This document shows, one piece after another, positions 1 through 64,000 of a stretch of 64,000 nucleotides of DNA (within the stretch, counting starts at the first letter, position 1; every line of letters starts with the position of its first letter). The stretch comes from a virus (taxonomy: Duplodnaviria; Heunggongvirae; Uroviricota; Caudoviricetes). Below the pieces are notes generated by a model. That model searched no databases, had not been told where the DNA came from, and saw only the letters and a list, made by a program, of their open reading frames with translations. The stretch is taken from IMG/VR virus record IMGVR_UViG_3300044878_000087, positions 130,432 through 194,431 of that record. One strand, given 5' to 3'. Made by a program: the position numbers and the translations under genes.

Positions 1-2
1 CG

Positions 3-755
3 GTATTTACTGCGCCAGTTAAAGCAACCGCTGTGTCATATAACGGCCCAGGTCCACAGACACTGATTGACGGCGACCTTGACCTAGGTTATTACGGTAC
101 ATTGACGCAGGCCCAGTTATACACGATCGCTGGATTGTTCAGTGCTTCTGGGTTGGGTACTGGTGGTACAATGAACCCTACGAACACTGCCTTGACCTGG
201 CATAAGTTTTCCCGTAATGGGAAAACACTGTTCGTTCCAAGTACATTCATTGCATCCACAACCTGCTGGACTAACCTGTATAACAAAGGTTTAGTTTATG
301 GCGTCGATGGTAATGGTCCACAGAACCCAGGCACTGGTGTAAATCAGAAAGTTGTTTTACAAGTGGGTAATGACAGATTCTTAATCCGGTTACCTACCAA
401 TTATGATGATCGCGCTAACCCTAACCGTACAACCCCTGCTGGCGTAACTACAGCTGATACCAGCTCTGGTCGCAAATACAGTGAAGCAGCTGACCTGCTC
501 TGGTCATTGCTTCCATATGCACCCGCATTCCAACGGTTCGCAAGAAAGTCCCCATACTACACCACTGCCTCTATGGAATGGTTATCGGCCGGTCAAGGCT
601 ATCGATTGATCGGCCAAGAGCAAAGTAGCGGGAACGTAATAATGAACACAAACATCGATTCCATCGGTGGTATGTCTGCCGGTGTATCGCTAGCAATTGG
701 TGTATCGGGTGGCGCTAATGGATGGCGTCCAATATTGGAACTCATCGACGATTAA
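3..755 (+). CDS. paralog-family protein 1 (5' partial; open to window start); GPGP..GYYG..W.KF..GK.LF.P motif shared with 770 and 1927 genes; putative virion/host-recognition protein
   Basis: ORF open upstream of the GTG listed at 33; ~120-aa core homologous to the two downstream genes. Confidence 0.6.
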   Translation, partial: VFTAPVKATAVSYNGPGPQTLIDGDLDLGYYGTLTQAQLYTIAGLFSASGLGTGGTMNPTNTALTWHKFSRNGKTLFVPSTFIASTTCWTNLYNKGLVYGVDGNGPQNPGTGVNQKVVLQVGNDRFLIRLPTNYDDRANPNRTTPAGVTTADTSSGRKYSEAADLLWSLLPYAPAFQRFARKSPYYTTASMEWLSAGQGYRLIGQEQSSGNVIMNTNIDSIGGMSAGVSLAIGVSGGANGWRPILELIDD

Positions 756-769
756 TCATGGAGCATTAA

Positions 770-1657
770 ATGACCATTCGTTTAACCTGGACGAATCCGA
801 ACACTGCGTCCGATTCAGTAACAATCTATCGCGATACCAACCCCATCAACCCTGCTAGTCTGCCTGCACCATTGGCAACAATCACTGATGGGTCAACAAC
901 GTATGACGATAGCAATAACCTAGTGCGTAATACGTTGTATTACTATGCCTTTAGTGTCAATAAAAATGGAGACGCTTCTCTTTCGGCACAAAAGGTCATT
1001 TGTAATATGCCCAACACTGGACCTGGGCCAACCTCGTTTGTCCGAGGGGATTGGCTATTGGGTTATTTTGGTGACCTAACCACAGCCGAATTATTCACTG
1101 CCACGCAATTGCAATCGTTGGTTGGATTAAACGCCGCAACTGGCTTGGACTCCTTTACTTGGAGTAAGTTTGCATACAAAGGGAAAGTACTATACTTCCC
1201 TTCGCAGCATCTGCACAACTCCGTTGGATGGAACCTGCTGTATAGCAAAGGCTTGGTATTTGGAACGACGGACACTGGCCCAACTGGTCATAGCAACACA
1301 CCAGTAAACCAACAAATAAAAGTTACTAAAGGTAGTGATGAGTTCATTGTGCGATTACCACGCACTAACTTAACACCTGGTTATGTACAGGGCACTATTG
1401 ATACAGCCAGCGAATGGTACCAATGTGTGGTGGCTCAATGGTCAGCATATAACAGCGGTCTATTGGCACTAAACCAATTAGCGCCAACATGGACTGGTTC
1501 GCCTGCACCCATGGCTGAATTTGTAGCCGGTGTCACAACCCTGGGATGTGCCTATGTCACGGGTAGCCCAGTACCGAATACAGCCACCCCAGGAACATGT
1601 GCACGCAGTTCATCGTCATATCTGTGGCGCCCTGTATTGGAATACGTTCCATCGTAA
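770..1657 (+). CDS. paralog-family protein 2; FN3-like N-terminus (W.NP....Y.V.R......YYYA.S.NKNG) followed by the GPGP core; contains an RGD tripeptide
   Basis: ATG 15 nt after the previous stop; shared core motif with 33 and 1927 genes. Confidence 0.65.
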   Translation: MTIRLTWTNPNTASDSVTIYRDTNPINPASLPAPLATITDGSTTYDDSNNLVRNTLYYYAFSVNKNGDASLSAQKVICNMPNTGPGPTSFVRGDWLLGYFGDLTTAELFTATQLQSLVGLNAATGLDSFTWSKFAYKGKVLYFPSQHLHNSVGWNLLYSKGLVFGTTDTGPTGHSNTPVNQQIKVTKGSDEFIVRLPRTNLTPGYVQGTIDTASEWYQCVVAQWSAYNSGLLALNQLAPTWTGSPAPMAEFVAGVTTLGCAYVTGSPVPNTATPGTCARSSSSYLWRPVLEYVPS

Positions 1658-1671
1658 AAGGTAATCGGTCT

Positions 1672-1866
1672 ATGAGCCTACACAAGTTGTTGGAAGCTGT
1701 AGAGCGCTTGGAGAACCTTACTCCAGAAGAGAAGCGCGCACTACACGAGCGTGCAGCCGAACGCATGCGTAAGTTTGATGAAGAATGTGCTGAACGTATT
1801 CGTAAGAGTATTCCATCACAAGAACTGTTGAACAAAGTTTGCAACTGGGGTACCCTATATGGCTGA
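1672..1866 (+). CDS. small helical hypothetical protein (64 aa, MSLHKLLEAVERL...)
   Basis: RBS AAAGGTAA upstream of the ATG at 1672; the ORF track start at 1597 probably lies too far upstream. Confidence 0.45.
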   Translation: MSLHKLLEAVERLENLTPEEKRALHERAAERMRKFDEECAERIRKSIPSQELLNKVCNWGTLYG

Positions 1867-1882
1867 GCAGCTACGGCTGCTC
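1865..1882 (+). terminator. hairpin GAGCAGC-TACG-GCTGCTC followed by the TTATGCCGCTATCCTAT box
   Basis: perfect 7-bp stem directly after the stop at 1866; same box as at 3938. Confidence 0.4.
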
Positions 1883-1926
1883 TTATGCCGCTATCCTATG
1901 TTAAAAATATATTAAAATAAAGGGAT

Positions 1927-2676
1927 ATGAGGAAGAGCATGTTTGAGGTACTATTAAGTGGTGGGGCACCCGCTACAAAAACAGTTTATCCCAATAGTGG
2001 CCCAGGCCCACAGACACTATTGTTAGGGGATGAGAATATCGGTTACTTTGGAGAGTTATCGGCCGGCGAAGTAATCACCAATGCTGACTTGAAGGCCTTC
2101 CTTAATCCATCGATGCAAAGTAGCGTTATGGTCGATAAAGGATGGTTTAAATGTTTCCACAAAGGCAAAGTAAAGTTTATCTCTAAAGGGGGTACATTTA
2201 CTAACACTGCATGGACTGCACTATATGCTTCCGGTGGCGTCTATGGTACCAATGACAATGGCTTATATCCAATCGGCACAGCTACAAACCAGTATAAGCC
2301 GTTTAACATCACTAATGGTCCTGTGACATGGAAATTGATTCCTAAGCTTATGTCAGGTGGTCAGAATGATCCTAGTAGTAGTTCCCCAGGGGATGATGGT
2401 AGCGAATATACCGATCTAATGTACCGTATGTTTACAGGCACCCATCCGAATGGAGGTGCATTCTTAAAGTATCTTAAAGCAGATGTTGCAATGAACTCGG
2501 CACATGCCTGCGTAGAATCGAAAGACACATTAACAACCAGCACCATTGTTCGTGGTTATACTGGCGTTATTAGTAACTCGGCACAGGTATTGACTAAAGG
2601 CGACAGATCCGGCTATGGGCAAATCTGTCGAATGGTTCTAGTAGTTGAGGGTGATCCAAAAGTCTTACCCGTATAA
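1927..2676 (+). CDS. paralog-family protein 3 (GPGPQTLLLGDENIGYFGEL...)
   Basis: RBS AAGGGA; homologous core to the 33 and 770 genes. Confidence 0.65.
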   Translation: MRKSMFEVLLSGGAPATKTVYPNSGPGPQTLLLGDENIGYFGELSAGEVITNADLKAFLNPSMQSSVMVDKGWFKCFHKGKVKFISKGGTFTNTAWTALYASGGVYGTNDNGLYPIGTATNQYKPFNITNGPVTWKLIPKLMSGGQNDPSSSSPGDDGSEYTDLMYRMFTGTHPNGGAFLKYLKADVAMNSAHACVESKDTLTTSTIVRGYTGVISNSAQVLTKGDRSGYGQICRMVLVVEGDPKVLPV

Positions 2677-2680
2677 GAAA

Positions 2681-2710
2681 TAAAGAAATACTGAGAGTGT
2701 AATAGTATAC
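2681..2710 (+). promoter_or_regulatory. plus-strand promoter-like motif TAAAGAAATAC-N14-TATAC
   Basis: one of five copies (2681, 4885, 6239, 6581, 7037); begins at or next to the upstream stop codon and precedes the tRNA cluster. Confidence 0.4.
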
Positions 2711-2827
2711 GAGAGACTGCCGTTAAAGTCTCCAAACGAGCGTAAGAGTAGGAATCCCCTATAGCCTACTCGACAGGGACCAGGGATATCGGTTAGCCTG
2801 GTTTAACAAAAACCCGACCAAGTTTCA

Positions 2828-2903
2828 GGGTGTGTAGTTCAATTGGCAGAGTAGCGCGCTCCAAACGCGTTGGTTCCAGGTTCGAGTCCAGCCATGCCCG
2901 CCA
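2828..2903 (+). tRNA. tRNA-Trp: tRNA-Trp (anticodon CCA), 76 nt; T-stem carries two mismatches
   Basis: acceptor GGGTGTG/CATGCCC (2 GU pairs), D arm GTTC/GAGT, anticodon arm GCGCG-CTCCAAA-CGCGT, T-loop GGTTCGAGTCC, 3' GCCA. Confidence 0.55.
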
Positions 2904-3623
2904 AACACCACAGACGTCAGTCTGCAAGTCCCCTGGCCTAACCCGCCTTGGGCACCTAAGTTAGTAGTTGAGATATCAGGAGGGTGGGTGTTGCGATTGC
3001 CTCCACTGGTCTGAATAGATCGCGTCAATCGGAATCTATAGTACTTAAAGCCGATTGAGGTAAAGTGGTAAGATCGTCATATCTCCGCTACAAACCCATT
3101 CTCCCTTGAGAGTGGTAAGACCCTCGCAATGGCGTGGGCAGGTCATACACCGATGCCTGATTAATCCTCAGACTAGGGCACCGAGCTGCATGGTGTGTGA
3201 TTATCGAACCCTAAGACGGTTGGCAAAAGATCAGAATAGCCGACTAGCAGGGAAGCTCAAAGCCCGATCCGACAAATACCCCAAAGACCTGATGATCCAG
3301 GTTACTAAGGCGTCATACCGAAGACACGTGAAGACTCGGCTGCAACGGATCAGATGTCCGTCACAGGTTGGCATGGAACAATAGTTCTGTGCGCAACCAC
3401 ATATTCTCAATTACTTGCCCTCCATCGTACTGAAGCTTTGCATGGCGAGTAAGTAGATAGACCTAACGAAACGGTTCGACCTCTAGCGGAATGCCGCGAC
3501 CAGCCCGTGCTGTACATTAGGATAAAAAGCTCGCCCAGCGGCGATCTACACCATACCCGCAATCTGCAGGAATGGATAACCAAGGCTTGAATCTTGGATG
3601 CTGGGAACGAATTTTAGAAACAC
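2904..3623 (+). ncRNA. ORF-poor ~700 bp spacer inside the tRNA cluster; candidate stable structured RNA(s), or degenerate intron/homing-endonuclease remnant
   Basis: no ORF >=60 aa except an Arg-rich 92-aa frame without an RBS; flanked by tRNAs; T4-type tRNA clusters are known to carry stable small RNAs. Confidence 0.3.
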
Positions 3624-3711
3624 GCGGGGATGGTGGAGCGGTATACGCAGCGGCCTTAAAAGCCGCCGCCCTTTACGGGCTCGCTGGGTTCGAATCCCGC
3701 TCCCCGCACCA
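3624..3711 (+). tRNA. tRNA-Leu: tRNA-Leu (anticodon TAA), class II with long variable arm
   Basis: acceptor GCGGGGA/TCCCCGC+ACCA; anticodon arm GCGGC-CTTAAAA-GCCGC; T-loop GGTTCGAATCC. Confidence 0.9.
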
Positions 3712-3717
3712 TATACA

Positions 3718-3805
3718 GGAAGCATGGCCGAGTGGCTCAAGGCAACGGTCTTGAAAACCGTCGGGTGTAATAGCCCCTAGAGTTCGAATCTCTATGCTTC
3801 CGCCA
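3718..3805 (+). tRNA. tRNA-Ser: tRNA-Ser (anticodon TGA), class II
   Basis: acceptor GGAAGCA/TGCTTCC+GCCA; anticodon arm ACGGT-CTTGAAA-ACCGT; T arm TAGAG-TTCGAAT-CTCTA. Confidence 0.9.
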
Positions 3806-3809
3806 GATC

Positions 3810-3885
3810 GCCGACATAGCTCAGATGGCAGAGCAACTGACTTGTAATCAGTAGGTCTTCGGTTCGATTCCGAATGTCGGCACCA
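3810..3885 (+). tRNA. tRNA-Thr: tRNA-Thr (anticodon TGT)
   Basis: acceptor GCCGACA/TGTCGGC+ACCA; anticodon arm ACTGA-CTTGTAA-TCAGT; T-loop GGTTCGATTCC. Confidence 0.9.
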
Positions 3886-3918
3886 GTTATTGTTATTGGC
3901 CTATAGAGCCCCTCGCTT

Positions 3919-3938
3919 GGCCTACCTTTGGGTAGGCT
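3919..3938 (+). terminator. hairpin GGCCTACC-TTTG-GGTAGGCT followed by TTTATGCCGTTATCCTATAC; likely terminator of the tRNA cluster
   Basis: GC stem followed by a T-rich tract immediately after the last tRNA. Confidence 0.5.
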
Positions 3939-3981
3939 TTATGCCGTTATCCTATACATTCTTTTAAGATGGATAACGGTA

Positions 3982-4887
3982 ATGTTTGAAGCACTATTAC
4001 TGGGTAAAGGTTCAAGTGCCCCAATTGGTGGTGCATGGTTAAAATTAGGCGGTTCATTTCCAGGCCGTTATGCTGGCGCCGGAGCAGTATCTGGCGGAAA
4101 GATATATTTATTCGGTGGATACAATGCCGGTGGCCCCACTTATTACAATGACATGCAGTGTTATGATCCTGCATTACAGACATGGTCAGCAAAAGCCACT
4201 GGACCAGCAGGGCGATACAACCACGTAATGGTAGAATGTAATGGATACCTATATCTCCATGGCGGTGTTAACGGTGGTGGCTATTTATCAGACATGTGGC
4301 GTTATGATCCTGTAGGTAATACATGGTTAGCTAGGGCTTCTACAGGTAGTGGTGGCCGTGATGGTGGTGCAATGGCGGCAGTCGGGACTAAGATCTATGC
4401 TGTTTGTGGATATGTTCCTAACGTCTATAGTACCGAAATGCGCATATATGACACGGTAGCAAACACCTGGTCATTAGGAACACCACTACCAGCAACAGGG
4501 CGTTCGAATGCCACAATGGTGGCGATTGGTACAAAGCTTTACTTGTATGCTGGTCAAGCGCCATCAATGAATGATTTGTGGTGTTTCGATACGGTGGCTG
4601 GAACATGGACACAACTGGCCGATGGTCCAAGTGCACGTACCAACCATACTGCTACGGTATTGAATGGCAAGATGTATATGCATGGTGGTTCAGGCACAGT
4701 GGAAGGTACATCTGCAAAATTCTATAGCTATGACCCTAACACAAATCTATGGACTACGCTAACGGCCAGTCCTACAGGTAGTCAACGTTCCGATGCTTGC
4801 CTAGTTGCGATGGATGGAAAGATTTATCTTACCGGTGGCTACAACCCACCAACGTACCCTACAGACATTTATCAGTTCACGCCATAA
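3982..4887 (+). CDS. Kelch-repeat beta-propeller protein (about 6 repeats: GG..G...ND...YDP..N.W)
   Basis: repeated Kelch motifs; ATG at 3982 preferred over the TTG at 3928 that falls inside the hairpin box. Confidence 0.75.
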   Translation: MFEALLLGKGSSAPIGGAWLKLGGSFPGRYAGAGAVSGGKIYLFGGYNAGGPTYYNDMQCYDPALQTWSAKATGPAGRYNHVMVECNGYLYLHGGVNGGGYLSDMWRYDPVGNTWLARASTGSGGRDGGAMAAVGTKIYAVCGYVPNVYSTEMRIYDTVANTWSLGTPLPATGRSNATMVAIGTKLYLYAGQAPSMNDLWCFDTVAGTWTQLADGPSARTNHTATVLNGKMYMHGGSGTVEGTSAKFYSYDPNTNLWTTLTASPTGSQRSDACLVAMDGKIYLTGGYNPPTYPTDIYQFTP

Positions 4888-4914
4888 AGAAATACCCTCA
4901 ACAAAAACTATATA
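4885..4914 (+). promoter_or_regulatory. plus-strand promoter-like motif TAAAGAAATAC-N13-TATAT (contains the Kelch stop codon)
   Basis: family member; about 50 nt upstream of the 4965 ATG. Confidence 0.4.
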
Positions 4915-4964
4915 GGGGACCTCCGGGTTTCCTTTATAGCCCAATACCCCAATAGGACTTTCCA

Positions 4965-5354
4965 ATGTATACAAGATTCATGTACCCCCCACGTAGGAAA
5001 ACGCCAACTGACCGTATTCGTGAAGGCGAAGCTCACCGTGCACGTCTAGCTATACGAGAAGCCATTGAAGCCGAAAATACTCGGTTCAAAGGACCAGAAC
5101 CAATTGGTGAGGCAGTAGTAGCTTACGGTGCCGGAATGCATACTGTGTTTCAGCGTATGCGTGGTGATGCCGTGTACAGTAGTGACCAGACGCGTGCGTT
5201 ACTTGAAGATGCGATGTGTAACATACGCAAAGAGTTCACGGAACGACAACGTGAATATCATCGGTATGAACCAACTGTAGTCATCATGACAGACGGCAAA
5301 AGAGATTATTTCTCTCTTCGTTTGGATGGATGGGAAATAATGAGGATCAGCTAA
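4965..5354 (+). CDS. hypothetical protein (129 aa)
   Basis: ORF; its stop TAA overlaps the next start (TAATG). Confidence 0.55.
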   Translation: MYTRFMYPPRRKTPTDRIREGEAHRARLAIREAIEAENTRFKGPEPIGEAVVAYGAGMHTVFQRMRGDAVYSSDQTRALLEDAMCNIRKEFTERQREYHRYEPTVVIMTDGKRDYFSLRLDGWEIMRIS

Positions 5355-6241
5355 TGGAAACACTACCATTGATATACAAAGAACACCTATCTGAACTGGA
5401 TCAATCCGTTAACTTCGAACATCGCATGACCGATCACAAAGGAATGTTAGAAGCACGTTACGTACGACGTAGCGATGATTACTTCATTGTTTATTTGTCG
5501 TCTCAAACAGGATGTAAACAAGCCTGTCGTATGTGTCATCTAACAGCTACGGGTCAAACAGATCTTCGCGACACTACTATCGAAGAATACTGGGATCAAG
5601 CTGATCGTGTACTGAGGTACTATGCTAACAAAACTCCTGCCCGGATGGTGCACTTTAACTTCATGGCTCGTGGTGAACCATTGGCTAATAAGATCTTCCT
5701 AGAGAATGCCGACTTGATTCTGCGTGGTCTAGCTAATCGGGCAAAAGCATTAGGGTTGGAATATAAATTCCTCATATCCACAATCTTCCCAAAAGAGTTT
5801 GATGTCTATGAACTCACCGATGTTTTTAAAGACCCTGCTTTAAGACCGGAACTTTATTACTCGTTGTATTCAACGGATCGTGACTTCCGTAGAAAGTGGC
5901 TAGGTAAAGCAATTGAACCTGGTATTGCACTTACCCTGCTCGGACGTTGGAATCGATCTACTGGTAAAGTACCTAAGATCCATTATGCATTCATTGATAA
6001 TGAAAACGATTCACTCGGTGATGTAAAGCGTTGCATTGATCTGATCCAGCATTATAACGTTCCCGTCAATTGGAACATTGTTCGATATAATCCACCTAAC
6101 GATAAATCGAAAGAGACCATCGAAGGACAAATCAATTACCTGGCTGGTTACATTCGTAGTCGTCTACCGAAGGCACGAGTGAAAGTAATCCCACGGGTCG
6201 GTACAGATGTAAAAGCCAGCTGTGGTACGTTCTTGAAATAA
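5354..6241 (+). CDS. radical SAM enzyme, RlmN/Cfr-like RNA methyltransferase core (SSQTGCKQACRMC...; C-terminal ASCG), lacking the usual N-terminal domain
   Basis: CxxxCxxC preceded by the RlmN/Cfr SSQ.GC hallmark and a C-terminal Cys in an (A/S)CG context; RBS GAGGA; alternative start at 5330. Confidence 0.7.
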   Translation: METLPLIYKEHLSELDQSVNFEHRMTDHKGMLEARYVRRSDDYFIVYLSSQTGCKQACRMCHLTATGQTDLRDTTIEEYWDQADRVLRYYANKTPARMVHFNFMARGEPLANKIFLENADLILRGLANRAKALGLEYKFLISTIFPKEFDVYELTDVFKDPALRPELYYSLYSTDRDFRRKWLGKAIEPGIALTLLGRWNRSTGKVPKIHYAFIDNENDSLGDVKRCIDLIQHYNVPVNWNIVRYNPPNDKSKETIEGQINYLAGYIRSRLPKARVKVIPRVGTDVKASCGTFLK

Positions 6242-6268
6242 AGAAATACTACAGTCGGTATCATATAC
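6239..6268 (+). promoter_or_regulatory. plus-strand promoter-like motif TAAAGAAATAC-N14-TATAC (overlaps the radical-SAM stop)
   Basis: family member. Confidence 0.35.
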
Positions 6269-6277
6269 GACCAGAGC

Positions 6278-6400
6278 ATGTGTTGTAAGCGGTTTGCATG
6301 CGCATGGTGGAAGAGACACATACAAACGACGGCTGTCAACTGTCGAACCGAATGCCTTATTTACGCATGTGACAATGTGTCTATTAAGGAAGTCGTGTAG
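6278..6400 (+). CDS. possible 40-aa Cys-rich peptide (MCCKRFACAWWKRHIQTTAVNCRTECLIYACDNVSIKEVV), immediately downstream of the radical SAM gene
   Basis: ATG about 10 nt after the TATAC element (would be near-leaderless); weak RBS; 6 Cys in 40 aa. Confidence 0.25.
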   Translation: MCCKRFACAWWKRHIQTTAVNCRTECLIYACDNVSIKEVV

Positions 6401-6551
6401 CCAAGCACTACGGAGATGACCTATCCTGCTGATTGCAGGGGCTTTGAAGTAGTACCACTGGAACGCGGCGCCGGATAACACCGTGATCCCTGATTACTTG
6501 GGGAAAAGCTGGCCGGCCATGGAGATATCTGGTTTAACTTACGCAACGAGT

Positions 6552-6567
6552 CTCACCTGCGGGTGGG
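6552..6567 (+). terminator. hairpin CTCACC-TGCG-GGTGGG followed by ACTTTATGCAGCGTAAAG
   Basis: hairpin plus TTTATGC box family. Confidence 0.45.
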
Positions 6568-6580
6568 ACTTTATGCAGCG

Positions 6581-6610
6581 TAAAGAAATACTCGCGGTAA
6601 TACAATATAC
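6581..6610 (+). promoter_or_regulatory. plus-strand promoter-like motif TAAAGAAATAC-N14-TATAC
   Basis: family member; upstream of the 6677 gene. Confidence 0.4.
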
Positions 6611-6676
6611 AGGACTATACGTTCAAGCACTTAGAAGATGAAGAGCATCTTTATCAAAGCTTGAAAGGTATAAAAC

Positions 6677-6988
6677 ATGTTTTACAATGATTGGTCCGAA
6701 AGTGGTATTGAAGGTTTGATGTGTGACTTCCGCATTAGCGAAAGCGAAATGGATGGGGTAACAATCATTTACGCTACTTATACTTACGAAGATTACAGTG
6801 GGTCCGCCTACGTACTATTCGTCAAGCATGGGAAGTATTATGAAGTCCATGGTTCTCACTGCTCCTGTATGGGACTGGAAGAACAATGGGACCCAGAGGA
6901 ATGTACCTACGTGGAATTGGCAGAGATGCTGACAAGGCGAGGTGATACTGAAGTCGCTCAGGCTCTCAATACTTACTTGGATAAATGA
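6677..6988 (+). CDS. hypothetical protein (103 aa) with a possible metal-binding HGSHCSC motif
   Basis: RBS AAAGG. Confidence 0.55.
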   Translation: MFYNDWSESGIEGLMCDFRISESEMDGVTIIYATYTYEDYSGSAYVLFVKHGKYYEVHGSHCSCMGLEEQWDPEECTYVELAEMLTRRGDTEVAQALNTYLDK

Positions 6989-7007
6989 ACTGTAGTTCTG
7001 TAGGTAG

Positions 7008-7027
7008 GAGTTCCCTTCGGGGAGCTC
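7008..7027 (+). terminator. hairpin GAGTTCCC-TTCG-GGGAGCTC (UUCG loop) followed by TTATGCCGTTAAAAG
   Basis: family member. Confidence 0.5.
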
Positions 7028-7036
7028 TTATGCCGT

Positions 7037-7066
7037 TAAAAGAATACTGGCGGTGTCAGTGTATGT
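7037..7066 (+). promoter_or_regulatory. plus-strand promoter-like motif TTAAAAGAATAC-N14-TATGT (variant), upstream of rtcB
   Basis: extended similarity to the 6581 copy over about 40 nt. Confidence 0.35.
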
Positions 7067-7100
7067 AACACTCCCTCTTTCCACTCGCGTGAGGCTTTAT

Positions 7101-8366
7101 ATGAAACAACAAACTCGTACATTCGAAATTCTCGGTGGTGAACCAGAACCAGGTTCTAAACCAATCAAAGGTTGGACCGTTGGTGTTCCCGTAGAACCCG
7201 ATGCAATCAAGCAACTCAAGAACTTGGCAGCTCTGCCATTCATCCAATCCCACCTGGCGGTAATGCCAGACGTGCATGTGGGTAAAGGTGCGACTATCGG
7301 TTCTGTGATCGCTACCAAAGGCGCAATCATTCCAGCAGCCGTAGGCGTTGACATCGGTTGTGGTATGGCGGCTTATCGCCTGAACGCTTCTGCTAAAGAT
7401 CTGCCTGATTCGTTGGGTCACGTTCGTGCAGCTATCGAAGCGGTAATCCCTCATGGCCGTACAGATAACGGCGGGAAGAACGACCGTGGTGCCTTCGGTA
7501 CTGTAAAAGTATTCAACCACCCAGTCAAGGCTGTCCGTGAAGAAGCTGAAAAGCTCAAGCGTGAACTGGAAGTCATCGTTCAGAAATATCCGAAGCTCTC
7601 TAAGGCTGCTGAGCGTGCATGGATGCATATCGGTACTCTCGGCACAGGTAATCACTTCGTAGAGCTGTGCTTGGACGAAGCGGACCGTGTATGGGTAATG
7701 CTGCACTCTGGTTCCCGTGGGATCGGTAACGCAATCGGTACACTGTTCATCAACCTGGCCAAAGAAGAGATGCGCCGCTTCTTTATCAACCTGCCAGATC
7801 AAGAACTCGGCTACTTGCCGTACGGTTCCAAGTACTACGCCGACTACCTGCATGCAGTACAGTGGGCACAACGTTTCGCTGCTCTGAATCGTTCTGTGAT
7901 GATGCATGCTACTTTGGATGCAATTCATCGTACCCTCGGTCTGCCAATCGATTCCGATATGGAAGCGATCAACTGCCACCACAACTACGTATCGGAAGAG
8001 CGTCACTTCGGTGATAACGTTCTGGTAACACGTAAAGGTGCAGTAGCGGCCTATGAAGGTAAGCTCGGGATCATTCCAGGTTCGATGGGCGCTAAGTCTT
8101 TCATCGTTCGTGGTAAAGGCCATCGTGATTCGTTCTGTTCATGTTCGCATGGTGCAGGTCGTGTAATGTCACGTAAGGCAGCAGAGCGTGTGTTCACGCT
8201 AGAGGACCACATTCGTGATACGGCTGGAGTTGAGTGCCGTAAAGACGAAGGCGTCCTAGATGAGACACCAAAGGCTTACAAGAATATCGATGATGTGATG
8301 GCAGCCCAAGCTGAACTGGTTGACATCGTCCATACCCTGAAACAAGTTCTTTGCGTTAAGGGTTGA
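7101..8366 (+). CDS. rtcB: RtcB 3'-phosphate/5'-OH RNA ligase
   Basis: hallmark GTGNHF, CHHNY and SCSHGAGR motifs; RBS GTGAGG before the ATG at 7101 (track start at 7053 is probably too early). Confidence 0.9.
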   Translation: MKQQTRTFEILGGEPEPGSKPIKGWTVGVPVEPDAIKQLKNLAALPFIQSHLAVMPDVHVGKGATIGSVIATKGAIIPAAVGVDIGCGMAAYRLNASAKDLPDSLGHVRAAIEAVIPHGRTDNGGKNDRGAFGTVKVFNHPVKAVREEAEKLKRELEVIVQKYPKLSKAAERAWMHIGTLGTGNHFVELCLDEADRVWVMLHSGSRGIGNAIGTLFINLAKEEMRRFFINLPDQELGYLPYGSKYYADYLHAVQWAQRFAALNRSVMMHATLDAIHRTLGLPIDSDMEAINCHHNYVSEERHFGDNVLVTRKGAVAAYEGKLGIIPGSMGAKSFIVRGKGHRDSFCSCSHGAGRVMSRKAAERVFTLEDHIRDTAGVECRKDEGVLDETPKAYKNIDDVMAAQAELVDIVHTLKQVLCVKG

Positions 8367-8367
8367 T

Positions 8368-9318
8368 ATGGACTACATCGGTTTCTGTGATGCAGTCGAT
8401 AAGTCTGCACTGAAACACGTGAGTGATATATCGAAACGACATTATCTGACAGCAGCCCAAGCCCCGGTGTACATCATCGGGCGTATCAATGAGGAACTGT
8501 TAGCGCAGTTCCCTGGGGCTAAGATTGCTACGGATTATTCCACGTATTATGATCCTCACGAATGGGGCGGCTGGTATTACTACGTCACCTCTACAATCAT
8601 TCAAAAAGAAATCACCTTCCAGTACTGTGCAGAGATTCATAATGCAATCGGTAAGAAAGAGTTTACCCTCGTAAATAAGGAAAGACCACCAGTGACTAAA
8701 TTTCAAGAACGTGTACAGAAATACTCTGCGGAAGTATTTGCTTCTCTGGTAGCAGATTCGACTCTGTCCTCCAGTCAGTTCATTACAGCATTCGAACGTG
8801 ACCTGATCGCCCGGTTGGAAGAGACTTACGACCGTAAAGGTTTCGAAGTATCACTGACCATCAGTCACGGAGCCTGTATCAGTTACAGTGCTGTCGTAGA
8901 AGACACTGTCGATGGGACAGAAGTAAAGTTGGATATCGGACGTGAAGATTACGTCACTGAAGATGAAACTGTTAAAGGGCTAAAGTGGTCAAAAGACTTC
9001 AGTCTGAAAACTGTCTATGCGAACGATCCAGAGTTCTTTACTAAGCTGTCGAAAGTTCGTGCAACCATCGAGTTCACTCGCATTGCAACCAATGCCTTGT
9101 CTGATGCTTTCCTGAGCCATGAAGACAGGCTCGATACACTGGATGGCGCTTTGGCTGTTCATGGACACGTCATGAGTGTTCTGCAAGAAGCTGCACCTCC
9201 ATGCAAGTTCACCATCAATGTAACTATCGAAAACCGTACTGCAACTTTGAACGTGGAAGAAGCCGTCACCAAAGTTAAGTTCCGTCTTCGTGCAACTCGT
9301 CAACCGGATGCCGTATAA
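8368..9318 (+). CDS. hypothetical protein (316 aa), translationally coupled to rtcB
   Basis: ATG 1 nt after the rtcB stop. Confidence 0.6.
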   Translation: MDYIGFCDAVDKSALKHVSDISKRHYLTAAQAPVYIIGRINEELLAQFPGAKIATDYSTYYDPHEWGGWYYYVTSTIIQKEITFQYCAEIHNAIGKKEFTLVNKERPPVTKFQERVQKYSAEVFASLVADSTLSSSQFITAFERDLIARLEETYDRKGFEVSLTISHGACISYSAVVEDTVDGTEVKLDIGREDYVTEDETVKGLKWSKDFSLKTVYANDPEFFTKLSKVRATIEFTRIATNALSDAFLSHEDRLDTLDGALAVHGHVMSVLQEAAPPCKFTINVTIENRTATLNVEEAVTKVKFRLRATRQPDAV

Positions 9319-9729
9319 ATGAAGAAGATCGTAATTGCTTTAAGCCTCGCTCTGGCGATGGCTGTTCCAGCTCATGCTGCTTCTGTGGTGCGCCAACACT
9401 CAGCGTGGGTCGAGTCTGCTAACTGCGTGTTGGTAGATCGTAAAGAATCCGTATCGGGTGGCCTGGTAGGCGGTGCGCTCGGTGGTGTTGGTGGTGCTCT
9501 GGTAGGTAGCCTGTTCGGTAAGAAAGGGCGCACAATCGGTGCCATCGGCGGTGCATTGGGTGGAGCCGCTTACGGTTCCTCCGGTGACAAAGTCTACAAC
9601 TGTTCAGTACTCGCCAGTCTGAATGATGGCTCCAAGCATCTGATCACCAAGATCACGAATACTCAAATCACAACCCAAGACAAGATCGGTGTAGTCGAAT
9701 TGTCTGATGGTACATTCCAAGCCTTGTAA
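9319..9729 (+). CDS. secreted glycine-zipper protein (signal peptide ...AHA/AS; GxxxG-rich segment)
   Basis: N-terminal signal peptide; Gly-zipper; ATG abuts the previous stop. Confidence 0.65.
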   Translation: MKKIVIALSLALAMAVPAHAASVVRQHSAWVESANCVLVDRKESVSGGLVGGALGGVGGALVGSLFGKKGRTIGAIGGALGGAAYGSSGDKVYNCSVLASLNDGSKHLITKITNTQITTQDKIGVVELSDGTFQAL

Positions 9730-9738
9730 GGAAGCATA

Positions 9739-11625
9739 ATGAAAACTGCATCTGAAATTCTCTCAGCTATCACGTTCGCCATTCAAGAAGTCGCTAGCCC
9801 TCTGGCGAAAGTTCCACCAGACTTCGGCTTGCGTGTAGCGCGTCACCTGCAAGGCACACCGTTCAACTACTCAACCAGTACTTCGACTCAAGGTCCTGAT
9901 GAGTTCATCATCTTCCTGGATGACTTCAAACAGAAAGACTGGATGGTAACGATCAAAATCCAAGGTGACTTCCAGTATACACTGGATGGCCCACATGAAG
10001 TAGGTCGCGATATCCCGGACACTGAAGAACTAAAAGCTCCAGAGGGACCTATCGTTCCTGGTGAACCAGAGATCACTGTAGCTCAAGCCATGGCCCGTAT
10101 CCGTGCTGCAATCGCAAGTGACGAAGGTTATGCATGGGGTTGGCAGTCTAATCTGGCGATGCCAATCTTGGATGACCTGGGTGTTAATCACAAACTGGCT
10201 AATCGTGCTGGTGCCCGCCTGCTGCAACACTTGTTCGGTTACGATATTACCAAGCAAAAAGAATACACTGATATCCAAAACCGTGTTGAAACCACCACGG
10301 TAGAAGATGATGTCGCTGACAGTATGCTCCACATCACTGTGACAGGTTACAAAGCCAATTCTGGCGCAGAAGAACTGTCACGTCGTTTGGCCGAGTATCT
10401 GAAGATGGGTGGTTATGAGGCACTGATCAATATCGCAGATACCACACTGGCCGGGGAAGAACGCTCAGTGGCACTGCCGCCAGAAGGTGTACGTATTCAT
10501 GTAACTGGCGTTGAATCTCGCTGGCATTCTGATCGTGTTGCTGAACCGGAAGATGTAGATATCCCATGTGGTGAAGGTGATGACTTCGGTGGCGACGATC
10601 CTTTAGATAGCGCTGATTCAGATGGTCCATGGGAAGTAGAAAGTGGTGCATTCGAATCTCAACCTAAACTTACACTACATGTAACCATCCCGAAGTATGA
10701 GTGTAACCCAACTCAAATCATCGATGCGTTGCGTGATCAGTATCCTGATGCTGACATCAGTGCCAAGATCAAACTTGATAACTTCGGTTGCGACTCGATC
10801 AAGGCTAACGCTGCCCTCAAGAAAGCTGTACGGTTCACTATCCATCCAGATGATCCAAATCCAGCAGCTACTATTGGGTACCTGCAGAACGAGTTCCGTA
10901 AAGCCTACGGCCTGGAACCAGTTATTCCAACCGTAGCTGAGCACCGCATTGGTTATGTAGAACCAATGGTGACGGATAGTGGTGAAGATACCGTCGAGTC
11001 TACGATTCAACCTACACTGACTATGGTCAAGGAAAAGATGATGCTATCTAATCCTGAGGATCGTGCCAATGCTTATCTCTTCGAACGTCGTGAAGGGGAT
11101 ACCTATCGGAACGTGTTGTTCCATGTTGACGTAGATGCAGAAGGTTTCGATGTTGAGCAGATCACTGGTGAAGGCTGGGGTATCGTAGAAGCATCACCTG
11201 GAGTATTCAATACCCTCCTGGAAAAAGTATCTCCGGAAGTTGTTCGATACTCGTTGGACTTGTACGAGAACAATGCTCGTTGGTTGAACCGTTTCGGCGA
11301 CGGTAAAGAGATCGCTACTCGTACACATGAAGGTCCATTCACACTGTACACTATCGGACAAGGAGCAATCCCAAAAGCGATCTATGGTGAAGTGGAAGAA
11401 TGCTGGACTGCTTTCCAAAACATCGATCGTCTACAGGAGCTCTCTGAGGAACTACGCGATCCATCTATTGTTATCGGGGCAGAAGACTACCTCAAGATAA
11501 CTCATGGTGGTTGCATGACAGTACGCGAACACCCGCGGTTGGAAGAACTGTTCTTGAAGTATATTCACTACAAGGCAACGTTCAACCCACTGATCGATCG
11601 TTGGATTAAATCTTTCGGTCTGTAA
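9739..11625 (+). CDS. large acidic hypothetical protein (628 aa)
   Basis: RBS AAGGAAG; long ORF. Confidence 0.6.
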   Translation: MKTASEILSAITFAIQEVASPLAKVPPDFGLRVARHLQGTPFNYSTSTSTQGPDEFIIFLDDFKQKDWMVTIKIQGDFQYTLDGPHEVGRDIPDTEELKAPEGPIVPGEPEITVAQAMARIRAAIASDEGYAWGWQSNLAMPILDDLGVNHKLANRAGARLLQHLFGYDITKQKEYTDIQNRVETTTVEDDVADSMLHITVTGYKANSGAEELSRRLAEYLKMGGYEALINIADTTLAGEERSVALPPEGVRIHVTGVESRWHSDRVAEPEDVDIPCGEGDDFGGDDPLDSADSDGPWEVESGAFESQPKLTLHVTIPKYECNPTQIIDALRDQYPDADISAKIKLDNFGCDSIKANAALKKAVRFTIHPDDPNPAATIGYLQNEFRKAYGLEPVIPTVAEHRIGYVEPMVTDSGEDTVESTIQPTLTMVKEKMMLSNPEDRANAYLFERREGDTYRNVLFHVDVDAEGFDVEQITGEGWGIVEASPGVFNTLLEKVSPEVVRYSLDLYENNARWLNRFGDGKEIATRTHEGPFTLYTIGQGAIPKAIYGEVEECWTAFQNIDRLQELSEELRDPSIVIGAEDYLKITHGGCMTVREHPRLEELFLKYIHYKATFNPLIDRWIKSFGL

Positions 11626-11646
11626 CAAAAAAAAATAAGGCATATT

Positions 11647-11666
11647 GGCTCTCCTCGAGGAGAGCC
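11647..11666. terminator. bidirectional palindromic hairpin GGCTCTCC-TCGA-GGAGAGCC at the convergence point of the + and - blocks; flanks CATATT / TTTATGCC
   Basis: perfect 8-bp stem between convergent stops (11625 and 11684); near-identical copy at 60020. Confidence 0.5.
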
Positions 11667-11683
11667 TTTATGCCGTAACAAAG

Positions 11684-12193
11684 TTACATTGGGGTAATCG
11701 ATACACCTTCTGGCAATTCATGAATGTAGCGAACTTGTCCACTCATCATTACCAGGAAGCCTGCAATCGGAGTACCGGCGGCATGAATGTTCAGAGACAC
11801 GAAACCAGCAACATCTTCAGTCAGTGCACCTGGCCACCGTTGAATGAAATGGAAACAGACATCGTCACCATTCTTCAACAGTTCACCAAATGCATCAATG
11901 ATCAGAGTTCTACGAGCTTGAGACATATCCACTCGGCCAGTGGATTCAATCTCGGTGTAACGAAGGAATGCTTCACGCGTCAAGCACCATTCTTGTGGAT
12001 TCGCTGCGCCAGCCGTACCACGGGTTTGAATCTTTACACGTATCACGTTTGCATCACCCATAGTCACGACAGCCACATCGCCATCGAGTCTTTGGATAGA
12101 ACCACGTAACAGGTTACCAGTTGCCGAGTAATACTCAACTGGTACCGATTGATCTTTTTGGGCGTAGAATGCTGCCAGAGCTTTCAGGTGCGA
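11684..12193 (-). CDS. hypothetical protein (about 170 aa from MSHLKALAAF)
   Basis: RBS AAGAGG before the internal ATG; the track start at 12259 probably lies too far upstream. Confidence 0.55.
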   Translation of the reverse strand, partial: SHLKALAAFYAQKDQSVPVEYYSATGNLLRGSIQRLDGDVAVVTMGDANVIRVKIQTRGTAGAANPQEWCLTREAFLRYTEIESTGRVDMSQARRTLIIDAFGELLKNGDDVCFHFIQRWPGALTEDVAGFVSLNIHAAGTPIAGFLVMMSGQVRYIHELPEGVSITPM

Positions 12194-12206
12194 CATGGTC
12201 AGCCTC

Positions 12207-12375
12207 TTAGCACATTGGGGTAACGATGAACATCTGCCAGTCACGCACATGTTGGCCAACGGTCAGGAATGGATAGTTAGCCTTGAGGTTCAAGCCAGTA
12301 TCGCTGACCATGGTAACTTCATTACCGTTCAGGTCTTTAACTTGCAGATTGTACATGCTAGTGTTTTGCAGTTCC
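12207..12375 (-). CDS. small hypothetical protein (56 aa, MELQNTSMYNLQVKDL...)
   Basis: RBS AAGAGGA; below the 60-aa cutoff of the ORF track. Confidence 0.4.
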
Positions 12376-12416
12376 ATTATAACGTCCTCTTGAATTCTTG
12401 GGGTGGTTGCAATAAA

Positions 12417-12435
12417 GTAATATAGATCTGAGATT
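12417..12435 (-). promoter_or_regulatory. minus-strand promoter-like motif AATCTCAGATCTATATTAC
   Basis: 19-nt element repeated at 36427 and 63897 (variants at 55677, 41612, 29186, 60384); about 45 nt upstream of a start codon. Confidence 0.4.
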
Positions 12436-12444
12436 GCTTACAAC

Positions 12445-12717
12445 TTAGCTATACACGCAGCCACAGATAAACCATGCAAAGATCCAGGCGAAGCAAAGCA
12501 GTATCGACCACTTAAACCAGAGCTTCGTTGTGTAGTAGCGGTGGACCTTATGCTTGGCCACAGCCTTAGCAAAGTTCCACTCAGTTAAGATATGGTCGAA
12601 TTGCCAGTCTGACCAGTACGTCTGAGTAATGGCAAAGGCGTAAGCACCGAAGTGCAACACAGCCATCAAACCAATACCCCAATAAGCAATACCGAAGTAA
12701 TCCATAGTCACACCCAT
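12445..12717 (-). CDS. small membrane protein (90 aa)
   Basis: hydrophobic ORF in a co-directional array. Confidence 0.5.
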   Translation of the reverse strand: MGVTMDYFGIAYWGIGLMAVLHFGAYAFAITQTYWSDWQFDHILTEWNFAKAVAKHKVHRYYTTKLWFKWSILLCFAWIFAWFICGCVYS

Positions 12718-13052
12718 TTAGGTAGATGGTAAATGTTAGTTACGTCCAGCATGACAATGATTACCCAATAAACCATCAGGAGTAGTATAGCCACACTCAG
12801 GGACAAGGTAATCCACGAAAGCCTGCCCTCGAACATTACTTCTCGGAACAGCTTGTTGAACAGCATCGCACGAGCTTCTTGATAAGGATCTACAGAAGAA
12901 TCCCAACCAGGTTTCAGTGGACACATTACTCGACGGATCTCATCGTCACTTGGACGGAACTTCTGTTTGATTACTAACCGGCACAGATGGAACCAACCAA
13001 TCCAAACCAGTATAAGTCCTATGCCACCACCTACGGTTATTTGTGTGATCAT
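12708..13052 (-). CDS. membrane protein (114 aa)
   Basis: ORF with TM segments; overlaps its neighbours. Confidence 0.5.
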   Translation of the reverse strand: MITQITVGGGIGLILVWIGWFHLCRLVIKQKFRPSDDEIRRVMCPLKPGWDSSVDPYQEARAMLFNKLFREVMFEGRLSWITLSLSVAILLLMVYWVIIVMLDVTNIYHLPKWV

Positions 13053-13205
13053 CTATCCAACCATCGCCTTAATTAATTCAAATGTCGCTATGACGATTAC
13101 AGAGCCTATAAAGACCATCATCGCCATACGTTGTATGATATCAAGTCGGTTTGCTTTCTGCCGACGGCGCATCCTGTCTAATAGAGGGGTTTGCACAATA
13201 CATCC

Positions 13206-13394
13206 TTATTTGCGAATGACTCCGCCTTGAATAGCACAAATGCCGAACCAGATCAATGCACTACCAATCCAGTAATCCCAGGTATGCATATCGAAATGCA
13301 AACCGTAGCGTTGTTCCAAACCGGTTTCAATGCACAGCACACACAGAACCAATAATGCAAACTTACCAAGCGTCATAACAGCTCCAGACGGCAT
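13206..13394 (-). CDS. small membrane protein (62 aa)
   Basis: hydrophobic ORF. Confidence 0.4.
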   Translation of the reverse strand: MPSGAVMTLGKFALLVLCVLCIETGLEQRYGLHFDMHTWDYWIGSALIWFGICAIQGGVIRK

Positions 13395-13525
13395 AAAGCC
13401 AGCACAGCGGCTGGCTTTATAAATAGGTGGGAGTCGCGTGGCACCAACACACCGACGGGTAGGTGATAAGTTGGGAGATGTTCCACGGATTCCCGGTTCG
13501 TCTATATATAGTTGTACATAGACTA

Positions 13526-13861
13526 CTAATCATCCAAGCTCCAGGCTTGCGATTCGGGGACCGGTTCTTCAACAGTTGGTTTACAACGGAACAGACGGTA
13601 ATGATAGCTGTCATCATCGCCATTAGTCTCGATCAACCAGCCTGCCTTTTGGTACTGCTTCTTCAACCACTCGGTTATTTCACTGTGAACGTACAGGCCA
13701 TTGTTAATGTGCACGTACAAGTATTCAAACCGACCACACTGCCAATCCCCATTGAGGATAGACGTGTTAATGGCTTCGCTGAGTTCTTTAATCTGATCGC
13801 CATACAGGTTAGCGATCCGATCATCTTCTGTTGGGATATTGAGTGTAATCATAGCTTCCAT
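13526..13861 (-). CDS. hypothetical protein (111 aa)
   Basis: ORF in the array. Confidence 0.5.
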   Translation of the reverse strand: MEAMITLNIPTEDDRIANLYGDQIKELSEAINTSILNGDWQCGRFEYLYVHINNGLYVHSEITEWLKKQYQKAGWLIETNGDDDSYHYRLFRCKPTVEEPVPESQAWSLDD

Positions 13862-14070
13862 CTTTTCTTGGTGTGACGATACAATACGGTACCGAGCCTA
13901 GCGAAGACAACAACCCCCGCTAGGGCTACGGGTGGCAACCACATGACAGCATTAGACATCCCTGCCATTAGTGCACAGAAAGAAACAAGAGCAATGGCCC
14001 ATGAGAAAGCCATTGCTAATGCAATCCCTATCGTCTTCGTTTCTTTTATTAGAAGTGCTTTAGTACTCAC
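13849..14070 (-). CDS. small membrane protein (73 aa)
   Basis: hydrophobic ORF. Confidence 0.45.
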   Translation of the reverse strand: MSTKALLIKETKTIGIALAMAFSWAIALVSFCALMAGMSNAVMWLPPVALAGVVVFARLGTVLYRHTKKRWKL

Positions 14071-14078
14071 GTTTAACC

Positions 14079-14528
14079 TTAGTTGTATTCCGCATGGAAA
14101 TTGAAGGTGTGGAAAGTACTGATCCTGTATTTGTATTTACGGATAAGCTCCTGGAAGAACTCTTTGGTGTAGTGCTTACGTGGACCAAATCGTTCTACGT
14201 TGTGGAGGTCCCGCTCGGTCACGCTGACAGCTTCGTTGCACAGAGTGCGACGTAGGTATGCCACCGCATCGTTACGGTCTTCCAGTGTACGCTCAGGCAG
14301 CACTTCGATGTTGATATGCAGACCACTGCCGTGTTCTGGGCAAGTAGCTACCAGGTAAGGCTGGATGGTTTTATCAGATGGTACAACCATGCGAACAACG
14401 GTGGACTCAGAGAAGTTCACGTGTTCATCGGCTTCGAACTGACGGCGCATTACTGTGGCTTTGCAAAGAAAGCGCAACAGGGTTGCTTTTTGGAACGGCA
14501 GTTCTTCTTCAGTAAATGTGTAATACAT
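14079..14528 (-). CDS. hypothetical protein (149 aa from MYYTFTEE)
   Basis: strong RBS AAAGAGGAA before the second ATG; the first ATG lies inside the terminator box. Confidence 0.55.
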   Translation of the reverse strand: MYYTFTEEELPFQKATLLRFLCKATVMRRQFEADEHVNFSESTVVRMVVPSDKTIQPYLVATCPEHGSGLHINIEVLPERTLEDRNDAVAYLRRTLCNEAVSVTERDLHNVERFGPRKHYTKEFFQELIRKYKYRISTFHTFNFHAEYN

Positions 14529-14567
14529 AGCGTTCCTCTTTTCGTTCAATGGTCTTAACAACATAAA

Positions 14568-14585
14568 GCCTACCCGAAGGTAGGC
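14568..14585 (-). terminator. hairpin GCCTACC-UUCG-GGTAGGC followed by TTTATGTTGTTAAG
   Basis: family member on the - strand. Confidence 0.45.
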
Positions 14586-14759
14586 CGATGATTGTGTCTG
14601 GCAACCCAGACCACTGGCAACAGTCGATGACCGATGCCGAGTAGGTGAAGGGAATCTAACCCTACTAGTCGTTTTGCACTAAATTGTTAAAGAGCAGATC
14701 AAGAGAAAGGAAACAACACATGCAGTATCACCACATATATAGTTGTGCACTTTTCTCAA

Positions 14760-15194
14760 TCAAACGAGTTCTCGTGATGGAGGGTCTTCGAGCGTCCAGT
14801 CTAAATTTGTCGGGGGTTCCAGATATTCACCTTTCGGTTTGAATATGCACCTGGTAATCCGGCCCTCGTGGCGCACGACCTGACAGTTCGCTTCTAAGAC
14901 AACCTCATACTGTCGTGACAGTTTCATCAGAGCCTTATCCAGTACAGTCCGCTCTAGGATCTCACCCAGCCCACCATCTCGACGGACTGGAACATTATTA
15001 GGGTCTCCCCAATCAATGATGATCTCAAAGAGCGTTGCACCGTATTCAGGATGATACCCGTATTGACGGATCTTAAATAGTTCCATGTCTTTGTCGGCGT
15101 AGGACGCTAGACATGTTAACGGTTCCCCTGAAACACGGGGGAACGTAAGGGAAACAGGGGTGGGTATTATTTCAACCAGCACCAAGTGAGACAT
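14760..15194 (-). CDS. hypothetical protein (144 aa)
   Basis: ORF. Confidence 0.5.
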   Translation of the reverse strand: MSHLVLVEIIPTPVSLTFPRVSGEPLTCLASYADKDMELFKIRQYGYHPEYGATLFEIIIDWGDPNNVPVRRDGGLGEILERTVLDKALMKLSRQYEVVLEANCQVVRHEGRITRCIFKPKGEYLEPPTNLDWTLEDPPSRELV

Positions 15195-15844
15195 TACGCC
15201 TCCCGACGCTTATTCCGTGTGCGTTCGACGTGACGATCAACTTGCACGAAGTCCTCTTCGTTCTCATCGAAGATCTCTGGGAATTGACGGATCAATGCAC
15301 GAGAGATAATGGATTTGGCTACTTCTGTGTCGATGTAGTTGTAGAGGATCACACCACGGTGATACAGGAAGAAGTGATACCACCGATTGTTAATCACGAG
15401 TTCCCCTTCGAAGCCACCATAAGAAAGCGTGTCAGCGTTAGGGTGATCGCGGTAAACATCCAATTGAACGTTACCGTCAGTGTGCAGTTGCAATAGATCA
15501 TTGCCTAACCCACCGAACAACGTTGGACGCTTACGTGAACTCACCACGTCAGAGATGGAATCCATCAGACGCGGCATGTCGGTAACCAGTTCCTGAATAT
15601 CGCAGATCTTCTCCAGACCATCGCGAATTTCTTTTTCGATCTGATCGCGAATCTCGACTGACCAGTTCTGGGCCGGTGCTTCCAGGATGTGAACACCGAA
15701 CCATGCGAAACCATTGTTGTGTTTTACTTTGATGCAAAGATGAGGAATGTTCCCCTCACCGTACTGCCGATTTACCGTATAGTTTTCTATACGCTTTAAG
15801 AGGATCTTGATTTGGTCAGGGACTTCGACAATGTGGGCACTCAC
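15194..15844 (-). CDS. hypothetical protein (216 aa)
   Basis: ORF; coupled to its downstream neighbour. Confidence 0.55.
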   Translation of the reverse strand: MSAHIVEVPDQIKILLKRIENYTVNRQYGEGNIPHLCIKVKHNNGFAWFGVHILEAPAQNWSVEIRDQIEKEIRDGLEKICDIQELVTDMPRLMDSISDVVSSRKRPTLFGGLGNDLLQLHTDGNVQLDVYRDHPNADTLSYGGFEGELVINNRWYHFFLYHRGVILYNYIDTEVAKSIISRALIRQFPEIFDENEEDFVQVDRHVERTRNKRREA

Positions 15845-15920
15845 GATACATAAACCTTTTGGACATTTGAGAATTCATTGATTGTGGCATTTTTTGCTCA
15901 CTAAATAATAAAGCTGCGTA

Positions 15921-16592
15921 TTAATCTACAGCTTTGAAATTGAGGTTAACGCCATACTTCGACGAATCGATATACTCCTGCCGTTTGGCGTACTCTTCAT
16001 CACGATCTTTGAACGTGCCGATAAACGTGATATCGAACCCACGTTGGTTCAGAATATCAGAAGCTTGATCTGTTACGAAGTCGCACAGCTTCTCGTTACG
16101 GGAACCACCAGCCATGTTCATGAGACGAATATAGAAGCTGCTGAGCAACGTAGACGGTAAAGTATTCTCTTGGCGGTTGGTCACCACGAAGTAAGCATGT
16201 GTCGCACGATGTCGAACAACATACAGCGAACCAGCACCAGTCTTATCGATCTGTTTACGGGAAGCCAACAGGTTAGCTTCGTACAGCTCGTTCTCAAGCT
16301 CTTGAGCCGAGAAACGTTCTGGCTGGGTCAAGAACCACAGTTCCAGTTCCGCCCCACGTTGCTTAGCCTTCTTCACGACGTCAGCAGTAGTTTGGGTCTT
16401 ACTGTGGAACGAGGTAATAACACCAGCAAAGTTCTTGGACTCACCCAGCCATACTTCGCCAGTATCACTGATGAGTACAGCAAAGAAACCACCCTTCACA
16501 GATTTTGGTGCAGTACGCTGTTTGGTGTAGTCCGCCATGTAACGACGCAGAATGCCACGGGAAATATCACGATTCGACTTAACTTGGGACAT
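15921..16592 (-). CDS. hypothetical protein (223 aa); weak GIY-YIG-like N-terminal resemblance
   Basis: RBS TAGGAG; the motif resemblance is weak. Confidence 0.55.
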   Translation of the reverse strand: MSQVKSNRDISRGILRRYMADYTKQRTAPKSVKGGFFAVLISDTGEVWLGESKNFAGVITSFHSKTQTTADVVKKAKQRGAELELWFLTQPERFSAQELENELYEANLLASRKQIDKTGAGSLYVVRHRATHAYFVVTNRQENTLPSTLLSSFYIRLMNMAGGSRNEKLCDFVTDQASDILNQRGFDITFIGTFKDRDEEYAKRQEYIDSSKYGVNLNFKAVD

Positions 16593-16649
16593 CTTTAAAA
16601 ACTCCTAATGTGTTTGATTCTATTGTTGTGATATAGCCTTCAGATGCTT

Positions 16650-16943
16650 TTAAACATCTTTAGGCATTGGGTATACCTGGGTGGCAATCGATGCACAGTC
16701 ATAGACCATTTTACCGGTTTGATGATCCAGTACCCGTTCATCGCGTTCGCATTCGGCTTTGTAACGCAAACGTAGCTCGATGGTTCCTTCACGAACCATT
16801 CGCTTAGCCATGTCAATTGCAGGGCGTGGATCAGGCTGTGCTGCTTGATACTGCTGGATACCTAGAGCTGCGGTACCCAAGACAAAACAAGCCATGAAGA
16901 AAGCACCGGTGTTATTCAACATGTTCGGCTTTCCACTCAGCAA
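16650..16943 (-). CDS. hypothetical secreted or membrane protein (97 aa)
   Basis: ORF with a hydrophobic N-terminus. Confidence 0.45.
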   Translation of the reverse strand: MLSGKPNMLNNTGAFFMACFVLGTAALGIQQYQAAQPDPRPAIDMAKRMVREGTIELRLRYKAECERDERVLDHQTGKMVYDCASIATQVYPMPKDV

Positions 16944-17229
16944 ATTCTTTCAGTGGGTGTTGTGCTACGGAAGCATTGTAGCAGGCTTGCTCATCCAGTG
17001 GGGTCAGTTCAGCACCACTATGATTAACCGTCAGCTGTGCGATACAGTCAGCCCGCAGGTATTGGCGAGCAGCCATAGTCGGCTGGACTTCTTCTTGCAA
17101 CCACTGTGCGATCAGATGATCATCAGGATGTACCCGCAGGGCCTTGACGATCAAGCAAGTAGCCACGACCGCAACCAATGCGAACACAGCGAGTACTGGG
17201 ATAAACAGTTTTGCTCTGGGCTTCTTCAT
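16912..17229 (-). CDS. membrane-anchored protein (105 aa, MKKPRAKLFIPVLAVFALVAVV...)
   Basis: ORF with an N-terminal TM helix. Confidence 0.5.
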   Translation of the reverse strand: MKKPRAKLFIPVLAVFALVAVVATCLIVKALRVHPDDHLIAQWLQEEVQPTMAARQYLRADCIAQLTVNHSGAELTPLDEQACYNASVAQHPLKEFAEWKAEHVE

Positions 17230-17257
17230 TCTTAGTTTCTCATTAGACGAAATAAAT

Positions 17258-17275
17258 GCAGCCCCGAAGGGCTGC
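17258..17275 (-). terminator. hairpin GCAGCCC-UUCG-GGGCTGC followed by ATTTATTTCG
   Basis: located 3 nt after the stop of the 17278 gene. Confidence 0.45.
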
Positions 17276-17277
17276 GC

Positions 17278-17484
17278 TTATGCAACTTCTGTAAAATGCA
17301 ACACCGACATTGGTGGGCATTCTGGATTAGTGCCACGCATGTAGTAATAACCAGTCAAGTTCTCATGCGGTGCAACTACACGGAACTCATCGTTTGCACG
17401 GCCCAAAACAATATGCGAACGACCACGACGGGCACGGACAGCAATATCTTGTTTCAGACGAACGACTTGTCTTTTTTGCAGCAT
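17278..17484 (-). CDS. small hypothetical protein (68 aa)
   Basis: ORF. Confidence 0.4.
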   Translation of the reverse strand: MLQKRQVVRLKQDIAVRARRGRSHIVLGRANDEFRVVAPHENLTGYYYMRGTNPECPPMSVLHFTEVA

Positions 17485-17533
17485 TGGTATTACCTGTTAT
17501 CGGATTGAAGGGTCATCTAATAGACAACCCTAG

Positions 17534-18454
17534 TTATTCTTTCTCGAACATCTTTTTGACAGTGCTACGGAATTCGAGCCACTCGTCATCCCATACACCA
17601 GTACGAGCATCTGGCAGACGCCACATCTCATCATTATAATGCAGATCAGCATGACGCATTTCTTTCTTCCAGCCATTACGCATTTTGCGCAGTTCGGCTG
17701 CCATTGAGAAACGAACCACCCGGCCGTTCTCTTTGGTGTCATCGAAGCAGATACCTGGGCCCCCGTCCAACCGTACATTCAAAGCTTGTGCAGCTTCTAC
17801 CAAACGGTTCGTAACGTTATGCCAACGAATAGCACGTTGTTGGATATCCAGATAGGTATCCATCTGATAGTTCAAGCCACCAGGTGTGTGTGACATCCAC
17901 TCTGGGAACAACACCGTCATGTAGTGAATCCAATCCGGGTTGCTCGTTAGTTCCTTATATCGATCGAACATTTGTTCTTTCTTGATAGTTTTCGCAACAA
18001 CGTTACGTTCGGCTGGTGTTTTCTTCTCATACGTCAGAGATTGGTCACGGTTCCCTTTTGCCAGTAGGAATGCTTTCATTGCAACACGGAACTCTTCCCA
18101 GAGCTTGGTATCTTCTTTGCTTTCGCCAACGGACCATTCGTCTACAGCAGACCAGATCTTCATGCCGTCACAGAGCGCACGCCATTTCTTACGGTCCGTA
18201 CTGAACGTACCATGTTCGAGATAGCGTTGCAGTAACCCAACAGGTGTATAACGCACAGGCTTGCCCAATTGGCCAACATGTGATACACCAGTCATCTCAG
18301 CTATCATGAGGAATGACTTACATGCTTTATAGGTTTCTTCTACCCGTTCTTCTACAGAGCGAGTCAGGTCATAACTTACCCCAGTAGGAAAGAAGGACTG
18401 GAACCATGGCTGGGTTTTTGTCAGGAATGTTACGTGATTATTTTGCACAGTCAT
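17534..18454 (-). CDS. hypothetical protein (306 aa)
   Basis: long ORF. Confidence 0.6.
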   Translation of the reverse strand: MTVQNNHVTFLTKTQPWFQSFFPTGVSYDLTRSVEERVEETYKACKSFLMIAEMTGVSHVGQLGKPVRYTPVGLLQRYLEHGTFSTDRKKWRALCDGMKIWSAVDEWSVGESKEDTKLWEEFRVAMKAFLLAKGNRDQSLTYEKKTPAERNVVAKTIKKEQMFDRYKELTSNPDWIHYMTVLFPEWMSHTPGGLNYQMDTYLDIQQRAIRWHNVTNRLVEAAQALNVRLDGGPGICFDDTKENGRVVRFSMAAELRKMRNGWKKEMRHADLHYNDEMWRLPDARTGVWDDEWLEFRSTVKKMFEKE

Positions 18455-18804
18455 TACAGATAGCCTTTCAAAAATTCGATGATGGTATTAACAGATTCTT
18501 GGTTCACATTCTCGGGAGTAGGTTCCCGGTAATAAATAGGCATCTGCTTTTCTTTCAAGTACTCATTGATCATTGCAACATCGATCTTGCCTAAGTGCTT
18601 TACTCGAATGATATCTTCAACCGTTTCGCCTTTCTTGTTCAACGACGTATAGACCGTGATGATGTAGCCATGGTCTTTCACGCCATCAAACATATCCACT
18701 TGGGAAACGAATGTATTTTTGCTTGCCTTATACCACGGGACATAAGCCTTGCCTTGCATGATTACCCCTAGTACAGAATGCCATGGTTCATGAAATAAAC
18801 ACAC
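18454..18804 (-). CDS. hypothetical protein (116 aa)
   Basis: ORF, coupled. Confidence 0.5.
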   Translation of the reverse strand: MCLFHEPWHSVLGVIMQGKAYVPWYKASKNTFVSQVDMFDGVKDHGYIITVYTSLNKKGETVEDIIRVKHLGKIDVAMINEYLKEKQMPIYYREPTPENVNQESVNTIIEFLKGYL

Positions 18805-18962
18805 ACCGAGATCAGCGCCAGTGTGAACGCGGTGTATCCGAACGTTGCAGCCAACACCTTACCAGCCAAGTGGTTGTAGCGATGGTTAGTCAGCATCACA
18901 AGCCAGGTTATCCAGAACCCGAAGGTCATAAAGATCGACCCTATCGTAAAACCAGAAAGCAT
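18768..18962 (-). CDS. small membrane protein (64 aa)
   Basis: hydrophobic ORF. Confidence 0.4.
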   Translation of the reverse strand: MLSGFTIGSIFMTFGFWITWLVMLTNHRYNHLAGKVLAATFGYTAFTLALISVCVYFMNHGILY

Positions 18963-18983
18963 AAAACCCCCAAACGAAATAAG

Positions 18984-19001
18984 GCGAGCCCGAAGGCCCG
19001 C
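18984..19001 (-). terminator. hairpin GCGGGCC-UUCG-GGCTCGC followed by a U-rich tract
   Basis: after the stop of the 19005 gene. Confidence 0.45.
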
Positions 19002-19004
19002 TCT

Positions 19005-19394
19005 TTATGCAGCTTTAGCTTGACGATCTAGCAGATAGTTGTCACGCACAATGCGCCACTGATCTGCTAGATTAATTCGGTTGTAGTTCGACTTCAGATG
19101 CTTCAGGAAATCCTTCGATGGACGTGCAGCTAGTCCTTCGAGATCTTCCGGGTCCCAAGGATGACCGGTAACTGAGACTTGTGCAGCTTTACCCAGTTCC
19201 AGCATCTCCAGGGCTTTCTGCTCCAGGATAGCCTCGCCACGATGGCCAGGCATACCCGGAAACAGATCCAGGAACTTCGGCCATTGTTCCAGGATGTACT
19301 CTTTACGCAAACGCGCCAACTTTTGTTCTTTAGTTTCGACAACGGTCGATTGAATGGTTGTGTTACCCACGACTATATCCTTGTTTGATTGCAC
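19005..19394 (-). CDS. hypothetical protein (129 aa)
   Basis: ORF. Confidence 0.5.
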   Translation of the reverse strand: MQSNKDIVVGNTTIQSTVVETKEQKLARLRKEYILEQWPKFLDLFPGMPGHRGEAILEQKALEMLELGKAAQVSVTGHPWDPEDLEGLAARPSKDFLKHLKSNYNRINLADQWRIVRDNYLLDRQAKAA

Positions 19395-19815
19395 CTACGA
19401 ATGGTTCACCAGATAAATGGAAGTTCTGGCACACCATTGGCTTGAAACGTAGATTTAAACTGGCCCGCAGATCTACTTTGTATACGTTCAGGAAATGCGT
19501 ACCCGAACGATAACCTTCCGGGTGGTCGTTAGCATCGAGTGGATACCGCTCACCTAGCTTCCGCATCTCAGGGATAACGAAATCAACGATCCATTGGTTA
19601 TGGTCCATGTGATCGCCGAAGCGCGTGATGGTTGGCAAGCGAGCCCATTGGGCCAGTTCACTACCGCCACGCAAATCGAAATACCAACTATCGTTAGGAT
19701 CTTCAGAGTGATGGCCAAACAACATAAACGTCTTGTTGTCGGCTTTGCGGATTACTTCGACAACATAGAACGTTTCGTTAACCATTCTTTTGCTCCTTAG
19801 AGACAGACCAAACAA
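19363..19815 (-). CDS. hypothetical protein (150 aa)
   Basis: ORF. Confidence 0.5.
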   Translation of the reverse strand: MFGLSLRSKRMVNETFYVVEVIRKADNKTFMLFGHHSEDPNDSWYFDLRGGSELAQWARLPTITRFGDHMDHNQWIVDFVIPEMRKLGERYPLDANDHPEGYRSGTHFLNVYKVDLRASLNLRFKPMVCQNFHLSGEPFVGAIKQGYSRG

Positions 19816-20323
19816 TTTCGGCGTTGGTTACATTAGCATCTTTACCGATGTATTCAACCGACACAAAACCAGTCTTATCGATCTTCACATGTAGTAGATC
19901 AGAACGACAATGGATATCAGTCGTGGTCAAATTGGCCACATACTTAGGACGGCATTCATACAGCACACCAGCCTGAGTGGGAACACCTTCGTCAAGATCT
20001 TCAAGATCCACAAAGAATTCTTTGGTAATGCGGAAGATATCATGAGTAGCAAAACGTTCATTGATATCCAGGCATTCGACCATGCGACCAAAACCATCGC
20101 CATTGGTCAGGAATACTTTCTCCAGCGTGAACACACGTTTGTACTGGGTATCCCCTTTGCACCACCAGATGAAGATGCCCATCGTTGGGATGAGCCAGAG
20201 TGGTACCCACAAGCCTAATCGCAGAGCAACTTGACTACTGTCCGTGACCAGTACGTTCAGTACCAGGTTAAAGGAACACCAGTACCAAACGATCATTGCG
20301 ACTACAGCTATCAAACCACGCAT
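19778..20323 (-). CDS. membrane-anchored protein (181 aa)
   Basis: ORF with an N-terminal TM segment. Confidence 0.5.
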   Translation of the reverse strand: MRGLIAVVAMIVWYWCSFNLVLNVLVTDSSQVALRLGLWVPLWLIPTMGIFIWWCKGDTQYKRVFTLEKVFLTNGDGFGRMVECLDINERFATHDIFRITKEFFVDLEDLDEGVPTQAGVLYECRPKYVANLTTTDIHCRSDLLHVKIDKTGFVSVEYIGKDANVTNAEIVWSVSKEQKNG

Positions 20324-20333
20324 AACTTTCCCC

Positions 20334-20498
20334 TTAAACTGCCGAAGCAGTACCGATCAGAACAACAGTGGCGAAGACCATCAACAGAGCACTGTACTTA
20401 GTATTCTCGTGCTTTGGGCCATATTCCATTAATGTGCCTCCTGTGATACAGAATGCAACAGCGGTAAGAATACCAAACAGAACTGCAACGAAACCCAT
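20334..20498 (-). CDS. small membrane protein (54 aa, MGFVAVLFGILTAVAF...)
   Basis: RBS GGAG; below the track cutoff. Confidence 0.4.
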   Translation of the reverse strand: MGFVAVLFGILTAVAFCITGGTLMEYGPKHENTKYSALLMVFATVVLIGTASAV

Positions 20499-20525
20499 AG
20501 CTTACTCCATAAGACGACATAAAGA

Positions 20526-20541
20526 TGAGCCCGAAGGCTCA
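20526..20541 (-). terminator. hairpin TGAGCC-UUCG-GGCTCA (overlaps the stop of the 20539 gene) followed by CTTTATGTCGTCTTATGG
   Basis: family member. Confidence 0.4.
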
Positions 20542-20835
20542 CCCTGCAAAATCAAACTCGAACACAGCATCCGAGCTTTGGCGTGAAACGTTCCACAGCA
20601 TCACGTAGTATTCCCCAGCTGGTTGTTTCAGCTTCTTGAGGAACTTGGTGAGTTCAGCAGGCTCATTCACATAGCCTGATGCCATCATCATACCCACGTG
20701 ATAGTCTGCGGTATCAGCGATCGTATTGCTGGTGCCCTTAGGACACCACAACAACCGCTTAACCTTGGACGCTTCACATACTTGACCGATTGGGTCTTTA
20801 CCCGCCCGGTCACGACACACGCGGACTACGTGCAT
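20539..20835 (-). CDS. hypothetical protein (98 aa)
   Basis: ORF. Confidence 0.5.
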   Translation of the reverse strand: MHVVRVCRDRAGKDPIGQVCEASKVKRLLWCPKGTSNTIADTADYHVGMMMASGYVNEPAELTKFLKKLKQPAGEYYVMLWNVSRQSSDAVFEFDFAG

Positions 20836-21233
20836 TATTTCTGCCCGCGAGTGATGTCGAAACCTTCTTCACGGGTACGACGGGTGATGTCACCATTGAT
20901 AGCCAGGATAGCTTCATCTTTGGTGATGACCACGAAGTCGCCGATAGTGAACATCGAGTACTCGGCCAGAGTAGTCTGATCGATATTCTTACCGCTACGC
21001 AGGATCTTGATCAGATCACGCACGGTAGCGCCAGCATGTTGGTTACCCAGGCATGCTACAGCTTCCACCACTTTGCCTTCGAACTTGGCATCGTCTGGAG
21101 TCCGAAAGTGTTCATTGAACTCACTCGACTCTTCGTTGGAACTTACGGTGTAAGAACCGACGTTTACCTGCAAACGGTAATAGTGGGTCGATTGGTTGAA
21201 CAGCTTCAGATTCGTTGGTTGCAACTCAGACAT
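20835..21233 (-). CDS. hypothetical protein (132 aa)
   Basis: ORF, coupled. Confidence 0.5.
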   Translation of the reverse strand: MSELQPTNLKLFNQSTHYYRLQVNVGSYTVSSNEESSEFNEHFRTPDDAKFEGKVVEAVACLGNQHAGATVRDLIKILRSGKNIDQTTLAEYSMFTIGDFVVITKDEAILAINGDITRRTREEGFDITRGQK

Positions 21234-21594
21234 CTTTTACTTCCTTCTTGACGTAATACGGCAAACATGCCACAGGTTCATTTTCAAAGGTTTGAACGAT
21301 AAGCAAATTATATCTGCCAACCGGTACATTACAGACTGACGTACGGCCAATCTGTATCATTGCATCGCGAGCTTGTTGGTACTCCACGAAATAGACACGT
21401 TCAGTCTTTTCACCAAGCTTCACAAAATGGGCTTTACGTGTAGATTTAACCCGAGAGTAAACCTTACCGACAACGCGAGCATATTCATAAAGCGGATTAC
21501 TCGATTCATCCGCTAGTACGATGTAATACTTACGTCCCCAGTTTACGTTCCGCCGTTGGTCATCCCGGTAGTCCCACGGGCTCGACATACACAT
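21226..21594 (-). CDS. hypothetical protein (122 aa)
   Basis: ORF. Confidence 0.5.
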   Translation of the reverse strand: MCMSSPWDYRDDQRRNVNWGRKYYIVLADESSNPLYEYARVVGKVYSRVKSTRKAHFVKLGEKTERVYFVEYQQARDAMIQIGRTSVCNVPVGRYNLLIVQTFENEPVACLPYYVKKEVKDV

Positions 21595-21820
21595 AACCCT
21601 CAGGCATCTTTTCCATCATCGCTTCTGTTACTGGTGCATTGCGATATGGTTCACCATGAACACGAATACCGTAAGGTTCTTCTTTGGATGGGTCATACGA
21701 CATGATCCGAACCACGGTATCTTTAGGTGCATACAGGACTTGTCCCACACCTGGCTTGTTGATGAACACGTCCACATTTAACTGAACATATTCACAAACT
21801 CCGAATTTACGATCTACCAT
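21560..21820 (-). CDS. hypothetical protein (86 aa)
   Basis: ORF. Confidence 0.45.
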   Translation of the reverse strand: MVDRKFGVCEYVQLNVDVFINKPGVGQVLYAPKDTVVRIMSYDPSKEEPYGIRVHGEPYRNAPVTEAMMEKMPEGYVYVEPVGLPG

Positions 21821-21827
21821 TTTTACC

Positions 21828-22451
21828 TCAGTGCAGATATTTTGCCAAAGCTTGACGCGCTGGATGTTGATCGAATTCGACAGTAGCTCCGAATGGTTCT
21901 ACATCGAGTAGTACTTGCGGAACGTTGTTGTAACCTTCTTCGTTCGGCAAGCGACCTTGTTCATCTGGGAATACCAGTTGGATTACTTGAGCACTAGCTC
22001 GTTCGTCTTCAGTATAGAAAGCTGCGTGCTGCCAGCCTTGTCCAGCGAACCAACGATCTTTATCAATCCGACGAAGATGCAAACGATCAGTCGGTTTGAT
22101 TGGGGGCACAGTGGTATAGCCACGATGCTGCACTACGAAGGCGTAGTAGTCTTCGATATCGAGATCACCATCGACTGGTTCTTTATGCCACTCGAGGTAA
22201 GCCAACAAATTACCGATGGTTTCCCGAACGATCCCGAGTTGTTTATCGGTCAGGTTAACCCCCAGCACGATATCTGGTTGCCCATGACGAGCATTACCGA
22301 TCGTGGCCATTACCGGCGCCAGATCAGTATCACGACCGCTCTCGATGAATTCCCATTTGGCGTCACCCAGGTTCTCACGAATCTGTTCAACAGCCATCAG
22401 ACGAACTTCAGCAATACCAGCCTTACTGTGAAACTGGGTATACGACAGCAT
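21828..22451 (-). CDS. hypothetical protein (207 aa)
   Basis: ORF. Confidence 0.55.
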   Translation of the reverse strand: MLSYTQFHSKAGIAEVRLMAVEQIRENLGDAKWEFIESGRDTDLAPVMATIGNARHGQPDIVLGVNLTDKQLGIVRETIGNLLAYLEWHKEPVDGDLDIEDYYAFVVQHRGYTTVPPIKPTDRLHLRRIDKDRWFAGQGWQHAAFYTEDERASAQVIQLVFPDEQGRLPNEEGYNNVPQVLLDVEPFGATVEFDQHPARQALAKYLH

Positions 22452-22460
22452 TACATGTCC

Positions 22461-22838
22461 TCAGTTAGTCATATTTGATTCGCAACCGTGTTCTTTCATA
22501 CTACAGCGCAACCGTGCTTCTAATGCTTTTGCATCTTTGACAGACTTGGTAGGAAACTCCATGATCTTAATGTCAATAGCTTTTGGATCTCTTTCGGGAT
22601 CTACTAGGTATTGACTCAGGAATCTCTTATTTGGATGTCTGCCATTTTGAAACAGTTCGATTTGCTTATCCACTTCGGCGCTGACAGTACGCGAATGACC
22701 GATGATGCACCAACCAGTGTTGATGTGATCGATTATGTACGCACCGCTTGTTACCAGTTCAGCTCGTGCACCTCTACCAGCTCGGGTTGAGGACCACGTA
22801 TAAAACTTGTCATCTACTTTAAACATCACGCACTCCAA
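22461..22838 (-). CDS. hypothetical protein (125 aa)
   Basis: ORF. Confidence 0.5.
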   Translation of the reverse strand: MECVMFKVDDKFYTWSSTRAGRGARAELVTSGAYIIDHINTGWCIIGHSRTVSAEVDKQIELFQNGRHPNKRFLSQYLVDPERDPKAIDIKIMEFPTKSVKDAKALEARLRCSMKEHGCESNMTN

Positions 22839-22866
22839 TAATCACATTGGATTTAGGGTGCGAGTA

Positions 22867-23295
22867 TTACTTACCCACCAATACACCACGGCCAGACCAC
22901 AGTGCTTTAGCCCAGTCCAGGAAAGCAGTCACAAGTGGCACACTGGCCTCTAGACGCTCTTCTAACAGACGATCTGCATCAACAGCAGTGATGGGTTGAT
23001 CGATCGGTTGAATCGTCTCTGTTGCAGGCTGGAGAGCTTTCAAGTATTCGATCAGGCTCAGACGCATGTCCAGATAGATAATCCGGGTGCGACTACCTTT
23101 CGCTTCGAATGCCCACAGATACAGTTCTTCCAGATTCTTTACGGCAGGGAAGTCCTTAACGAATTCCTCGCGGTATGTGTCCAGGTCCAACAACTTGACC
23201 AACGTGGATTGACCCGCATTGGTTGGGATGTACGGATGTGGGATCAGATGTTTCTTGCAGACTTGACGAACGCGATCATTAAGAGCAGTAGCCAT
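22867..23295 (-). CDS. hypothetical protein (142 aa)
   Basis: ORF. Confidence 0.5.
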   Translation of the reverse strand: MATALNDRVRQVCKKHLIPHPYIPTNAGQSTLVKLLDLDTYREEFVKDFPAVKNLEELYLWAFEAKGSRTRIIYLDMRLSLIEYLKALQPATETIQPIDQPITAVDADRLLEERLEASVPLVTAFLDWAKALWSGRGVLVGK

Positions 23296-23506
23296 TTACT
23301 TGTTCCTTAGTAACGTAGAAATCGATTCCGTCTTTACCCTTGACGTTTAGGGTATTGCCGAGGTCTTCGATGAGTTCTAACTCATCACCTTTACTAGCGG
23401 CTGTTACGCCACCTTCAACTTCCCCGAAGGAAAGCTTGATGTCTTCTTTAGCTGTTAATGCCATCGACCCATACATCCTTACTGAAACCACGAGAAGCAC
23501 TGGCAC
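23279..23506 (-). CDS. small hypothetical protein (75 aa or shorter from an internal ATG)
   Basis: ORF; start uncertain. Confidence 0.4.
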   Translation of the reverse strand: MPVLLVVSVRMYGSMALTAKEDIKLSFGEVEGGVTAASKGDELELIEDLGNTLNVKGKDGIDFYVTKEQVNGYCS

Positions 23507-23792
23507 CGGATTTGGAGATCAGCATTTCGATTTCCGCATGGATGTCAGCGAGTTGGTAAATCAAATCAGCCCGACGCAAACGGTTAGCATCAGTACCAGC
23601 AGCCCGCTCAGCCTGGAATGCCATTTGGAACAGCATCTCGGCAGTTTGGCCAGCTGGTTGAATGCCCGTCTTGGAAAGGCAACGTACGACTTTCAGGTAA
23701 ACGATGCCGTGGATGTTCTTGTTCAGAAAATCCGTTTCCAGATCGTAACCGTAGGTCTGGCTGATGTAATCTTGAATGTTGTCAAATTCCAT
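23448..23792 (-). CDS. hypothetical protein (114 aa)
   Basis: ORF. Confidence 0.5.
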   Translation of the reverse strand: MEFDNIQDYISQTYGYDLETDFLNKNIHGIVYLKVVRCLSKTGIQPAGQTAEMLFQMAFQAERAAGTDANRLRRADLIYQLADIHAEIEMLISKSGASASRGFSKDVWVDGINS

Positions 23793-24076
23793 TATTTATA
23801 CTCGTTGAATGTATCGTCAAGGTCATGTGGGTTTACGGAGCCGACTTCACCGAAGTTGTCGACGTTAGTACAAACGAACATTTCGCCAGGGCGAAGATCG
23901 TCCGAATGTTCGATCTTGATCTGGTCCCCTTCATGGGCATACGGAATGTCGTGTTGGTTACCGTTACGATCGAGGATGGTAACGAAGATATCACGGGCTG
24001 CGGTCAGAACCATGCCCGGCTCTACCTTGGCCGCCGCAATTCCACACACAGCAAAGCGCAGTAGATTACCGATCAT
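23792..24076 (-). CDS. hypothetical protein (94 aa)
   Basis: RBS AGGAG. Confidence 0.5.
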   Translation of the reverse strand: MIGNLLRFAVCGIAAAKVEPGMVLTAARDIFVTILDRNGNQHDIPYAHEGDQIKIEHSDDLRPGEMFVCTNVDNFGEVGSVNPHDLDDTFNEYK

Positions 24077-24156
24077 GTTGATACTCCTAGATTGTCAATA
24101 ATGTCGCTCTCGTTACCAATCAGTAATGTAGAGCTGTAATTTTTTGCAACATAAAA

Positions 24157-24174
24157 GAGTCCCCGAAGGGACTC
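24157..24174 (-). terminator. hairpin GAGTCCC-UUCG-GGGACTC followed by TTTTATGTTGCAAAAAATTAC
   Basis: located 3 nt after the stop of the 24178 gene. Confidence 0.45.
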
Positions 24175-24177
24175 CAT

Positions 24178-24639
24178 TTAATCGAACTGTAGCTTCAAGC
24201 CTACGATCGGAGATTCACGATCAACATGGATCGTGCATTGACCATTCTTCGGGTCGAGTGTGAGATGGAAGCCCCAGCGTAGGCCAACCAGTTTGGTTAC
24301 GTGACCGATATCAATCTTGGCCACACCTTTACTTACATAAGCTGGATCTTGCAATACCACTGGTGCCATCCGCGTAACGGAATGGACCTGCAGGTTATCC
24401 CCTTTGTCGATATAAGCGATTGCTTTAATAGACATCGTTTTGCTACGACCATCGTTCTGGCACAGAGCGTACAGATCGATTGATTCTTCACCAGTTACTT
24501 TTACGAAACCGGTTTCAACAATATCACCACTCGGCAGACTTACCCGCTGAGGCATGGATTGCTGGTGTTGAACGAACAGCTGCGCATTGCTGTTTCGTTG
24601 GAATACTGGGAACTGCCCAGGACTGAGTTTTTCTGACAT
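24178..24639 (-). CDS. hypothetical protein (153 aa)
   Basis: ORF. Confidence 0.5.
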   Translation of the reverse strand: MSEKLSPGQFPVFQRNSNAQLFVQHQQSMPQRVSLPSGDIVETGFVKVTGEESIDLYALCQNDGRSKTMSIKAIAYIDKGDNLQVHSVTRMAPVVLQDPAYVSKGVAKIDIGHVTKLVGLRWGFHLTLDPKNGQCTIHVDRESPIVGLKLQFD

Positions 24640-24739
24640 GCTTTGTTCCTCACGAACGTTGACGTTACTACGATACCGAGTGCAGCTACAAGGCTTAGAA
24701 GAAACGTGATCTCGCCAAATGACGGACTGCTCACTTTTC

Positions 24740-25156
24740 TCACTGGGCTTTGCTCCACTTAAGCGATGCTATCGGCTTAGAAAGATTGGTCTGATCAAAC
24801 CGGACAATACGTTGTCCAACCAATCTGATTTGTAGCCGGAAGAACAGGATGTCTTCGGAGCTTCGTAGGATTGGGTTCAGCAATGCTGCTGACCCAGGAG
24901 TATGGTATCGTACAACACGATCCGTGATCGTTACATAGAAGTCATTCAACCCAGCGTTAAGCTTCTTACCGCCTTCTTCTGAGGTAAGCTTGTGGTTCTC
25001 AATAACTCGCTGATTACCATACAGCGTGGTAACGTCTACAGAATCGAAGTTCATTACCATTACAGGTTTGCTAACCCAATTAATCAGCCAATACACAGCT
25101 GCCATCGCCCCAAGTACAATCAGGGCCAATTTTGTTGCATCTACCTCAAACATCAT
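24740..25156 (-). CDS. membrane-anchored protein (138 aa)
   Basis: ORF with an N-terminal TM segment. Confidence 0.5.
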   Translation of the reverse strand: MMFEVDATKLALIVLGAMAAVYWLINWVSKPVMVMNFDSVDVTTLYGNQRVIENHKLTSEEGGKKLNAGLNDFYVTITDRVVRYHTPGSAALLNPILRSSEDILFFRLQIRLVGQRIVRFDQTNLSKPIASLKWSKAQ

Positions 25157-25425
25157 GCCTCCTCAACGTACGCCTTAGTTGCCTTTATCGTGTTCGCCAC
25201 AGAGTGACCTTTCGGGATCTCCAGTTCCGTGAGATCATCTCCCGTAGCTAGACTTCGTACGTTTTCCAACGTACCATCCAAACCGATATTAAACTCAACG
25301 GCCCCAGATGGGTGAATCCCAAGTGAGCGCCAGTTAACCAAATCCGAATCAATAATGAAGTGCCGCAATTTACCCAGAAACTCAGTAACCCACACATTGC
25401 CACATTTGATCAACTTGACGCTCAC
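25153..25425 (-). CDS. hypothetical protein (90 aa)
   Basis: ORF, coupled. Confidence 0.45.
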   Translation of the reverse strand: MSVKLIKCGNVWVTEFLGKLRHFIIDSDLVNWRSLGIHPSGAVEFNIGLDGTLENVRSLATGDDLTELEIPKGHSVANTIKATKAYVEEA

Positions 25426-25437
25426 AATCGCTGCTCC

Positions 25438-25869
25438 TTATGCTTCTTGTTTTGCCATTTCTGTACGCAACAGATCACCGATAGTGCGTGCTGGCTTTTT
25501 CTTCACTATAAGATCACCGAACTCAAGTTCTTTTGCCGTATCTGCTAACAACCGCAGATCAGCCAGAATTGTTTCGAACATCTGCTTACGACCAGTCACG
25601 ATAGAGATAGGGCCAGGTGCAGAACCGCCTTTCTCCAAAATGACCATCGCATTGATGTAATCATCGATCTCTTGTTGGATCATTTTGATGGTGTAACCAC
25701 TAGCCCAACGGAAACGCAGGTGCATGCCGCCAACCCGAGTTTCTGGAAAACGATCCAGGATAGTGCGGAAGTGTTCTTGTGGTACGAAGAAGCCCCAGCT
25801 ACGATACAGCGTGATAATGCTTTTGCGATCGGCCTTATCTGGGAAGCTATAGTTTTGCAGATCCATCAT
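25438..25869 (-). CDS. hypothetical protein (143 aa)
   Basis: ORF. Confidence 0.5.
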   Translation of the reverse strand: MMDLQNYSFPDKADRKSIITLYRSWGFFVPQEHFRTILDRFPETRVGGMHLRFRWASGYTIKMIQQEIDDYINAMVILEKGGSAPGPISIVTGRKQMFETILADLRLLADTAKELEFGDLIVKKKPARTIGDLLRTEMAKQEA

Positions 25870-26309
25870 TAGTCCTTAGGCAAGAATGCTTCGTAATGTT
25901 TCATCTTGTACAACATCGGTGTGAACATGCGACCGAACCGATGTGTGTAACGTTCGTTCTTCAAATCACGATTATCCATGAGCCACTTAAGTGCACGCTC
26001 TTGAATATCCTGGATATGCTTACCCATGACCAATACATGTGCCGTCTTGAATTGGTACTTGAGTGCCGAGTCCCAACGATTATCTTTAACGCACACAGCA
26101 ACTTCGAATACACCGTAACCACCGAACTTGTCGTACTGGCAGGTTTGCCAAGTCAAGTCTTCTGGTTCGATAATCAACAGATCCTGATAGCAGTATGATT
26201 CACGGATGCGAATATCGGACATCTCGGTTTTGCTTTCGATCTCATCTAAGTGGTATTCTTGTGAGATCACAAACTGCCGTAGATCACGCAGCTCCAACAT
26301 TAGCTTCAT
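25869..26309 (-). CDS. hypothetical protein (about 146 aa from MKLMLELRDL)
   Basis: RBS AAAGGA before the internal ATG; avoids the 164-bp overlap implied by the track start. Confidence 0.5.
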   Translation of the reverse strand: MKLMLELRDLRQFVISQEYHLDEIESKTEMSDIRIRESYCYQDLLIIEPEDLTWQTCQYDKFGGYGVFEVAVCVKDNRWDSALKYQFKTAHVLVMGKHIQDIQERALKWLMDNRDLKNERYTHRFGRMFTPMLYKMKHYEAFLPKD

Positions 26310-27012
26310 TCCTTTTGCGAAGGTCTTTGAGCATGGCGATACCCGCAGCATCCCACAGGTTGAATGCACAGAGCGTGGCGCAGTAATGCAATATTTCCGT
26401 AGTATGTTCACTTGCACGAGAAGCATGAATATCAACGCTTTCTTCATGTTCCTCGATAGCAGTAATCTGGAACTCTGCGGCTTTCAACCGTGCCAGCCCG
26501 ATAAGGGCCTGTTCACGTTCTTCATCAACCATGTTATCGAGCCAATGGGAGACCTGTCCCATCATGTCATCCCATTCGATATTGCCCACACGACCAATCG
26601 AAACCTGAGTAACATTGATTGGCCATGGCAGGAAGCAATTCGAGTAAGCCTCATGCAACACTTGGTATTTGTGAGCAGCAATCATTCGTGCAACAATGTT
26701 ATCTGGTTCTGCTGTCCGTACAACTTTGAATGGCGCACAAGCATTGCCATTTTCAGTGATACCATGATAACCGTAAGTATCACGGGAATTACCAACCATG
26801 TTTGCATTTGCCAACAGTTGGGCGTAATGTTCCGCTTCTTTCGGACTAGCGAAAACGATAACCCGAGAATCCATGGTAAACATGCGATGCAGATGGCGAT
26901 CCGCCTCATAGAACGTTTCCCACATGCCGAGAGAACCAGCTTCGTTGACATACGAACGGCGAGGAGCTTCACCACGGATTGGGGTATCGATGTAAACTAC
27001 GCATTGAGTCAT
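26284..27012 (-). CDS. hypothetical protein (242 aa)
   Basis: ORF. Confidence 0.55.
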   Translation of the reverse strand: MTQCVVYIDTPIRGEAPRRSYVNEAGSLGMWETFYEADRHLHRMFTMDSRVIVFASPKEAEHYAQLLANANMVGNSRDTYGYHGITENGNACAPFKVVRTAEPDNIVARMIAAHKYQVLHEAYSNCFLPWPINVTQVSIGRVGNIEWDDMMGQVSHWLDNMVDEEREQALIGLARLKAAEFQITAIEEHEESVDIHASRASEHTTEILHYCATLCAFNLWDAAGIAMLKDLRKRNEANVGAA

Positions 27013-27014
27013 TC

Positions 27015-27239
27015 TTAAATTACCTTGTTCTTTTCTTTATCAAAGATTACGTTAACGGAGAAGAAGCTGGCTACCGAAAACCGGTGAGGCCAGCCCATGG
27101 GTTTTGGATCAGGGATAACGATGTCATCGACGACAAAGCTAACCACATTGTTGTTGACCCGTACCAGACGATCTGGCATGTAAACTTTGGGTCCGTGCAG
27201 CGGGCATGTATCGTACACGCCATCAGCTAGTTTATTCAT
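27015..27239 (-). CDS. small hypothetical protein (74 aa)
   Basis: ORF. Confidence 0.4.
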   Translation of the reverse strand: MNKLADGVYDTCPLHGPKVYMPDRLVRVNNNVVSFVVDDIVIPDPKPMGWPHRFSVASFFSVNVIFDKEKNKVI

Positions 27240-27933
27240 AGCCGAAGCTCTTCGTAACGAATGGGATTTTGAAGTCCATCAAGTGATCCATGACCTTGTG
27301 GAATTCTTCTTCGTTAGTTGGGAGGAAGCGCAGCTCTTCACCGAGATTCCAGATGTACGGAACACCGGTATCTTCTTCGATCATCTCACAAACAGTCAGA
27401 GAACCTTTCTCTTTCCATTCGTAAGGATCTAGTGAGATCTCTTTACGTTGATGGACCATGAACTCTTTCTTGAGTTCGATCATCTCGATCACATACAACG
27501 CGTCATTACCGTCTTTCGGCAGATAGGTCATGTAACCTTCGGCCTTCTGGCATGGTTGGTAATGCCCTTCCATGTAGTTGTGGATCAGATCGACTTCTTG
27601 TGCAGCTTTGGTGTCGTACTGATTGAATCGCACGGTGATCGGTAGAGGATTACCCGCATTGTCCAACAGGTTCAGACGACGCTTAAGCAACTGGCGGAAG
27701 TGAATCCAGTTCCCTTGCCAGAGTTCAATGAACACGAACTCACCTTTCGGATCATGAGAACCACCCTGAAAGAATGCACCTGAACCTTCACGAGCTTTGT
27801 AGTACTCGCAATTGTAACGATTGGCATTCATGAATCGAGAGAAGATCTGATGGACCGACTCGGTAACATGTTTACCATGAATAAAGATACCTGGCCCTTT
27901 GCCCTGTACTGGACGAACTGGAATGGCGATCAT
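27232..27933 (-). CDS. hypothetical protein (233 aa)
   Basis: ORF. Confidence 0.55.
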   Translation of the reverse strand: MIAIPVRPVQGKGPGIFIHGKHVTESVHQIFSRFMNANRYNCEYYKAREGSGAFFQGGSHDPKGEFVFIELWQGNWIHFRQLLKRRLNLLDNAGNPLPITVRFNQYDTKAAQEVDLIHNYMEGHYQPCQKAEGYMTYLPKDGNDALYVIEMIELKKEFMVHQRKEISLDPYEWKEKGSLTVCEMIEEDTGVPYIWNLGEELRFLPTNEEEFHKVMDHLMDFKIPFVTKSFGYE

Positions 27934-28229
27934 GCTGCTTTCTCCGTAAATTGATACAGCCGAGAGTTAACCGTGGTATTAGCGCTACCCAGACGCTTAC
28001 GCGCCAACAGATGGACAGAGCGTTCCCATTGTTCATCTACTTTCAACAGCTTACGCATATCGGCCACAGGCATGCCCATCAACGAATCGATGACCTGCTT
28101 AGCTTCGGTACACGTATTGAACGTAATCGCATTACGCTCTTGTGGAGTTACTTTGATGCGACCACTTTCTTTACGGCCCAGATACATGTGATCTTTGCCG
28201 CGAACGATTTCGAGTACATATTCAGACAT
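27930..28229 (-). CDS. hypothetical protein (about 99 aa from MSEYVLEIVRGK)
   Basis: internal ATG forms a TGATG overlap with the upstream stop; the track start would overlap by 160 bp. Confidence 0.45.
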   Translation of the reverse strand: MSEYVLEIVRGKDHMYLGRKESGRIKVTPQERNAITFNTCTEAKQVIDSLMGMPVADMRKLLKVDEQWERSVHLLARKRLGSANTTVNSRLYQFTEKAA

Positions 28230-28735
28230 CAAGACATCTCCACAGAATGCAACACATACCAACCAGTAAACCAGCGGTAGTACCGCCGTTCTTCGATGAG
28301 TTCTACTACAACAGGACCTTGTTTCCAGTTGTGTGCAGTTTCCATCCATGCCAGCTTCTTGCATTCGTAATGAATGAATGCATCCCATGCACTACGATAA
28401 GTATCGAATACCCAGGCAAACCGAGGATACTTATTCAACCCACGAGTTAGGTGGGATACATCGGCAGGTGACATGACAGCCGAGTTTATAATAGCATGCC
28501 GCTCTTCTATATTCTCACATTGCTGTGCCAGATACGTGCACTTCCAACGCTTTTCATAACCGCTCCAGTCTTGGTAACGGAATCGTATCATGTAACGACG
28601 ATCGCCACCACTACCGGGCTTGTTGTTCATGCGTTCATCTTGCCAGTGTGCACCGATTGCCAACAAGGCAGTGCAAACACAGAAAAGTGCCATCGCACCA
28701 ATGAATATCCAGATCGGTTGGATGTTAGAAAACAT
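28229..28735 (-). CDS. membrane-anchored protein (168 aa)
   Basis: ORF with an N-terminal TM segment. Confidence 0.5.
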   Translation of the reverse strand: MFSNIQPIWIFIGAMALFCVCTALLAIGAHWQDERMNNKPGSGGDRRYMIRFRYQDWSGYEKRWKCTYLAQQCENIEERHAIINSAVMSPADVSHLTRGLNKYPRFAWVFDTYRSAWDAFIHYECKKLAWMETAHNWKQGPVVVELIEERRYYRWFTGWYVLHSVEMS

Positions 28736-28788
28736 TGCTTTTCCTTAATTTCACACAAAAAGAAAATGGGCCCCTGGTGGCCCACCTT

Positions 28789-29151
28789 TCAAGACTGAGT
28801 GTCTACCACAAGCTTCCGAAAACGCACGGAGGCTTTGTGATGGACATTGTCAGTCTTAAAGATGATGTGGTTGAAGCGGTTTGCAGCGAACCGTTTGGTT
28901 TCAGTGTCGAGGGTGTAGGTGAGGTTATCAAAACCTTCCTTCGCCCAAACTACACGAAAATTCAAATGGCCTTCTTTCACTTCCATGGTAATGCTGGAAA
29001 CATTGCGGCCTGGGTTTGCAGCGAAGAGTTCAAACAGCGGGGACTCTACGCCAAAAGATTCGTGGTATTGAGCTACCGATGCAGTCAGTTCTTTTTCAAA
29101 CTTTGCAATGTGCTTCGGCAGAGCTGCCGCAATCTGTTCTTTCGTAGGCAT
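28789..29151 (-). CDS. hypothetical protein (120 aa)
   Basis: RBS AGGAAG. Confidence 0.5.
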   Translation of the reverse strand: MPTKEQIAAALPKHIAKFEKELTASVAQYHESFGVESPLFELFAANPGRNVSSITMEVKEGHLNFRVVWAKEGFDNLTYTLDTETKRFAANRFNHIIFKTDNVHHKASVRFRKLVVDTQS

Positions 29152-29185
29152 AATGTTTTGCTTCCTAGTGTGTTAATCCATAAAA

Positions 29186-29205
29186 GTAATATAGGCCTTT
29201 AAAAG
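29186..29205 (-). promoter_or_regulatory. minus-strand sigma70-like promoter TTGATT-N17-TATATT (core CCTATATTAC)
   Basis: between terminator 29249 and the ATG at 29151. Confidence 0.45.
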
Positions 29206-29248
29206 TTTTAAATCAAGCTTTATTTGCAATAAAAAAAGACAGCATAAG

Positions 29249-29266
29249 GCCTCCCCGAAGGGAGGC
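29249..29266 (-). terminator. hairpin GCCTCCC-UUCG-GGGAGGC followed by TTATGCTGTCTTTTTTTATTGC
   Basis: GC stem plus a U-run, 7 nt after the stop of the 29274 gene. Confidence 0.5.
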
Positions 29267-29273
29267 ACTTATG

Positions 29274-29813
29274 TTAGGCTGTAACGTTAACAGTCTTGGT
29301 GACGCTGTACTTGCCAGCTTCAGAGACAGTGATAACGGAGCTACCGGTAGCAACACCAGTAACCAGACCACTACCCGATACAGTGGCCTTAGCCGGAGTA
29401 CCAGAACTGAAGGTTGGGCTAGGAGTGTACGGCGCGCCGTTCTTGGTAACAGTCACGACCAGTTGTACTGTTCCGCCAGTAGCCACAGATGGGTTAGTTG
29501 GGGTAACAGTTGCTACATAGACGTCAACCTTCGGATTAACCTGGAAGGAAACGACCACGCGCTTAGGTTCTTGTGCAACGATAACTTCATTCCAGCCAGC
29601 AGCTTCGATAGCAGCTTTCAGAGAAGCTTGAGCAGCTACGGTCAGTTGAACACCATCAACAATAACGCGCAGAGCAGGGTTATCGATTTCGTCATTGGTG
29701 ACGTAGTCGACAGTACGCTGAGCAGTCAGGTGTTCGTTGATCGCAGCTTCGATCGGAGTAAGGTCAAGTGCAACACGTGCAGCAATAGCGGCAGCTTTAT
29801 TCAGAATAGCCAT
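29274..29813 (-). CDS. Ig-like (Big_2-type) domain protein; possible virion decoration protein
   Basis: C-terminal TVTPTNPSV..G.TVQL...V......VT..SS....A.V...G..TGVA.G...ITV pattern; RBS AAGGAG before MAILNK. Confidence 0.6.
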   Translation of the reverse strand: MAILNKAAAIAARVALDLTPIEAAINEHLTAQRTVDYVTNDEIDNPALRVIVDGVQLTVAAQASLKAAIEAAGWNEVIVAQEPKRVVVSFQVNPKVDVYVATVTPTNPSVATGGTVQLVVTVTKNGAPYTPSPTFSSGTPAKATVSGSGLVTGVATGSSVITVSEAGKYSVTKTVNVTA

Positions 29814-29872
29814 ATCGGGCTCCTTGTAATCACAGCACCTACGGATGTAGATACATAAGATCACACAGATCC

Positions 29873-30241
29873 TTAGCTATTAATGTAGCCTACCCAGCGG
29901 TCAGTCATCGAAATCATGTCTGGCCCGTGGTCAGTGATCTGAACGTTGAGCATTCGATCGTCACCATCGATCAACAACACGTTCTTGGTATCAATGGCAT
30001 TGAATACACATTCAACACCACGATTCAGTCCAGACCGAAAAGCCTGTGACATGGTTGAACCTTTATCAAACTTCGGTGGGTTCTGATCCAGCACATTCGC
30101 TTGAACCTCAGCAAAGAAGAATCCACGTGCCATCTCAGATTCTTCTTCGAGTTCTTTTTCCATCTCGGCAACCATGGCGTAAGCTTTTTCAAGCTCTTCC
30201 TTGGTTACCTTTGAACGACTATTCACAGGCAGAGTCCTCAA
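29873..30241 (-). CDS. hypothetical protein (122 aa)
   Basis: ORF. Confidence 0.5.
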   Translation of the reverse strand: MRTLPVNSRSKVTKEELEKAYAMVAEMEKELEEESEMARGFFFAEVQANVLDQNPPKFDKGSTMSQAFRSGLNRGVECVFNAIDTKNVLLIDGDDRMLNVQITDHGPDMISMTDRWVGYINS

Positions 30242-30680
30242 TGATCGGTTCGATCTCAGTGATGCTGATGCGGTTGTAGACTACTTGCAACGCAATCTGT
30301 CCGCCTTCGAGTTGCTCCAGATCCATACCGAAATCATAAGCAACCAAATCCTTTTCATGGGATTCATCTTTACCATCCAGCGAATTAGCTGAACGAGCAA
30401 AGGTATCGACTACGGAGAAACGACCGAGATTTTCAGCATGGTCATATTCTAGGCAGATCGGTGTTTCTAGCTTAGCTACGGTGTCAATGCCATGACGTTT
30501 GTAGCGGAACCCTGTCAACCAAGTGGGTTTAGGAGTGTGAACAATATCGGGGAAATCATTATCAACCCACTCCTTCAGGCCAGCGCCGGTAGCACTGATA
30601 AAACCTACCCAGGTATAGTAGGCGGCGATTCCAACGATTACGATTGCAGCAAGGGTAAGTACGGGAGCAGCGGTCAACAT
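30219..30680 (-). CDS. membrane-anchored protein (153 aa)
   Basis: ORF with an N-terminal TM segment. Confidence 0.5.
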   Translation of the reverse strand: MLTAAPVLTLAAIVIVGIAAYYTWVGFISATGAGLKEWVDNDFPDIVHTPKPTWLTGFRYKRHGIDTVAKLETPICLEYDHAENLGRFSVVDTFARSANSLDGKDESHEKDLVAYDFGMDLEQLEGGQIALQVVYNRISITEIEPIIEDSACE

Positions 30681-30847
30681 TGTTTTTCCTTGGGGTCAGC
30701 TGAGACCAGTAGTAGTGGCGATTGCGATGTACAGTGCTCCAATTAGAGCTAACCCGAGTGGGTTACGATACTCATAGAAGAAGGCGATAAGCTTTTGTTT
30801 CATGTTGGTGTTCCGATGGTTGTTACATACGAGTAGCCGGCAAGTAT

Positions 30848-31129
30848 TTATTCCTCAGAACGTTTACGCATGATTACATCTCGAAGAGTCTGAGGATCAT
30901 CCATTTCAGCCGAGTAGGCAAACTCATGCCACTTCTCATAGATTTCCATGGGGATATGACCAGCTTCAGCCATGGTGCGATACCCAAGAGTAATCCCTAA
31001 GATAGTACCGTGTCGTGTGCCATCATTGTAAGCTGCTGAGATGGGATTTGTTTGTCCCGATCGATCCGCATAGGCTACCCCTTGCGATTCTATGATCATG
31101 TCATGGAACAGGTCTCTGTAATCGGTCAT
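30848..31129 (-). CDS. hypothetical protein (93 aa)
   Basis: ORF. Confidence 0.45.
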   Translation of the reverse strand: MTDYRDLFHDMIIESQGVAYADRSGQTNPISAAYNDGTRHGTILGITLGYRTMAEAGHIPMEIYEKWHEFAYSAEMDDPQTLRDVIMRKRSEE

Positions 31130-31157
31130 GCAACCTCACAAAAGAAAACAACAGAAA

Positions 31158-31177
31158 GCCTACCCCGAAGGGTAGGC
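31158..31177 (-). terminator. hairpin GCCTACCC-UUCG-GGGTAGGC followed by TTTCTGTTGTTTTC
   Basis: after the stop of the 31186 gene. Confidence 0.45.
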
Positions 31178-31185
31178 AGTCTATG

Positions 31186-31542
31186 TTACGAGTTGATCGA
31201 TGCTGCGAATGCTTCAGCAAGACTGACGCTACTGTACGTATCGTCTTCATGACCGGTAAGGTTGATGCAGGAATCGTCAGCGAAGACCGCTAGGTCAAAC
31301 TTGTCGATAGTCTGCATCACAACAGCCGCACCTTCACGCAACCCAACCCGATGAGCTGTGCCAGCCTCTGGATTGTCTGCAAAGAACGTGCCGCTATTAC
31401 CTTTAGCCATCAAGCCTTCAACCACAGCACCCATGAAGAGATTGCGGTTGGTAGTTCGATCATGTTCATCTTGCTTTCGGCGATCCGACAACATGCCGAT
31501 AGCTTTTTCAAGACTATCTGACATCTTGATTAGATCACTCAT
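31186..31542 (-). CDS. hypothetical protein (118 aa)
   Basis: ORF. Confidence 0.5.
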   Translation of the reverse strand: MSDLIKMSDSLEKAIGMLSDRRKQDEHDRTTNRNLFMGAVVEGLMAKGNSGTFFADNPEAGTAHRVGLREGAAVVMQTIDKFDLAVFADDSCINLTGHEDDTYSSVSLAEAFAASINS

Positions 31543-32405
31543 TACTTGTTGAAGATGCGCTGGGACAGACCGGTGTTGCCCAGAGCCTCGTAAGGCACGA
31601 ACACAGCAGCTTTGTTCTCAGCCATTTGTGCTTGGACGTCCAGAGCTTTGTAAGCCAGCAGCATTGGGCTCAGGCCATCGGCAGTGATGGCGTTCGAGTC
31701 ACGCAGGGTACGAGCTTTGGTCAGTTCGATATCGCGATCCAGTTGTGCCAGGGCCAGTTGGTTGGTACGCTTGGTGGTCTCGATGGCTTGCTGGTTGGTT
31801 TCGGTTTCGATAGCCAGACGACGTTCCGATTGCTTCTCGATAGCCGAGGTGATCACTTCTGGGTAACGCAGGCCACCCAGAGTAATGTTGGAAACTTCCA
31901 GTGGAGAGTTCACCATTGCTTTGGTCAGACGTTCAGCCAGTTCGGAAGTGATGGTATCGAAGTTAGCGCCAACTTCTTCGGTCTTGTATTTGCCGACAAC
32001 CGAACGAGCAGTGGATTGCACTACGTCCAGACCATACACGCCATAGACTTGTTGCAGGGTGACACGCTTGTCCTTGACTTGAATGTCGTTGAACATGGCG
32101 TTCAGGACTTTCTCGTTACCGCCGATGCGAGTACGGAACTTCACATCGAAGGTCAGGTCGAGCTTGTCTTCCATCTTCACGGTGATGGTTTCAGCAACGG
32201 TACGAGTACCGGTTTCCAGCAGGACCAGTTCATCACGACCCCACAGAGTCGTTTTGCCTGGTTCCAGAATTTCTTTGTTGTAGCCAGTGGTGGTCAGCAC
32301 CTTACCTTTGAAAGCAGGAGGGATGACTTCGAACGAGCAGCCTTGCAGTGCAATGACAGCGACCATAGCGAGTGCAGCGGATTTGATTACAGACAACAGT
32401 TTCAT
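31542..32405 (-). CDS. SPFH/Band-7 (prohibitin/HflKC-like) domain lipoprotein
   Basis: signal peptide with lipobox LQGC; SPFH-like core followed by a coiled-coil tail. Confidence 0.7.
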   Translation of the reverse strand: MKLLSVIKSAALAMVAVIALQGCSFEVIPPAFKGKVLTTTGYNKEILEPGKTTLWGRDELVLLETGTRTVAETITVKMEDKLDLTFDVKFRTRIGGNEKVLNAMFNDIQVKDKRVTLQQVYGVYGLDVVQSTARSVVGKYKTEEVGANFDTITSELAERLTKAMVNSPLEVSNITLGGLRYPEVITSAIEKQSERRLAIETETNQQAIETTKRTNQLALAQLDRDIELTKARTLRDSNAITADGLSPMLLAYKALDVQAQMAENKAAVFVPYEALGNTGLSQRIFNK

Positions 32406-32443
32406 GCAGCTTTTCCTTTTGAATTCGATTTGTGTGCAGCTAA

Positions 32444-32788
32444 TTACTTGTTGAGGTTACCAGCGTCAATTTCTTTACGCAGTGCAGCGGCAGCATCTTT
32501 TGCAGATTGTGGGGAGGCAGCTTCTACCTTCACCCGTTCAGTCTTTTCGGTCAGTGTACCAACCTGATCGAAACGAGCGCGGTCACCTTCGACGTTGTGG
32601 ATACCAACGTTAACAAACGTGAGCAGCCAGATCAACGGCAGGAAGAACGCAGCCAGCCAACGATTGCGTCGAGTGAACCATTTCATCCATTCCGCTTTGG
32701 TGCGGATCAACCAGGTACAGAGTACGATGAGGAACACAACGCCCATGATCGCACCGATAACGCTACCTTGCCAGTATACTGGAAACAT
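32444..32788 (-). CDS. small two-TM membrane protein (114 aa) upstream of the SPFH gene; possible NfeD-like partner
   Basis: hydrophobic N-terminal half; adjacent to the SPFH gene. Confidence 0.5.
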   Translation of the reverse strand: MFPVYWQGSVIGAIMGVVFLIVLCTWLIRTKAEWMKWFTRRNRWLAAFFLPLIWLLTFVNVGIHNVEGDRARFDQVGTLTEKTERVKVEAASPQSAKDAAAALRKEIDAGNLNK

Positions 32789-32797
32789 CTTGAGTCC

Positions 32798-33067
32798 TTA
32801 CGAGTTGATTGCAACAGCCCATTGTTCACCGAGATCACTTACGATCGGACCAGCTAGACCATCATCCATTTTCAGATGCCAGTAGCCAGCCATGTCAATA
32901 GTGACAAGCGTTTGATGTGTTGCCCGATTAGCGATATTGTCCATTGCAGCGAGAACTGTTTCTTTGGTATAATTACCATCGAGTTCTTTCAGTTCATCAC
33001 AAACAATCTCATCGCGATTGTTCTTGAGGGATTGGAGTATGTTCGCTACAGTTCCGTTAACATCCAT
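32798..33067 (-). CDS. hypothetical protein (89 aa)
   Basis: ORF. Confidence 0.45.
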   Translation of the reverse strand: MDVNGTVANILQSLKNNRDEIVCDELKELDGNYTKETVLAAMDNIANRATHQTLVTIDMAGYWHLKMDDGLAGPIVSDLGEQWAVAINS

Positions 33068-33597
33068 CAGGAGTTAACTGCTTCGGCCCAGGACTCGGAC
33101 AGAGCGGTCGACAGACCTTGAACAGTTGCAATGCCACCGGAAGCGAAAGCTTCTTCCAGAACGACGACAGTGCCGATGATGGCAGTGTTGACTGCTTCTG
33201 TTTTGTCTTCTACAGCGAGAGCTTCATTACGCAGATCGTTGATAGCGATAACTACGATTGCGTTGTTGGTTTCGGTGGTGTTGGTGGCTTGAGCTTCGTT
33301 CACGACATGATTCCTTGTTTGGGTATCCCAGAGGTTCAGATGAACACCCCAGAGTTCGGTATGGCTTGCGACCATAGCTACGTGGTTGTTGATTGTGCAT
33401 GCTGCATCGGTAATGGCGTCTTGGACGGCACCACGGATTACTGCATGGTATTGCATGGGCAAGTGATTTTTTGCACGAGCAACAATTACATCTCGTTGTC
33501 GTTGCAAGCTTTCACGGAGTGGTTGCAGTGCGTATGACGGTTCTTCATATGCAGTCCATGAGATGCTACCGTCACGAGGAGGATGAGGGATACCCAT
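33067..33597 (-). CDS. hypothetical protein (about 176 aa from MGIPHPP)
   Basis: the track start is a GTG that overlaps its neighbour by 77 bp; the internal ATG has an AAAGAG RBS. Confidence 0.5.
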   Translation of the reverse strand: MGIPHPPRDGSISWTAYEEPSYALQPLRESLQRQRDVIVARAKNHLPMQYHAVIRGAVQDAITDAACTINNHVAMVASHTELWGVHLNLWDTQTRNHVVNEAQATNTTETNNAIVVIAINDLRNEALAVEDKTEAVNTAIIGTVVVLEEAFASGGIATVQGLSTALSESWAEAVNS

Positions 33598-33667
33598 GTC
33601 GACAAGCTCTTTGGCAATGTCGTATTCAAGAGCATCTTCATCATCGTCCTTTAACTGATCCCACCAT

Positions 33668-33922
33668 TCAGACTTGCTTGGTAGGGGTTGTAAAGGCAAG
33701 GATGTCCTCCAGGGATCGTTTCTCTTCAGCCCGATTGATCGCACCCATAGCTTCTTCGATGCGACCTTTGGTACCGATGAAAATAATCCCAGCTTTGGTC
33801 AAGGCATCCAGCGTAGCTTCTACACCAGGTGCCAACCTTTCGAATTCATCTTCATCCAAAGATCTTGCCCACTCGATTAGTTCACGAGCAGCAATATCGA
33901 TCTCTGATTGACGATGACCCAT
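33668..33922 (-). CDS. hypothetical protein (84 aa)
   Basis: ORF. Confidence 0.45.
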   Translation of the reverse strand: MGHRQSEIDIAARELIEWARSLDEDEFERLAPGVEATLDALTKAGIIFIGTKGRIEEAMGAINRAEEKRSLEDILAFTTPTKQV

Positions 33923-34182
33923 TACGAGTTCACTTCTTCGATGAAACGATCAGCAGCACCCATGAACTCGGTAGCGCAACCACCTGCAGATACTTCCAGG
34001 CAGAAGGCGTTCTCGTAAGTACGAGCGGTTTCAGCGATAGCGTGAATCACAGCTTGTTGCTGAGGCATTGCTTCTGCCTCGATGCGAATGCCGATCAGGC
34101 TATCCAGAATTTCTTTTTGCTTGTTGTCATTGGCTTCAGCTACACCAGTGATCAGTTCTTCAGCGTTGTCGATAGTGCTCAT
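33922..34182 (-). CDS. hypothetical protein (86 aa)
   Basis: ORF, coupled. Confidence 0.45.
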   Translation of the reverse strand: MSTIDNAEELITGVAEANDNKQKEILDSLIGIRIEAEAMPQQQAVIHAIAETARTYENAFCLEVSAGGCATEFMGAADRFIEEVNS

Positions 34183-34191
34183 TGCAGTTCC

Positions 34192-34485
34192 TTACGAATT
34201 GATTGCATCGATGTAAGCTTCCGATAACTCTTCATTATCGAAAAATGGTTGACAACCCAGTTCTACTCCCGGTGGTGAGTGCGGGAAGATCTGAGCTTGA
34301 GATTCGATGACTTGCAGCGTCAGTAAGGTAGCATCTTGCAATGCGCCCTTGACAGCTACGGCTTGCTCGATAGTGAAAGCGAGGTCTTGGTCATCAAGTC
34401 TTTCTTGAACTTGTTGGTTTGCATCTAACAGATCACCAAGCAGCTTTTCGCGTGCATTGATCATCCCGGTGCTACGTGCGGTCAT
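34192..34485 (-). CDS. hypothetical protein (97 aa)
   Basis: ORF. Confidence 0.45.
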   Translation of the reverse strand: MTARSTGMINAREKLLGDLLDANQQVQERLDDQDLAFTIEQAVAVKGALQDATLLTLQVIESQAQIFPHSPPGVELGCQPFFDNEELSEAYIDAINS

Positions 34486-34664
34486 ACGCGTACATCCACG
34501 AGGTATTCAGGGTTAGGCTTGAGTTCCAGGCGATCCTTCTGTTGGATGGGTTCAGGTAGTTCCTTCGTTTCAGGTAGGTGACGGTTGGCAATCAACGCGC
34601 CGCCCATCACACTAGCTAAGACTTCTTCAAACGACAGGTTCTCTGGGAACTGGTCTTTTGCCAT
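34482..34664 (-). CDS. small hypothetical protein (60 aa)
   Basis: ORF. Confidence 0.35.
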   Translation of the reverse strand: MAKDQFPENLSFEEVLASVMGGALIANRHLPETKELPEPIQQKDRLELKPNPEYLVDVRV

Positions 34665-34965
34665 GTTCTATGTCCTCTCCATGTAGCCAACTGAGAACGA
34701 TTTCGTCCTCATCTGTTAGCGAACCCACGTATAAAATTCTTGCTTCACCATCGAAACAGAATTGATACGGGGTGGTTCCTTCCTTTTTGATGAGCCATTT
34801 GCGACGTTTGGTTACATGCTCTTCACAGGACTCATAGAAGCGCCCACAAGCTTGTGTAACGATGTATTCACCCGGTAGGGGTATATGGTTCGGCGTTAGC
34901 CACCAGAACTCGTTACGCAGTCTTTTGAGTTGTTTCTCTAATACATCGCAAATGTCTATCGTCAT
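34627..34965 (-). CDS. hypothetical protein (112 aa)
   Basis: ORF. Confidence 0.45.
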   Translation of the reverse strand: MTIDICDVLEKQLKRLRNEFWWLTPNHIPLPGEYIVTQACGRFYESCEEHVTKRRKWLIKKEGTTPYQFCFDGEARILYVGSLTDEDEIVLSWLHGEDIEHGKRPVPREPVV

Positions 34966-35261
34966 ACTACCATTTCAGTAGGAGTAGGGACAGCAGGGAG
35001 ATTACCGATTGCAACCCAACCCAACGAATTACGATCAGAGTTCAGTGCCACGATACGACGTGCTTCAGCATCCGGTACCAACAGGTACTGGAAGTAATCA
35101 CCGCGATCAGAGAATGCCCATACTTCCATGCCCTGAGCTTTCATCAGCTCCATGAACTTGGTTTCGGTTTCTTTGTCGTCTTTGCGGAACGAACACAATA
35201 CATCACCAGGACGGAATGTGTCATTAGTAGCCAAATCAATCACGGAGACGCGCCTCTTCAT
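34962..35261 (-). CDS. hypothetical protein (about 99 aa from MKRRVSVIDL)
   Basis: the track start would overlap by 233 bp; the internal ATG is more plausible. Confidence 0.45.
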   Translation of the reverse strand: MKRRVSVIDLATNDTFRPGDVLCSFRKDDKETETKFMELMKAQGMEVWAFSDRGDYFQYLLVPDAEARRIVALNSDRNSLGWVAIGNLPAVPTPTEMVV

Positions 35262-35601
35262 CTTTATCAACTTGTGCCCAGTATGCTTCATAAAGAGCAA
35301 CTGGTGGCAGAGTGTACTCGATAGCAGTCGTGCGGTTGTCGGTACCGGGACCATCGAATAGTTCGATGTCAATAAAGCCCAGTGCCCGAAGTTCTCGAAC
35401 GATCTTCTCACCGGCCATGGATGAGCTACGGATGTCAACTGGATGGTAAACGATGAACACCAGGCCATCGTGGGTAATGCGGTCAGGTTGCGGAACAGGC
35501 TTCTGGTAGTGCTTATCCATCACCAGCTTCACTACTTCATTAGCGACTGATTCCTGGATATCGTTAACCAGTTTATCTGCATCGGGATACATGTGGCACA
35601 T
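35236..35601 (-). CDS. hypothetical protein (121 aa)
   Basis: ORF. Confidence 0.5.
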   Translation of the reverse strand: MCHMYPDADKLVNDIQESVANEVVKLVMDKHYQKPVPQPDRITHDGLVFIVYHPVDIRSSSMAGEKIVRELRALGFIDIELFDGPGTDNRTTAIEYTLPPVALYEAYWAQVDKDEEARLRD

Positions 35602-35927
35602 TACAAATCACCTTTGCGTACAGTGATAGACATACGTGTTTCACCAGGCTCGAAACTGCTGTATGGGTTAAAGTGCACTTGATCGAAACTTTTCTCAACC
35701 AAGGCATCTCGAACTGCGTGCTGCAGAATTTCCGGCACTTCCATCTTCAGTTCCATGAACCACTGCCAATGGGTACCTTTATCAACGGCCTTAGCCATGA
35801 TGTTATCAGAAGGGAACTCATCAACAACTTGTTCGAGGATCGATGTTACTTGTGCTTCAAGCCCTTTCTTCACAAGTTCATCCTTGTGAGGAATCCGACT
35901 CAATGCTACTTCCAGCTTGTTGCTCAT
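35601..35927 (-). CDS. hypothetical protein (108 aa)
   Basis: ORF. Confidence 0.45.
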   Translation of the reverse strand: MSNKLEVALSRIPHKDELVKKGLEAQVTSILEQVVDEFPSDNIMAKAVDKGTHWQWFMELKMEVPEILQHAVRDALVEKSFDQVHFNPYSSFEPGETRMSITVRKGDL

Positions 35928-36396
35928 TACCCACCTTCATGTATTTCAGCTTCTCGATGAACTGCCCATCGAATTGATTCGTCTCAACCGCATCTTTAAT
36001 GCATACCAGATCCGGTTCCATGTCTTGCCACACTAACGCGCTACGTAAAACCAATGCCGCCATAATCGGAGAACTGTCATTAGACAACTCTCCAAGTATG
36101 TGAAAATTCTGTTTCGGTGTTAGCGCTTCCAACCAGCCTCTGCTAACTGACTCGCTGAAAGATTGCCCTTGGTACCCAGTCGTGCTACTAACTGAGGTGG
36201 GGGCGCAAACGAAAGTACTCGACGATTTGCCGCATGTTGAGTCTGTTCTTCCGTCAGTTGTTGCGAATGCTGATACATGTAGCGTCTCTCCGTTACGTCC
36301 TATTATTTCAAGTGTGGGATGCAAATAGAGTCGGAACGTATGATCGTGATCAAGGCGCCATTCCCCATGGGCAATAGCTAATTTTGCAAAAGCCAT
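35878..36396 (-). CDS. hypothetical protein (172 aa)
   Basis: RBS AGGAG; first gene after the promoter at 36427. Confidence 0.5.
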   Translation of the reverse strand: MAFAKLAIAHGEWRLDHDHTFRLYLHPTLEIIGRNGETLHVSAFATTDGRTDSTCGKSSSTFVCAPTSVSSTTGYQGQSFSESVSRGWLEALTPKQNFHILGELSNDSSPIMAALVLRSALVWQDMEPDLVCIKDAVETNQFDGQFIEKLKYMKVGNEQQAGSSIESDSSQG

Positions 36397-36426
36397 TGCT
36401 TTGCTCCTATAACAGATGCAATCAAG

Positions 36427-36445
36427 TAATATAGATCTGAGATTT
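36427..36445 (-). promoter_or_regulatory. minus-strand promoter-like motif AATCTCAGATCTATATTAC
   Basis: identical 19-mer to the 12417 copy; lies between terminator 36477 and the ATG at 36396. Confidence 0.45.
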
Positions 36446-36476
36446 TTTGCAGTAGAAAAAAAAAGAGGGGCAGAAT

Positions 36477-36494
36477 GCCTCCCCGAAGGGAGGC
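36477..36494 (-). terminator. hairpin GCCTCCC-UUCG-GGGAGGC followed by a T9 run
   Basis: 7 nt after the stop of the 36502 gene; GC stem plus U tract. Confidence 0.5.
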
Positions 36495-36501
36495 AGACTA
36501 C

Positions 36502-36720
36502 TTACTGGAGAGAGGCCCGATGCGCGAGCGTCTTCTTCAGATCCTCTCGACAGGCCACGTCGAAGCTAAAGATATACCACTCCGCCGAACAGACCACCAC
36601 TGTATCACCGATGATGTGTTCTTCACGCGTCATGACTGGAATTATCGCCCCACACAGCATCCAGATGATCAGACCTTTGAACAGCCACTCACCAACAAAC
36701 TCTAAAGTTTTGCTCCACAT
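36502..36720 (-). CDS. small membrane protein (72 aa)
   Basis: hydrophobic ORF. Confidence 0.4.
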   Translation of the reverse strand: MWSKTLEFVGEWLFKGLIIWMLCGAIIPVMTREEHIIGDTVVVCSAEWYIFSFDVACREDLKKTLAHRASLQ

Positions 36721-37160
36721 TACGAATCGAATCCTTTTGTCGTGAGTTCTTTAGGTACTTTGTAAATCGTACCTTTAGCTTCATTAGCTGCACAGAGCTG
36801 TTTCATACGAATCCCAACGAGTTCCACTTTGGTGTACTTAGGCAATGCCTTAGCCATCTTAGCGATTTCATCAGACTCGTACTGTTTGCGGATAAAGGCC
36901 GTAGCTTCACGAACCATAGACCACGCCACATACAGTTCTTTGTTATTGAAGCTTTCAGCGATCTCATGATCTGCCCATGCATTGACTGAATCATCAGTAT
37001 GTCCGAGTGAGATCTTCACCAGAGATACATCAGATGCAGTCTCGACATAGTTGCAGATTTGTGGTGTAATGCGGACACTATCAAAGTCTTCCGCTTTAGC
37101 ACCACAAGAAGCCACCATTACCAGGGACAAGCACAATGCAACCCAATGAGCAAGCTTCAT
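36720..37160 (-). CDS. putative lipoprotein (146 aa; ...VMVASCGAKAE)
   Basis: signal peptide with a Cys lipobox. Confidence 0.55.
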   Translation of the reverse strand: MKLAHWVALCLSLVMVASCGAKAEDFDSVRITPQICNYVETASDVSLVKISLGHTDDSVNAWADHEIAESFNNKELYVAWSMVREATAFIRKQYESDEIAKMAKALPKYTKVELVGIRMKQLCAANEAKGTIYKVPKELTTKGFDS

Positions 37161-37624
37161 TCTACAATCCCATCAATCTTGAGTGGTTCGACTTTCGGTT
37201 CGTCTGGCATCACGCGGTTTTCCAGGTTGTAGCAAACCATCTGCACATCGAAGTGCTTAGCCTGTAGCTCAGCGTGTTTCAGTTCGATGTACTTGGCTTT
37301 CTTATCGAAGTCAGCCGGCAATACCGTGAGTTCGATCTGATACTGTTGTTGCATCAGACGGATGGCCAGTTCACGAGGACCACCATACGGATCGATTGGT
37401 TGTTCCTGACCTGAGGTTTCTTTATCGAAACCCAGCATGGCTTCATAGTGACGGCGAGCAATGTCTTCACCACGAGCATTGTCCACGATGATCCACAGAA
37501 CCGCTTTGTCACTACCCATGGCAGGCACAGCAACAGTGCACAGGGATTTGCGGAACAGGTCTTGTGCAGCGACGTAACGATCACCGAAGACATCGCGCAG
37601 TTGACGAATCAGAGTCATATCCAT
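37157..37624 (-). CDS. hypothetical protein (155 aa)
   Basis: ORF, coupled. Confidence 0.5.
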   Translation of the reverse strand: MDMTLIRQLRDVFGDRYVAAQDLFRKSLCTVAVPAMGSDKAVLWIIVDNARGEDIARRHYEAMLGFDKETSGQEQPIDPYGGPRELAIRLMQQQYQIELTVLPADFDKKAKYIELKHAELQAKHFDVQMVCYNLENRVMPDEPKVEPLKIDGIVE

Positions 37625-37629
37625 AGTTT

Positions 37630-38049
37630 TTACTCGAAGGTAGCGTATTGTTTTCCGTCTGCTTCAACGCAGTCAGAGATTTGTTTTTGCCGTATGGTGG
37701 ATTCTTTAAACGACTTGCTTAGAGCAACTCGAATCGCACCAACGTTTAGCTTTACGATCATCACACCCACATAAGCCTGTGGTTGCTTTTTCGGATCTGG
37801 TGTTTCTTTATCGAGGTACGACATGATCTCGAGGTTTTGCCGCCCCTCTTGAATCATGTGGATTGTTTCAGCAACGTACCGGTCAGCCGTGGTACAACTG
37901 GTTGTGCCCAAGCTAACATTGATAGTCGGCTCAGGCAGAGCCATAACGGGATGACATGACATCATCCCGAATGCGAATACAGAACTAAGCAACAGTTTTA
38001 AGAATCGCATGGATCTCTCCAGAAGTGATTCATCGGATCGTGCAGCCAT
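37630..38049 (-). CDS. secreted hypothetical protein (139 aa)
   Basis: N-terminal signal peptide. Confidence 0.5.
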   Translation of the reverse strand: MAARSDESLLERSMRFLKLLLSSVFAFGMMSCHPVMALPEPTINVSLGTTSCTTADRYVAETIHMIQEGRQNLEIMSYLDKETPDPKKQPQAYVGVMIVKLNVGAIRVALSKSFKESTIRQKQISDCVEADGKQYATFE

Positions 38050-38435
38050 ACCTGCTGACCATCAACATCAAGCAGATAAATGTCGGGGATTTTATCCAGT
38101 GGGATATCCAAGAGGTTTGCAATATCCGGCAGATCACCATGCCGAATATCTGTAATTATCGACCATCCTTCCTTATTGTGTTTTATCACACGAGAAAGAA
38201 GTGTTTGTAATCCCTCTGGTTTATTGCCATCCCACAACGTTACGACTTGACCTACCCATTCCTGAGTAGAATACATCATGGGTGGATTAGGTTTCAACAT
38301 CCACTCACTACGCGCTTGTTTCCACAATGCGAGCAATTCATTTTCCATCCGATAGCGGCGACGGATCTGGCCCTGCAAGATGTTAGACAACACCTTTACA
38401 TAACCGACTTCAAGATGCTCCATTGCTTCCCCCAA
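37998..38435 (-). CDS. hypothetical protein (145 aa)
   Basis: ORF. Confidence 0.5.
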   Translation of the reverse strand: MGEAMEHLEVGYVKVLSNILQGQIRRRYRMENELLALWKQARSEWMLKPNPPMMYSTQEWVGQVVTLWDGNKPEGLQTLLSRVIKHNKEGWSIITDIRHGDLPDIANLLDIPLDKIPDIYLLDVDGQQVWLHDPMNHFWRDPCDS

Positions 38436-38679
38436 AATAACCAGTTAATGCAATTGCAATAAATGCTGCCCAGATAAAGACTGACACCGCACAGATCAGT
38501 TTAAAGTATTCAAACTTCTTCCGACCTTGTTCGATGTAGTCACTCCCATGAATGCTTGGTTTGTATCGTGCTGCATGGCGCTTGGTTTCTAAGTACAGAC
38601 TAATCATCCGATACAGAAACCAAACACCAGAAATTCCCAACGGGATAAGAAAAGCTAGTAGGTGGGTTACGGCGGTCAC
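38410..38679 (-). CDS. membrane protein (89 aa)
   Basis: hydrophobic ORF. Confidence 0.45.
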   Translation of the reverse strand: MTAVTHLLAFLIPLGISGVWFLYRMISLYLETKRHAARYKPSIHGSDYIEQGRKKFEYFKLICAVSVFIWAAFIAIALTGYFGGSNGAS

Positions 38680-39161
38680 GCTACCGCACCACGTACAGCT
38701 TGGTTACGCATGTTCTGGAATGCATCTGCTACGTCTTCACTGGCAATAGCCGAAAAGCCAGTACCACCGAGGGACATCTCACGCTTCTCACCCAACACGG
38801 TGTATTCCGTGGAGAGTTGGATCAAAGCCATCGCCAGTTCATTGGCAATCCACAGATAGTTCTTTGGCCAAGGTTTCTGGGTTTTGGTTTCCACACGAGT
38901 TTCACCAACGTCACCACGCCGAGTGATGTGGTGAACTTCCTCCCACTTACCAGTCAGAGGTTTCTCAATACGCAGTATCAATACCTCTGCGTTACCTTCA
39001 CGCACTTTGCCCACGATCAAATTCGTTTGTGGGTTCAGTTGGAACAGCTTGGACTTAGTGTCCTTATTGAAAATGGCCATGTAACCACTTTCAATGAAAT
39101 CGCGAGTTGCAGCGTCGATCATTGCCATGCCGATACGTTTAGTGCTAGTAGCTGGGTTCAT
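38676..39161 (-). CDS. hypothetical protein (161 aa)
   Basis: ORF. Confidence 0.5.
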   Translation of the reverse strand: MNPATSTKRIGMAMIDAATRDFIESGYMAIFNKDTKSKLFQLNPQTNLIVGKVREGNAEVLILRIEKPLTGKWEEVHHITRRGDVGETRVETKTQKPWPKNYLWIANELAMALIQLSTEYTVLGEKREMSLGGTGFSAIASEDVADAFQNMRNQAVRGAVA

Positions 39162-39172
39162 TATTCTTAGCC

Positions 39173-39622
39173 TTAAATATTGCAGAGAGTTCGTGCAGCG
39201 GTGATTTCTTGAATAGAACGGCGTTGGCCATCCCAGTTATAACCACACATCGTGCTAGTGATAACACCATGTAGGTTCTTAGCGACATCGAGGACAGTGT
39301 AGCCAGCAGATTCAATCTCTACGCCCTGCACCCGATAGTGGTAGTCCATGCGTACTCGCACTTTATACCACTTGTCGGTGTCATGATTACGACGGATAAT
39401 CGAGAAGATATATTCCGGTACATCCCTGTTGAGTTCTTCAGTCTCAACTGTCACACGGTCTACTTTGTCGCCATCATGACGATTGTAGAATGCCATACCG
39501 GACTTAGCAAAATGACTCAAGAGAGTCACATAGCCGTATTCTAGCCAGCGATCGATTAAGCCGATCACCATGCCGTTAGCCAGATCTTTCGATACATCAA
39601 AATCAAATGGTGCCTTATCCAT
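39173..39622 (-). CDS. hypothetical protein (149 aa)
   Basis: ORF. Confidence 0.5.
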   Translation of the reverse strand: MDKAPFDFDVSKDLANGMVIGLIDRWLEYGYVTLLSHFAKSGMAFYNRHDGDKVDRVTVETEELNRDVPEYIFSIIRRNHDTDKWYKVRVRMDYHYRVQGVEIESAGYTVLDVAKNLHGVITSTMCGYNWDGQRRSIQEITAARTLCNI

Positions 39623-40335
39623 TACTTCCCTTCCATTTCCTGAAGTTGCTTCTGGATATCCGCCAGATGATCCTTCGCATAATTTTCGTTATGCTGTTTG
39701 GCCAAGACACGTTTCTCTTCTTGAGCAGGCGACGCAGTAGGATTCACAGGGAAGTTGAATGTCTTCATGTCCATACCGAATGGTTGCGGATAATCCGATT
39801 CCATGCCGAGCGGTTTAGCCAGTTCATCAGCATCCCAATCTTTCATATGAAAGGTTGAGTATTCTGGAATCTCTTTGCGGGCCATCGCAGACGACCACTT
39901 GTCGGTTGGTGCATCATAGCCGAATTGTTGTGCTTTCCGCTTACGGATCAGCGTATCGGTAGGATCAGCCCAGAAGATGTAAGACCAGGTCTCTTGCTCT
40001 TCGTAGATGGTCCGAGCCAGTACTTCGCCTTCACGCATGTTAAGCCATGGCTGGATTTCATGCAAGAAGAATGCGAGTTTTGTTTCATCGTGTTTCCAGC
40101 TACTGTTTACTTTCAGATGCCAGTAACTACCATTGATTGGATCACCATCAACCCAACGCAGCGCACCACCTTTCCAATCTTCGAAGTCACCAGTCGTACC
40201 ACGACCAGTCAGCATCGAGTTCATGTCTTCGATGTTGCCTTCGCCCATGCAATGCTTGGCCAGCCAGGTTGCGATCTGTGGAGGTAGGTTACCACCCAAA
40301 CGCAGATCGATTTGTACACCAGTGTAATGACCCAT
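39622..40335 (-). CDS. hypothetical protein (237 aa)
   Basis: ORF. Confidence 0.55.
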   Translation of the reverse strand: MGHYTGVQIDLRLGGNLPPQIATWLAKHCMGEGNIEDMNSMLTGRGTTGDFEDWKGGALRWVDGDPINGSYWHLKVNSSWKHDETKLAFFLHEIQPWLNMREGEVLARTIYEEQETWSYIFWADPTDTLIRKRKAQQFGYDAPTDKWSSAMARKEIPEYSTFHMKDWDADELAKPLGMESDYPQPFGMDMKTFNFPVNPTASPAQEEKRVLAKQHNENYAKDHLADIQKQLQEMEGK

Positions 40336-40344
40336 CTTGTTTCC

Positions 40345-40713
40345 TTATGCGTAAAGTTTATCGTAAAACTCATCAAGCGTCAATGGCTTTTTACTGATGA
40401 GGTTTTTTATATCGAATCGGCACTGCTTCCGACCACGTTCAATTTCTGACACTTCCACTTCAACAATCACACCACCTTTGGCGTAGATGTCTTCAGGGTT
40501 AATATCGTCCATCCAGTTAATAAGTTGACTGGTGGTAGAGAACCCATAGTGGTCGCGTGTGTCTATAAGTCCCCACAAGCCATCATTATCAGGCGCAGGA
40601 CGATGTGGATAACAACCCATGTCCATACCCAACCGAAAGGCTAGTGAGTCCTTATAGTTACCATAACCATAGAGACCTTCTCCAGTTATGGATTCAATTC
40701 GCAGGACGCGCAT
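40345..40713 (-). CDS. hypothetical protein (122 aa)
   Basis: ORF. Confidence 0.5.
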   Translation of the reverse strand: MRVLRIESITGEGLYGYGNYKDSLAFRLGMDMGCYPHRPAPDNDGLWGLIDTRDHYGFSTTSQLINWMDDINPEDIYAKGGVIVEVEVSEIERGRKQCRFDIKNLISKKPLTLDEFYDKLYA

Positions 40714-40987
40714 CGATCAGCTCCGCTTTATCAGGTTGCATGGCCAGATCCTTTTCGTAACGGATCTCAGCGGTATGTATCTGACGCAGGGCAAACGAGT
40801 TCAAGTTCCAGATGGTACTGAACAAGTTCCACCACAGCATGATAATAACCCACTTAGGCCATTTGCCGTTCTCTTGCTGGATGCTTTGCAGTGCGGCAAT
40901 TGCACCCAATCCGCACAACACCCAAACCAAAGACAACCACGCCTGTGTATAAATACCAAACCACATCTTTTCATTCCTTGTAAACAA
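40694..40987 (-). CDS. membrane protein (97 aa)
   Basis: hydrophobic ORF. Confidence 0.45.
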   Translation of the reverse strand: MFTRNEKMWFGIYTQAWLSLVWVLCGLGAIAALQSIQQENGKWPKWVIIMLWWNLFSTIWNLNSFALRQIHTAEIRYEKDLAMQPDKAELIDARPAN

Positions 40988-41016
40988 GTGAGCCCTCTTT
41001 CGAGGGCCCTTGTTAG

Positions 41017-41223
41017 TTAAGCTGTGTGAAGTCTTTCAATCGCTTCACGTTGGAGTGCTTGGCGTTCCGTATCAGAGAGGCTGAATACCGACAGCGTTTC
41101 TGATACTGCGATCCCTTGCGGCTTGTGGGATTCGCGGCCCTCTGCGATTGCAGCTCGCAGTACATCGGACAGGTAACCAGCGCGAAGCTGGGTGGAGCGG
41201 TGCAGCAGTTCCTCGTACTTCAT
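41017..41223 (-). CDS. small hypothetical protein (68 aa)
   Basis: ORF. Confidence 0.4.
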   Translation of the reverse strand: MKYEELLHRSTQLRAGYLSDVLRAAIAEGRESHKPQGIAVSETLSVFSLSDTERQALQREAIERLHTA

Positions 41224-41320
41224 TTTACTTCCTTACTGTTGGTTTGTGCTTACATTCTACCATAAGCACACCTAGTGTCAACACTTAGTTTGGTAAAACA
41301 TGCATCTTTTTTTTGCAGCT

Positions 41321-41578
41321 CTACAGCGTGATTTGCCTGCAGGTGGATTCACGACGCACTATATCGTTTCCGGTAGTACCATACTTTTCAGTAGATATCT
41401 TCCGCTCACCATCAACGGTGACTGCGCCGATATGGAAGGACGCTTCTAATGCCCGACAAACAGACATCGAACTCGACCCTTCAATAATCGTGGTTTCTTT
41501 TACTGGGACGGGTGGACGAGAATTACTGCCGCTGATCCCGATCATCACAGTCATTAATACTGCTGCAACAGAAGCCAT
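41321..41578 (-). CDS. small secreted protein (85 aa)
   Basis: signal-peptide-like N-terminus. Confidence 0.45.
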   Translation of the reverse strand: MASVAAVLMTVMIGISGSNSRPPVPVKETTIIEGSSSMSVCRALEASFHIGAVTVDGERKISTEKYGTTGNDIVRRESTCRQITL

Positions 41579-41611
41579 AAGTCAAATCCTTTTTGTGGTA
41601 ATATTAAAAAT

Positions 41612-41630
41612 GTAATATAGGCTTAAAAAT
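41612..41630 (-). promoter_or_regulatory. minus-strand promoter-like element CCTATATTAC (tandem TAATAT copies), upstream of the 41578 gene
   Basis: -10-like core shared with the other copies. Confidence 0.4.
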
Positions 41631-41653
41631 GATTTAAATAAAAAACGACATAA

Positions 41654-41673
41654 GGCTTCCCACAGGGGAAGCC
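41654..41673 (-). terminator. hairpin GGCTTCCC-CUGU-GGGAAGCC followed by TTATGTCGTTTTTTATTT
   Basis: perfect 8-bp stem plus a U-run after the stop of the 41680 gene. Confidence 0.5.
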
Positions 41674-41679
41674 AATATG

Positions 41680-41925
41680 TTATTCTGTTCCATCCATCCA
41701 CTTAGTGACTTCAGGACGCCATGTACTGAAACCATTCTTACCTGTCACTGAATCATCTTCAGTATGGTAAACACCAACGTACCATTGGTTGAATGGTTCA
41801 AAGTAATACAAAACCCGCTGTTGATCAGCAGGACGATCTTCGCCATCATAGATAGCTTTTGTACCAATAGGCTCAGCCATGTTTTCCTCAGATGTCGGGA
41901 CGTTCATCGAACAGATCCCAATCAA
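41680..41925 (-). CDS. hypothetical protein (81 aa)
   Basis: ORF. Confidence 0.45.
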   Translation of the reverse strand: MIGICSMNVPTSEENMAEPIGTKAIYDGEDRPADQQRVLYYFEPFNQWYVGVYHTEDDSVTGKNGFSTWRPEVTKWMDGTE

Positions 41926-41946
41926 GTTCGTGCTGCATATAAACTC

Positions 41947-42216
41947 CTAGATGTCTGGACGGACATCCCATTGCGATTCACGTTTCATACCGGATTTCTC
42001 CAATTGGTAGTCGTAGCGGAATTGTTTAGCATCACGTGCCCAACCGCGGCAAGTCTTGCAGCTGCAGTTCATAGACTTGCGTTTACGGAAACCAGACTGC
42101 TTGTTAGCAGACAACCAATTACGGCTGTTGTACAACAAGAAGATTGCGGTCTGATTACGAACTGCGCGATAATCTTCGTAGCGGTTTTGAGCACGTGTTA
42201 CTTTGTTTGCGGACAT
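41947..42216 (-). CDS. hypothetical basic protein (89 aa)
   Basis: ORF. Confidence 0.45.
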   Translation of the reverse strand: MSANKVTRAQNRYEDYRAVRNQTAIFLLYNSRNWLSANKQSGFRKRKSMNCSCKTCRGWARDAKQFRYDYQLEKSGMKRESQWDVRPDI

Positions 42217-42275
42217 TGCGAATTCTCACACTGCGGTGCCCGCCTCGGATTGAGACGGGCTACCGTATGCTTAAA

Positions 42276-42473
42276 TTAGCCATGGATTAGCCCTCTTGCT
42301 ATTTCTGCAGCACTGTATCCCGATGGGGCATCAAGTGCTTTGTGATCACGTAAGAACTGACGCAATTGCTTAGCGCCAGCTAACCCACGTGGGATTCGTA
42401 ATGAAGGACCGGCAACGGCTTTCTTCATACGGTCTAGATCAAAGTTAAATGGTACTTCCGTGGTGGACACCAT
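42276..42473 (-). CDS. small hypothetical protein (65 aa)
   Basis: ORF. Confidence 0.35.
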   Translation of the reverse strand: MVSTTEVPFNFDLDRMKKAVAGPSLRIPRGLAGAKQLRQFLRDHKALDAPSGYSAAEIARGLIHG

Positions 42474-42699
42474 TCGACTCCTTTAACATTGCTGGATTCC
42501 ATGGGAGACGACCTTCCAACATCAGCTCACGTGGGGTGAGTTCTGACACGGGTTTGCGGCCTTCCATCTTACGCCACGTTTTATCCAGTTCATCCATGTG
42601 CTTATCGAGTTCTTTGTGTTTACCGGCCAAAGCCAGTTCATGTCCACCAGTACCCGGTTGCATCAACACACCGCTTTTGTGTCGGATTGGATTAGCCAT
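42445..42699 (-). CDS. hypothetical protein (84 aa)
   Basis: ORF. Confidence 0.4.
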   Translation of the reverse strand: MANPIRHKSGVLMQPGTGGHELALAGKHKELDKHMDELDKTWRKMEGRKPVSELTPRELMLEGRLPWNPAMLKESNGVHHGSTI

Positions 42700-43108
42700 T
42701 CTTCACGATCTCGAAAAGTGATTGCATGTATTCAACAGTTCCGCTATCATAGCCGTCACTGTCATCCCAGATGTAGTAACCAGGTTTGAGCTTCAGTGTA
42801 CCATAGCCAACTGTGACATGTGCTTCGCCATTAGGCCAGAACATGTAGTGCGCGTAAGGTCCAACGAATTGTTGCAAGCCGATCTGGCTGATACCGTCCC
42901 AGCGATAAGCCAAGCGAGCGTCATCAGAGCTCCGCGACTTTATTACAGTGTTCCCCTTCGTCCGGTTCGATTGGAACTTCGACTTGGTTGAGGGTAACAT
43001 CAAAAAGGAGTTTGACTTGTTCACCGATGATCGGTATAGTTTTGCCATCGACGAAAAGAATGAGATCACCGGGATATACCAGGGATTTGTATTGGTTGTT
43101 GTCGCCAT
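42692..43108 (-). CDS. hypothetical protein; the start is unresolved and 185 bp overlap the 42924 gene (possible frameshift or alternative start)
   Basis: the C-terminal half looks protein-like; the N-terminal part overlaps its neighbour. Confidence 0.35.
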   Translation of the reverse strand: MATTTNTNPWYIPVISFFSSMAKLYRSSVNKSNSFLMLPSTKSKFQSNRTKGNTVIKSRSSDDARLAYRWDGISQIGLQQFVGPYAHYMFWPNGEAHVTVGYGTLKLKPGYYIWDDSDGYDSGTVEYMQSLFEIVKNG

Positions 43109-43349
43109 GTGTTATCTCCCAAACTGCGTAATCGACGGATACATCAGCCCTGCGAAGTGTGTGACCAAACAAAGCCAATTGGTCTTCAGGCCAGAGTTCT
43201 AATGCAGTAGTCAAATAGAATGGCTGACCATCCAATTCGTTGTTCCCACAGCATTCAGCTAAACCAGCCTGTAGCCCTTCGTAAACATTACCGGCCTTGT
43301 CTGTAATCTTTGCAACTGTTCTGATTTTACGAATTACTGGCTGATCCAT
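42924..43349 (-). CDS. hypothetical protein (141 aa)
   Basis: ORF. Confidence 0.5.
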   Translation of the reverse strand: MDQPVIRKIRTVAKITDKAGNVYEGLQAGLAECCGNNELDGQPFYLTTALELWPEDQLALFGHTLRRADVSVDYAVWEITHGDNNQYKSLVYPGDLILFVDGKTIPIIGEQVKLLFDVTLNQVEVPIEPDEGEHCNKVAEL

Positions 43350-43636
43350 TACTCGTCTCCTACGATACGATATTCATTTTGTCCTGTCTTAACAACAGAT
43401 ACTTCTTTACCGATCAGACGAGAATAACCACGGTCAACCGGAAAAGAAGTCCCTTTACCATCGGCACTGAATACCACAGCAACACAATCGCCTTCGATCA
43501 TGGCAGCAGGTATACCACGACCAGCACTGAGTTTGCAGGAAGCTCCTTTGAGTACACCTGTCGTAACAAATTCAGCTTGACGCGGGGTACACCCCATCAG
43601 CAATAATGGTAACAAGCATAATGCAAGTCGTTTCAT
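43349..43636 (-). CDS. putative lipoprotein (95 aa; LLMGCTPRQ)
   Basis: signal peptide plus lipobox. Confidence 0.5.
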   Translation of the reverse strand: MKRLALCLLPLLLMGCTPRQAEFVTTGVLKGASCKLSAGRGIPAAMIEGDCVAVVFSADGKGTSFPVDRGYSRLIGKEVSVVKTGQNEYRIVGDE

Positions 43637-43797
43637 TTAATCTGTTCCAGTTGATGACGCTCAACAATAACTTGATTCATTTTGTAATAGGTGCCACATG
43701 CTAGGGCAATACCGATTACAATCCCCAGTATCCATTTCGGCCATGGCGAAGGCTTGATCATCCTCCATTCATTTAGCCAGTAGTTGCTCGTAGGCAT
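43633..43797 (-). CDS. small membrane protein (54 aa, MPTSNYWLNEW...)
   Basis: RBS AAGGAAA; ATGA overlap with the lipoprotein gene. Confidence 0.35.
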   Translation of the reverse strand: MPTSNYWLNEWRMIKPSPWPKWILGIVIGIALACGTYYKMNQVIVERHQLEQIK

Positions 43798-43809
43798 TTC
43801 TTTTCCTTA

Positions 43810-44169
43810 TTAGCCGATGACAGAGGCTATATTGAATGGCTTGGGGTTTGGCTCAACCCGTCGATGGGATTCAAACACGCGGTTTTCCAGATGATCGTAA
43901 ACGTAAGCATGTTCGTAGATACGGCGAGTAAAGAATGATTTCTTTAGTTCCATCGATACTTTGTAGGTATGATGGCTACCTCTTCTGATAGAGGCGACGG
44001 CTTCATTGATGCATGAGAACTTATCAGTTGGTAAAGCTCTCAAGACAGCGATTACGTCATCACTGTACCCGCTGGTGTAAAATTCAGTCACGTTATTTCC
44101 TTCTATGTGCTTTACTTCTAATTGTTGCGGTGCAGAATGAACTTGATTGCCGATCATGTCGTAGATCAT
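43810..44169 (-). CDS. hypothetical protein (119 aa)
   Basis: ORF. Confidence 0.5.
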   Translation of the reverse strand: MIYDMIGNQVHSAPQQLEVKHIEGNNVTEFYTSGYSDDVIAVLRALPTDKFSCINEAVASIRRGSHHTYKVSMELKKSFFTRRIYEHAYVYDHLENRVFESHRRVEPNPKPFNIASVIG

Positions 44170-44188
44170 CTTATCCCCATGGCATAAA

Positions 44189-44204
44189 CGGACCCGAAGG
44201 TCCG
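44189..44204 (-). terminator. hairpin CGGACC-UUCG-GGTCCG followed by TTTATGCCATGGGG
   Basis: 8 nt after the stop of the RNA ligase gene. Confidence 0.45.
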
Positions 44205-44211
44205 CGTATGG

Positions 44212-45567
44212 TTATTCATCAGCCTTCTTTAGCAAATAGCTATTGCTGATGCACTTGAACGACAGGATCTTGTTACGAGCTTTGAACACGAAGCCTTCGC
44301 GGTAGGTACCTTTCTTCTGGTTGAAAGCACGTTGACCTTCAGCCATAGCCAGGATATCTTTCACGGTAGCATCTTTCGGGATCACGAACGACTCGTGTGC
44401 AACAGGAACGTAGGTCAGACCCAGTTCAGCTACGATGACACGAGCTTCATCCGGCAGCAGTTCTTCGTTACCATTGCGGAACACCGAGAACACGTAGAAC
44501 TCATGTTTCTCAACGCCTTCGAAGTTCGACTGGATGTCAGGACCGATCAGCTCACCTTGAACGGTGATGTACTGACCAGTACGAGCTTGGTATGCTTTCA
44601 GCTTCTGGACGACTTCATGTTCTTTCACGTAGCGGGTGAAGTTGTTCTCAGTAACCAAAGCCCCCTTACGCCATTCAGGCCAGTGGATGCGTTTGACTTT
44701 GAACATCTTACGGTTACGTGCCAGGAAAGAACCAGTCCAGTAACGAATCTGATCTAGCAGCGACCACGGTGCAGCATCCCCCAGCGACAGCTCGAAGTTA
44801 CGCGAGCAGACACCGGTACGAACACCACTATCGTCGAGGCAGAACACAGTCATCGAAGAACCATCCAGCTTATAGGTAACTTCGAATTCAGTTCCGTCTT
44901 CTTGAGCCAGAGTGAACGCAACAGTTTTGTTCTGTACGCGATCTTGGTCGGACTTGATCAGTTGACCAGGCCATGGCATCAGCGAACCATCCAGACCTTT
45001 CAGGATGCGACGAACCAACCGACCATACCAATCCGAAGCTGCTACCGCGCCATTACCGTCACGTTCAGTTTGTGGCTTTGGCTCGTACTTCAGGATACCG
45101 AGCTCCAGAGTCAGGTTGGTATCTACTGGCAGATCCTTGTACTTGTCAGGGACCGGAACCAACAGACCTTGCGACAGTTCTTTACGCAGCTTGATGGTAG
45201 ACAGGCGATGGTAGTTCTCACCGTTTACACGACGGTTCGACGAACGACGTTCTTCCAGGAAACCGAAGAGTTCCACGTTCGACAGTGGAAGCAGAGAGTC
45301 GATCTCACAATAAACTGCGCGTTCGCCTTTCTTGTACTCACCGATCTTGACACACAGTTGCCAGCCACCTACAACTGCCAGTTCCAGTGCATCGGCATTA
45401 GGGTGCTTAACCACATCATTGATTTCCACGATACGGGCAAGCTTACGATCTTTTTCTACAACACCGAAACCATCACGGATCGGCTTTTCTTCAACTACAG
45501 GTGCTACAACTGCTTCGGTCATTGCAAGTTCCTCGTGTGATATTGAAACAGATTCCTCTGTAATCAA
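44212..45567 (-). CDS. ATP-dependent RNA ligase fused to an N-terminal tRNA-binding OB-fold (Myf/EMAP-like, KHPNADALELAVVGGWQ) domain
   Basis: nucleotidyltransferase motif I YKLDGSS, motif IV REGFVFK, motif V LSFKCISNSYLLKK; N-terminal KHPNAD tRNA-binding signature. Confidence 0.75.
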   Translation of the reverse strand: MITEESVSISHEELAMTEAVVAPVVEEKPIRDGFGVVEKDRKLARIVEINDVVKHPNADALELAVVGGWQLCVKIGEYKKGERAVYCEIDSLLPLSNVELFGFLEERRSSNRRVNGENYHRLSTIKLRKELSQGLLVPVPDKYKDLPVDTNLTLELGILKYEPKPQTERDGNGAVAASDWYGRLVRRILKGLDGSLMPWPGQLIKSDQDRVQNKTVAFTLAQEDGTEFEVTYKLDGSSMTVFCLDDSGVRTGVCSRNFELSLGDAAPWSLLDQIRYWTGSFLARNRKMFKVKRIHWPEWRKGALVTENNFTRYVKEHEVVQKLKAYQARTGQYITVQGELIGPDIQSNFEGVEKHEFYVFSVFRNGNEELLPDEARVIVAELGLTYVPVAHESFVIPKDATVKDILAMAEGQRAFNQKKGTYREGFVFKARNKILSFKCISNSYLLKKADE

Positions 45568-45586
45568 TAATCAACACGAGTACTTT

Positions 45587-45970
45587 TTAGCAGATCACTG
45601 TAATAGTAGTGACCTTGTTGTTGCTAACGCCAGACTCGACACGGAATGTCCATGCGTCTGTGCCGACACGCCAATGCGGATAACGCATTACCGTTACAGC
45701 CATGTCTGGTGTATATTGAACCTGCAACGTTTTGATGACTTGATCTACGCTGTATGGCTTATCTACCAAAGTGTCAAGCGTAGCGATGGTAACGCGTTTG
45801 TAAGACCATGGGCGAGTAAACAATGTGAGTATCCAGAACACCCACACGATACATGCAATCAGACTATCGATGATGCTGTTCTGAATATACCAGTACCATG
45901 CCTCATCTTTAGGCTTACGACGTTTCAGTTCACCTGTGGCCAAAGAAAACAAATACATCAACTTTTCCAT
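45587..45970 (-). CDS. membrane protein (127 aa)
   Basis: ORF with a TM segment. Confidence 0.45.
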   Translation of the reverse strand: MEKLMYLFSLATGELKRRKPKDEAWYWYIQNSIIDSLIACIVWVFWILTLFTRPWSYKRVTIATLDTLVDKPYSVDQVIKTLQVQYTPDMAVTVMRYPHWRVGTDAWTFRVESGVSNNKVTTITVIC

Positions 45971-46197
45971 TACACGATCTCCTCAAGGTATTGCAAATCA
46001 GCTTTAGTAAAGAATGCCGTGTCACTAACAGGTTTGCCTTCATGCATGATGAACCACCATTTCTCACCATACGCTGGCATGAGTTCAATGTCAACGCCAG
46101 TGGTCAGAATGCCGGGATAATTATTACAGAAGCATTCTCCACCGAAAACATTGTTCTCGAACTCACTTCTTTCTTTTACCTTTACTCGCTTCTTCAT
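45970..46197 (-). CDS. small hypothetical protein (75 aa)
   Basis: ORF, coupled. Confidence 0.4.
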   Translation of the reverse strand: MKKRVKVKERSEFENNVFGGECFCNNYPGILTTGVDIELMPAYGEKWWFIMHEGKPVSDTAFFTKADLQYLEEIV

Positions 46198-46588
46198 GTG
46201 CGGTATCCTGTTGGTTTTCGGTCAGGATGAAATCAAGTTGCATGATTTCGGTTACGTTACCATTAGAGTCACGCATCATACGTGCACCCAAAGTAACTTT
46301 GCCACGATGGCGTTCCAGTGCATCACGTCGACCACCATGGAAGTGGGCAACGAAAGAATAGGAGTTTTCTCCAGCGTCGTATACAGGCTCTTTGAGCACA
46401 GCGCATACGTTGGATGGGTTGATCTGCTGCAAGCGCCACAGGCGACGCTTAGGTTCCTTGTATGGAGTCAGATCAGGAATACCATACTCGGTCTGCATAC
46501 CGATGACTTTGTGTTTGGCGATATACGCTTCGAGAGCTTCTTTATAGCCTTCTGGTTTTGTATTGAGGTCAATCTTTGTTCGAAACAC
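46163..46588 (-). CDS. hypothetical protein (141 aa)
   Basis: ORF. Confidence 0.5.
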   Translation of the reverse strand: MFRTKIDLNTKPEGYKEALEAYIAKHKVIGMQTEYGIPDLTPYKEPKRRLWRLQQINPSNVCAVLKEPVYDAGENSYSFVAHFHGGRRDALERHRGKVTLGARMMRDSNGNVTEIMQLDFILTENQQDTAHEEASKGKRKK

Positions 46589-46601
46589 TTGTTCTTCCTT
46601 T

Positions 46602-46814
46602 TTACATCAAGTTGTGGTAGTATTGTTTTTCTGCTCCGCCAACCAGGCAGACCATCAGCATTAATAACAGAAAGGCAATGGCTACACCGAAACACCAGTC
46701 TACTCGATCCCTGGCATCGATGCGATCCGTATAGCATCCCCAGAATACAAACAGGGCCATTAACATACCCAAGCCCAGAGTTACCAGTGCTGAAATGAGT
46801 GTAATCATAATCAT
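46602..46814 (-). CDS. small membrane protein (70 aa)
   Basis: hydrophobic ORF. Confidence 0.4.
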   Translation of the reverse strand: MIMITLISALVTLGLGMLMALFVFWGCYTDRIDARDRVDWCFGVAIAFLLLMLMVCLVGGAEKQYYHNLM

Positions 46815-46824
46815 CCAGAATAAA

Positions 46825-46843
46825 GCCTCCCCATAAGGGAGGC
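46825..46843 (-). terminator. hairpin GCCTCCC-UUAUG-GGGAGGC followed by TTTATTCTGG
   Basis: after the stop of the thymidylate synthase gene. Confidence 0.45.
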
Positions 46844-46852
46844 AGTATGTCG

Positions 46853-48313
46853 TTATACAGCCACAGGTGCTTCAATGGCAGGCTGTGGATTGTAGCCCAC
46901 AACTTCCAAGTCATGATAAGTCATGTCGAGGATCGAAGTACCGATTGGGAGTTTGATGTTCAACCGAGGTAGCTCATTATGCGGTGTGCGCTCTTGTTGT
47001 TCTCTTACCTGATCTAGATGGTTCAGATAAATGTGAGCATCGCCGACCATGTGCACGAGTTCTTCACCGTACATGTTGAATTGATGTGCCAGCTTGTGCG
47101 TCAAAGACGAATAGAACGTCAGGTTGTATGGTGCACCCAAGAACACGTCATTAGAACGCATATAGAAGATGCAAGTCAAGCCACGACGTGGAACATTCAG
47201 TTCATCGAGATAAGCATGGAGTTTATGCTCATCCCGTTTATAAGAACCATCTTCCACATGCATGAACACACCCAATGGATACGGTTCATGTGTCGTATAG
47301 ATGTCAGCACGACTACGCTTTGCGATGTCACTATGCAGCTCATCACGTTCACGCATCCAACGCTTCACGTAAATGTCATAGCGTTTTTCAGCAGACAGCT
47401 CACGCGTCCAGAACTGAATGAACGAGTGGCATGGAGGTAAAGCTTGTTCATCTACATACGCTGGGTTCCATGGGCACAGAATCAAGCGACGGGAATCTGG
47501 ATTGTTTTCCAGATCACGCAATAAGTTAGCTACCTGATCGATCTTACGAGTCATGCAGCGCTCATAACCTGAATCCATTGCAATCGTAAACCCGCGAGCT
47601 TTCATCTTCTCAGTAAGGGCTTCAAATTCTGCAATGGCGATATCTTGCTCTTCTGGATTACTCCACGAACCACACTTGATGTGACGGGTGTCTTCGATGT
47701 TACGGAACATCTCACCGTAGACTTTACCGAGTTCACCATCAACTACTTCTTGATCAGAGATACCCAGAGCTACGAAGAACTTGAACCAGATTGGATCTTC
47801 TTGATCCATCCAACTCATCCAGTTCTTGGCATCCTCGGTTTTGTCGAAAATGCCGTGGTGCTTCTTGATCCCTGGGGTTCCTACGTATTCGTAGATATTA
47901 AAGTCATCGCTTTCATAGACAAGTGTCCATACTGGTACAACGTCAGGCGTAGCACCAATGTCTAATACTACTGGCCGATCCCAACCGAAATGGTTACGCT
48001 TGTAGACACGACGCATTTCTTTCAGCAAACGTGGGCGATAGGTACCCGTACCTTCCAGTACCCATTCATCCCAGATGTTACAGTTGTTCTCTTTCAAGAA
48101 CTTCAGGCGGGTATCACCGGAGATCATCCAGTCTTCTTCGACCTGACCAGTTTTCAGATGAATCTTTTTGGTCGACACTGCAGCCAAGCGATAATCACTG
48201 ATGTCATAACGACGCATAACACCAGGTGCAGAAATTGTACCCGTTTTGGTGCGGTCTTCTTTTTGTGTACCACGATGCAGAACTTCCGTCTGCATAGTCA
48301 AGTAGTCTTTCAC
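46853..48313 (-). CDS. thymidylate synthase family enzyme (ThyA or dUMP hydroxymethylase-like) with a ~110-aa insertion after the NIWDEW motif
   Basis: N-terminal MKDYL..VL..GT.K.DRT.TGT; LPPCHSFIQFW active-site Cys; RSNDVFLGAPYN (Asn suggests uracil specificity). Confidence 0.8.
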   Translation of the reverse strand: MKDYLTMQTEVLHRGTQKEDRTKTGTISAPGVMRRYDISDYRLAAVSTKKIHLKTGQVEEDWMISGDTRLKFLKENNCNIWDEWVLEGTGTYRPRLLKEMRRVYKRNHFGWDRPVVLDIGATPDVVPVWTLVYESDDFNIYEYVGTPGIKKHHGIFDKTEDAKNWMSWMDQEDPIWFKFFVALGISDQEVVDGELGKVYGEMFRNIEDTRHIKCGSWSNPEEQDIAIAEFEALTEKMKARGFTIAMDSGYERCMTRKIDQVANLLRDLENNPDSRRLILCPWNPAYVDEQALPPCHSFIQFWTRELSAEKRYDIYVKRWMRERDELHSDIAKRSRADIYTTHEPYPLGVFMHVEDGSYKRDEHKLHAYLDELNVPRRGLTCIFYMRSNDVFLGAPYNLTFYSSLTHKLAHQFNMYGEELVHMVGDAHIYLNHLDQVREQQERTPHNELPRLNIKLPIGTSILDMTYHDLEVVGYNPQPAIEAPVAV

Positions 48314-48336
48314 ATCTAACTCCTATTGGTTATACA

Positions 48337-48921
48337 TCATTGCCACAGTGCGTCATTTTTCCAGGTTGGGTGTTCTGGATTGAATACCACACAGAGATCA
48401 CGATTATGATGCAGTACCAATCGTGGCCAATCAGTAACTTTGTTCAGCGCTATTTGTAACTGTGTCAAGGTATAGTCGTAGATATCCAGATGACCACTGA
48501 GTTGGATACCTGCGGACAAATTCGGTACACGGTATACTCCATCACCTAATTCTAGATAGAGTGGTTTTTCCATGTGGTCTTTTGTCAGCGTCAGTCGAAC
48601 TTTCTCAAATTCAATCCGAGCCAAGTTCTGAATACGGATCTCACCCGTCGTGGTGTTGAACTGAATGGTGGAGATCAGTTCATCGAATGGTAAGCGATTA
48701 CGATAGATGTTCACATGCTTACGTTCACCATAGCTGGAGTACTGTACGGTAAACCCACCTTTAGGCATAGCGCCTTCTTTCGTCAACAATGTACCGCTAA
48801 CGAAATCTACGTTATTACCGATCAGTTCTGCCATGACCATTGCAGCACTGGTAAAGTGGATATCCACATCGAACTCAGTACGTTCACCTGTTGGTTTTTC
48901 ACAACCTGCACAGCAACCCAT
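48337..48921 (-). CDS. hypothetical protein (194 aa)
   Basis: RBS TAGGAG. Confidence 0.5.
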   Translation of the reverse strand: MGCCAGCEKPTGERTEFDVDIHFTSAAMVMAELIGNNVDFVSGTLLTKEGAMPKGGFTVQYSSYGERKHVNIYRNRLPFDELISTIQFNTTTGEIRIQNLARIEFEKVRLTLTKDHMEKPLYLELGDGVYRVPNLSAGIQLSGHLDIYDYTLTQLQIALNKVTDWPRLVLHHNRDLCVVFNPEHPTWKNDALWQ

Positions 48922-48955
48922 TTAATGCTCCTAATGACAAAAAAGAAAATAGGAT

Positions 48956-48973
48956 GGGGACCCGAAGGTCCCC
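48956..48973 (-). terminator. hairpin GGGGACC-UUCG-GGTCCCC followed by ATCCTATTTTCTTTTTTG
   Basis: GC stem plus a U-run after the stop of the NAMPT-like gene. Confidence 0.5.
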
Positions 48974-48979
48974 GTCCGA

Positions 48980-50812
48980 TTATGCGGCTTCTTTGAGTTC
49001 TGTGAAGAACGATTCGCGTGCGATCGACGCTTCGATACGTTCACGCATCTCAGACAACTTCACTTGACGCAGGAACTTACCATTACGGAACAACGGTTTC
49101 AGTTCACCCGATCCTTCCATCAGATTATCCCAGGTCATTTCGACTTCCTGTTCGAGACGGTAGTTGTGATCAGCATCCCGTACTACGCGCAGGAAGCCTT
49201 TAGCAGACTTCTTGGACAGTGCGGTCTTCGGATCTTTGTACAGCTCGATCAGTTCATCGTTCACTTCACAAGCAGTGGCCTTCATCGCCATGCCGAAAGT
49301 ATCACGGGTGTTCATCTGGTAGGTATAGGAACCGATACCCAGTACAACGTTCGACGATGCGAAGCCTTTCTCCGCCAGACGACGGAAGATTTCTTCAGTA
49401 CGTTCTACAGTGATCGAGTCACCATAGATCAGACCGATGTATTCATTCAGGACTTTGTAGCCCTTGGTGTTTACATGGCCACCGAAAGAAGCCCACAGCG
49501 ATTCGATAGCACCACGAGCTTCCACTTCACGCATTTCACGACCGAGGAATTCCTCAGCAGTGGAGTTGCTGAACTGGTGCGGGTTGCGGTGATTCTGGAG
49601 TTCGTAGTATTTGTCACCGATACGGATAGCTTCACCGTTGACAGCTTCCCAACCGAAGTCGTGCAACGCGGTCTTGAATGCTTCCATCGAGCCGAATTCG
49701 ACAAGATAGAAACCGCAGATCACGTGAACTGGATTACCCGAGTCTGGACGCACAACAACTTTGGCCAGACCGATCTCGTTCTTGATACGGCTTTCGATCT
49801 CAGCACGGATCGAAGGCAGCAGGTCTGCGATCACCGACCAGAAGTCGAACGAGTCACATACCAACGAGATGATACCGGTCTTCACTTTCTGCAGGATGAT
49901 TTCCAGAATGTATTCACGCTCACATTCCAGTTTCAGCTTGTCGACGAAAGCAGCCCAGTTCTCAGGAGCCACGGAATCCAGCTTGGAATCTTTGTCCAGC
50001 CATTTCAGCTTTTGTTTCAGGCGGGTCAGGATATTCGCAGTAGCCACGGCGTGTTCGGTAGCAGTAACAGAACCAGCAATGAGTTCCACGTCCGAATTCG
50101 CGTGATACAGTGCTTCCAGGTAATCGATAGCCGGGATGGTATCGGTACCAGCGAAAGGTAGCATGTGGCCAGCATTGGAACGACCAGCAGCTTCTGGACC
50201 AGGCATACCACGGAACGAGAAGTCGTGACCTTGCCAGATGATGTGATCACGGTTATCACAGGTACGCTCAGCCCAGTCTTCCATAACCCGACGATATTCG
50301 TAGGCGATGGTAGCGTTGGTGATCGACTGCCAGTTATACGAACTGGTGATGGTTTCCAGGTAGTTAACCAACCAGTAGTGTTCTTTATTATCATCGGAAC
50401 TGTAGACAACCCACAGCGGGATACCGATGTTAACACGTTCACCTTCTTCCAGTGCCAACACCGTGACAGGCAGGTAACCCAGGTCGTGCAGCTTAGCGAT
50501 CTGTTTGGTGGAGATGACGTCTTTACCACAAGCGTTATCGAAACGACGCTTGGTTTCTTTGATTGCTTTCTTCTTCTCTACTTGGAAGAAGGTACGATCC
50601 CACAGCTCAACCAGTTCTTGCCAGGTGCCATAGAGACCGAAGTTCACGACTTTGTTATCGTAGTGAACGGAGCAGGATTTCGAGTTCAGGAAGTTCTTCG
50701 CCGAACGCGGGGTGAAGTTTGAATACTTCCGGGTCGTGCCTTCCGGATACAGAGGACCGTGACCAGGTTTGTAGAAGTCGGTACCAGTTGCTGCTTTAAG
50801 CCATTGTGCCAT
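48980..50812 (-). CDS. NAMPT/PBEF-family phosphoribosyltransferase (610 aa); candidate Namat (nicotinamide ADPR transferase) or NadV
   Basis: matches to NAMPT motifs: HDFSFRG...AGTDT, RPDSGNP, IYGDS, LGIGSYTYQ; sits next to the Prs-like gene. Confidence 0.85.
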   Translation of the reverse strand: MAQWLKAATGTDFYKPGHGPLYPEGTTRKYSNFTPRSAKNFLNSKSCSVHYDNKVVNFGLYGTWQELVELWDRTFFQVEKKKAIKETKRRFDNACGKDVISTKQIAKLHDLGYLPVTVLALEEGERVNIGIPLWVVYSSDDNKEHYWLVNYLETITSSYNWQSITNATIAYEYRRVMEDWAERTCDNRDHIIWQGHDFSFRGMPGPEAAGRSNAGHMLPFAGTDTIPAIDYLEALYHANSDVELIAGSVTATEHAVATANILTRLKQKLKWLDKDSKLDSVAPENWAAFVDKLKLECEREYILEIILQKVKTGIISLVCDSFDFWSVIADLLPSIRAEIESRIKNEIGLAKVVVRPDSGNPVHVICGFYLVEFGSMEAFKTALHDFGWEAVNGEAIRIGDKYYELQNHRNPHQFSNSTAEEFLGREMREVEARGAIESLWASFGGHVNTKGYKVLNEYIGLIYGDSITVERTEEIFRRLAEKGFASSNVVLGIGSYTYQMNTRDTFGMAMKATACEVNDELIELYKDPKTALSKKSAKGFLRVVRDADHNYRLEQEVEMTWDNLMEGSGELKPLFRNGKFLRQVKLSEMRERIEASIARESFFTELKEAA

Positions 50813-50830
50813 GTTGAATCAATTCCTTGT

Positions 50831-51775
50831 TTACAGGTGCGTAAATGCGATCAGGTTTTCAGGATTGGTTTCACGTTCTGGAAGATCAACGTGATAGGTG
50901 TTCATGGTGTAGACTTTGTCGAAGACGTCAGTCAGGACCTGGACACCAGCAGAGAAGATGCCGTGAGTTACATACAGCGACAACGAACCCAGATCGTAGT
51001 CCTTCAGAACTTTTGCCAGTTCAGTAAAGGTACGGCCACCATCACAGATGTCGTCAACGATCAACAGGTCTTCACCAGCCAGATCAGTCAACTCCATAAC
51101 TTCATTGCCAGCAACGAAGCTATCGACGGTAGTACGCAGGATCTTGCCGTCACGAGTATTACGAACTTTGTTGGCGTATACTACACCTTTAAAGCCGAAC
51201 TCTTTGGCTAGCGATTCTACTTTCTTGCGTGCCCCAGCATCAGGCGCTACCAGAATGGTATTCGAAGGATCGATGCGATGATCACTCGCCCAGTCCAGCA
51301 TGTGCTTACGGAACAGATCGTTCAGCGAGAACACGCGTGCATTGTTCAGTACCGAGCCGATTACGTCTGAGTGTGGATCGGTCAGAATCACACGTTCTAC
51401 GTCCAGGCTGTTGATGACATGAGCAAATGCCTTAGCCGAGTTCGCTTCACCTGGATTGCACACACGGTCTTGACGAGCGTATGGCATGTAACCGATGTCC
51501 AACGTGATCGATGGGTTGGCCACAACGGCGTTCTCACGGATAGCGTTCACAGCCATGATCAGAGACCATGCTGCAGCAGCGTCGGGTAATGCGGCAACGA
51601 TACGATAGCTTTCGCCTTTGTACCACTGACCTTCACGACCCAGGCCATCTTCACGAGGGATCGATACGTTTACTTCACCTGCAGGAAACATCCGACCGTC
51701 ACGAATTTTGGATGGGAATGTATGTGTCACCCCCAAACCTTCTTGCGAAACGATCAACTTCAAATTCTGACTCAT
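50831..51775 (-). CDS. ribose-phosphate pyrophosphokinase family protein (Prs/Adps-like)
   Basis: IGYMPYARQDR and the PRPP-binding motif LLIVDDICDGGRTF; 314 aa. Confidence 0.85.
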   Translation of the reverse strand: MSQNLKLIVSQEGLGVTHTFPSKIRDGRMFPAGEVNVSIPREDGLGREGQWYKGESYRIVAALPDAAAAWSLIMAVNAIRENAVVANPSITLDIGYMPYARQDRVCNPGEANSAKAFAHVINSLDVERVILTDPHSDVIGSVLNNARVFSLNDLFRKHMLDWASDHRIDPSNTILVAPDAGARKKVESLAKEFGFKGVVYANKVRNTRDGKILRTTVDSFVAGNEVMELTDLAGEDLLIVDDICDGGRTFTELAKVLKDYDLGSLSLYVTHGIFSAGVQVLTDVFDKVYTMNTYHVDLPERETNPENLIAFTHL

Positions 51776-52113
51776 GCAGCTTCCTTTTCTTCCGCTTTGT
51801 GAATTGCAGTGAACACCAGGACAACATCACCCAGTTTTGTTTTGATATTGCTTTCAGCTTCATACCGGCAAGTGGTCAGGTCCATGTCGAGATGGGTTTC
51901 CTGATCACCACAACGTACCAGGAATCGTGCAACCTTCCCGAGTTCTACACCGCGTGCAATCACTTCGACTTCATTCGTCAGAATGTTATCGCCATGGAAA
52001 GCACCAACGAACGTAACTACATCGCACCCAGCATCACGTTGCAGGAAACGATCTTTGTGATAGGTCATTTCTTCTGGGTAAACACTGAAGTCATGACGTA
52101 CGAAATTGTCCAT
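51772..52113 (-). CDS. hypothetical protein (113 aa), coupled between the AAA+ ATPase and the Prs-like gene
   Basis: ATGA overlap with the Prs-like start. Confidence 0.5.
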   Translation of the reverse strand: MDNFVRHDFSVYPEEMTYHKDRFLQRDAGCDVVTFVGAFHGDNILTNEVEVIARGVELGKVARFLVRCGDQETHLDMDLTTCRYEAESNIKTKLGDVVLVFTAIHKAEEKEAA

Positions 52114-52122
52114 GTTATCCTC

Positions 52123-53490
52123 TTATGCAGCCGATACTAACTCCTGTGTGGGAGCAGTGCTTTTGTTCTTGAGTGGGCGCGGTGGCTCTGGTTGTATAGC
52201 GTAGTTCTCCGCGACGTATTTGTCGTCCAACGTTCCCAGCTTATCAATGAAAGCCAGGTGATCGTTAGGATGCTCCATGAAGATCCCTGCCAAAGTAGAA
52301 GCGGGAGTATCTGGGTACATTACATTACGATCGTAAGTAGGATTATCATACATCGTATCGATATAGCGCTTGATCTCAGGATCTTTAAGCGGCAGCACTT
52401 CGATCAGCTTGTTCACACGAGACGGACGGTAGACCGCTGGGTCGATCAGTTCCAGGTGGTTAGTAGTCAGTACGATAATAATGTCATCGAGCTCTACAAC
52501 ACCTTGCAGGACGTTGAGGAAGGTACTGAGCTGGATCTCACAGTCCATCAACAACGCTTCTGGTTTCTTATCAGCTCCACCGCCATCGAAGTCGGAGATC
52601 TCCATCTTCTTCGGACCGGTACGACGATGCAATGTCTTCACATCATCGAAGTCTTCAATGACCAGCATATCACCCGGCGAGAGCTTACCCATTAGTTCAA
52701 CGAGTTGTCTGCCATGGGACGCCAGGTTCAAGAAGTGGATGTCACGTTTGTACTTACGGGCACCACGTTTGATAAGCGACGTTTTACCAGTACCCGGAGG
52801 ACCGTGGAGAACGATGGTGTGCTTGTAAGCCAAACCACGTTTACGATACCAGGATTCATTGTTGATGTACCAGTCAATAGAACCGAAGAAGTCTTTCTCT
52901 ACTTCGGGATCGATAACTAGCGTTTCATCAACATCTAAACGCAAACGACCCTGATAACTCCAGCCCTCGTTATGAGGACCGTAGATACGGATGGAATCTT
53001 TGCATGGTTTGATTCGGAACTCTTCCACTAGTTCTTCGAATGGTTGTGTGGTTCGACCGAAAGTGTAGAGGGTGAACTCTTCCTTCTCGATATCGGTACC
53101 AGACGAATCCAAACGACGTACGTTGAACCAGAAGTAACGACCTTTCCAGATAAACCAGTGGAAGCCACCACCCGGACCGAATGCAGGATTATCACGATCG
53201 AAGGTTACCCGACGATTGCGATCGTACTTAGCCCATTTCGAATTGGAGAACCAACGCATGAACTCAGCGTAGTTCTGCAAGTCCATGGAGTACGTACCAG
53301 CACGCGTGAACGTCATCGATGAAATCGTGTTACGCTTGACGAAGTTCCACGCCGAAGTGGGGATAGTCCGCCCCAAATAACCCAACAGACCCATGAGACC
53401 TAACGTCATGAAACCTTTGACGGTAGAGTCCCCTGAGCTGAGCATTTCAAGCGTCTTGTGAAAGAACGCCAAGATGTCCGTGATTAACAT
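52123..53490 (-). CDS. BCS1-like membrane-anchored AAA+ ATPase
   Basis: N-terminal TM helix; Walker A LHGPPGTGKTS; Walker B MLVIEDFDD; BCS1-type architecture. Confidence 0.8.
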   Translation of the reverse strand: MLITDILAFFHKTLEMLSSGDSTVKGFMTLGLMGLLGYLGRTIPTSAWNFVKRNTISSMTFTRAGTYSMDLQNYAEFMRWFSNSKWAKYDRNRRVTFDRDNPAFGPGGGFHWFIWKGRYFWFNVRRLDSSGTDIEKEEFTLYTFGRTTQPFEELVEEFRIKPCKDSIRIYGPHNEGWSYQGRLRLDVDETLVIDPEVEKDFFGSIDWYINNESWYRKRGLAYKHTIVLHGPPGTGKTSLIKRGARKYKRDIHFLNLASHGRQLVELMGKLSPGDMLVIEDFDDVKTLHRRTGPKKMEISDFDGGGADKKPEALLMDCEIQLSTFLNVLQGVVELDDIIIVLTTNHLELIDPAVYRPSRVNKLIEVLPLKDPEIKRYIDTMYDNPTYDRNVMYPDTPASTLAGIFMEHPNDHLAFIDKLGTLDDKYVAENYAIQPEPPRPLKNKSTAPTQELVSAA

Positions 53491-54206
53491 TATTCCATCC
53501 CAGGCATTAGTAGTACGGTTGTGTCGAAACCATCAGCACGAATGAAGTCAAAGAATGCACCTTCCATATCAGCTTCTTCTTCTTCTTCTGGTGCCCCGAG
53601 TTCTTTCAGGTGGTTATCGCAATAAGCAACAACCGCTTCTGTTTGGCGTCTCACCAGTCTTAGCATTTCTGCCGTAAGTAATAGCACTACAGTGATGGTC
53701 AAGTGCGTGGTGGTACGTGGGTTATCGTAATGATGATCTTCCCGCGTATCCAGCCCTGCACCAGCTACCACCATATCGAAGTTCTCACGGAGCTGATCAT
53801 AATGCATCAACGGCTGCGAGCGAAGCCCAGCTGTTTCTACTCTGATCCCCCAGGACATGACGTGATTAATCGTTGCGGCATTTACCATGTCATGTACAGC
53901 GCCGTACGAATTGGAGATCTCGTTCAGATCGGGCCAATACGTTTTGATGTCTTCTGGTAATACCCACAGGTTACCATCACCCATACGAGCAACAGGAATA
54001 GTGTGGATATTAACCTGGATCAGTTCTTTTGAATCGATCGATAGCTTTTCTGGTAGCCATGCCAATTGATCATACAGCAGATCATTCAAGTCGTACTTGT
54101 TGATCTGTGTGAATTCTGGTTTGTTGCTCAACTCACGAAAGATCTGGCCATCACGCTGAAAGAGATCACGCTTGACGATGTGGGCCTTTTGTTCCACCAG
54201 GTTCAC
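53490..54206 (-). CDS. hypothetical protein (238 aa), coupled upstream of the AAA+ ATPase
   Basis: 1-nt stop/start overlap. Confidence 0.55.
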   Translation of the reverse strand: MNLVEQKAHIVKRDLFQRDGQIFRELSNKPEFTQINKYDLNDLLYDQLAWLPEKLSIDSKELIQVNIHTIPVARMGDGNLWVLPEDIKTYWPDLNEISNSYGAVHDMVNAATINHVMSWGIRVETAGLRSQPLMHYDQLRENFDMVVAGAGLDTREDHHYDNPRTTTHLTITVVLLLTAEMLRLVRRQTEAVVAYCDNHLKELGAPEEEEEADMEGAFFDFIRADGFDTTVLLMPGME

Positions 54207-54919
54207 GCTTTACCTCCTTGGTGTACTTGCCAGCCAGCTGGCAGACTACGACGGGTTTTAGGTGCGGGCAATGCGGTACCACTTACATTGCCGAAGTTCA
54301 GCAATGGGGCAGCCTGTTCTTTAGCAGCAGGTTTTTCAGCACGCTGTGCAATGGTCGGACGGCGCATGAGTTCAACGTTGGTTGGCAGTTTATTACCTTC
54401 CTCATCATGGGTCTGTAGTTCGATACCGTGGACAGCGTAAGGTGCAGCTTCAATTGGTTTAGCGGCAGAGAAGGTTGGCGGCATGGTGTCTTGTGCAGAA
54501 CCGGGCCATACCACACCACTTTCATTCAGCATTTTGTGCAGATCTTGAACTTGCTGAATGGCGTACAGTTCACGCTCGTAGTTCGGAATCTGGAGAATGC
54601 TTTCATGTTGGTCACAGGTCGGCACAACGAAAGCCAGTACAGCTTCGTATGGAACTTCCAGAGAAACGTCTGCACCATTGAAGCCACACATGAAACTGAA
54701 GTTGTCTTCATTGTAGCGGAAGTTGCGTGTTGCTTGTGCAGCGATGTTCAAACGAATCTGATACAACCCGTTCACTTGTGGTTCCAACAAACCGACATCA
54801 AACATCCGAGCATCTGCGATGATGTGGATGCGACTGGAAATACCCATGTCGACGAACCATTGGATCATCGCGTTCATAATTACACGGCACATGTTGGTAT
54901 CATTTTGTACTTGATTCAC
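54203..54919 (-). CDS. hypothetical protein (238 aa), first gene of the AAA+ operon
   Basis: ATGA overlap. Confidence 0.55.
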   Translation of the reverse strand: MNQVQNDTNMCRVIMNAMIQWFVDMGISSRIHIIADARMFDVGLLEPQVNGLYQIRLNIAAQATRNFRYNEDNFSFMCGFNGADVSLEVPYEAVLAFVVPTCDQHESILQIPNYERELYAIQQVQDLHKMLNESGVVWPGSAQDTMPPTFSAAKPIEAAPYAVHGIELQTHDEEGNKLPTNVELMRRPTIAQRAEKPAAKEQAAPLLNFGNVSGTALPAPKTRRSLPAGWQVHQGGKA

Positions 54920-54929
54920 TTTTTATTCC

Positions 54930-55640
54930 TTAGTTGAATTGCCAGTTGGGATATTTGGAACTTTTTGCACGTCTTTTAGCTGATGACTTTGAAATACCAA
55001 ATGCCTTAGCTGCAAAGGAGGCACTTGGATAAACAATCCCATCAACGCTAATTGGATAACCTAACTTTTCTGTCGGTGCTGTACGTTGCCGATCTGTTAC
55101 TTCTACAAGTGCAGCTTTCGCTTTTCTCTCAGGTGTCCATGATTTAAGACTTGCCTTAGACATAGCTTCACGTCTTTCTGGTGACCATTGTTCTTTAACA
55201 GCTATACTTTTCTTAGCTCGTTCTTCATCAGTCCAGCGTTCTGATGATACCGCACTATGGGCTAATCTTTTATCGTCAGTCCACGCGATTGCCATTGCTG
55301 TCGCATGTTCTGCTTTTCTTTCAATCGTCCACGATGCAGATATTGCTTCTTTAACTACATCAGTGCGTGGCCGCCCCACTTGGTTCATCATGGCGATATT
55401 GTCGACATTATCATGGATCAAATGTAATTCGTGGGCGCGTGCATCTTCTATAGTCGCTTGCTCAGTAAACTCCCAGATTAGTTTCTTATCCAGATTAAAG
55501 TTGTACTGTAGCATTTCGTTAACATGTACTCCTCGCCGAAGATCGGACAAGTGGTAATGTCGACGTTTGATAAAGTTTTCAGTGCTGCCGATATAAAACA
55601 TCCCGGTAAAGGGATGGGTGATTCTGTATGTACCGATCAT
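54930..55640 (-). CDS. Seg-like GIY-YIG homing endonuclease with C-terminal repeated W(T/S)xER(K/R) NUMOD-like DNA-binding motifs
   Basis: GTYRITHPFTGMFYIGSTENF... GIY-YIG signature; four or more W.xER repeats; RBS AAGGAG; own promoter copy at 55677. Confidence 0.75.
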   Translation of the reverse strand: MIGTYRITHPFTGMFYIGSTENFIKRRHYHLSDLRRGVHVNEMLQYNFNLDKKLIWEFTEQATIEDARAHELHLIHDNVDNIAMMNQVGRPRTDVVKEAISASWTIERKAEHATAMAIAWTDDKRLAHSAVSSERWTDEERAKKSIAVKEQWSPERREAMSKASLKSWTPERKAKAALVEVTDRQRTAPTEKLGYPISVDGIVYPSASFAAKAFGISKSSAKRRAKSSKYPNWQFN

Positions 55641-55676
55641 ACATGGTCCTAAAATTCTCCTTTGGTATCAAGTTAG

Positions 55677-55695
55677 TTATATAGATTTCAGATTT
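55677..55695 (-). promoter_or_regulatory. minus-strand promoter-like motif AAATCTGAAATCTATATAAC (variant of the 19-mer family), upstream of the homing endonuclease gene
   Basis: family resemblance. Confidence 0.4.
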
Positions 55696-55701
55696 GTTGC
55701 A

Positions 55702-55917
55702 CTAAGCCCGCAGCACACCAAATATACAAAGCGCATCCACCACGCAGGCGACGAGCAAAATATACTTAAAGCGTCTTTTTGTTTTGGGTAGGTAGAAGGA
55801 CCACCACGTGTAGGCTGATCCACACCCAACCAAGATACCGATAGACAGGGTCTGAGCAATCGCCCAGAAGACGATAAACAGAATCGTGTGCTCGTTCATC
55901 GTTTCCAGATCTTCCAC
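55702..55917 (-). CDS. small membrane protein (71 aa or 65 aa from the second ATG)
   Basis: hydrophobic ORF. Confidence 0.4.
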   Translation of the reverse strand: MEDLETMNEHTILFIVFWAIAQTLSIGILVGCGSAYTWWSFYLPKTKRRFKYILLVACVVDALCIFGVLRA

Positions 55918-56019
55918 AGTGTACTGCCAAGTTCATAAAGGCCATAGCAAACTAATCCTACAGCTACAACCATCATGCCCAGTTCGATATACATGTCTTG
56001 CGCATTGAATAGAATCATT
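55897..56019 (-). CDS. possible 40-aa membrane peptide (MILFNAQDMYIELGMMVVAVGLVCYGLYELG...)
   Basis: ATGA/AATGA overlaps with both neighbours; no clear RBS. Confidence 0.25.
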
Positions 56020-56191
56020 TTATTAGCATCGCTATTAATACACCGATTAACATTAACACCAGTCCAGCAAACCCTTGGTCAGCAGCTGCTCGACCGGTGT
56101 CGTGTGCATCTGCCTGTGATTCCCGACGCTCGAAGAAGATACTACATCCAGTCGAGAATATTACAATTGCTACTACCCACAACACCCACAT
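56016..56191 (-). CDS. possible 58-aa two-TM peptide (MWVLWVVAIVIFSTGC...)
   Basis: TAATG overlap with the upstream gene. Confidence 0.3.
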
Positions 56192-56373
56192 TACTTCGCT
56201 CCCAGTACCAACAAGCCAATACCAACAAAGAACATAAACCAGAAGATCGCTTTAGCTACTCCTGTGTGAATGTCTTTGGAAGTAGCCAGCATAAAACCAA
56301 AGAACATCAGTATCGAACCGATGACTTGGGTGAGTGTAGCGGGGTTCGTATATGCCAACATGTTAAACTCCAA
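56191..56373 (-). CDS. small membrane protein (60 aa)
   Basis: hydrophobic ORF. Confidence 0.4.
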   Translation of the reverse strand: MEFNMLAYTNPATLTQVIGSILMFFGFMLATSKDIHTGVAKAIFWFMFFVGIGLLVLGAK

Positions 56374-56572
56374 TGAGATGAATTAGAGCACCTGCAATGA
56401 TTGCCACCACACTACCAGCAACAACCGGTTTGTTAGTTCCCAACATATCGCCAAAGCCGAAAAAGAATCCCATGAATCCCAGGGTAATTAAGGTTGTTCC
56501 GAATGTTTCCATATAAATCTCGATACATGAAAAGGGACATAAAGCCTTCCGCGAGGGAAGGCTAAATATCAA
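56363..56572 (-). CDS. small membrane protein (69 aa)
   Basis: hydrophobic ORF. Confidence 0.4.
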   Translation of the reverse strand: MIFSLPSRKALCPFSCIEIYMETFGTTLITLGFMGFFFGFGDMLGTNKPVVAGSVVAIIAGALIHLIGV

Positions 56573-56943
56573 TACGCTAATGTTACGGTATGCCCGTAAT
56601 CATTCTGCATGCAGCTGACGTACGAAGTCTGATACGTGTCAATAGGATTTTTCTTTTCCCGATAGACTGTATCCACTTCTGTTACCGCTTTAGGAAGAAT
56701 GCTGTAAAGAACGTTATCTTTATTCTTCACAACGTATCCCTTTAGGGAGAGAAGGTTAGAGCGCCATTGTTGCTTGGACTCCCCGCGTGATTTCGCTTCT
56801 GCTCCAGCCTTGGCCATTTCGGCTAGACTTTCACAGTAGGTACCATTCACGACAACCGTCTCTGTTGCCATTGAATTACTCGCAGCCGCTAATGCGGTTA
56901 CAAGAACCAACGACCTCAGTACGTGTGTTAAACATTGCATCAC
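56569..56943 (-). CDS. secreted hypothetical protein (124 aa)
   Basis: N-terminal signal peptide. Confidence 0.5.
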   Translation of the reverse strand: MMQCLTHVLRSLVLVTALAAASNSMATETVVVNGTYCESLAEMAKAGAEAKSRGESKQQWRSNLLSLKGYVVKNKDNVLYSILPKAVTEVDTVYREKKNPIDTYQTSYVSCMQNDYGHTVTLAY

Positions 56944-56988
56944 GTTGCCTCATGGTTGATGGGTCAGAATATAATGACACTCAAGTCA

Positions 56989-57435
56989 TTATTCGTAGAG
57001 CCCATTGATCCGCAATGCGTAATAGCCATTGGCATTATCCAGCGTGAATCCGGTACGTGTGGTGCCTTTTACGCGCTTGTCTTTAGGAACCAGGACATTG
57101 CCCAGATCACGGCGCAGACACAGCAAACTGGTCAATGGATTGTGATCACTGGTGTGATATGGGAACAAATCGCTATTACACCCAACGATCTTTTCCCCGT
57201 CCATGTAACCAACACCGACACCAACAACGAACTTACCTTCTGGGATAACCAGAGGGTTTACTTTGAGGTCTTGCTCAGACGTCGTAGGGATTGCTTTGTT
57301 GATCAAATCATCCATTGTGTATGAATCATCTAAATCTTCATTCCATACCCAGAGGTCTTTATCTGGCTCTTTCTGCATGAAGCCTTTGAGCGTTGCCAGG
57401 TGTTCGTTGTCCAATAGGTAAAAGGTGGTCGACAT
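56989..57435 (-). CDS. hypothetical protein (148 aa)
   Basis: ORF. Confidence 0.5.
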   Translation of the reverse strand: MSTTFYLLDNEHLATLKGFMQKEPDKDLWVWNEDLDDSYTMDDLINKAIPTTSEQDLKVNPLVIPEGKFVVGVGVGYMDGEKIVGCNSDLFPYHTSDHNPLTSLLCLRRDLGNVLVPKDKRVKGTTRTGFTLDNANGYYALRINGLYE

Positions 57436-57897
57436 TTATACGTTCCGATCAATTTGAGTAACAGCTGCGATATGGTTACGACACAAGGCAACACTCTCGC
57501 CTTCTTCGTCCCAACCCATACCCCAGCCACGAATTTCCATACCCACCATCATAAAGCCATGGGTGGTACGAGCATGTGCGATTACTGCATCTTTGCTATC
57601 TGCCAGGACCACTTGTAACGAAGTATCGGTATCACCCGATAGATTCGTCCACACAACGTCCTGAGCATGTACTGTACCATTGTGGTTCAGCACCAAACGT
57701 GTACCGATTTGGAGTTCCGTTTCCGGATCATACCCAACCAGTTCACCAGAGCGATTCTTTCGCAGCCAACGCGCTTCCCGCATCAGCAGCTTTTCTACGA
57801 GTGCAGCTTGCAACGAGCCTTCAGGTAAGTAGGTATTAGCAGTGATGTTAATCCCCACGTCTTCGAAAGCCTTTCTGGCAATTACGGGATGCAGCAT
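57436..57897 (-). CDS. hypothetical protein (153 aa)
   Basis: ORF. Confidence 0.5.
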   Translation of the reverse strand: MLHPVIARKAFEDVGINITANTYLPEGSLQAALVEKLLMREARWLRKNRSGELVGYDPETELQIGTRLVLNHNGTVHAQDVVWTNLSGDTDTSLQVVLADSKDAVIAHARTTHGFMMVGMEIRGWGMGWDEEGESVALCRNHIAAVTQIDRNV

Positions 57898-57900
57898 AGT

Positions 57901-58113
57901 CTACCTTTTCTTTTTCTCTAACTCTTCCACGCGGGCTTCGAGTTCTGCATTCTTCTTAACCAACCCACTCATCTGTTTAACCAGCTTAAGGTTATCATCA
58001 ATGAGTGTTTGCATCTGGTCCTGAAGTGCATGTATCATCTCAGTCTTTGTCTTCATGATTAGATCGTTATCGAAAACCCAATCATGGCGATGGGTCTTGT
58101 TGTGGAATGCCAC
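57901..58113 (-). CDS. small coiled-coil protein (70 aa)
   Basis: heptad-like KLVKQMSGLVKKNAELEARVEELEKKK. Confidence 0.4.
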   Translation of the reverse strand: MAFHNKTHRHDWVFDNDLIMKTKTEMIHALQDQMQTLIDDNLKLVKQMSGLVKKNAELEARVEELEKKKR

Positions 58114-58129
58114 AGATACCTAACCTTCT

Positions 58130-58507
58130 TCATACTGCTATACTCCACAGGTGTGAAGATATTGCAGGATCTTGAGAAAACTCCACTACAGTTTGGAATG
58201 GGGTTAACCGACGCATGCTAACAGGTTTGATCCAACGGAATCGCTTGAGCTGTAATTCAACTTCCAGTTCAGCAATCATCTCGTTTTGAATGCGATCGAA
58301 GAATGTAAAGATAATCCGATTAGGGAATTCGAGTTGGGGCTCTTTATAGAATCCCAATTCTGATTCGTAAATCTGTGGCCCTTGTGTTACGGACAGTACA
58401 TTGGCATCAATGAACGTGTGGTCCTTTGAGCCAACGTGTACTAACGAGTGCGACCTGCCTGATACTACTCCGGGATTGGAATAGTCAAGCGTAAGTTGCG
58501 TCTTCAT
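58130..58507 (-). CDS. hypothetical protein (125 aa)
   Basis: ORF. Confidence 0.5.
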   Translation of the reverse strand: MKTQLTLDYSNPGVVSGRSHSLVHVGSKDHTFIDANVLSVTQGPQIYESELGFYKEPQLEFPNRIIFTFFDRIQNEMIAELEVELQLKRFRWIKPVSMRRLTPFQTVVEFSQDPAISSHLWSIAV

Positions 58508-58916
58508 GAATATCCTCGTATTGAACGAGGAAAGCTACTGTCACTTGCTGCGCAGCTTGAACAATCTCTTCCGGGATGTTGCCACTTAACAATTCAGAAC
58601 CGATGACGATCCGATTATGTGGACCACCTACCAGTATGGCAGCTACCCGATGCAGGTTGCTCCAAACATCAACCCATTGCCCACTGAAATCATCAATGTG
58701 GCCTGGACGAATGGTGAATGTAAAGCCTGGAGCTGGAACACCGGTGTACTGTGCAGAAATTTGAACTGGGGTAATCCAATGGAACTTGGCATTATCAACA
58801 CCTAAGACATTAGGCAATTGATGACAATCTTGTCCTTGGATTGGAACCTGAACAATAACTTGCTTTACGCCGCTGCTTTCATCGACTGGCATTCTGCGGA
58901 TGGACAGTTCTGACAT
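58485..58916 (-). CDS. hypothetical protein (143 aa)
   Basis: ORF. Confidence 0.5.
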   Translation of the reverse strand: MSELSIRRMPVDESSGVKQVIVQVPIQGQDCHQLPNVLGVDNAKFHWITPVQISAQYTGVPAPGFTFTIRPGHIDDFSGQWVDVWSNLHRVAAILVGGPHNRIVIGSELLSGNIPEEIVQAAQQVTVAFLVQYEDIHEDATYA

Positions 58917-59299
58917 TTGCTTTCCTCGGTGGGTTGAACGGTAACGTGTAGATCCAGACCAGCTGGACGGTGCAACGGGTTACTGAGTCTCAGAGTATAA
59001 ACTCCGGCTTTCAGGTCAATGAACAGTGTACCAAGTTTGGTAGACTCGCTCGGACCCTTCTCGTAAATCGTGCGCTGATACACCCCAGGGATGAGTGCTT
59101 CATTCGCAATGAAATAATCTTTAGTTTCTACGCCTTGTGCATCGAGCAGCTTGCAGCAGATGATCTTTTCAATTTTAGTGCCATCTTTGAAAAGTGTACG
59201 GCTATCATCAGAGCCAATATCGAGTACGGGAATCAGTGCAACTTTAGTCAACGTCTTAACTCCGGTTATTGTATTTAAGGATAAGGATGTTGCATGCAA
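58865..59299 (-). CDS. hypothetical protein (144 aa)
   Basis: ORF; 52-bp overlap with the downstream gene. Confidence 0.5.
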   Translation of the reverse strand: MHATSLSLNTITGVKTLTKVALIPVLDIGSDDSRTLFKDGTKIEKIICCKLLDAQGVETKDYFIANEALIPGVYQRTIYEKGPSESTKLGTLFIDLKAGVYTLRLSNPLHRPAGLDLHVTVQPTEESKCQNCPSAECQSMKAAA

Positions 59300-59464
59300 C
59301 CATGTTACAGAATAAAAGCCTCCCTCCTTTGCTCTTAGTGGGACTGTTCACCTATACTAAGAGGAGGCTGAGTATAAAAAAGAAAAAATGAGTAGTATGG
59401 ACTCCCCTAACCCGAAGGCCAGAGGAGTCCATTCCGAATAGGAAGAACTATGCTGATGAAACCC

Positions 59465-59659
59465 TTAAAGCATAGTTGTATCACCGATGCCGTGCATTGC
59501 TACGGTTGAGACGTCTGCACTCCGATAGTGAGAGTCAGTAGCAGTAACAGCTGTCTGGTGGTGTGTGAATTGGGGTATGAAGCGATCAACCATGCGATAC
59601 GCTGGGATCAGGTCTTCAAAGGAAATAATGGTATTATTTAGATTAAGATGTGCAAGCAT
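59465..59659 (-). CDS. small hypothetical protein (64 aa)
   Basis: ORF. Confidence 0.35.
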   Translation of the reverse strand: MLAHLNLNNTIISFEDLIPAYRMVDRFIPQFTHHQTAVTATDSHYRSADVSTVAMHGIGDTTML

Positions 59660-59706
59660 GAGAACCTTCCTCCTGGAAGTAAATCATCCTGGCTACAGTA
59701 ATTAGA

Positions 59707-59994
59707 TTACGGTAGTCGGAACAACTGCAGCTGTAACTGTACGATTTGCAACCGATACTCGCCGGTGTAGCGTTCAGTATTGTAGTAATGGTCGTAGATT
59801 GCATTCACTCTGGTTGTGATGCTTTCTAATACCTCCATTGCCCTGCTGATATCGCGTTGAAAAATCAACTCGGTATTTAACAGGATGTTTAGGTGTTTCA
59901 CGATCTTACGAATATCTTCTGGTGGAGCACCATGTAGGTAAAGACGGGCTGTCTCTAGTACACAAAGCTTCCAGACTTCTGGGCTTATCATCAT
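59707..59994 (-). CDS. hypothetical protein (95 aa)
   Basis: RBS AAGGAG. Confidence 0.45.
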   Translation of the reverse strand: MMISPEVWKLCVLETARLYLHGAPPEDIRKIVKHLNILLNTELIFQRDISRAMEVLESITTRVNAIYDHYYNTERYTGEYRLQIVQLQLQLFRLP

Positions 59995-60019
59995 AGCTTA
60001 CTCCTTGCTGGGACATATT

Positions 60020-60039
60020 GGCTCTCCCGGAGGAGAGCC
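60020..60039. terminator. palindromic hairpin GGCTCTCC-CGGA-GGAGAGCC with flanks CATATT / TTTATGCG; near-identical to the element at 11647
   Basis: about 32-nt match (CATATTGGCTCTCC..GGAGAGCCTTTATGC) to the convergence-point element. Confidence 0.45.
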
Positions 60040-60053
60040 TTTATGCGATGGGT

Positions 60054-60344
60054 TTATACAACGTAGTCTTCGTAGCGGGGGAGATCGATCACTTGTCCGA
60101 TGGCTTGCTGATCGTCACGGCATTCCAGCACGAAGGCATAGAACTCCGCATTAGACGATTCACGGAACCACTGCATTACATCATGGTATTCGCCGATCTT
60201 CTTGCGCTGCTCCAACAACAAGCGTCGTACTTCTGACAGCTTCGCTGGATACCGACTACCATTGCAATTGATCGCGAAATCAATTACGGAATAAGACATC
60301 TTCTTCACAGTGCGTGCACGATGAAACTCAAAATCGATTTCCAT
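60054..60344 (-). CDS. hypothetical protein (96 aa)
   Basis: RBS AAGGA. Confidence 0.45.
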   Translation of the reverse strand: MEIDFEFHRARTVKKMSYSVIDFAINCNGSRYPAKLSEVRRLLLEQRKKIGEYHDVMQWFRESSNAEFYAFVLECRDDQQAIGQVIDLPRYEDYVV

Positions 60345-60383
60345 GATGTAATCCTTACTAATTTGAGGGCTAGCTTCAAGACC

Positions 60384-60400
60384 GTAATATAGTCCCCAGA
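60384..60400 (-). promoter_or_regulatory. minus-strand sigma70-like promoter CTGATT-N17-TATATT (core GACTATATTACG)
   Basis: lies in the 66-bp gap between the 60411 stop and the 60344 start. Confidence 0.4.
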
Positions 60401-60410
60401 TAGTTTTAAA

Positions 60411-61685
60411 TCAGTAGGTCGGTGCTTCCGGATACAGCTCGTTGGTAATGATGAATGGACCACTTGGAACATCGTGATCACTACGTGGTGCACGTGTAAA
60501 ATATACCCGTTCCCACTTCGGCAAGAATGGCTCAGCTCCAATGTCAGAGAATCCTGCCGGGCTAGAGCTATGCTCCGATCCATCCTTCAGCAAGTAGCGG
60601 ATGTTATCCACATACAGCCGACCATTCATCTCACAGCGTTCGAGTGCCAACCGATTCGATGCAGCTTGGTACAACTTACCGAGGTTGACGATCATGCCCT
60701 TGTAGAGTACCTCTGAGTCGACTTCGATACGGAACCGTTGACGAGTGAAGGTATCTTTCATCTTGCCTTCTACGAGGGCTACGTAAGCTTCAGAGCCTAC
60801 GTCTTCATCGTCCTTCAACCGGATTACTCGGATAGGATCAAATAGCGTTACGATCTTTTTGTCATCCCCACAGTACAGTTCAAACGTCCCAGCCTTTTTC
60901 ATCATCTCTTCCATCACCCACAACAACATGTCGGTATGTGGAAGAACAGCTTCATCTGTAGCTTCATTGTAGAGCATGATCGAAACTGAGCGCGACAAAG
61001 ACTTGTATTCGATTTTGTCATAGCTATCGAATGGCGTGAGTACGAGGGAACCATTGTCCAACTTACCCAACACAATCAACTTGGTTTTATTCCATTCCTC
61101 AGCAACTTTGAATCGAACGAGCAATTGCGACACGCCAGGAAAGATCGTGTTGTCTATGTAAGCATCGGTATTCTTATAATGACGGTGCATGAGATGATGA
61201 TGACTAGGACGCTTCTTATAATGCACCTGGTTAGTAAACCGTGGCATTACTTGGTACGTCTGTGGATCGATTTCATGTCGTTCAGGATCACGATGACGAT
61301 AGTCTTCTTCATCACCGTGATACACAGATGTGGTATGGAGATACTTGCCACACTCTACACCCTGCTCGTAGATATCCGACAGCGATACTGGCAGCAACGT
61401 ATTGCAGTCAAAGAGCGTGATGGATTTTTCCATGGCATCAACGATGTCAGCACCATAGCCAATCGAGCACACCCCACGATAGATCGTATCGTTGTTGTAG
61501 CACTTGATTTCGATCCGCGTGGCTTGGGTATGCTTGATGTCTTTGTTCAGCGCAGTCAACCAATCATTGTAACGATTGGAACGACAGAAAGTCTCTGGTG
61601 GTTTTTCTTCTGGTGCAGCTGGTGTTACTTCAACAGTCTTACCGAACAGCTTACTCGAAACCCAATCACAAAATGACATCTTCAA
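60411..61685 (-). CDS. hypothetical protein (424 aa)
   Basis: long ORF. Confidence 0.6.
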   Translation of the reverse strand: MKMSFCDWVSSKLFGKTVEVTPAAPEEKPPETFCRSNRYNDWLTALNKDIKHTQATRIEIKCYNNDTIYRGVCSIGYGADIVDAMEKSITLFDCNTLLPVSLSDIYEQGVECGKYLHTTSVYHGDEEDYRHRDPERHEIDPQTYQVMPRFTNQVHYKKRPSHHHLMHRHYKNTDAYIDNTIFPGVSQLLVRFKVAEEWNKTKLIVLGKLDNGSLVLTPFDSYDKIEYKSLSRSVSIMLYNEATDEAVLPHTDMLLWVMEEMMKKAGTFELYCGDDKKIVTLFDPIRVIRLKDDEDVGSEAYVALVEGKMKDTFTRQRFRIEVDSEVLYKGMIVNLGKLYQAASNRLALERCEMNGRLYVDNIRYLLKDGSEHSSSPAGFSDIGAEPFLPKWERVYFTRAPRSDHDVPSGPFIITNELYPEAPTY

Positions 61686-61688
61686 TCC

Positions 61689-62603
61689 TTAAGGAAAACC
61701 AACTGGAAGTTTTGCTGCGTATTTGTAATCACAGGTACCATGGAATCCGGCACTCGTTGTTTCCTTCAGAAAGAAACGATTATCGGGGTGTTCATTCTTG
61801 AGCCACTTGATACGCTGTGGCTTAGGGTTCATACCAAACTTGACATTGATCATATCAACATCAAGAGACCAGCTACCTTCACCATGATCGTAACCATCCT
61901 TTACAGACTTGACGAACACACCTAGATCCACGACTGGGAAGGCACTGTTGTCGAGCAAGTCAATATTGAATATTACGTCATAGGAAATGAATTCTTTTAT
62001 TCCAGGGCAACCTTCGATATCACGCAGTTGTGTATACGCACCCATCTTGTCATCGGTAACAGGGACAATCTCAACAATCGGCTTCCAACGCGCTACGAGT
62101 TCATTTGTCATCAGATCCCATAGTTTTACGGTATATGGGTCACCAACAATTCGAGAACTCCCACCCAAGTTATCGAGCAACATACTGGGGAATCGGACTA
62201 CTTCTGCGCCGGCAGTGTAGAATTGCATCCAGTCGCCTTGCACGCTATCGATGGTAAGGTACATTTCCTCATCACCGATACACATGAAACGTATCCCCTC
62301 GAAAGGGAGTGCTCCACGCATTTTCATGAAGGCGACCAATGCAACTGCCGCATGATGAAGGTAACCGTAATTTTCACGATCCCGCGAATACCAACTGCAC
62401 GAACCTGGGCAGGGGATAGTCAGCAACAACGGATCGATCGGACGAAGAGAATTGGTAAGATAGGCTTTAAGATCGCCATTCTTATCTCTTGCCAGAGTAG
62501 CATTTGTTTTAGCATCAACTCGCCATAATGGAGCATACGTGGCGATATCTTCATGCTTAAGCATTTTCTGGAGACGGCGTTCATTGCGGTACGACTCAAA
62601 CAT
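61689..62603 (-). CDS. hypothetical protein (304 aa)
   Basis: long ORF. Confidence 0.6.
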   Translation of the reverse strand: MFESYRNERRLQKMLKHEDIATYAPLWRVDAKTNATLARDKNGDLKAYLTNSLRPIDPLLLTIPCPGSCSWYSRDRENYGYLHHAAVALVAFMKMRGALPFEGIRFMCIGDEEMYLTIDSVQGDWMQFYTAGAEVVRFPSMLLDNLGGSSRIVGDPYTVKLWDLMTNELVARWKPIVEIVPVTDDKMGAYTQLRDIEGCPGIKEFISYDVIFNIDLLDNSAFPVVDLGVFVKSVKDGYDHGEGSWSLDVDMINVKFGMNPKPQRIKWLKNEHPDNRFFLKETTSAGFHGTCDYKYAAKLPVGFP

Positions 62604-62612
62604 TACAACTCC

Positions 62613-63587
62613 TTAGTAGGTACGAGGGAACAGCCCATTGTCGCGAGTGTGGAAAGTCTTACGACCTTCTGGGCGATTGAAGAAATATTTGTTGCCATAG
62701 ACACCATGCATCAACATACCGTGATTTTGTTCACCATCAATGACGAACTCAATCCGATCAAGATCCAGTGTGACTTTCCGGTTAGGGAACTCAGCCTGGA
62801 CGATGTCGTTCAAGATATAGTAGATGTTCAGCACCTGGTTTTCCTCTAACATTCCTGTTAGATCCAACGTCAAACGGTACGACTTCTTTTCATGCAACCC
62901 CTGACCTTTATCGATCAGTACGACTATGGAATCATCATGATCCATTTCGCTAAGGGTGTATATCTCACGCAGACCTTTCCGAACAGGAACAGAAGACACA
63001 GCGGTTAATGCGACACTACTATCGATAACCTCGCGGTTATCCAGTGTCAACCGATGTATGAACCACTGACCGCCGTATTGGTCCAACAGGTCCATCATAA
63101 CCCAACCGTAGCGACCTATGTCACTGGTAATAGCCCGTTTGGTCCATAACCTTAGTTGGTCACCGGCATTGCTATTTATTGTGGCATACCACTTAACACC
63201 GTCAGGATCAGTGTAAATGTGGATACCTTCATGTGTCGCCAGCTGACGGAGCACATGGATTTGATCCTTCAACAAAGCAACATTCCCCATCACATCTGGT
63301 GAATGCTCCAGGTACTTCACGTGGGACGCGCCATTGCGGGTATGGAACACGAAGCTATACTGAGATATATCGGCATCCTCATTCATCGATACCCGGCCAA
63401 TCTCTAGACCTTCGCCCATACGGTGCAAACCAATGTATGGTGCATAACCGTAGGACACGGATTCCAGAAAAACCAACCATTGGTTCTTATTAGAATCGGT
63501 AGCGATTGCGAAGTCAACATCGTGTAGGTGCAGTACACGATTTAACCAAGCATGTTTCCCTTCAAAGAAACGCCTGCGAATACTCAT
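62613..63587 (-). CDS. hypothetical protein (324 aa)
   Basis: long ORF. Confidence 0.6.
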   Translation of the reverse strand: MSIRRRFFEGKHAWLNRVLHLHDVDFAIATDSNKNQWLVFLESVSYGYAPYIGLHRMGEGLEIGRVSMNEDADISQYSFVFHTRNGASHVKYLEHSPDVMGNVALLKDQIHVLRQLATHEGIHIYTDPDGVKWYATINSNAGDQLRLWTKRAITSDIGRYGWVMMDLLDQYGGQWFIHRLTLDNREVIDSSVALTAVSSVPVRKGLREIYTLSEMDHDDSIVVLIDKGQGLHEKKSYRLTLDLTGMLEENQVLNIYYILNDIVQAEFPNRKVTLDLDRIEFVIDGEQNHGMLMHGVYGNKYFFNRPEGRKTFHTRDNGLFPRTY

Positions 63588-63590
63588 TAG

Positions 63591-63860
63591 TCAAAACCCC
63601 TTAAGTGTTAGACCTAGTTCGAAACGCTTTTCGATTACCCGAATACGATCAGTTAGGAAATCTAACTCATCATTCAGGAGCACTACGGCGGAGAGGAACT
63701 CTTTACTACGTCCCACAAACCGTTCCGATTCTTTATCGAATTCGATTGTGTAACGCGCTGCCTTTGCATGCAGGAGTTCCAGTTCTTTCCTTAATTGTGC
63801 TAGACGGGTTGTTCTCCGACGCATATTAAGGCGAAGCTTTATAAATGCGCGAATGCCCAT
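63591..63860 (-). CDS. hypothetical protein (89 aa); first gene after the promoter at 63897
   Basis: ORF. Confidence 0.45.
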   Translation of the reverse strand: MGIRAFIKLRLNMRRRTTRLAQLRKELELLHAKAARYTIEFDKESERFVGRSKEFLSAVVLLNDELDFLTDRIRVIEKRFELGLTLKGF

Positions 63861-63896
63861 CTTTTTATTTTCCTTTATTGAATTAATGCCAAGAGG

Positions 63897-63915
63897 ATAA
63901 TATAGATCTGAGTTT
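63897..63915 (-). promoter_or_regulatory. minus-strand promoter-like motif AAACTCAGATCTATATTATC
   Basis: third copy of the CTCAGATCTATATTA core; lies between terminator 63947 and the ATG at 63860. Confidence 0.45.
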
Positions 63916-63946
63916 CTTTCGAGTACAAAAAAAAATACAACATAGA

Positions 63947-63964
63947 GCCTCCCCGAAGGGAGGC
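63947..63964 (-). terminator. hairpin GCCTCCC-UUCG-GGGAGGC followed by an A9/T9 run
   Basis: same stem sequence as the 29249 and 36477 copies; follows a stop near 63968. Confidence 0.5.
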
Positions 63965-64000
63965 CTTATGCTTTATTCTTGCAGAGCAGTTATCTGGTCA

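Follow-up and report, generated by a model that had tools for sequence, protein, structure and literature searches.

The window, i.e., the whole 64,000-nt stretch of DNA that was analysed, originates from a jumbo Pseudomonas phage of the phiKZ-like, nucleus-forming type, with the phages D6, Psa21, and RVTF4 as its relatives. Its features are listed in Table 1. A rightward block carries the tRNA genes together with a structured RNA candidate, followed by a gene for an RlmN/Cfr-like methyltransferase and, near the end of the block, by the gene for an RtcB-type RNA ligase and its downstream neighbours. A second RNA ligase of a different type and a candidate NAD+ reconstitution gene pair are encoded on the opposite strand.

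Table 1. Positions of the features considered in the window and the basis of their assignment.
Feature	Position	Strand	Basis or remark
Phage tRNA cluster	2828–3885	+	ARAGORN; Rfam tRNA scores 43–74 bits
tRNA-Trp(CCA)	2828–2903	+	ARAGORN, Rfam
Conserved structured RNA candidate, ~720 nt	2904–3623	+	Fills the gap from tRNA-Trp to tRNA-Leu; unannotated
tRNA-Leu(UAA)	3624–3711	+	ARAGORN, Rfam
tRNA-Ser(UGA)	3718–3805	+	ARAGORN, Rfam
tRNA-Thr(UGU)	3810–3885	+	ARAGORN, Rfam
RlmN/Cfr-like radical-SAM RNA methyltransferase	5330–6241	+	phrog_27142, E = 3e-138; CX3CX2C motif
RtcB RNA ligase, 421 aa	7101–8366	+	Pfam PF01139, phrog_1075, alignment to PDB 1uc2
316-aa orphan protein	8368–9318	+	Acidic, pI 5.4; three tandem alpha2-beta3 modules predicted
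136-aa protein	9319–9729	+	Glycine zipper; signal-peptide-like N-terminus (sequence read by eye); phrog_15869
628-aa acidic orphan, last gene of the rightward block	9739–11625	+	Without family match
Rnl5-family ATP-dependent nick-sealing RNA ligase (predicted)	44212–45522	-	OB and nucleotidyltransferase domains
Candidate NARP1 NAD+ reconstitution pair	48980–51775	-	Pfam and NCBIfam matches
NAMPT/NAPRTase-like gene of the pair	48980–50812	-	Adjacent to the following gene
Ribose-phosphate-pyrophosphokinase-like gene of the pair	50831–51775	-	Adjacent to the preceding gene

The RtcB gene and its surroundings

The predicted RtcB protein matches the profile PF01139 over positions 1–426 of 426 (E = 5e-127; 425 bits against a cutoff of 27) as well as phrog_1075 (E = 7e-145), and it contains the motifs GTGNHF, CHHNY, and SCSHGAGR. 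In a phmmer alignment with RtcB of P. horikoshii (PDB 1uc2), all metal ligands (D95, C98, H203, H234, and H329) and also the histidine that becomes guanylylated (H404) are aligned, whereby the corresponding strings of the window protein are GVDIGCG, GNHF, HSGSRG, CHHN, and SHGAGR. With the complete profile match and the aligned catalytic residues, the full-length RtcB that the sequence-only reading had recognized from its motifs was confirmed. The gene likely starts with the ATG at 7101 and not with the GTG at 7053, since the orthologues of D6 and RVTF4 have a length of 420–421 aa and their alignment begins at residue 1–3. RtcB is 82–88% identical to the orthologues of D6, Psa21, and RVTF4, and 66–77% identical to those of RP12, BRkr/PA1C, and RAY (RAY, 66.7%). 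Some close relatives carry an intein-like insertion at RtcB residue 87, which is absent from the window copy. The protein shares the full-length domain, the metal ligands, and the histidine nucleophile with bacterial and archaeal RtcBs (E. coli; P. horikoshii, 1uc2/4dwq) and with phage RtcBs (PHROG 1075), and its length is that of the short bacterial form. Unlike in known RtcB systems, the partners RtcA and RtcR as well as archease were not seen, and the gene is located in a phage tRNA/RNA-methyltransferase block with an orphan gene next to it.

The four phage tRNAs, which had been reported to lie 3 kb from RtcB, were recovered about 3.2 kb upstream of it (ARAGORN, Rfam), and all of them were called as intact, unsplit genes by ARAGORN. 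The order of tRNAs, RlmN-like gene, RtcB gene, and 316-aa gene is kept in D6, RVTF4, and Psa21 and in the related loci L006 and L117, whereby the linkage between RtcB and the tRNA cluster is shared by the clade and the RlmN/Cfr-like gene is found between the two in all related loci. The product of the latter gene also matches the NCBIfam models RlmN (E = 1e-13) and Cfr (E = 8e-13), each under its cutoff. In Phabio, the synteny of the tRNAs and the RlmN-like gene is retained, and the genes for RtcB, the 316-aa protein, and the 628-aa protein are absent from this site. This gap, seen in a single syntenic phage, is consistent with RtcB belonging to an accessory cassette.

The 316-aa protein encoded behind RtcB

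The 316-aa ORF begins 1 nt past the RtcB stop codon (GGT TGA T ATG), and no promoter or terminator was found between the two genes on the plus strand. The 136-aa gene in turn begins directly after the stop codon of the 316-aa gene. The two genes had been described as translationally coupled; the 1-nt spacing stands, but the coupling itself had been deduced from this spacing, and the same tight packing applies to each of the four genes between 7101 and 11625. The 316-aa protein had further been imagined as a cofactor or guide of RtcB, which is the role of archease, a small acidic protein and known activator of RtcB. In the profile and structure searches that were run with the 316-aa protein, neither a family match nor an informative fold match was obtained, and archease was rejected as its identity, with no match to it in sequence or fold. 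A first structure model, which was based on 2 sequences and reached a pLDDT of only 60, was replaced. No internal repeats were found at the sequence level, and it is only from the predicted structure that the three modules can be recognized. Kinship with the product of the RAY 329-aa gene, which is located two ORFs downstream of RtcB in that phage, was rejected with an hhalign probability of 1.3% or less, and the same limit applies to the 628-aa neighbour, to an S80-like protein encoded in some relatives, and to the virion proteins of Phabio. Altogether, about 7 relatives of the 316-aa protein were found among 1.8 billion representative proteins, and tblastn detected it in only 4 phage records, compared to 515 for RtcB.

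It might be that the 316-aa protein is a clade-specific accessory factor of RtcB, which could activate the ligase in the manner of archease, serve as its substrate adaptor, or shield it from an inhibitor of the host, and which would be produced together with the ligase by means of the 1-nt junction. Such a function would fit with the location of its gene downstream of RtcB in all eight loci with visible context (in six of them within 1–4 nt of the stop codon), with its sharing the presence or absence of RtcB at this site in comparison to Phabio, with the invariant acidic positions E178, D179, and E252 of the family, and with the overall acidic character that it has in common with archease. However, there is no such neighbour in RP12, BRkr/PA1C, and RAY, where RtcB is still 66–77% identical, and no copy was detected by tblastn in any other phage record, i.e., co-occurrence with RtcB was seen only within one closely related syntenic clade. 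The protein shows only 21–37% identity across the clade, whereas RtcB shows 78–96%, and its architecture varies between 198–210 aa (N-terminal module missing), 316–327 aa, and 423 aa (extra module). In two of the eight loci (RVTF4 and L007), an S80-protease-like gene separates RtcB from it. Furthermore, the E. coli enzyme and other short RtcBs of the bacterial type function without archease. Because of the difference in identity, the inserted gene, and the RtcB-bearing phages that lack the protein, a cofactor role is not established, and we consider the accessory factor explanation unlikely. The constant location behind RtcB in all eight visible loci could nevertheless reflect a real functional link that is beyond detection here, and the orphan would matter only if it truly binds RtcB.

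Another explanation is that the genes behind RtcB, i.e., the S80-like gene where present, the 316-aa gene, the glycine-zipper gene, and the 628-aa gene, encode proteins of the virion or the head interior or other host-contacting proteins that evolve fast, and that these genes merely share the transcription unit of RtcB. The gene inserted in RVTF4 matches Peptidase_S80, the family of the phiKZ prohead protease. The 136-aa protein gave several glycine-zipper matches in Pfam, whereby Rick_17kDa_Anti reached 24.3 bits against a cutoff of 24.2 bits and the others stayed below theirs, and it was found in D6, RVTF4, and L007 and not seen in Psa21. Homologues of the 628-aa orphan occur only in D6, Psa21, RVTF4, L006, and L007 (27–45% identity), and the RVTF4 homologue is listed as a “virion structural protein,” which is an annotation only. 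Phabio encodes two “virion structural proteins” at the same position, all these proteins encoded behind RtcB are acidic, fast-evolving orphans, and the best matches of a single module of the 316-aa protein include baseplate proteins of the gp25/TssE type. On the other hand, neither the virion proteins of Phabio nor any virion protein known from elsewhere showed detectable homology, and virion mass-spectrometry data for the clade were not found. We consider this explanation unlikely as well. We regard the 316-aa protein as a clade-restricted, rapidly evolving acidic protein and not as a general RtcB cofactor, an assignment that we hold, as part of the explanation favoured below, with slightly better than even confidence. 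Its gene would have arrived or stayed with RtcB in a cassette, which comprises RtcB, the 316-aa gene, sometimes the glycine-zipper gene, and then an orphan of 520–630 aa.

A second RNA ligase and the proposed role of RNA repair in counter-defence

An ATP-dependent ligase of the KxDG class had been noticed at 44212–45567. This gene exists and contains KLDG as motif I, but it is located on the minus strand, and within the ORF of that extent translation probably begins with the ATG at 45522, which yields a protein of 436 aa. Pfam analysis revealed PF21189 (PHA02142 OB-fold) at residues 43–139 (E = 2e-23) and PF09414 (RNA_ligase) at residues 227–437 of 451, and there are further matches to phrog_968 and to the NCBIfam model RNA_lig_DRB0094. 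The alignment with NgrRnl (PDB 5cot; E = 2e-40) reaches the last residues of both proteins. An N-terminal OB domain is thus followed by a nucleotidyltransferase domain without a C-terminal appendage, as is the case in NgrRnl from Naegleria gruberi and DraRnl from Deinococcus radiodurans, in comparison to which the window ligase is about 100 aa longer, with an N-terminal extension and a ~60-aa insertion. Every residue that was mutated in the alanine scan of NgrRnl is conserved, motif I KLDG included; the equivalents of R4, D53, K121, R149, K170, E227, E312, and K326 lie in the aligned strings RKLARI, EIDS, LKYEP, QDRVQN, KLDGSS, QGELIG, REGFVFK, and SFKCISN. The OB domain had been interpreted as a tRNA-binding fold of the EMAP/Myf type. 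It turned out to be PF21189, the signature domain of the Rnl5 family, and the tRNA_bind profile PF01588 gave no match at E ≤ 0.01 in Pfam, where only PF21189 and PF09414 were reported. According to the literature, the Rnl5 family seals nicks in duplexes and already includes bacteriophage members, and the OB domain of NgrRnl contacts the ATP gamma-phosphate and thereby promotes adenylylation.

NARP1, which consists of Adps and Namat, has been described as an NAD+ reconstitution system. In line with this composition, a Prs-like and a NAMPT-like gene are adjacent on the same strand of the window, with 41% identity to the BRkr gene that adjoins RtcB. In RP12 and BRkr, the NARP1-like pair is located between RtcB and Rnl5 in one cluster, which ties RtcB to counter-defence genes.

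As judged from their sequences, the two ligases are probably both catalytically intact and, as had been claimed, mechanistically distinct: RtcB would join 3'-P or 2',3'-cyclic-P ends to 5'-OH, and Rnl5 would join 3'-OH to 5'-P. Their interpretation as one system did not hold in the same way, since the genes are 35 kb apart on opposite strands and Phabio possesses Rnl5 with RtcB at neither of the two sites inspected. Counter-defence by RNA repair is itself the standard reading for such genes and agrees with the linkage of RtcB to the tRNAs across the clade. RtcB, ATP ligases, and tRNAs of jumbo phages have already been proposed to serve as RNA-repair counter-defence (Iyer, Anantharaman, Krishnan, Burroughs, and Aravind, 2021; PMC7824862), in the sense of a defence against host attack on the translation machinery, and the same combination is present here. 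In that study, however, such systems are less common in the nucleus-forming group, to whose type the window phage belongs, and the main ATP-ligase families are Rnl1 and Rnl2, whereas the window ligase is assigned to Rnl5. None of the usual companions of these sets (polynucleotide kinase, phosphoesterases, RlaP) turned up in the ORFs scanned: Pfam analysis of ~50 of the ~113 candidate ORFs of the window (64 kb of a ~310-kb genome) detected no end-healing enzymes (Pnkp, 2H, HD), no RlaP, and no archease. Given 515 phage records with RtcB homologues, 332 with a ligase of the second type, and the earlier proposal (PMC7824862), the RtcB described here is of an already known kind. It represents one more example of a well-populated gene class that lacks experimental tests, since hundreds of phages carry RtcB but the literature searched contained neither an experimentally tested phage RtcB nor a paper on what a phage RtcB repairs or which defence it overcomes.

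The underlying logic is that of T4, where Pnkp and Rnl1 repair tRNA-Lys cleaved by PrrC, i.e., a phage enzyme reseals a tRNA that has been cut by an anticodon nuclease. T4 follows a heal-and-seal route with a kinase-phosphatase and an ATP ligase, whereas RtcB seals directly. [quoted passage not shown] Overall, we infer with a probability of roughly 55% that RtcB acts as an accessory RNA-repair counter-defence enzyme, that the 316-aa gene is a gene of its cassette, and that Rnl5 is separate. In analogy to the GTP/Mn-dependent family, His-GMP would form on RtcB, GMP would be passed on to the 3'-phosphate of the RNA, and an attack by the 5'-OH at the opposite end would follow. This route is predicted to seal breaks that have a 5'-OH on one side and a 2',3'-cyclic-P or a 3'-P on the other. 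The enzyme would most likely be cytoplasmic and would reseal tRNAs, possibly also rRNA or mRNA, which metal-independent ribonucleases of the host cleave in the course of infection. Rnl5 is encoded by a more widely conserved gene that is linked to the NAD+-salvage pair, and it would seal 3'-OH/5'-P nicks. For acting on RtcB-type breaks it would need end-healing enzymes of the kind not found among the ~50 ORFs. The clade could make the RtcB question testable, with D6, Psa21, and RVTF4 being cultured and Phabio apparently offering a natural comparison without RtcB at this locus.

A candidate structured RNA within the tRNA cluster

The region between tRNA-Trp and tRNA-Leu shows nucleotide conservation in eight or more phage loci, whereby Phabio keeps its 3' half. 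It has a folding z-score of -5.05 and contains 36 pairs with compensatory changes, compared to 15 ± 2.7 in shuffled controls. A protein-coding function was rejected, as there is no conserved ORF. A motif scan of viral contigs gave 104 matches, most of which were due to chance, and nhmmer retained only the true homologues. In Rfam, the window copy yielded non-tRNA matches neither at the gathering threshold nor at E ≤ 1, and the L006 copy yielded just one chance-level snoRNA match at E ≤ 10. The models of group I introns, RNase P, GOLLD, ROOL, and tmRNA gave no match, and a comparison by eye with consensus elements of group I introns and RNase P revealed no convincing likeness. No RNA described for this locus turned up in the literature searched. 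The large phage RNAs GOLLD and ROOL resemble the candidate in being large (700–850 nt), structured, and located directly beside tRNA genes, and the candidate differs from them by the missing Rfam match and by its host range, i.e., Pseudomonas jumbo phages.

RtcB enzymes of other systems ligate and circularise processed RNAs, and the structured RNA, the tRNAs, the RlmN-like gene, and RtcB form one conserved block on the same strand. In this context, RtcB might serve RNA biogenesis of the phage itself, e.g., by joining or circularising the ~720-nt RNA after its release from the tRNA cluster. We consider this highly improbable, as Phabio has no RtcB at the site but keeps the tRNAs, the RlmN-like gene, and the 3' half of the RNA, the four tRNAs are intact and unsplit, and Rfam revealed neither a self-cleaving ribozyme nor an intron family. 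Taken jointly, two related ideas also seem quite improbable: either RtcB and the 316-aa protein would constitute a clade-specific two-protein repair unit, with the acidic three-module protein as a new non-archease activator or adaptor, or the whole block would function as a single RNA module, with the new RNA as the target or the companion of RtcB. Apart from the favoured role of RtcB in accessory counter-defence, the covarying RNA of 700–850 nt inside the tRNA clusters, for which no described family was matched, may as a by-product of this analysis matter more than RtcB.

Phage relatives and layout of the locus

The window is part of a phiKZ-like jumbo Pseudomonas phage. An exact copy of the 316-aa protein encoded directly downstream of RtcB was found on a 310,743-bp JGI contig, and among phage records nucleotide similarity around the locus was detected only to the Pseudomonas phages D6 (307 kb) and RVTF4 (302 kb). 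Psa21 is a further relative that was detected at the protein level, and D6 has been grouped with Psa21 and PhiPA3 in the D6 paper. Genes are organized rightward from 1 to 11625 and, almost without exception, leftward from 11684 to about 63860. The rightward block comprises, in this order, three paralogous ORFs, tRNA-Trp, a 720-nt gap, tRNA-Leu, tRNA-Ser, tRNA-Thr, a Kelch-repeat protein gene, a 129-aa ORF, the gene of an RlmN/Cfr-like radical-SAM enzyme, a 103-aa ORF, RtcB, the 316-aa ORF, a glycine-zipper protein gene and a 628-aa ORF. The tRNA cluster that the sequence-only reading had noticed near RtcB was confirmed by two methods. The middle ORF of the paralogous trio is related to a protein annotated as "virion structural protein" (E=5e-10) in Phabio, a phage with the same tRNA/RlmN-like synteny that served as comparator. 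The Kelch-repeat gene lies on the opposite strand in D6. The RlmN/Cfr-like protein matches the NCBIfam RlmN and Cfr models weakly (E about 1e-13), and its gene is located on the same strand downstream of the tRNA/structured-RNA cluster in all related loci, Phabio among them, in which that side can be seen. An SCG at its C-terminus resembles the methyl-carrier Cys motif of RlmN. The hairpin in front of RtcB was missed by the terminator scan because it has no T-tract.

Features in the window and at related loci (L002, RVTF4; L008 and L009, RP12 and BRkr)
Feature	Position	Strand	Details
Three tandem paralogous ORFs	33-2676	+	240, 295, 249 aa; common motif GPGP...LGYFG
Non-coding element, 720 nt	2904-3623	+	between tRNA-Trp and tRNA-Leu
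Homologues of the non-coding element	L001 2549-3254; L002 2557-3408; L003 1742-2572; L006 902-1734; L028 9068-9824; L117 5493-6291 (-); L115 10736-11190 (3' half)
Six-bladed Kelch-repeat protein	3928-4887	+	inside tRNA region; D6 counterpart annotated "galactose oxidase"
RlmN/Cfr-like radical-SAM RNA methyltransferase	5330-6241	+	phrog_27142, E=3e-138; CX3CX2C motif
Hairpin, 8 bp, UUCG tetraloop	7006-7030	+	GAGTTCCC-TTCG-GGGAGCTC; between 103-aa ORF and RtcB
RtcB	7101-8366	+
316-aa protein	8368-9318	+
Peptidase_S80 family gene (phiKZ prohead-protease family)	L002 10290-10799; L007 409-1134		between RtcB and 316-aa protein homologue; E=1e-7
Rnl5-family ligase	44212-45522	-
Thymidylate synthase	46853-48295	-	480 aa; Pfam match split into two stretches
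Adjacent Prs-like and NAMPT-like genes	48980-51775	-	gene content of NARP1
Prs-like/NAMPT-like pair in RP12 and BRkr	L008 7269-9988; L009 7272-9942		directly between RtcB and the Rnl5 ligase
BCS1-like AAA ATPase	52123-53490	-	near NAD+ pair
SspB-like ClpXP adaptor	54203-54892	-	near NAD+ pair
GIY-YIG/I-TevI-type homing endonuclease	54930-55640	-	accessory-gene region near NAD+ pair, 52123-55640

RtcB and the 316-aa protein encoded downstream

The RtcB gene was correctly described as full-length, since its product matches the whole Pfam RtcB profile (E=5e-127) as well as PHROG 1075. Alignment to RtcB of P. horikoshii showed that Asp95, Cys98, His203, His234, His329 and the guanylylated His404 are all kept, and the ATG start, preceded by GAGG, is consistent with orthologues of 420-421 aa. 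Longer orthologues of 739-775 aa are encoded at two loci of the same clade (L006 5778-7997 and L117 747-3074, minus strand) and in PS119XW; they carry an insertion of about 320-350 aa that looks intein-like and lies past residue 87, at the position of the Cys in the metal-binding motif DIGCG. In NCBIfam, the window RtcB scores best against an "intein-containing RtcB" family; there is no insertion in the window copy.

The 316-aa protein had been described as translationally coupled to RtcB and as its possible cofactor or guide. It does start 1 nt past the RtcB stop codon, but such packing is common to the whole block, and the following ORF likewise begins directly behind the stop codon of the 316-aa ORF. 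In all eight loci with visible context (the window, D6, Psa21, L006, L117, RVTF4, L007 and near-identical Psa21-like contigs) the protein is encoded downstream of RtcB, which speaks for a link; against one, all eight fall in one syntenic clade. In RVTF4 and L007 the two genes are separated by the S80-like gene, a short paralogue with 38% identity between its two copies. The joint absence of RtcB, the 316-aa protein and the 628-aa gene at that place in Phabio speaks for a link, and the unrelated genes that follow the RtcB orthologues (66-77% identical) of RP12, BRkr and RAY speak against one. Across the clade, identity is 78-96% for RtcB but 21-37% for the 316-aa protein of the same genomes; the closest relative of the latter anywhere is 59% identical. 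At L007, identity to the window is 96% for the RtcB C-terminus and 24% for the downstream protein, which lacks one module. Such a contrast in rate is not normally seen for a conserved enzyme and its obligate cofactor, and an accessory, arms-race or structural protein would account for the pattern better. Thus, given the single clade, the S80-like insert, the unrelated neighbours of other RtcB genes and the rate contrast, the cofactor or guide role is unsupported.

The protein itself gave no match in Pfam, PHROG or NCBIfam. A word-indexed search yielded two proteins, and a profile search run exhaustively over 1.84 billion representatives yielded eight, one of which was judged to be a repeat-protein false positive; tblastn found four phage records, namely D6, Psa21 (two records) and RVTF4. 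An AlphaFold2 model from an eight-sequence alignment (pLDDT 78, pTM 0.36) predicts three tandem helix-helix-strand-strand-strand modules with low-confidence linkers between them, whereby no repeats were detected at the sequence level. The family is acidic throughout (pI 4.7-5.4) and shares the invariant residues F112, L150, F159, E178, D179, L249 and E252. Its architecture varies: two members (198 and 210 aa) are without the first module, and the Psa21 homologue (423 aa) has one additional N-terminal module.

A candidate structured RNA in the tRNA cluster

The 720-nt gap between the tRNA genes is a candidate for a new large structured phage RNA, as judged from comparative sequence analysis. 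No ORF is kept in frame or strand among its relatives, and it shares 84% identity with Psa21 over 238 nt, which is above the 80% nucleotide identity of RtcB to D6. The element is conserved at the nucleotide level in D6, RVTF4, L006, L117 and an IMG/VR 305-kb contig, and its 3' half is kept in Phabio, where RtcB is missing at the site. It is always located with tRNA-Trp or tRNA-Ser(GCU) on one side and tRNA-Leu(UAA) on the other, except for Psa21, in which tRNA-Ser and the RNA are separated by an ORF. Its length ranges from 706 to 852 nt, and it is annotated in no record.

Covariation in the element is strong: of the 89 pairs in the consensus fold of seven sequences, 37 show compensatory changes. 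For the 86 pairs scored, 90.4% of cells were paired compared to 29-44% with partners slid, and 36 pairs showed double changes compared to 15+/-2.7 in shuffled alignments (reached in 0 of 500) and 8-14 with partners slid, a caveat being that the alignment scored is also the one that gave the structure. The window copy has a folding z of -5.05. No Rfam family matched the element, and a metagenome motif scan recovered two loci only; the RNA is therefore rare. This unannotated candidate RNA beside the RtcB locus merits separate follow-up.

Rnl5, the NAD+ genes and RNA repair

The proposed second RNA ligase of the KxDG class was confirmed (motif I is KLDG); it is encoded on the minus strand. The D6 homologue aligns from residue 13 of the version beginning with the ATG at 45522, which makes this ATG the probable start. 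The ligase is a clear homologue of the Naegleria gruberi RNA ligase (PDB 5cot, E=2e-40); the eight active-site residues mutated in the alanine scan of the Naegleria enzyme and the motif I lysine are all conserved in the window ligase, and NCBIfam assigns it to the family of the Deinococcus ligase DRB0094; it is therefore an Rnl5-family enzyme. The tRNA-binding OB domain ascribed to it is unsupported by sequence, since Pfam gives PF21189 and no tRNA_bind match. According to the literature, Rnl5 enzymes seal 3'-OH/5'-PO4 nicks in duplexes with RNA as the 3'-OH strand, and their N-terminal OB domain contacts the ATP gamma-phosphate, promoting lysine adenylylation; the family as described there already includes phage members, and no physiological substrate is named for it. 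Of 332 phage records with a homologue, 219 belong to Pseudomonas phages. By sequence, RtcB and Rnl5 are both intact enzymes and the features noticed in them are real. RtcB could seal nuclease products unaided; Rnl5 could not do so without healing enzymes encoded elsewhere. A Pfam search of about 50 of the ~113 candidate window ORFs revealed no polynucleotide kinase-phosphatase, 2H phosphoesterase, RlaP or archease; the window itself covers 64 kb of a roughly 310-kb genome.

The RtcB enzymes, ATP-dependent ligases, tRNAs and end-healing enzymes of jumbo phages have already been described as an RNA-repair answer to attacks by the host on translation (Iyer et al. 2021, PMC7824862). Thus, the counter-defence role suggested for RtcB, Rnl5 and the tRNAs is an accepted, previously published hypothesis and not a new one, and the window locus joins a known set of phage RtcB, phage Rnl5 and phage tRNAs. 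Literature searches found no experiment on a phage RtcB. The closest evidence on its function is the localization of the homologue from Erwinia phage RAY (66.7% identical to the window RtcB). This homologue is spread diffusely through the cytoplasm, outside the phage nucleus, and the authors of that study counted it among proteins with a possible role against host defences.

In Ralstonia phage RP12 and Pseudomonas phage BRkr the gene order is RtcB, Prs-like, NAMPT-like, one or two small ORFs and the Rnl5 ligase. By its gene content, the Prs-like/NAMPT-like pair of the window is a candidate NARP1. This pathway, already published, lets phages rebuild NAD+ and so counter defences that deplete it. 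The Prs-like gene of BRkr shares 41% identity with window 50831-51775. The association of RtcB and Rnl5 with a NARP1-like pair supports reading both ligases as counter-defence genes. The two ligases do not form one unit in the window genome, where RtcB lies by the tRNAs, 35 kb from the Rnl5/NAD+ cluster. Phabio carries Rnl5, but both RtcB and the NAD+ pair are missing next to it. In the window, Rnl5 and the Prs-like/NAMPT-like pair are still near one another (44212-51775, minus strand), with thymidylate synthase and small ORFs inserted. The split Pfam match of the thymidylate synthase suggests a large insertion, either an intein or an inserted domain.

Follow-up and report, generated by a model that had tools for sequence, protein, structure and literature searches.

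The 64,000-nucleotide window (the whole stretch of viral DNA that was analysed, to which all coordinates below refer) carries on its minus strand an open reading frame at 44212..45567 that was confirmed to encode 451 amino acids from a TTG start codon. The TTG at 45567 was considered as the translation start and dropped in favor of the ATG at 45522 (M16 of the open reading frame) on the basis of ribosome-binding site position and homolog N-termini: direct reading of the sequence places a GAGGA Shine-Dalgarno-like site (45530..45534, −) 7 nt upstream of this ATG, no ribosome-binding site precedes the TTG, and homologs start at the equivalent of M16. The most likely coding sequence of what is an Rnl5-type RNA ligase is 44212..45522 (−; 436 amino acids, stop codon included), which has the Shine-Dalgarno site and a full-length match to PHROG 968, and the fifteen codons from the TTG (45523..45567, −) are probably untranslated. 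An identical 436-amino acid protein is already on record (P0001, from a 310,743-bp contig), and the N-terminus agrees with that of the 434-amino acid “RNA ligase” of Pseudomonas phage D6. Because of the ATG with its Shine-Dalgarno site, the record of the 436-amino acid form and the phage D6 N-terminus, residue numbers below are those of the 436-amino acid protein unless stated otherwise; subtraction of 15 converts numbers in the 451-residue open reading frame to this scheme.

Two Pfam families match the protein above threshold. In the 451-residue open reading frame, residues 43-139 correspond to PF21189 (“PHA02142 OB-fold domain”, E = 2e-23) and residues 227-437 to PF09414 (“RNA_ligase”, E = 2e-20). 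The N-terminal OB-fold domain comprises residues 26-148 (45079..45447, −) and contains the sequences HPNAD (45358-45408, −) and KLRKELSQGLL (45160-45192, −). It is followed by an interdomain linker, residues 149-190 (44953..45078, −), delimited by a HMMER alignment to 5cot, an alignment of 37 sequences, the secondary structure of an AlphaFold2 model and lower pLDDT, and by a C-terminal nucleotidyltransferase (adenylyltransferase) domain, residues 191-436 (44215..44952, −), delimited by PF09414, motifs, invariant columns and Foldseek. All on the minus strand, the latter contains motif I (K218-L-D-G, 44860-44871), motif Ia (SRN, residues 240-242, 44797-44805), motif III (QGE, residues 322-324, 44551-44559), motif IV (EGFVFK, 44281-44298) and the motif V lysine (K423, 44254-44256), as well as a basic insertion between motifs Ia and III (residues 246-303, 44614..44787) that was recognized by its lack of alignment with 5cot, its conserved pattern and its composition. 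The motifs that a first-pass annotation had listed are thus all present; in 451-residue numbering they are KHPNADALELAVVGGWQ at 54-70, CVKIG at 72-76, YKLDGSS at 232-238, EGFVFK at 424-429 and the motif V lysine within SFKCIS at 437-438. That annotation’s proposal of an N-terminal OB fold joined to a KxDG ligase is borne out by PF21189, PF09414 and the AlphaFold2 model superposed on 5COT. Pfam and the superposed model agree that the OB module precedes the nucleotidyltransferase domain and that there is no C-terminal appendage, the protein ending 13 residues past the motif V lysine.

This arrangement, in which an OB module leads into a nucleotidyltransferase domain that has nothing appended at its C-terminus, is the one by which the Rnl5 family is defined (PMC4408790, PMC7261155). 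A near full-length match to PHROG 968 (“RNA ligase”) has E = 1.5e-104, and among solved structures the sole strong match to the single sequence is NgrRnl of Naegleria gruberi (5COT and the 6VT* series, E = 3e-40), with DraRnl a prototype of Rnl5 and a eukaryal protein that is about 29% identical overall to this viral one. A 37-sequence profile increases the distance, with NgrRnl at E = 1.5e-83, T4 Rnl2 far behind at E = 0.003 and Pab1020 also trailing. The AlphaFold2 model (mean pLDDT 88.2) likewise has NgrRnl as its best Foldseek match (E = 2e-30, target TM 0.77-0.81); T4 Rnl2 is second (E = 4e-7) with a match that covers the nucleotidyltransferase core only. The protein was also said to depart from the T4 Rnl1/Rnl2 architecture, and it does: in those ligases the nucleotidyltransferase domain comes first and a clade-specific C-terminal helical domain follows, an order that is reversed here, where no C-terminal domain is present, and the Rnl2 model TIGR02307 gives only E = 0.008. 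T4 Rnl2 shares the nucleotidyltransferase fold with our protein, but it has the C-terminal helical domain and no N-terminal OB domain.

The equivalog model TIGR02306 of the family, whose founding member is Deinococcus radiodurans DraRnl (DR_B0094, 342 amino acids, without the insertions found here), matches our protein in two stretches with 139.6 bits (E = 1.1e-40), which is just below its 151.15-bit cutoff, and the homolog from phage PhiPA3 is also sub-cutoff at 131.5 bits. Shorter relatives pass in a single stretch (P0108 with 177, P0116 with 210 and the Aeromonas phage 31 protein with 557 bits), and the shortfall probably reflects insertions that split the alignment and not loss of family features. 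Since our protein and the PhiPA3 homolog both score below this cutoff, the jumbo-phage branch is divergent, and we place the protein on such a branch within Rnl5 and do not see it as another kind of enzyme. It belongs to the family, has its fold and retains all of the catalytic residues (below), and the gene product is very probably an ATP-dependent polynucleotide ligase of Rnl5 type that uses the three-step pathway, in a jumbo Pseudomonas phage of the PhiPA3/D6 type.

Proteins of this kind are common. A search at E ≤ 1e-5 found 2744 homologous proteins, with both Pfam domains in all 120 of the matches listed, and homologs occur in 338 phage records (coverage ≥ 80% in 306 of them), many annotated as RNA ligase. 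The nearest relatives among the matches listed are from PhiPA3-, Phabio-, Psa21-, PA1C- and D6-like jumbo Pseudomonas phages, of which the phage D6 and PhiPA3 proteins are 87% and 61% identical to ours; PhiPA3 is classified in the Chimalliviridae. At greater distance, the 366-amino acid Aeromonas phage 31 protein aligns end to end by BLASTP (E = 4e-39, 29% identity); this phage is of one species with Aeromonas phage 44RR2.8t. The phage homologs (Aeromonas phage 44RR2.8t/31 ORF209c, PHROG 968, D6, PhiPA3, Psa21 and Phabio) have the same architecture as our protein. The first-pass annotation had called the domain fusion unusual, a view that does not survive these numbers or the existence of Pfam and TIGRFAM models and a PHROG family; the OB-plus-ligase layout is the defining and already characterised Rnl5 architecture, and its recognition here is correct and ordinary. 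The architecture has been in the literature from 2004 and was named in 2015 (PMC1807946, PMC4408790, PMC7261155). Earlier work on DraRnl had aligned it with the Aeromonas phage 44RR2.8t protein and placed the clade in bacteria, phages and eukarya, and the 2015 proposal of the name listed phage members for Aeromonas, Caulobacter, Mycobacterium and Sinorhizobium hosts (PMC4408790). A distinct phage ligase clade had been suggested as well; the protein does belong to a distinct clade, Rnl5, but one that is neither new nor phage-specific, because it is also found in bacteria, archaea, fungi and amoebae (PMC7261155). The layout, the resemblance of its OB domain to PheRS and the occurrence in phages all entered the literature between 2004 and 2015, and curated models exist for both domains, so that the locus carries little weight as a discovery.

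The functional assignment draws on the correspondence between our protein and NgrRnl at the active site. The OB module of NgrRnl contributes Arg4, Asp53 and Lys121 to lysine adenylylation, the first step: Arg4 and Lys121 touch the ATP gamma-phosphate and Asp53 reaches the second metal complex via water, and the two-metal site is completed by Arg149, Lys170, Asp172, Glu227, Glu312 and Lys326 of the nucleotidyltransferase domain (PMC7261155). The OB module is needed for this step and dispensable for step 3 at a pre-adenylylated nick (PMC4408790, PMC7261155). R26, D75 and K145 of our OB domain align with Arg4, Asp53 and Lys121 in the HMMER alignment to 5cot, and they are invariant in an alignment of 37 homologs that are 39-87% identical to our protein. 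The equivalents of the six nucleotidyltransferase residues are, in the same order, R195, K218, D220, E324, E409 and K423, and all are invariant in the 37 homologs except D220, which is N in a few.

Because the ATP- and metal-binding residues of NgrRnl are conserved in our protein, a three-step pathway with the OB domain as a lid is the best-supported mechanism. In step 1, Lys218 of motif I (KLDG) would attack the alpha-phosphate of ATP to form ligase-AMP while the N-terminal OB domain, as the catalytic lid of this adenylylation, would shut the active site; Arg26, Lys145 and Asp75 would hold the gamma-phosphate and the second metal and so orient the pyrophosphate leaving group, and Arg195, Glu324, Glu409 and Lys423 of the nucleotidyltransferase domain would complete the active site. 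AMP would then move to the 5′-phosphate (step 2), and attack by the RNA 3′-OH would seal the break (step 3). DraRnl and NgrRnl use ATP and preferably Mn2+ to seal nicks in duplexes in which RNA supplies the 3′-OH, and they require the N domain in step 1 only (PMC1807946, PMC4408790); NgrRnl has little activity on single-stranded RNA and none on single-stranded DNA (PMC4408790). By analogy, the predicted substrate is a 3′-OH/5′-PO4 nick in a duplex with an RNA 3′-OH strand, which would be sealing of the kind carried out by T4 Rnl2 and the kinetoplastid RNA-editing ligases (PMC4408790), and the cofactor is probably Mn2+. For our protein the chemistry is thus predicted by homology, and the nick and metal preferences are extrapolated from bacterial and amoebal enzymes at about 29% identity because a literature search for Rnl5 together with phage found no biochemically characterised phage Rnl5.

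The OB domain shares the OB sub-fold and remote homology with the tRNA_bind family (PF01588: PheRS beta B2, Trbp111, CsaA, YtpR, MetRS-C, Arc1p and EMAP-II/p43), and the N module of DraRnl, which that enzyme requires for adenylylation, was earlier proposed to be homologous to the PheRS beta B2 OB fold (PMC1807946). The ligase OB domain differs from the tRNA_bind domains in having a helical insert (residues 81-108) that they lack, and its known role in Rnl5 is to bind the ATP gamma-phosphate and not tRNA (PMC7261155). A HMMER-level tie to tRNA_bind was sought and dropped, as the isolated N domain had no PF01588 match in Pfam at E ≤ 10 (in positive controls residues 1-160 of E. coli PheT gave E = 1e-27 and MetRS-C gave E = 4e-26) and a profile search of the PDB returned no tRNA-binding protein at E ≤ 10. 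Kinship with the Trbp111-type domain of E. coli MetRS-C was dropped as well, with a profile-comparison probability of 0.2%. The first-pass description of an EMAP/Trbp111-type OB fold thus holds at the level of sub-fold and remote homology and not at that of a PF01588 or MetRS-C match. By evolution this domain is of tRNA_bind (PheRS beta B2-like) type, but its role in Rnl5 is that of a catalytic adenylylation module.

Compared with the 340-amino acid NgrRnl, our protein has about 90-96 extra residues in three additions: a 22-residue acidic N-terminal extension of low model confidence, a linker that is longer by about 22 residues and has a helix predicted at 165-174, and an insertion that moves motif III a net 47 residues or so further from motif Ia. 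The last of these, the insertion at residues 246-303, has 11 K/R in its 58 amino acids, contains predicted helices and follows a pattern, W..Q.R.W...NR(R/K)...P.W..G....N.F, that is conserved in the 37-sequence alignment. In 111 of 112 close homologs motifs Ia and III are 70-138 residues apart (82 in our protein), against 43 in the lone short form; the basic insertion is typical of the phage subfamily and not peculiar to this gene. No study of phage-subfamily insertions was found in the literature on Rnl5 and phage. The basic insertion and the linker helix, as acquisitions of the phage-associated subfamily (PHROG 968) and above all of its jumbo-phage branch, might together with the retained tRNA_bind-type OB domain form an extra nucleic-acid-binding surface that confers a specificity unlike that of DraRnl or NgrRnl (for example for broken tRNA stems or another phage-relevant RNA) and acts alongside an RtcB-type ligase (below), although we consider such a function doubtful.

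The ligase gene lies within a long minus-strand block whose gene order around the ligase is common to phage D6. The adjoining open reading frames have no assignable function save for a weak “head maturation protease” PHROG match, and genes for a thymidylate synthase, NAMPT, PRPP synthetase, an AAA ATPase and a GIY-YIG homing endonuclease lie further upstream in the block. The window has just four tRNA genes (Trp, Leu, Ser and Thr, 2828-3885, +), all of them more than 40 kb from the ligase gene. About 3 kb downstream of this cluster is a gene for an RtcB-type ligase (7053-8366, +; PF01139 E = 6e-127, PHROG 1075) that is 36 kb from the Rnl5 gene, and so the phage encodes two mechanistically different RNA ligases. 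An RtcB-type ligase needs no end healing. We surveyed 80 related phage loci, of which 72 are non-redundant, to a distance of at most 10 kb to either side of the ligase; raw counts of non-redundant loci with the following genes within that distance were tRNAs 10, thymidylate synthase 9, NAMPT 9, RtcB 4 and Rnl1 2. All four RtcB genes are on the ligase strand (L023, 11357-12556; L008, 8438-9679; L012, 1797-3002; L065, 13228-14433); RtcB directly abuts the ligase gene in L023 and is about 320 nt from it in L008, and this proximity suggests a possible functional pairing of the two ligases. In the T4-like Aeromonas phage 31 (L085) the Rnl5 gene (5779-6879) is between rnh-59-32 and frd-td, and the classical tRNA-repair genes rnlA and pseT are separate from it at a distance of a few kb; one 11-kb region thus has three RNA-end-joining or end-healing genes. 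These context data are compatible with RNA repair and, equally, with a role at RNA/DNA junctions such as the radiation phenotype suggests for DraRnl (PMC5397189), and none of them specifically supports the idea that the OB domain targets tRNA.

Could the OB domain bind tRNA and bring the enzyme to broken tRNAs, so that it would be a dedicated tRNA-repair ligase with which the phage resists anticodon nucleases of its host? We think this improbable, and tRNA pre-targeting is not favoured here. The NgrRnl OB module contacts ATP and serves step 1 and not step 3 (PMC4408790, PMC7261155), in our protein it is precisely the residues for these ATP and metal contacts that are invariant in the OB domain, the Rnl5 enzymes that have been characterised act feebly on single-stranded RNA (PMC4408790), and HMMER-level matches to PF01588 and profile matches to the Trbp111-type MetRS-C are absent. 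The surroundings also argue against it: the gene is distant from both RtcB and the tRNA genes of the window, and no Pnkp-type healing enzyme was found in the window or within 10 kb in the 80 loci. The latter result comprises Pfam and PHROG scans of the window’s large open reading frames and the small ones that flank the ligase, which found no Pnkp, kinase or HAD phosphatase (a divergent enzyme could escape these), a motif scan of the window that found Walker A in the AAA ATPase only and no HAD DxDxT, and a tblastn search of the 80 loci with the Aeromonas phage 31 Pnkp. In Aeromonas phage 31 itself, Rnl5 is present in addition to rnlA and pseT and adjoins frd-td and replication genes.

A part in DNA replication or repair, in which the enzyme would seal nicks between an RNA 3′-OH (a primer remnant or ribonucleotide patch) and a DNA 5′-phosphate in the phage genome, is less improbable than tRNA targeting and deserves to be entertained, if only tentatively. 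DraRnl and NgrRnl accept a DNA 5′-PO4 strand if the 3′-OH strand is RNA, and deletion of DraRnl makes D. radiodurans sensitive to ionising radiation and delays genome reassembly (PMC5397189, PMC4408790), a radiation-resistance phenotype (PMC5397189) to which nothing comparable is known for phages. The position of our gene amid those for thymidylate synthase, NAMPT and PRPP synthetase, which recurs in D6 and several jumbo-phage loci, that of the Aeromonas phage 31 gene between rnh-59-32 and frd-td, and the presence of ThyA within 10 kb in 9 of the 72 loci point the same way; however, phage gene neighbourhood is weak evidence, the linkage occurs in a minority of loci, and RtcB adjacency in other loci points instead to RNA repair. 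A ligase homolog that has lost its activity or been repurposed, for instance as a structural or regulatory protein, might be imagined from the sub-cutoff TIGR02306 score and large insertions, but this reading is most implausible in the face of a confident model (pLDDT 88) that superposes on NgrRnl and the conservation of every catalytic residue of the two-metal adenylylation site. [quoted passage not shown]

Several other genes of the window were noted. In the same block as the ligase gene, the thymidylate synthase homolog (46853-48313, −) is unusually long at 486 amino acids, and the first 155 positions of its Pfam profile are spread over residues 2-305, which implies a large internal insertion; a long thymidylate synthase is annotated at the syntenic position in phage D6. 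A NAD-salvage pair (48980-51775, −), a NAMPT-like nicotinamide phosphoribosyltransferase of 610 amino acids and a PRPP synthetase-like protein of 314 amino acids, is conserved beside the ligase region in several jumbo-phage loci. Two adjacent 238-amino acid open reading frames, one of them with an SspB-like domain (PF04386, E = 2e-7), lie beside a BCS1-N/AAA ATPase of 455 amino acids (53490-54919, −, and 52123-53490, −, in all), an arrangement that may be an adaptor and unfoldase pair. The homing endonuclease of this block (54930-55640, −) is of the GIY-YIG/I-TevI type and has both GIY-YIG catalytic and I-TevI DNA-binding domains. On the plus strand, the gene between the tRNA cluster and RtcB (5330-6241) encodes a 303-amino acid protein that matches PHROG 27142 (“Fe-S-cluster redox domain-containing”, E = 3e-138) and has a weak, sub-threshold radical-SAM Pfam match, and the left end of the window (33-2676, +) is occupied by three tandem paralogous open reading frames that match the same virion structural protein families (PHROG 1062 and 3589).

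What the first reader, a model, noticed from the sequence alone, without database searches (positions are those of the whole stretch)
48980..51775. Adjacent Prs-like pyrophosphokinase and NAMPT-family transferase: NARP1-like NAD+ reconstitution (anti-defence) pair
A PRPP-synthetase-family gene (IGYMPYARQDR; LLIVDDICDGGRTF) sits directly upstream of a 610-aa NAMPT/PBEF-family gene (RPDSGNP, HDF.FRG, GTDT), co-directional and 19 nt apart. This pairing matches the phage NAD+ reconstitution pathway 1 (ADPR pyrophosphokinase Adps plus nicotinamide-ADPR transferase Namat). That pathway rebuilds NAD+ from the ADPR and nicotinamide released by NADase defences such as Thoeris, DSR or Sir2-type systems. 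The NAMPT-like protein is about 100 aa longer than canonical NAMPT. The pair is embedded in an operon with a BCS1-like AAA+ ATPase upstream and thymidylate synthase downstream.
Basis: partly seen in the sequence, partly recalled or inferred. Interest (0 to 1): 0.75.

Follow-up and report, generated by a model that had tools for sequence, protein, structure and literature searches.

The report
Phage NAD+-rebuilding gene pair (NARP1)
This is an ordinary new copy of the published phage NARP1 gene pair (Adps plus Namat), which rebuilds NAD+ from the fragments left by bacterial NAD-destroying defences, found in an undescribed Pseudomonas-type jumbo phage.

Summary
Two co-directional minus-strand genes lie 18 nt apart: a 314-aa Prs-like gene (50831..51775) and a 610-aa Nampt-like gene (48980..50812).

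The NARP1 interpretation is also supported.
- The Nampt-like protein's best solved-structure match is SpβL1 Namat itself.
- It clusters (100% bootstrap) with the verified Namats of SpβL1, FADO and Bas63, apart from KVP40-type Nampt.
- It keeps every catalytic residue and has the Namat clamp motif (GSYTYQMNTRD).
- The Prs-like protein fails every curated Prs cut-off. It carries the Adps-type PP loop (DDICDGGRTF, identical to Bas63 Adps), the catalytic Lys203, and lacks the Prs C-terminal module.
- Orthologues in phages D6 (75% and 85% identity) and Psa21 are already listed as NARP1 by Osterman et al.

The extra ~100 aa are two folded insertions shared with Bas63 Namat and over 100 jumbo-phage homologues, so they are not unusual.

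- A conserved terminator-like hairpin follows namat, so thyA is probably not in the same operon.
- Two unannotated ORFs flank the pair.

Caveat: H. ducreyi NadV, a genuine Nampt, nests inside the Namat clade, so the call rests on clamp residues plus the linked Adps. No biochemistry was done.

Verdict: new member of a known kind, low interest.

The parts
50831..51775 (-). adps: ADP-ribose pyrophosphokinase (ADPR-PP synthetase), 314 aa, Prs fold
   Evidence: phrog_619 E 8.6e-73. Below every curated Prs cut-off in NCBIfam (TIGR01251 105.1 vs 113; equivalogs 41-88 bits vs 296-536). An HMM of 16 Namat-linked Adps built without this lineage scores it 242.6 bits against 136.4 for E. coli Prs. ICP1-Adps functional residues are conserved. 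85.3% identical to D6 Adps, which is listed in Osterman Table S1.
51026..51055 (-). Adps PP loop and acceptor-ribose aspartates, D241-D242-I243-C244-D245-G246-G247-R248-T249-F250
   Evidence: Identical to the Bas63 Adps loop (DDICDGGRTF). ICP1 has DDICDGAASF and E. coli Prs has DDMIDTGGTL. PMC13586617 describes the PP loop as the remodelled ATP-donor site. Coordinates verified.
51167..51169 (-). Adps catalytic lysine K203 (equivalent to ICP1 K185 and SpβL1 K162)
   Evidence: Alignment. K185A and K162A abolish activity (PMC13586617; Osterman 2024).
50813..50830 (-). 18-nt adps-namat spacer with an SD-like AAGGA
   Evidence: Sequence ACAAGGAATTGATTCAAC.
48980..50812 (-). namat: nicotinamide ADPR-transferase, 610 aa, Nampt fold
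   Evidence: Best PDB sequence hits are 9w5x and 9w5w (SpβL1 Namat), E 2e-106, against about 1e-43 for human Nampt. AF2 model pLDDT 93.5; Foldseek top hits are 9w5x and 9w5w with TM 0.94 on the target. 100% bootstrap clade with SpβL1, FADO and Bas63 Namat. All catalytic residues conserved.
49301..49333 (-). Namat selectivity-clamp helix (SCH) motif G494-S-Y-T-Y-Q-M-N-T-R-D504
   Evidence: Fits GSXΦXΦXΦTRD from PMC12774641, with aromatics at positions 3 and 5 and Met at position 7. Nampt-type proteins have GGGLLQ..(T/N/D)RD and HdNadV has GAQTYQRNTRD. Position 7 among the 120 nearest homologues: Y 54, H 47, C 8, F 5, M 4, V 1, L 1.
50657..50704 (-). Namat selectivity-clamp loop (SCL), S37-A-K39-N-F41 ... 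D52, eight residues longer than in SpβL1
   Evidence: The third residue is Lys, as in Bas63 and FADO, and is followed by a conserved aromatic (F41). Pattern [SA][DAN][RK]x[FY] in the motif-bearing homologues. HdNadV has SNEQA.
49904..50032 (-). Namat insertion 1 (residues 261-303), a helical hairpin extension
   Evidence: Absent from SpβL1 and FADO Namat and from Nampt. Present in D6, Psa21, PA1C and RP12, and partly in Bas63. The AF2 model has helices 254-274 and 283-309 with pLDDT above 90. Variable in sequence: mean entropy 2.42 bits against about 1.1-1.2 in the flanking core segments.
49529..49711 (-). Namat insertion 2 (residues 368-428), a small alpha/beta subdomain
   Evidence: Present in the jumbo-phage and Bas63 Namats and absent from SpβL1, FADO and Nampt. 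The AF2 model predicts strands and helices with 10-residue pLDDT block means of 79-97. It is the most variable region (entropy 3.06 bits; length 6-100 aa among 72 homologues).
48940..48975 (-). Terminator-like hairpin GGGGACC-TTCG-GGTCCCC followed by a T-rich tract, 6 nt after the namat stop codon
   Evidence: Found by the terminator scan. An equivalent hairpin follows namat in D6, Psa21 (stem kept by compensatory changes), PA1C and RP12.
51772..52113 (-). 113-aa ORF whose stop overlaps the adps start (ATGA). Possibly co-translated; role unknown; not shown to belong to the pathway

Best explanation
The two genes form a NARP1 (NAD+ reconstitution pathway 1) module of an undescribed phiKZ-like jumbo phage related to Pseudomonas phages D6 and Psa21. 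When a host NADase defence (SIR2, TIR or SEFIR type) cleaves NAD+ into ADP-ribose and nicotinamide, the pathway rebuilds it in two steps. [quoted passage not shown] Second, Namat (48980..50812) displaces that pyrophosphate with nicotinamide, which regenerates NAD+ directly without passing through NMN. Shown here: gene structure, adjacency, family and clade placement, conservation of the published catalytic and substrate-selectivity residues, a confident Namat-like fold, and orthology to catalogued NARP1 loci. Inferred: the actual substrates and the anti-defence phenotype, by homology to SpβL1, Bas63, FADO and ICP1 enzymes that were tested experimentally by others.
For: (1) Namat side. The best PDB sequence match is SpβL1 Namat (9w5x, 9w5w; E 2e-106; its residue numbering reproduces the published G360-D361-A362, G390-S391-F392, Y396 and T398-R399-D400). 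The Foldseek top hits are the same entries. In an NJ tree the protein falls in a 100% bootstrap clade with SpβL1, FADO and Bas63 Namat, apart from KVP40, RB43, Matisse and phiRSL1 Nampt. Identity is 37-43% to verified Namats and 28-29% to Nampt-type proteins. All nicotinamide-, ribose- and phosphate-binding residues are conserved: D12, Y14, F198, S199, R201, D224, A251, H254, R355, D357, G464, D465. The clamp motif is GSYTYQMNTRD and the SCL reads SAKNF.
(2) Adps side. It fails all curated Prs cut-offs. An Adps HMM gives 242.6 bits against 136.4 for E. coli Prs. The ICP1 residues F18, R87, H121, D161, K185, D212, D213, I214, C215, D216 and F221 map to F30, R101, H135, D179, K203, D241, D242, I243, C244, D245 and F250. 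The PP loop is identical to that of Bas63. The Prs alpha11-alpha12 tail is absent.
(3) Linkage. The genes are 18 nt apart and co-directional. The same order is seen in D6, Psa21, RVTF4, PA1C, RP12, Bas63, FADO, SpβL1 and three metagenomic loci. phrog_12872 is hit by both proteins, the Adps on profile positions 44-223 and the Namat on 255-539, as expected if fused Adps-Namat proteins exist.
(4) D6, Psa21, PA1C and RP12 genes appear in Osterman's Adps table, and the D6, Psa21 and PA1C Namats are labelled 'Adps-associated'.
(5) No Nmnat (CTP_transf_like), NUDIX, Macro or RyR domain was found in any other ORF of the 64-kb window.
Against: No enzymology or phage genetics exists for this protein pair or for any member of its jumbo-phage subclade. 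The tested systems share only 25-43% identity. SCH position 7 is Met instead of the aromatic residue that contacts adenine in SpβL1 (Y396). ICP1 F92 and F223 are C106 and E252 here, although most Gram-negative phage Adps, including Bas63, also differ at these positions. The SCL is 8 residues longer than in the crystallised enzyme, and its stacking residue (probably F41) is inferred, not modelled with a ligand. H. ducreyi NadV, a genuine Nampt, nests inside the Namat clade, and SpβL1 Namat makes NMN from PRPP in vitro, so clade membership alone does not fix the substrate. Only 64 kb of a roughly 300-kb genome is visible, so an Nmnat elsewhere cannot be excluded from the window alone.
Confidence: 0.9

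Rival explanations
1. Conventional salvage (NARP2-like or host-assisted). The Prs-like enzyme makes PRPP from ribose-5-phosphate, and the Nampt-like enzyme makes NMN from PRPP and nicotinamide. NMN is then adenylylated by a phage Nmnat encoded outside the window, or by host NadR or NadD.
For: The Pfam, PHROG and NCBIfam names all read Prs and Nampt. SpβL1 Namat can make NMN from PRPP in vitro. HdNadV, a real Nampt, sits within the Namat clade. Met replaces the aromatic residue at clamp position 7. Most of the genome is unseen.
Against: The Prs-like protein is below every curated Prs threshold and has the remodelled Adps PP loop, the 'DPHS' motif and a truncated C-terminus. SpβL1 Adps gave no product with ribose-5-phosphate. 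The Nampt-like protein has the aromatic residues at clamp positions 3 and 5 and the Lys in the SCL, which HdNadV and KVP40-type Nampt lack. There is no Nmnat or NUDIX domain in the window. Osterman et al. found no phage encoding both NARP1 and NARP2, and 94% of NARP2-type Nampt phages carry an Nmnat.
Confidence: 0.06
2. Extended or modified NARP1. The pair works as NARP1 but with an additional lineage-specific partner, either the translationally coupled 113-aa beta-protein or the BCS1-like AAA+ ATPase upstream. That partner widens the range of NAD-derived substrates or inhibits a defence protein, by analogy with Adpp (Macro) and RyDEP (RyR).
For: NARP1 operons are known to acquire accessory genes. 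The 113-aa ORF overlaps the adps start as ATGA and is conserved (63-85% identity) in all relatives of this lineage. It folds confidently (pLDDT 83).
Against: The ORF is confined to one phage lineage, where overall synteny is conserved anyway, so co-occurrence carries little information. It has no Macro, RyR, Nudix or other ligand-binding fold match. The more distant NARP1 loci (PA1C, RP12, P0039, P0113) lack both this ORF and the AAA+ gene beside adps.
Confidence: 0.04

Closest known systems
NARP1 of Escherichia phage Bas63 (JohannRWettstein) genes 79-80 (Osterman et al. 2024, bioRxiv 10.1101/2024.02.11.579819)
   Same: Same gene order (adps then namat). Identical Adps PP loop DDICDGGRTF. Long Namat (593 aa) carrying insertion 2 and part of insertion 1. 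SCL with Lys at the third position. Clamp motif GSYTYQYMTRD. Deleting the pair sensitises that phage to SIR2-HerA.
   Different: Only 33% (Adps) and 37% (Namat) identity. The Bas63 SCL is shorter, with Trp directly after the Lys. Clamp position 7 is Tyr in Bas63 and Met here. The phage type (Felixounavirus, 87 kb) and the flanking genes differ.
SpβL1 Namat (PDB 9w5x, 9w5w; PMC12774641) and SpβL1 Adps
   Same: Best solved-structure match. All catalytic residues and the GSXΦXΦXΦTRD motif are shared. Biochemically shown to prefer ADPR-PP and to make NAD+.
   Different: SpβL1 Namat is 491 aa and lacks both insertions. Its SCL uses Arg40. SpβL1 Adps belongs to the Gram-positive subtype (PP loop DDLSSFGGTF) and is only 25% identical.
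Vibrio phage ICP1 Adps (PMC13586617)
   Same: The acceptor-groove residues, catalytic Lys, the 'DDICD' start of the PP loop and the loss of Prs alpha11-alpha12 are all conserved.
   Different: The PP loop tail is GAAS in ICP1 and GGRT here. F92 is Cys and F223 is Glu here. The window protein has a longer N-terminal segment.
Orthologues in Pseudomonas jumbo phages D6 (OQ363659), Psa21 (MK552327) and RVTF4 (PQ015378)
   Same: Identical local gene order: AAA+, 113-aa ORF, adps, namat, hairpin, 194-aa ORF, thyA, then RNA ligase further on. 72-75% (Namat) and 44-85% (Adps) identity. Already catalogued as NARP1 but annotated in GenBank as Prs and Nampt.
   Different: The window phage has Met instead of Tyr or Phe at clamp position 7. 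It also has an extra GIY-YIG homing endonuclease at 54930..55640.
KVP40 NadV plus NatV (NARP2), and Haemophilus ducreyi NadV (PDB 9ke8)
   Same: Same Nampt fold and catalytic core.
   Different: NARP2 Nampt has GGGLLQ instead of the aromatic clamp, a short SCL-equivalent loop, no linked Adps and a linked Nmnat. HdNadV has GAQTYQRNTRD and SNE in the SCL, so it lacks the adenine-stacking residues.

Membership tests
Namat (nicotinamide ADPR-transferase) | Nampt-like catalytic core intact (SpβL1 D13, Y15, F189, R192, D215, A242, catalytic His, R306, D308, G360, D361) | tested here: met
   D12, Y14, F198, R201, D224, A251, H254, R355, D357, G464 and D465 in the window protein.
Namat (nicotinamide ADPR-transferase) | SCH consensus GSXΦ1XΦ2XΦ3TRD, with aromatic X at positions 3 and 7 contacting adenine | tested here: inconclusive
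   GSYTYQMNTRD. The frame, Φ residues (T, Q, N) and aromatics at positions 3 and 5 are met, but position 7 is Met. Position 7 is not aromatic (C, M, V or L) in 14 of the 120 nearest Adps-clade-like homologues, and is His in 47. The effect on selectivity is untested. Single clamp mutants of SpβL1 lose only 1.3- to 1.7-fold activity.
Namat (nicotinamide ADPR-transferase) | SCL with Arg, Lys or Tyr at the third position supplying (or followed by) an adenine-stacking residue | tested here: met
   S37-A38-K39-N40-F41. Lys is at the third position, and an aromatic two residues later is conserved across the clade. Whether it actually stacks was not modelled with a ligand.
Namat (nicotinamide ADPR-transferase) | Phylogenetic placement in the Adps-associated clade, separate from Nmnat-associated Nampt | tested here: met
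   100% bootstrap. Caveat: HdNadV also falls in this clade.
Namat (nicotinamide ADPR-transferase) | Prefers ADPR-PP over PRPP and makes NAD+ directly | not testable with these tools
   Requires enzymology.
Adps (ADPR-PP synthetase) | Prs fold but not a canonical Prs | tested here: met
   TIGR01251 scores 105.1 against a cut-off of 113, and all equivalog models are far below cut-off. The Adps HMM gives 242.6 bits against 136.4 for E. coli Prs.
Adps (ADPR-PP synthetase) | Catalytic beta-hairpin lysine (ICP1 K185, SpβL1 K162) and acceptor residues R87, H121, D161, D212, D213 | tested here: met
   K203, R101, H135, D179, D241 and D242.
Adps (ADPR-PP synthetase) | Remodelled PP loop conserved among Adps homologues | tested here: met
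   CDGGRT, identical to Bas63, phi92, PVPSE1 and others. E. coli Prs has IDTGGT.
Adps (ADPR-PP synthetase) | Loss of the C-terminal alpha11-alpha12 filament and regulatory module of Prs | tested here: met
   The window protein ends about 20 residues before E. coli Prs in the alignment and has no counterpart of ...[24 protein letters not shown].
Adps (ADPR-PP synthetase) | Adenine-contacting aromatics F18 and F92 | tested here: inconclusive
   F30 is conserved. F92 is C106 here, and is C or M in most Gram-negative phage Adps including Bas63.
NARP1 system | adps and namat within 10 genes of each other (Osterman's criterion) | tested here: met
   Adjacent, 18 nt apart, same strand.
NARP1 system | Counteracts NAD+-depleting defences in vivo | not testable with these tools
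   Requires phage genetics.
NARP2 (Nampt + Nmnat) | Nampt of the KVP40 clade plus a phage Nmnat | tested here: not met
   The protein is outside the KVP40, RB43, Matisse and phiRSL1 clade. No CTP_transf_like or NUDIX hit was found in 85 other window ORFs. The rest of the genome is unseen.
NARP1-AP / RyDEP-extended NARP1 | Macro-domain phosphatase (Adpp) or RyR-domain glycosidase (RyDEP) in the operon | tested here: not met
   The flanking ORFs have no Pfam hit. The 113-aa model is all-beta. No Macro or RyR hit anywhere in the window.
NARP3 (PnuC + NadR) | PnuC-like transporter and NadR-like enzyme | tested here: not met
   These are different protein families, and none was found in the window.

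The most novel reading that the evidence does not exclude
The jumbo-phage Namat subclade may differ functionally from the crystallised SpβL1 enzyme. Its members are 575-690 aa, with a longer SCL, a helical-hairpin insertion and a hypervariable alpha/beta insertion, none of which has been described. The insertions, and/or the lineage-specific 113-aa beta-protein translationally coupled to adps, could add a new property to NARP1: a different acceptor or donor range, regulation, interaction with Adps, or targeting relative to the phage nucleus.
Probability: 0.1. Interest if true: 0.5.

Novelty: new member of a known kind. Interest (0 to 1): 0.15.

Why it matters
It matters little beyond annotation. 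NARP1 was described in 2024, both enzymes now have structures, and it is catalogued in 859 phage genomes, including this phage's nearest relatives. The practical value is that public records (D6, Psa21, RVTF4, PA1C, RP12) and the Pfam, PHROG and NCBIfam names still call these genes Prs and Nampt. That would mislead metabolic interpretation of jumbo phages. The residue-level checks used here give a simple way to re-annotate them: the Adps PP loop and C-terminal truncation, plus the aromatic positions of the Namat clamp. The HdNadV result is a useful warning that tree placement alone cannot separate Namat from Nampt. The two folded, hypervariable insertions in long Namats are uncharacterised and could be worth a structural look.

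Tried and rejected
(1) Pairwise identity as an Adps/Prs discriminator. The window Adps is 24.8% identical to SpβL1 Adps and 26.6% to E. coli Prs, so identity says nothing. I replaced it with curated cut-offs, a lineage-excluded HMM and residue mapping.
(2) The Adps NJ tree has only one Prs outgroup and weak internal support. I do not use it as evidence of clade membership.
(4) Flanking ORFs as NARP1 accessories. tblastn and the 5.8-billion-protein search found the 113-aa and 194-aa ORFs only in the D6, Psa21 and RVTF4 lineage. The 113-aa model has no informative fold match. A Foldseek hint that it resembles a 194-aa Psa21 protein (E 3.9e-4) was not supported by profile-profile comparison (hhalign probability 0.1%). 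Rejected as unsupported.
(5) The ~900-aa Namat homologues as Adps-Namat fusions. BLAST with Adps found nothing. Pfam shows a split NAPRTase domain and, in P0073, a weak Hint_2 hit, so an intein is more likely.
(6) Sigma-70 promoter scan. There were fewer hits than in shuffled sequence (8 against 17.1), and phiKZ-like phages use their own RNA polymerases, so it is uninformative. The phiKZ early-promoter-like TATATTAC occurs 5 times in the window (1.5 expected) but not near the pair.
(7) Counting clamp variants in Osterman's Table S2 gave only small numbers, because the stored sequences are truncated. I replaced it with the 120-homologue count.
(8) NARP3 was checked and dismissed, since it consists of PnuC plus NadR.
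Full report
OBSERVATION. One is a 314-aa gene at 50831..51775 and the other a 610-aa gene at 48980..50812. They are separated by 18 nt (ACAAGGAATTGATTCAAC, with an SD-like AAGGA), not 19. All quoted peptide motifs are present. Pfam, PHROGs and NCBIfam assign the first protein to the Prs/phosphoribosyltransferase fold (phrog_619, E 8.6e-73). They assign the second to the NAPRTase/Nampt family (phrog_448, E 3e-172; PRK09198, 438.7 bits).

CONTEXT. The region is 72-76% identical at the DNA level to the Pseudomonas syringae jumbo phages D6 and Psa21 (about 305 kb), and nothing closer exists in the phage collection. The exact Namat protein is found only on a 133-kb contig assembled from SRA run SRR35899549, and a 90%-identical protein sits on a 208-kb JGI metagenome contig. 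A weak PhiKZ major-capsid Pfam hit elsewhere in the window fits a phiKZ-like phage. Local gene order is identical in D6, Psa21 and RVTF4: two hypothetical genes, BCS1-like AAA+, 113-aa ORF, Prs-like, Nampt-like, 194-aa ORF, long ThyA, then an RNA ligase further on.

WHAT IS KNOWN. Osterman et al. (bioRxiv 10.1101/2024.02.11.579819) showed that phage 'Prs + Nampt' pairs are really Adps and Namat. Adps converts ADPR and ATP to ADPR-PP. Namat converts ADPR-PP and nicotinamide to NAD+. Together they form NARP1, which defeats SIR2-HerA, DSR1, DSR2, type I Thoeris and SEFIR and is present in 859 phages (4.3% of those surveyed). A separate Nampt clade (KVP40 NadV) works with an Nmnat as NARP2. Their supplementary tables already list the D6, Psa21, PA1C and RP12 genes in the Adps table and the D6, Psa21 and PA1C Namats as 'Adps-associated'. 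Later work gave structures and specificity rules for Namat (PMC12774641) and for Adps (PMC13586617). It also described the accessory genes Adpp (Macro domain) and RyDEP (RyR domain). NARP3 is PnuC plus NadR and is not relevant here.

NAMAT TESTS. The best solved-structure sequence match is 9w5x and 9w5w at E 2e-106. Their residue numbering reproduces the published SpβL1 Namat contacts, so this is the biochemically characterised enzyme. Human and other Nampt score only about 1e-43. An AlphaFold2 model built on 72 homologues is confident (pLDDT 93.5, pTM 0.92), and its best Foldseek matches are the same Namat entries, with TM 0.94 on the target.

I aligned the protein with reference proteins taken from annotated phage records: SpβL1, FADO, Bas63, KVP40, RB43, Matisse and phiRSL1, the last of which has an adjacent Nmnat-Nudix gene. 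The window protein is 43%, 40% and 37% identical to the three verified Namats and 28-29% identical to Nampt-type proteins. It sits in a 100% bootstrap clade with the Namats. Every catalytic-core residue is conserved.

The clamp helix reads GSYTYQMNTRD. This fits the published Namat signature GSXΦXΦXΦTRD, whereas Nampt-type proteins read GGGLLQ.. at the same place. The one deviation is Met500 at position 7, which is Tyr396 in SpβL1. It is a real substitution (ATG here, TAC in D6). It is not exceptional either. Among the 120 nearest homologues, positions 3 and 5 are always aromatic, while position 7 is Y 54, H 47, C 8, F 5, M 4, V 1 and L 1. A Met-bearing homologue only 44% identical also has an Adps-like gene directly upstream. 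The clamp loop reads S-A-K-N-F, with the expected Lys at the third position followed by a clade-conserved aromatic.

A CAUTION FOUND ON THE WAY. The third-best PDB hit, 9ke8, is Haemophilus ducreyi NadV. This protein is known as a genuine nicotinamide phosphoribosyltransferase (my own knowledge; the PDB entry is a complex with NMN). It is 57.5% identical to SpβL1 Namat and nests inside the Namat clade with 90% bootstrap support. However, its clamp reads GAQTYQRNTRD and its SCL reads SNE, so the adenine-stacking residues are missing. Tree placement alone therefore cannot separate Namat from Nampt. For this window the call rests on the clamp residues and on the linked Adps.

ADPS TESTS. Pairwise identity is uninformative: 24.8% to SpβL1 Adps and 26.6% to E. 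coli Prs. Three other tests are informative.
- The protein fails every curated Prs cut-off. TIGR01251 scores 105.1 against a cut-off of 113, and the equivalog models score 41-88 bits against cut-offs of 296-536.
- An HMM built from 16 Namat-linked Adps proteins, with the window, D6 and Psa21 left out, scores it 242.6 bits against 136.4 for E. coli Prs.
- I mapped it onto ICP1 Adps, whose retrieved sequence reproduces all residue numbers named in the paper. This mapping shows F30, R101, H135, D179, the catalytic K203 and D241-D242-I243 all conserved. The PP loop C-D-G-G-R-T-F is identical to that of Bas63 Adps, whereas E. coli Prs has I-D-T-G-G-T-L. The Prs C-terminal alpha11-alpha12 module, called a defining loss of the family, is absent. 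ICP1 F92 and F223 are Cys and Glu here, as in most Gram-negative phage Adps including Bas63.

LINKAGE. The order adps then namat, with a short spacer, recurs in every locus examined: D6, Psa21, RVTF4, PA1C, RP12, Bas63, FADO, SpβL1 and three metagenomic contigs. phrog_12872 is matched by both proteins, the Adps on profile positions 44-223 and the Namat on 255-539, which indicates that fused versions exist. No other ORF of the window has an Nmnat, NUDIX, Macro or RyR domain.

THE EXTRA 100 RESIDUES. They come from three places:
- an 8-residue longer SCL;
- insertion 1 (residues 261-303);
- insertion 2 (residues 368-428).

Both insertions occur in D6, Psa21, PA1C and RP12. Insertion 2 and part of insertion 1 also occur in Bas63 Namat (593 aa), whose pathway works in vivo. 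The 5.8-billion-protein search lists well over a hundred 575-690-aa homologues, many on contigs longer than 200 kb. In the model, insertion 1 lengthens a helical hairpin and insertion 2 forms a small alpha/beta subdomain. Both are much more variable than the core, with entropy 2.4 and 3.1 bits against about 1.0, and insertion 2 ranges from 6 to 100 aa. Neither Namat paper discusses them. They are typical of the subfamily but remain uncharacterised.

OPERON STRUCTURE. The 113-aa ORF's stop codon overlaps the adps start as ATGA. Six nucleotides after the namat stop codon lies GGGGACC-TTCG-GGTCCCC followed by a T-rich tract. An equivalent hairpin follows namat in D6, in Psa21 (where compensatory changes keep the stem), in PA1C and in RP12. 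This points to a transcript end or a processing or stability element between namat and the 194-aa ORF and thyA. The AAA+ gene is beside NARP1 only in the closest relatives. PA1C and RP12 have RtcB directly upstream of adps, the P0039 locus has RtcB five genes upstream, and the P0113 locus has ThyA three genes upstream.

VERDICT. This is a NARP1 module, a new member of a known, published and widespread kind, in an undescribed relative of phages whose orthologues are already catalogued. Confidence in the mechanism is about 0.9. It is limited by the lack of any biochemistry in this subclade, by the Met at clamp position 7, and by the HdNadV example. Interest is low (0.15).

Noticed in passing
window 46853..48313 (-): The thymidylate synthase is 486 aa, about 200 aa longer than canonical ThyA. 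The Pfam match is split, with profile positions 1-155 spread over residues 2-305. D6 (466 aa), Psa21 (473 aa) and RVTF4 (474 aa) have the same long form. A more distant relative (L017) has a 782-aa ThyA with intein domains.
   Followed up: partly
window 7053..8366 (+) and 44212..45567 (-); L005, L011, L017: The window has an RtcB tRNA-splicing ligase (E 5.8e-127) and a PHA02142-type RNA ligase. In PA1C and RP12, RtcB is directly upstream of adps. In RP12 and PA1C an RNA ligase lies two to three genes downstream of namat, and it also recurs near the pair in L017 and L018. NARP1 thus recurs next to RNA-repair genes in jumbo phages. The cause (shared ancestry or a counter-defence island) is unresolved.
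   Followed up: partly
window 48940..48975 (-): A GC-rich TTCG-tetraloop hairpin with a T-tract lies immediately after namat. It is conserved in five jumbo-phage loci, and Psa21 keeps the stem through compensatory changes. A second similar element follows thyA (46843..46825).
   Followed up: partly
window 54930..55640 (-): A GIY-YIG / I-TevI-type homing endonuclease (236 aa) is present here but absent from the corresponding position in D6 and Psa21. It is probably a recent mobile insertion.
   Followed up: no
window 54203..54919 (-): A 238-aa protein with an SspB-like (ClpXP adaptor) N-terminal domain (Pfam E 2.3e-07). An SspB-like gene also lies next to namat in the distant locus L017.
   Followed up: no
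window 48337..48921 (-): The 194-aa ORF downstream of namat starts with MGCCxxC. Cys3, Cys4 and Cys7 are invariant in all four orthologues, although RVTF4 is only about 28% identical overall. No family or function is known.
   Followed up: partly
window 52123..53490 (-): A BCS1_N + AAA ATPase (phrog_7485, function unknown), annotated in D6 and Psa21 as 'cell division protein FtsH' although it has no protease domain. It gives a weak NCBIfam hit to the anti-phage ATPase IteA over the P-loop only.
   Followed up: no
window 3928..4887 (+): A 319-aa Kelch-repeat beta-propeller protein (Kelch_1, E 4.8e-54), which is unusual in phages. The window also has a Big_2 domain protein and a DUF4262 protein.
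   Followed up: no
proteins P0030, P0073, P0106 (homologues, not in the window): Namat homologues of about 900 aa have roughly 300 extra residues splitting the NAPRTase domain. P0073 gives a weak Hint_2 hit, which suggests intein-containing Namat genes. They are not Adps fusions.
   Followed up: partly
PDB 9ke8 (H. ducreyi NadV) against the Namat clade: The cellular NadV of H. ducreyi is 57.5% identical to SpβL1 Namat and nests within the phage Namat clade, but it lacks the adenine-clamp residues. It may be a phage-derived Namat that reverted to, or was retained for, PRPP-dependent salvage.
   Followed up: partly
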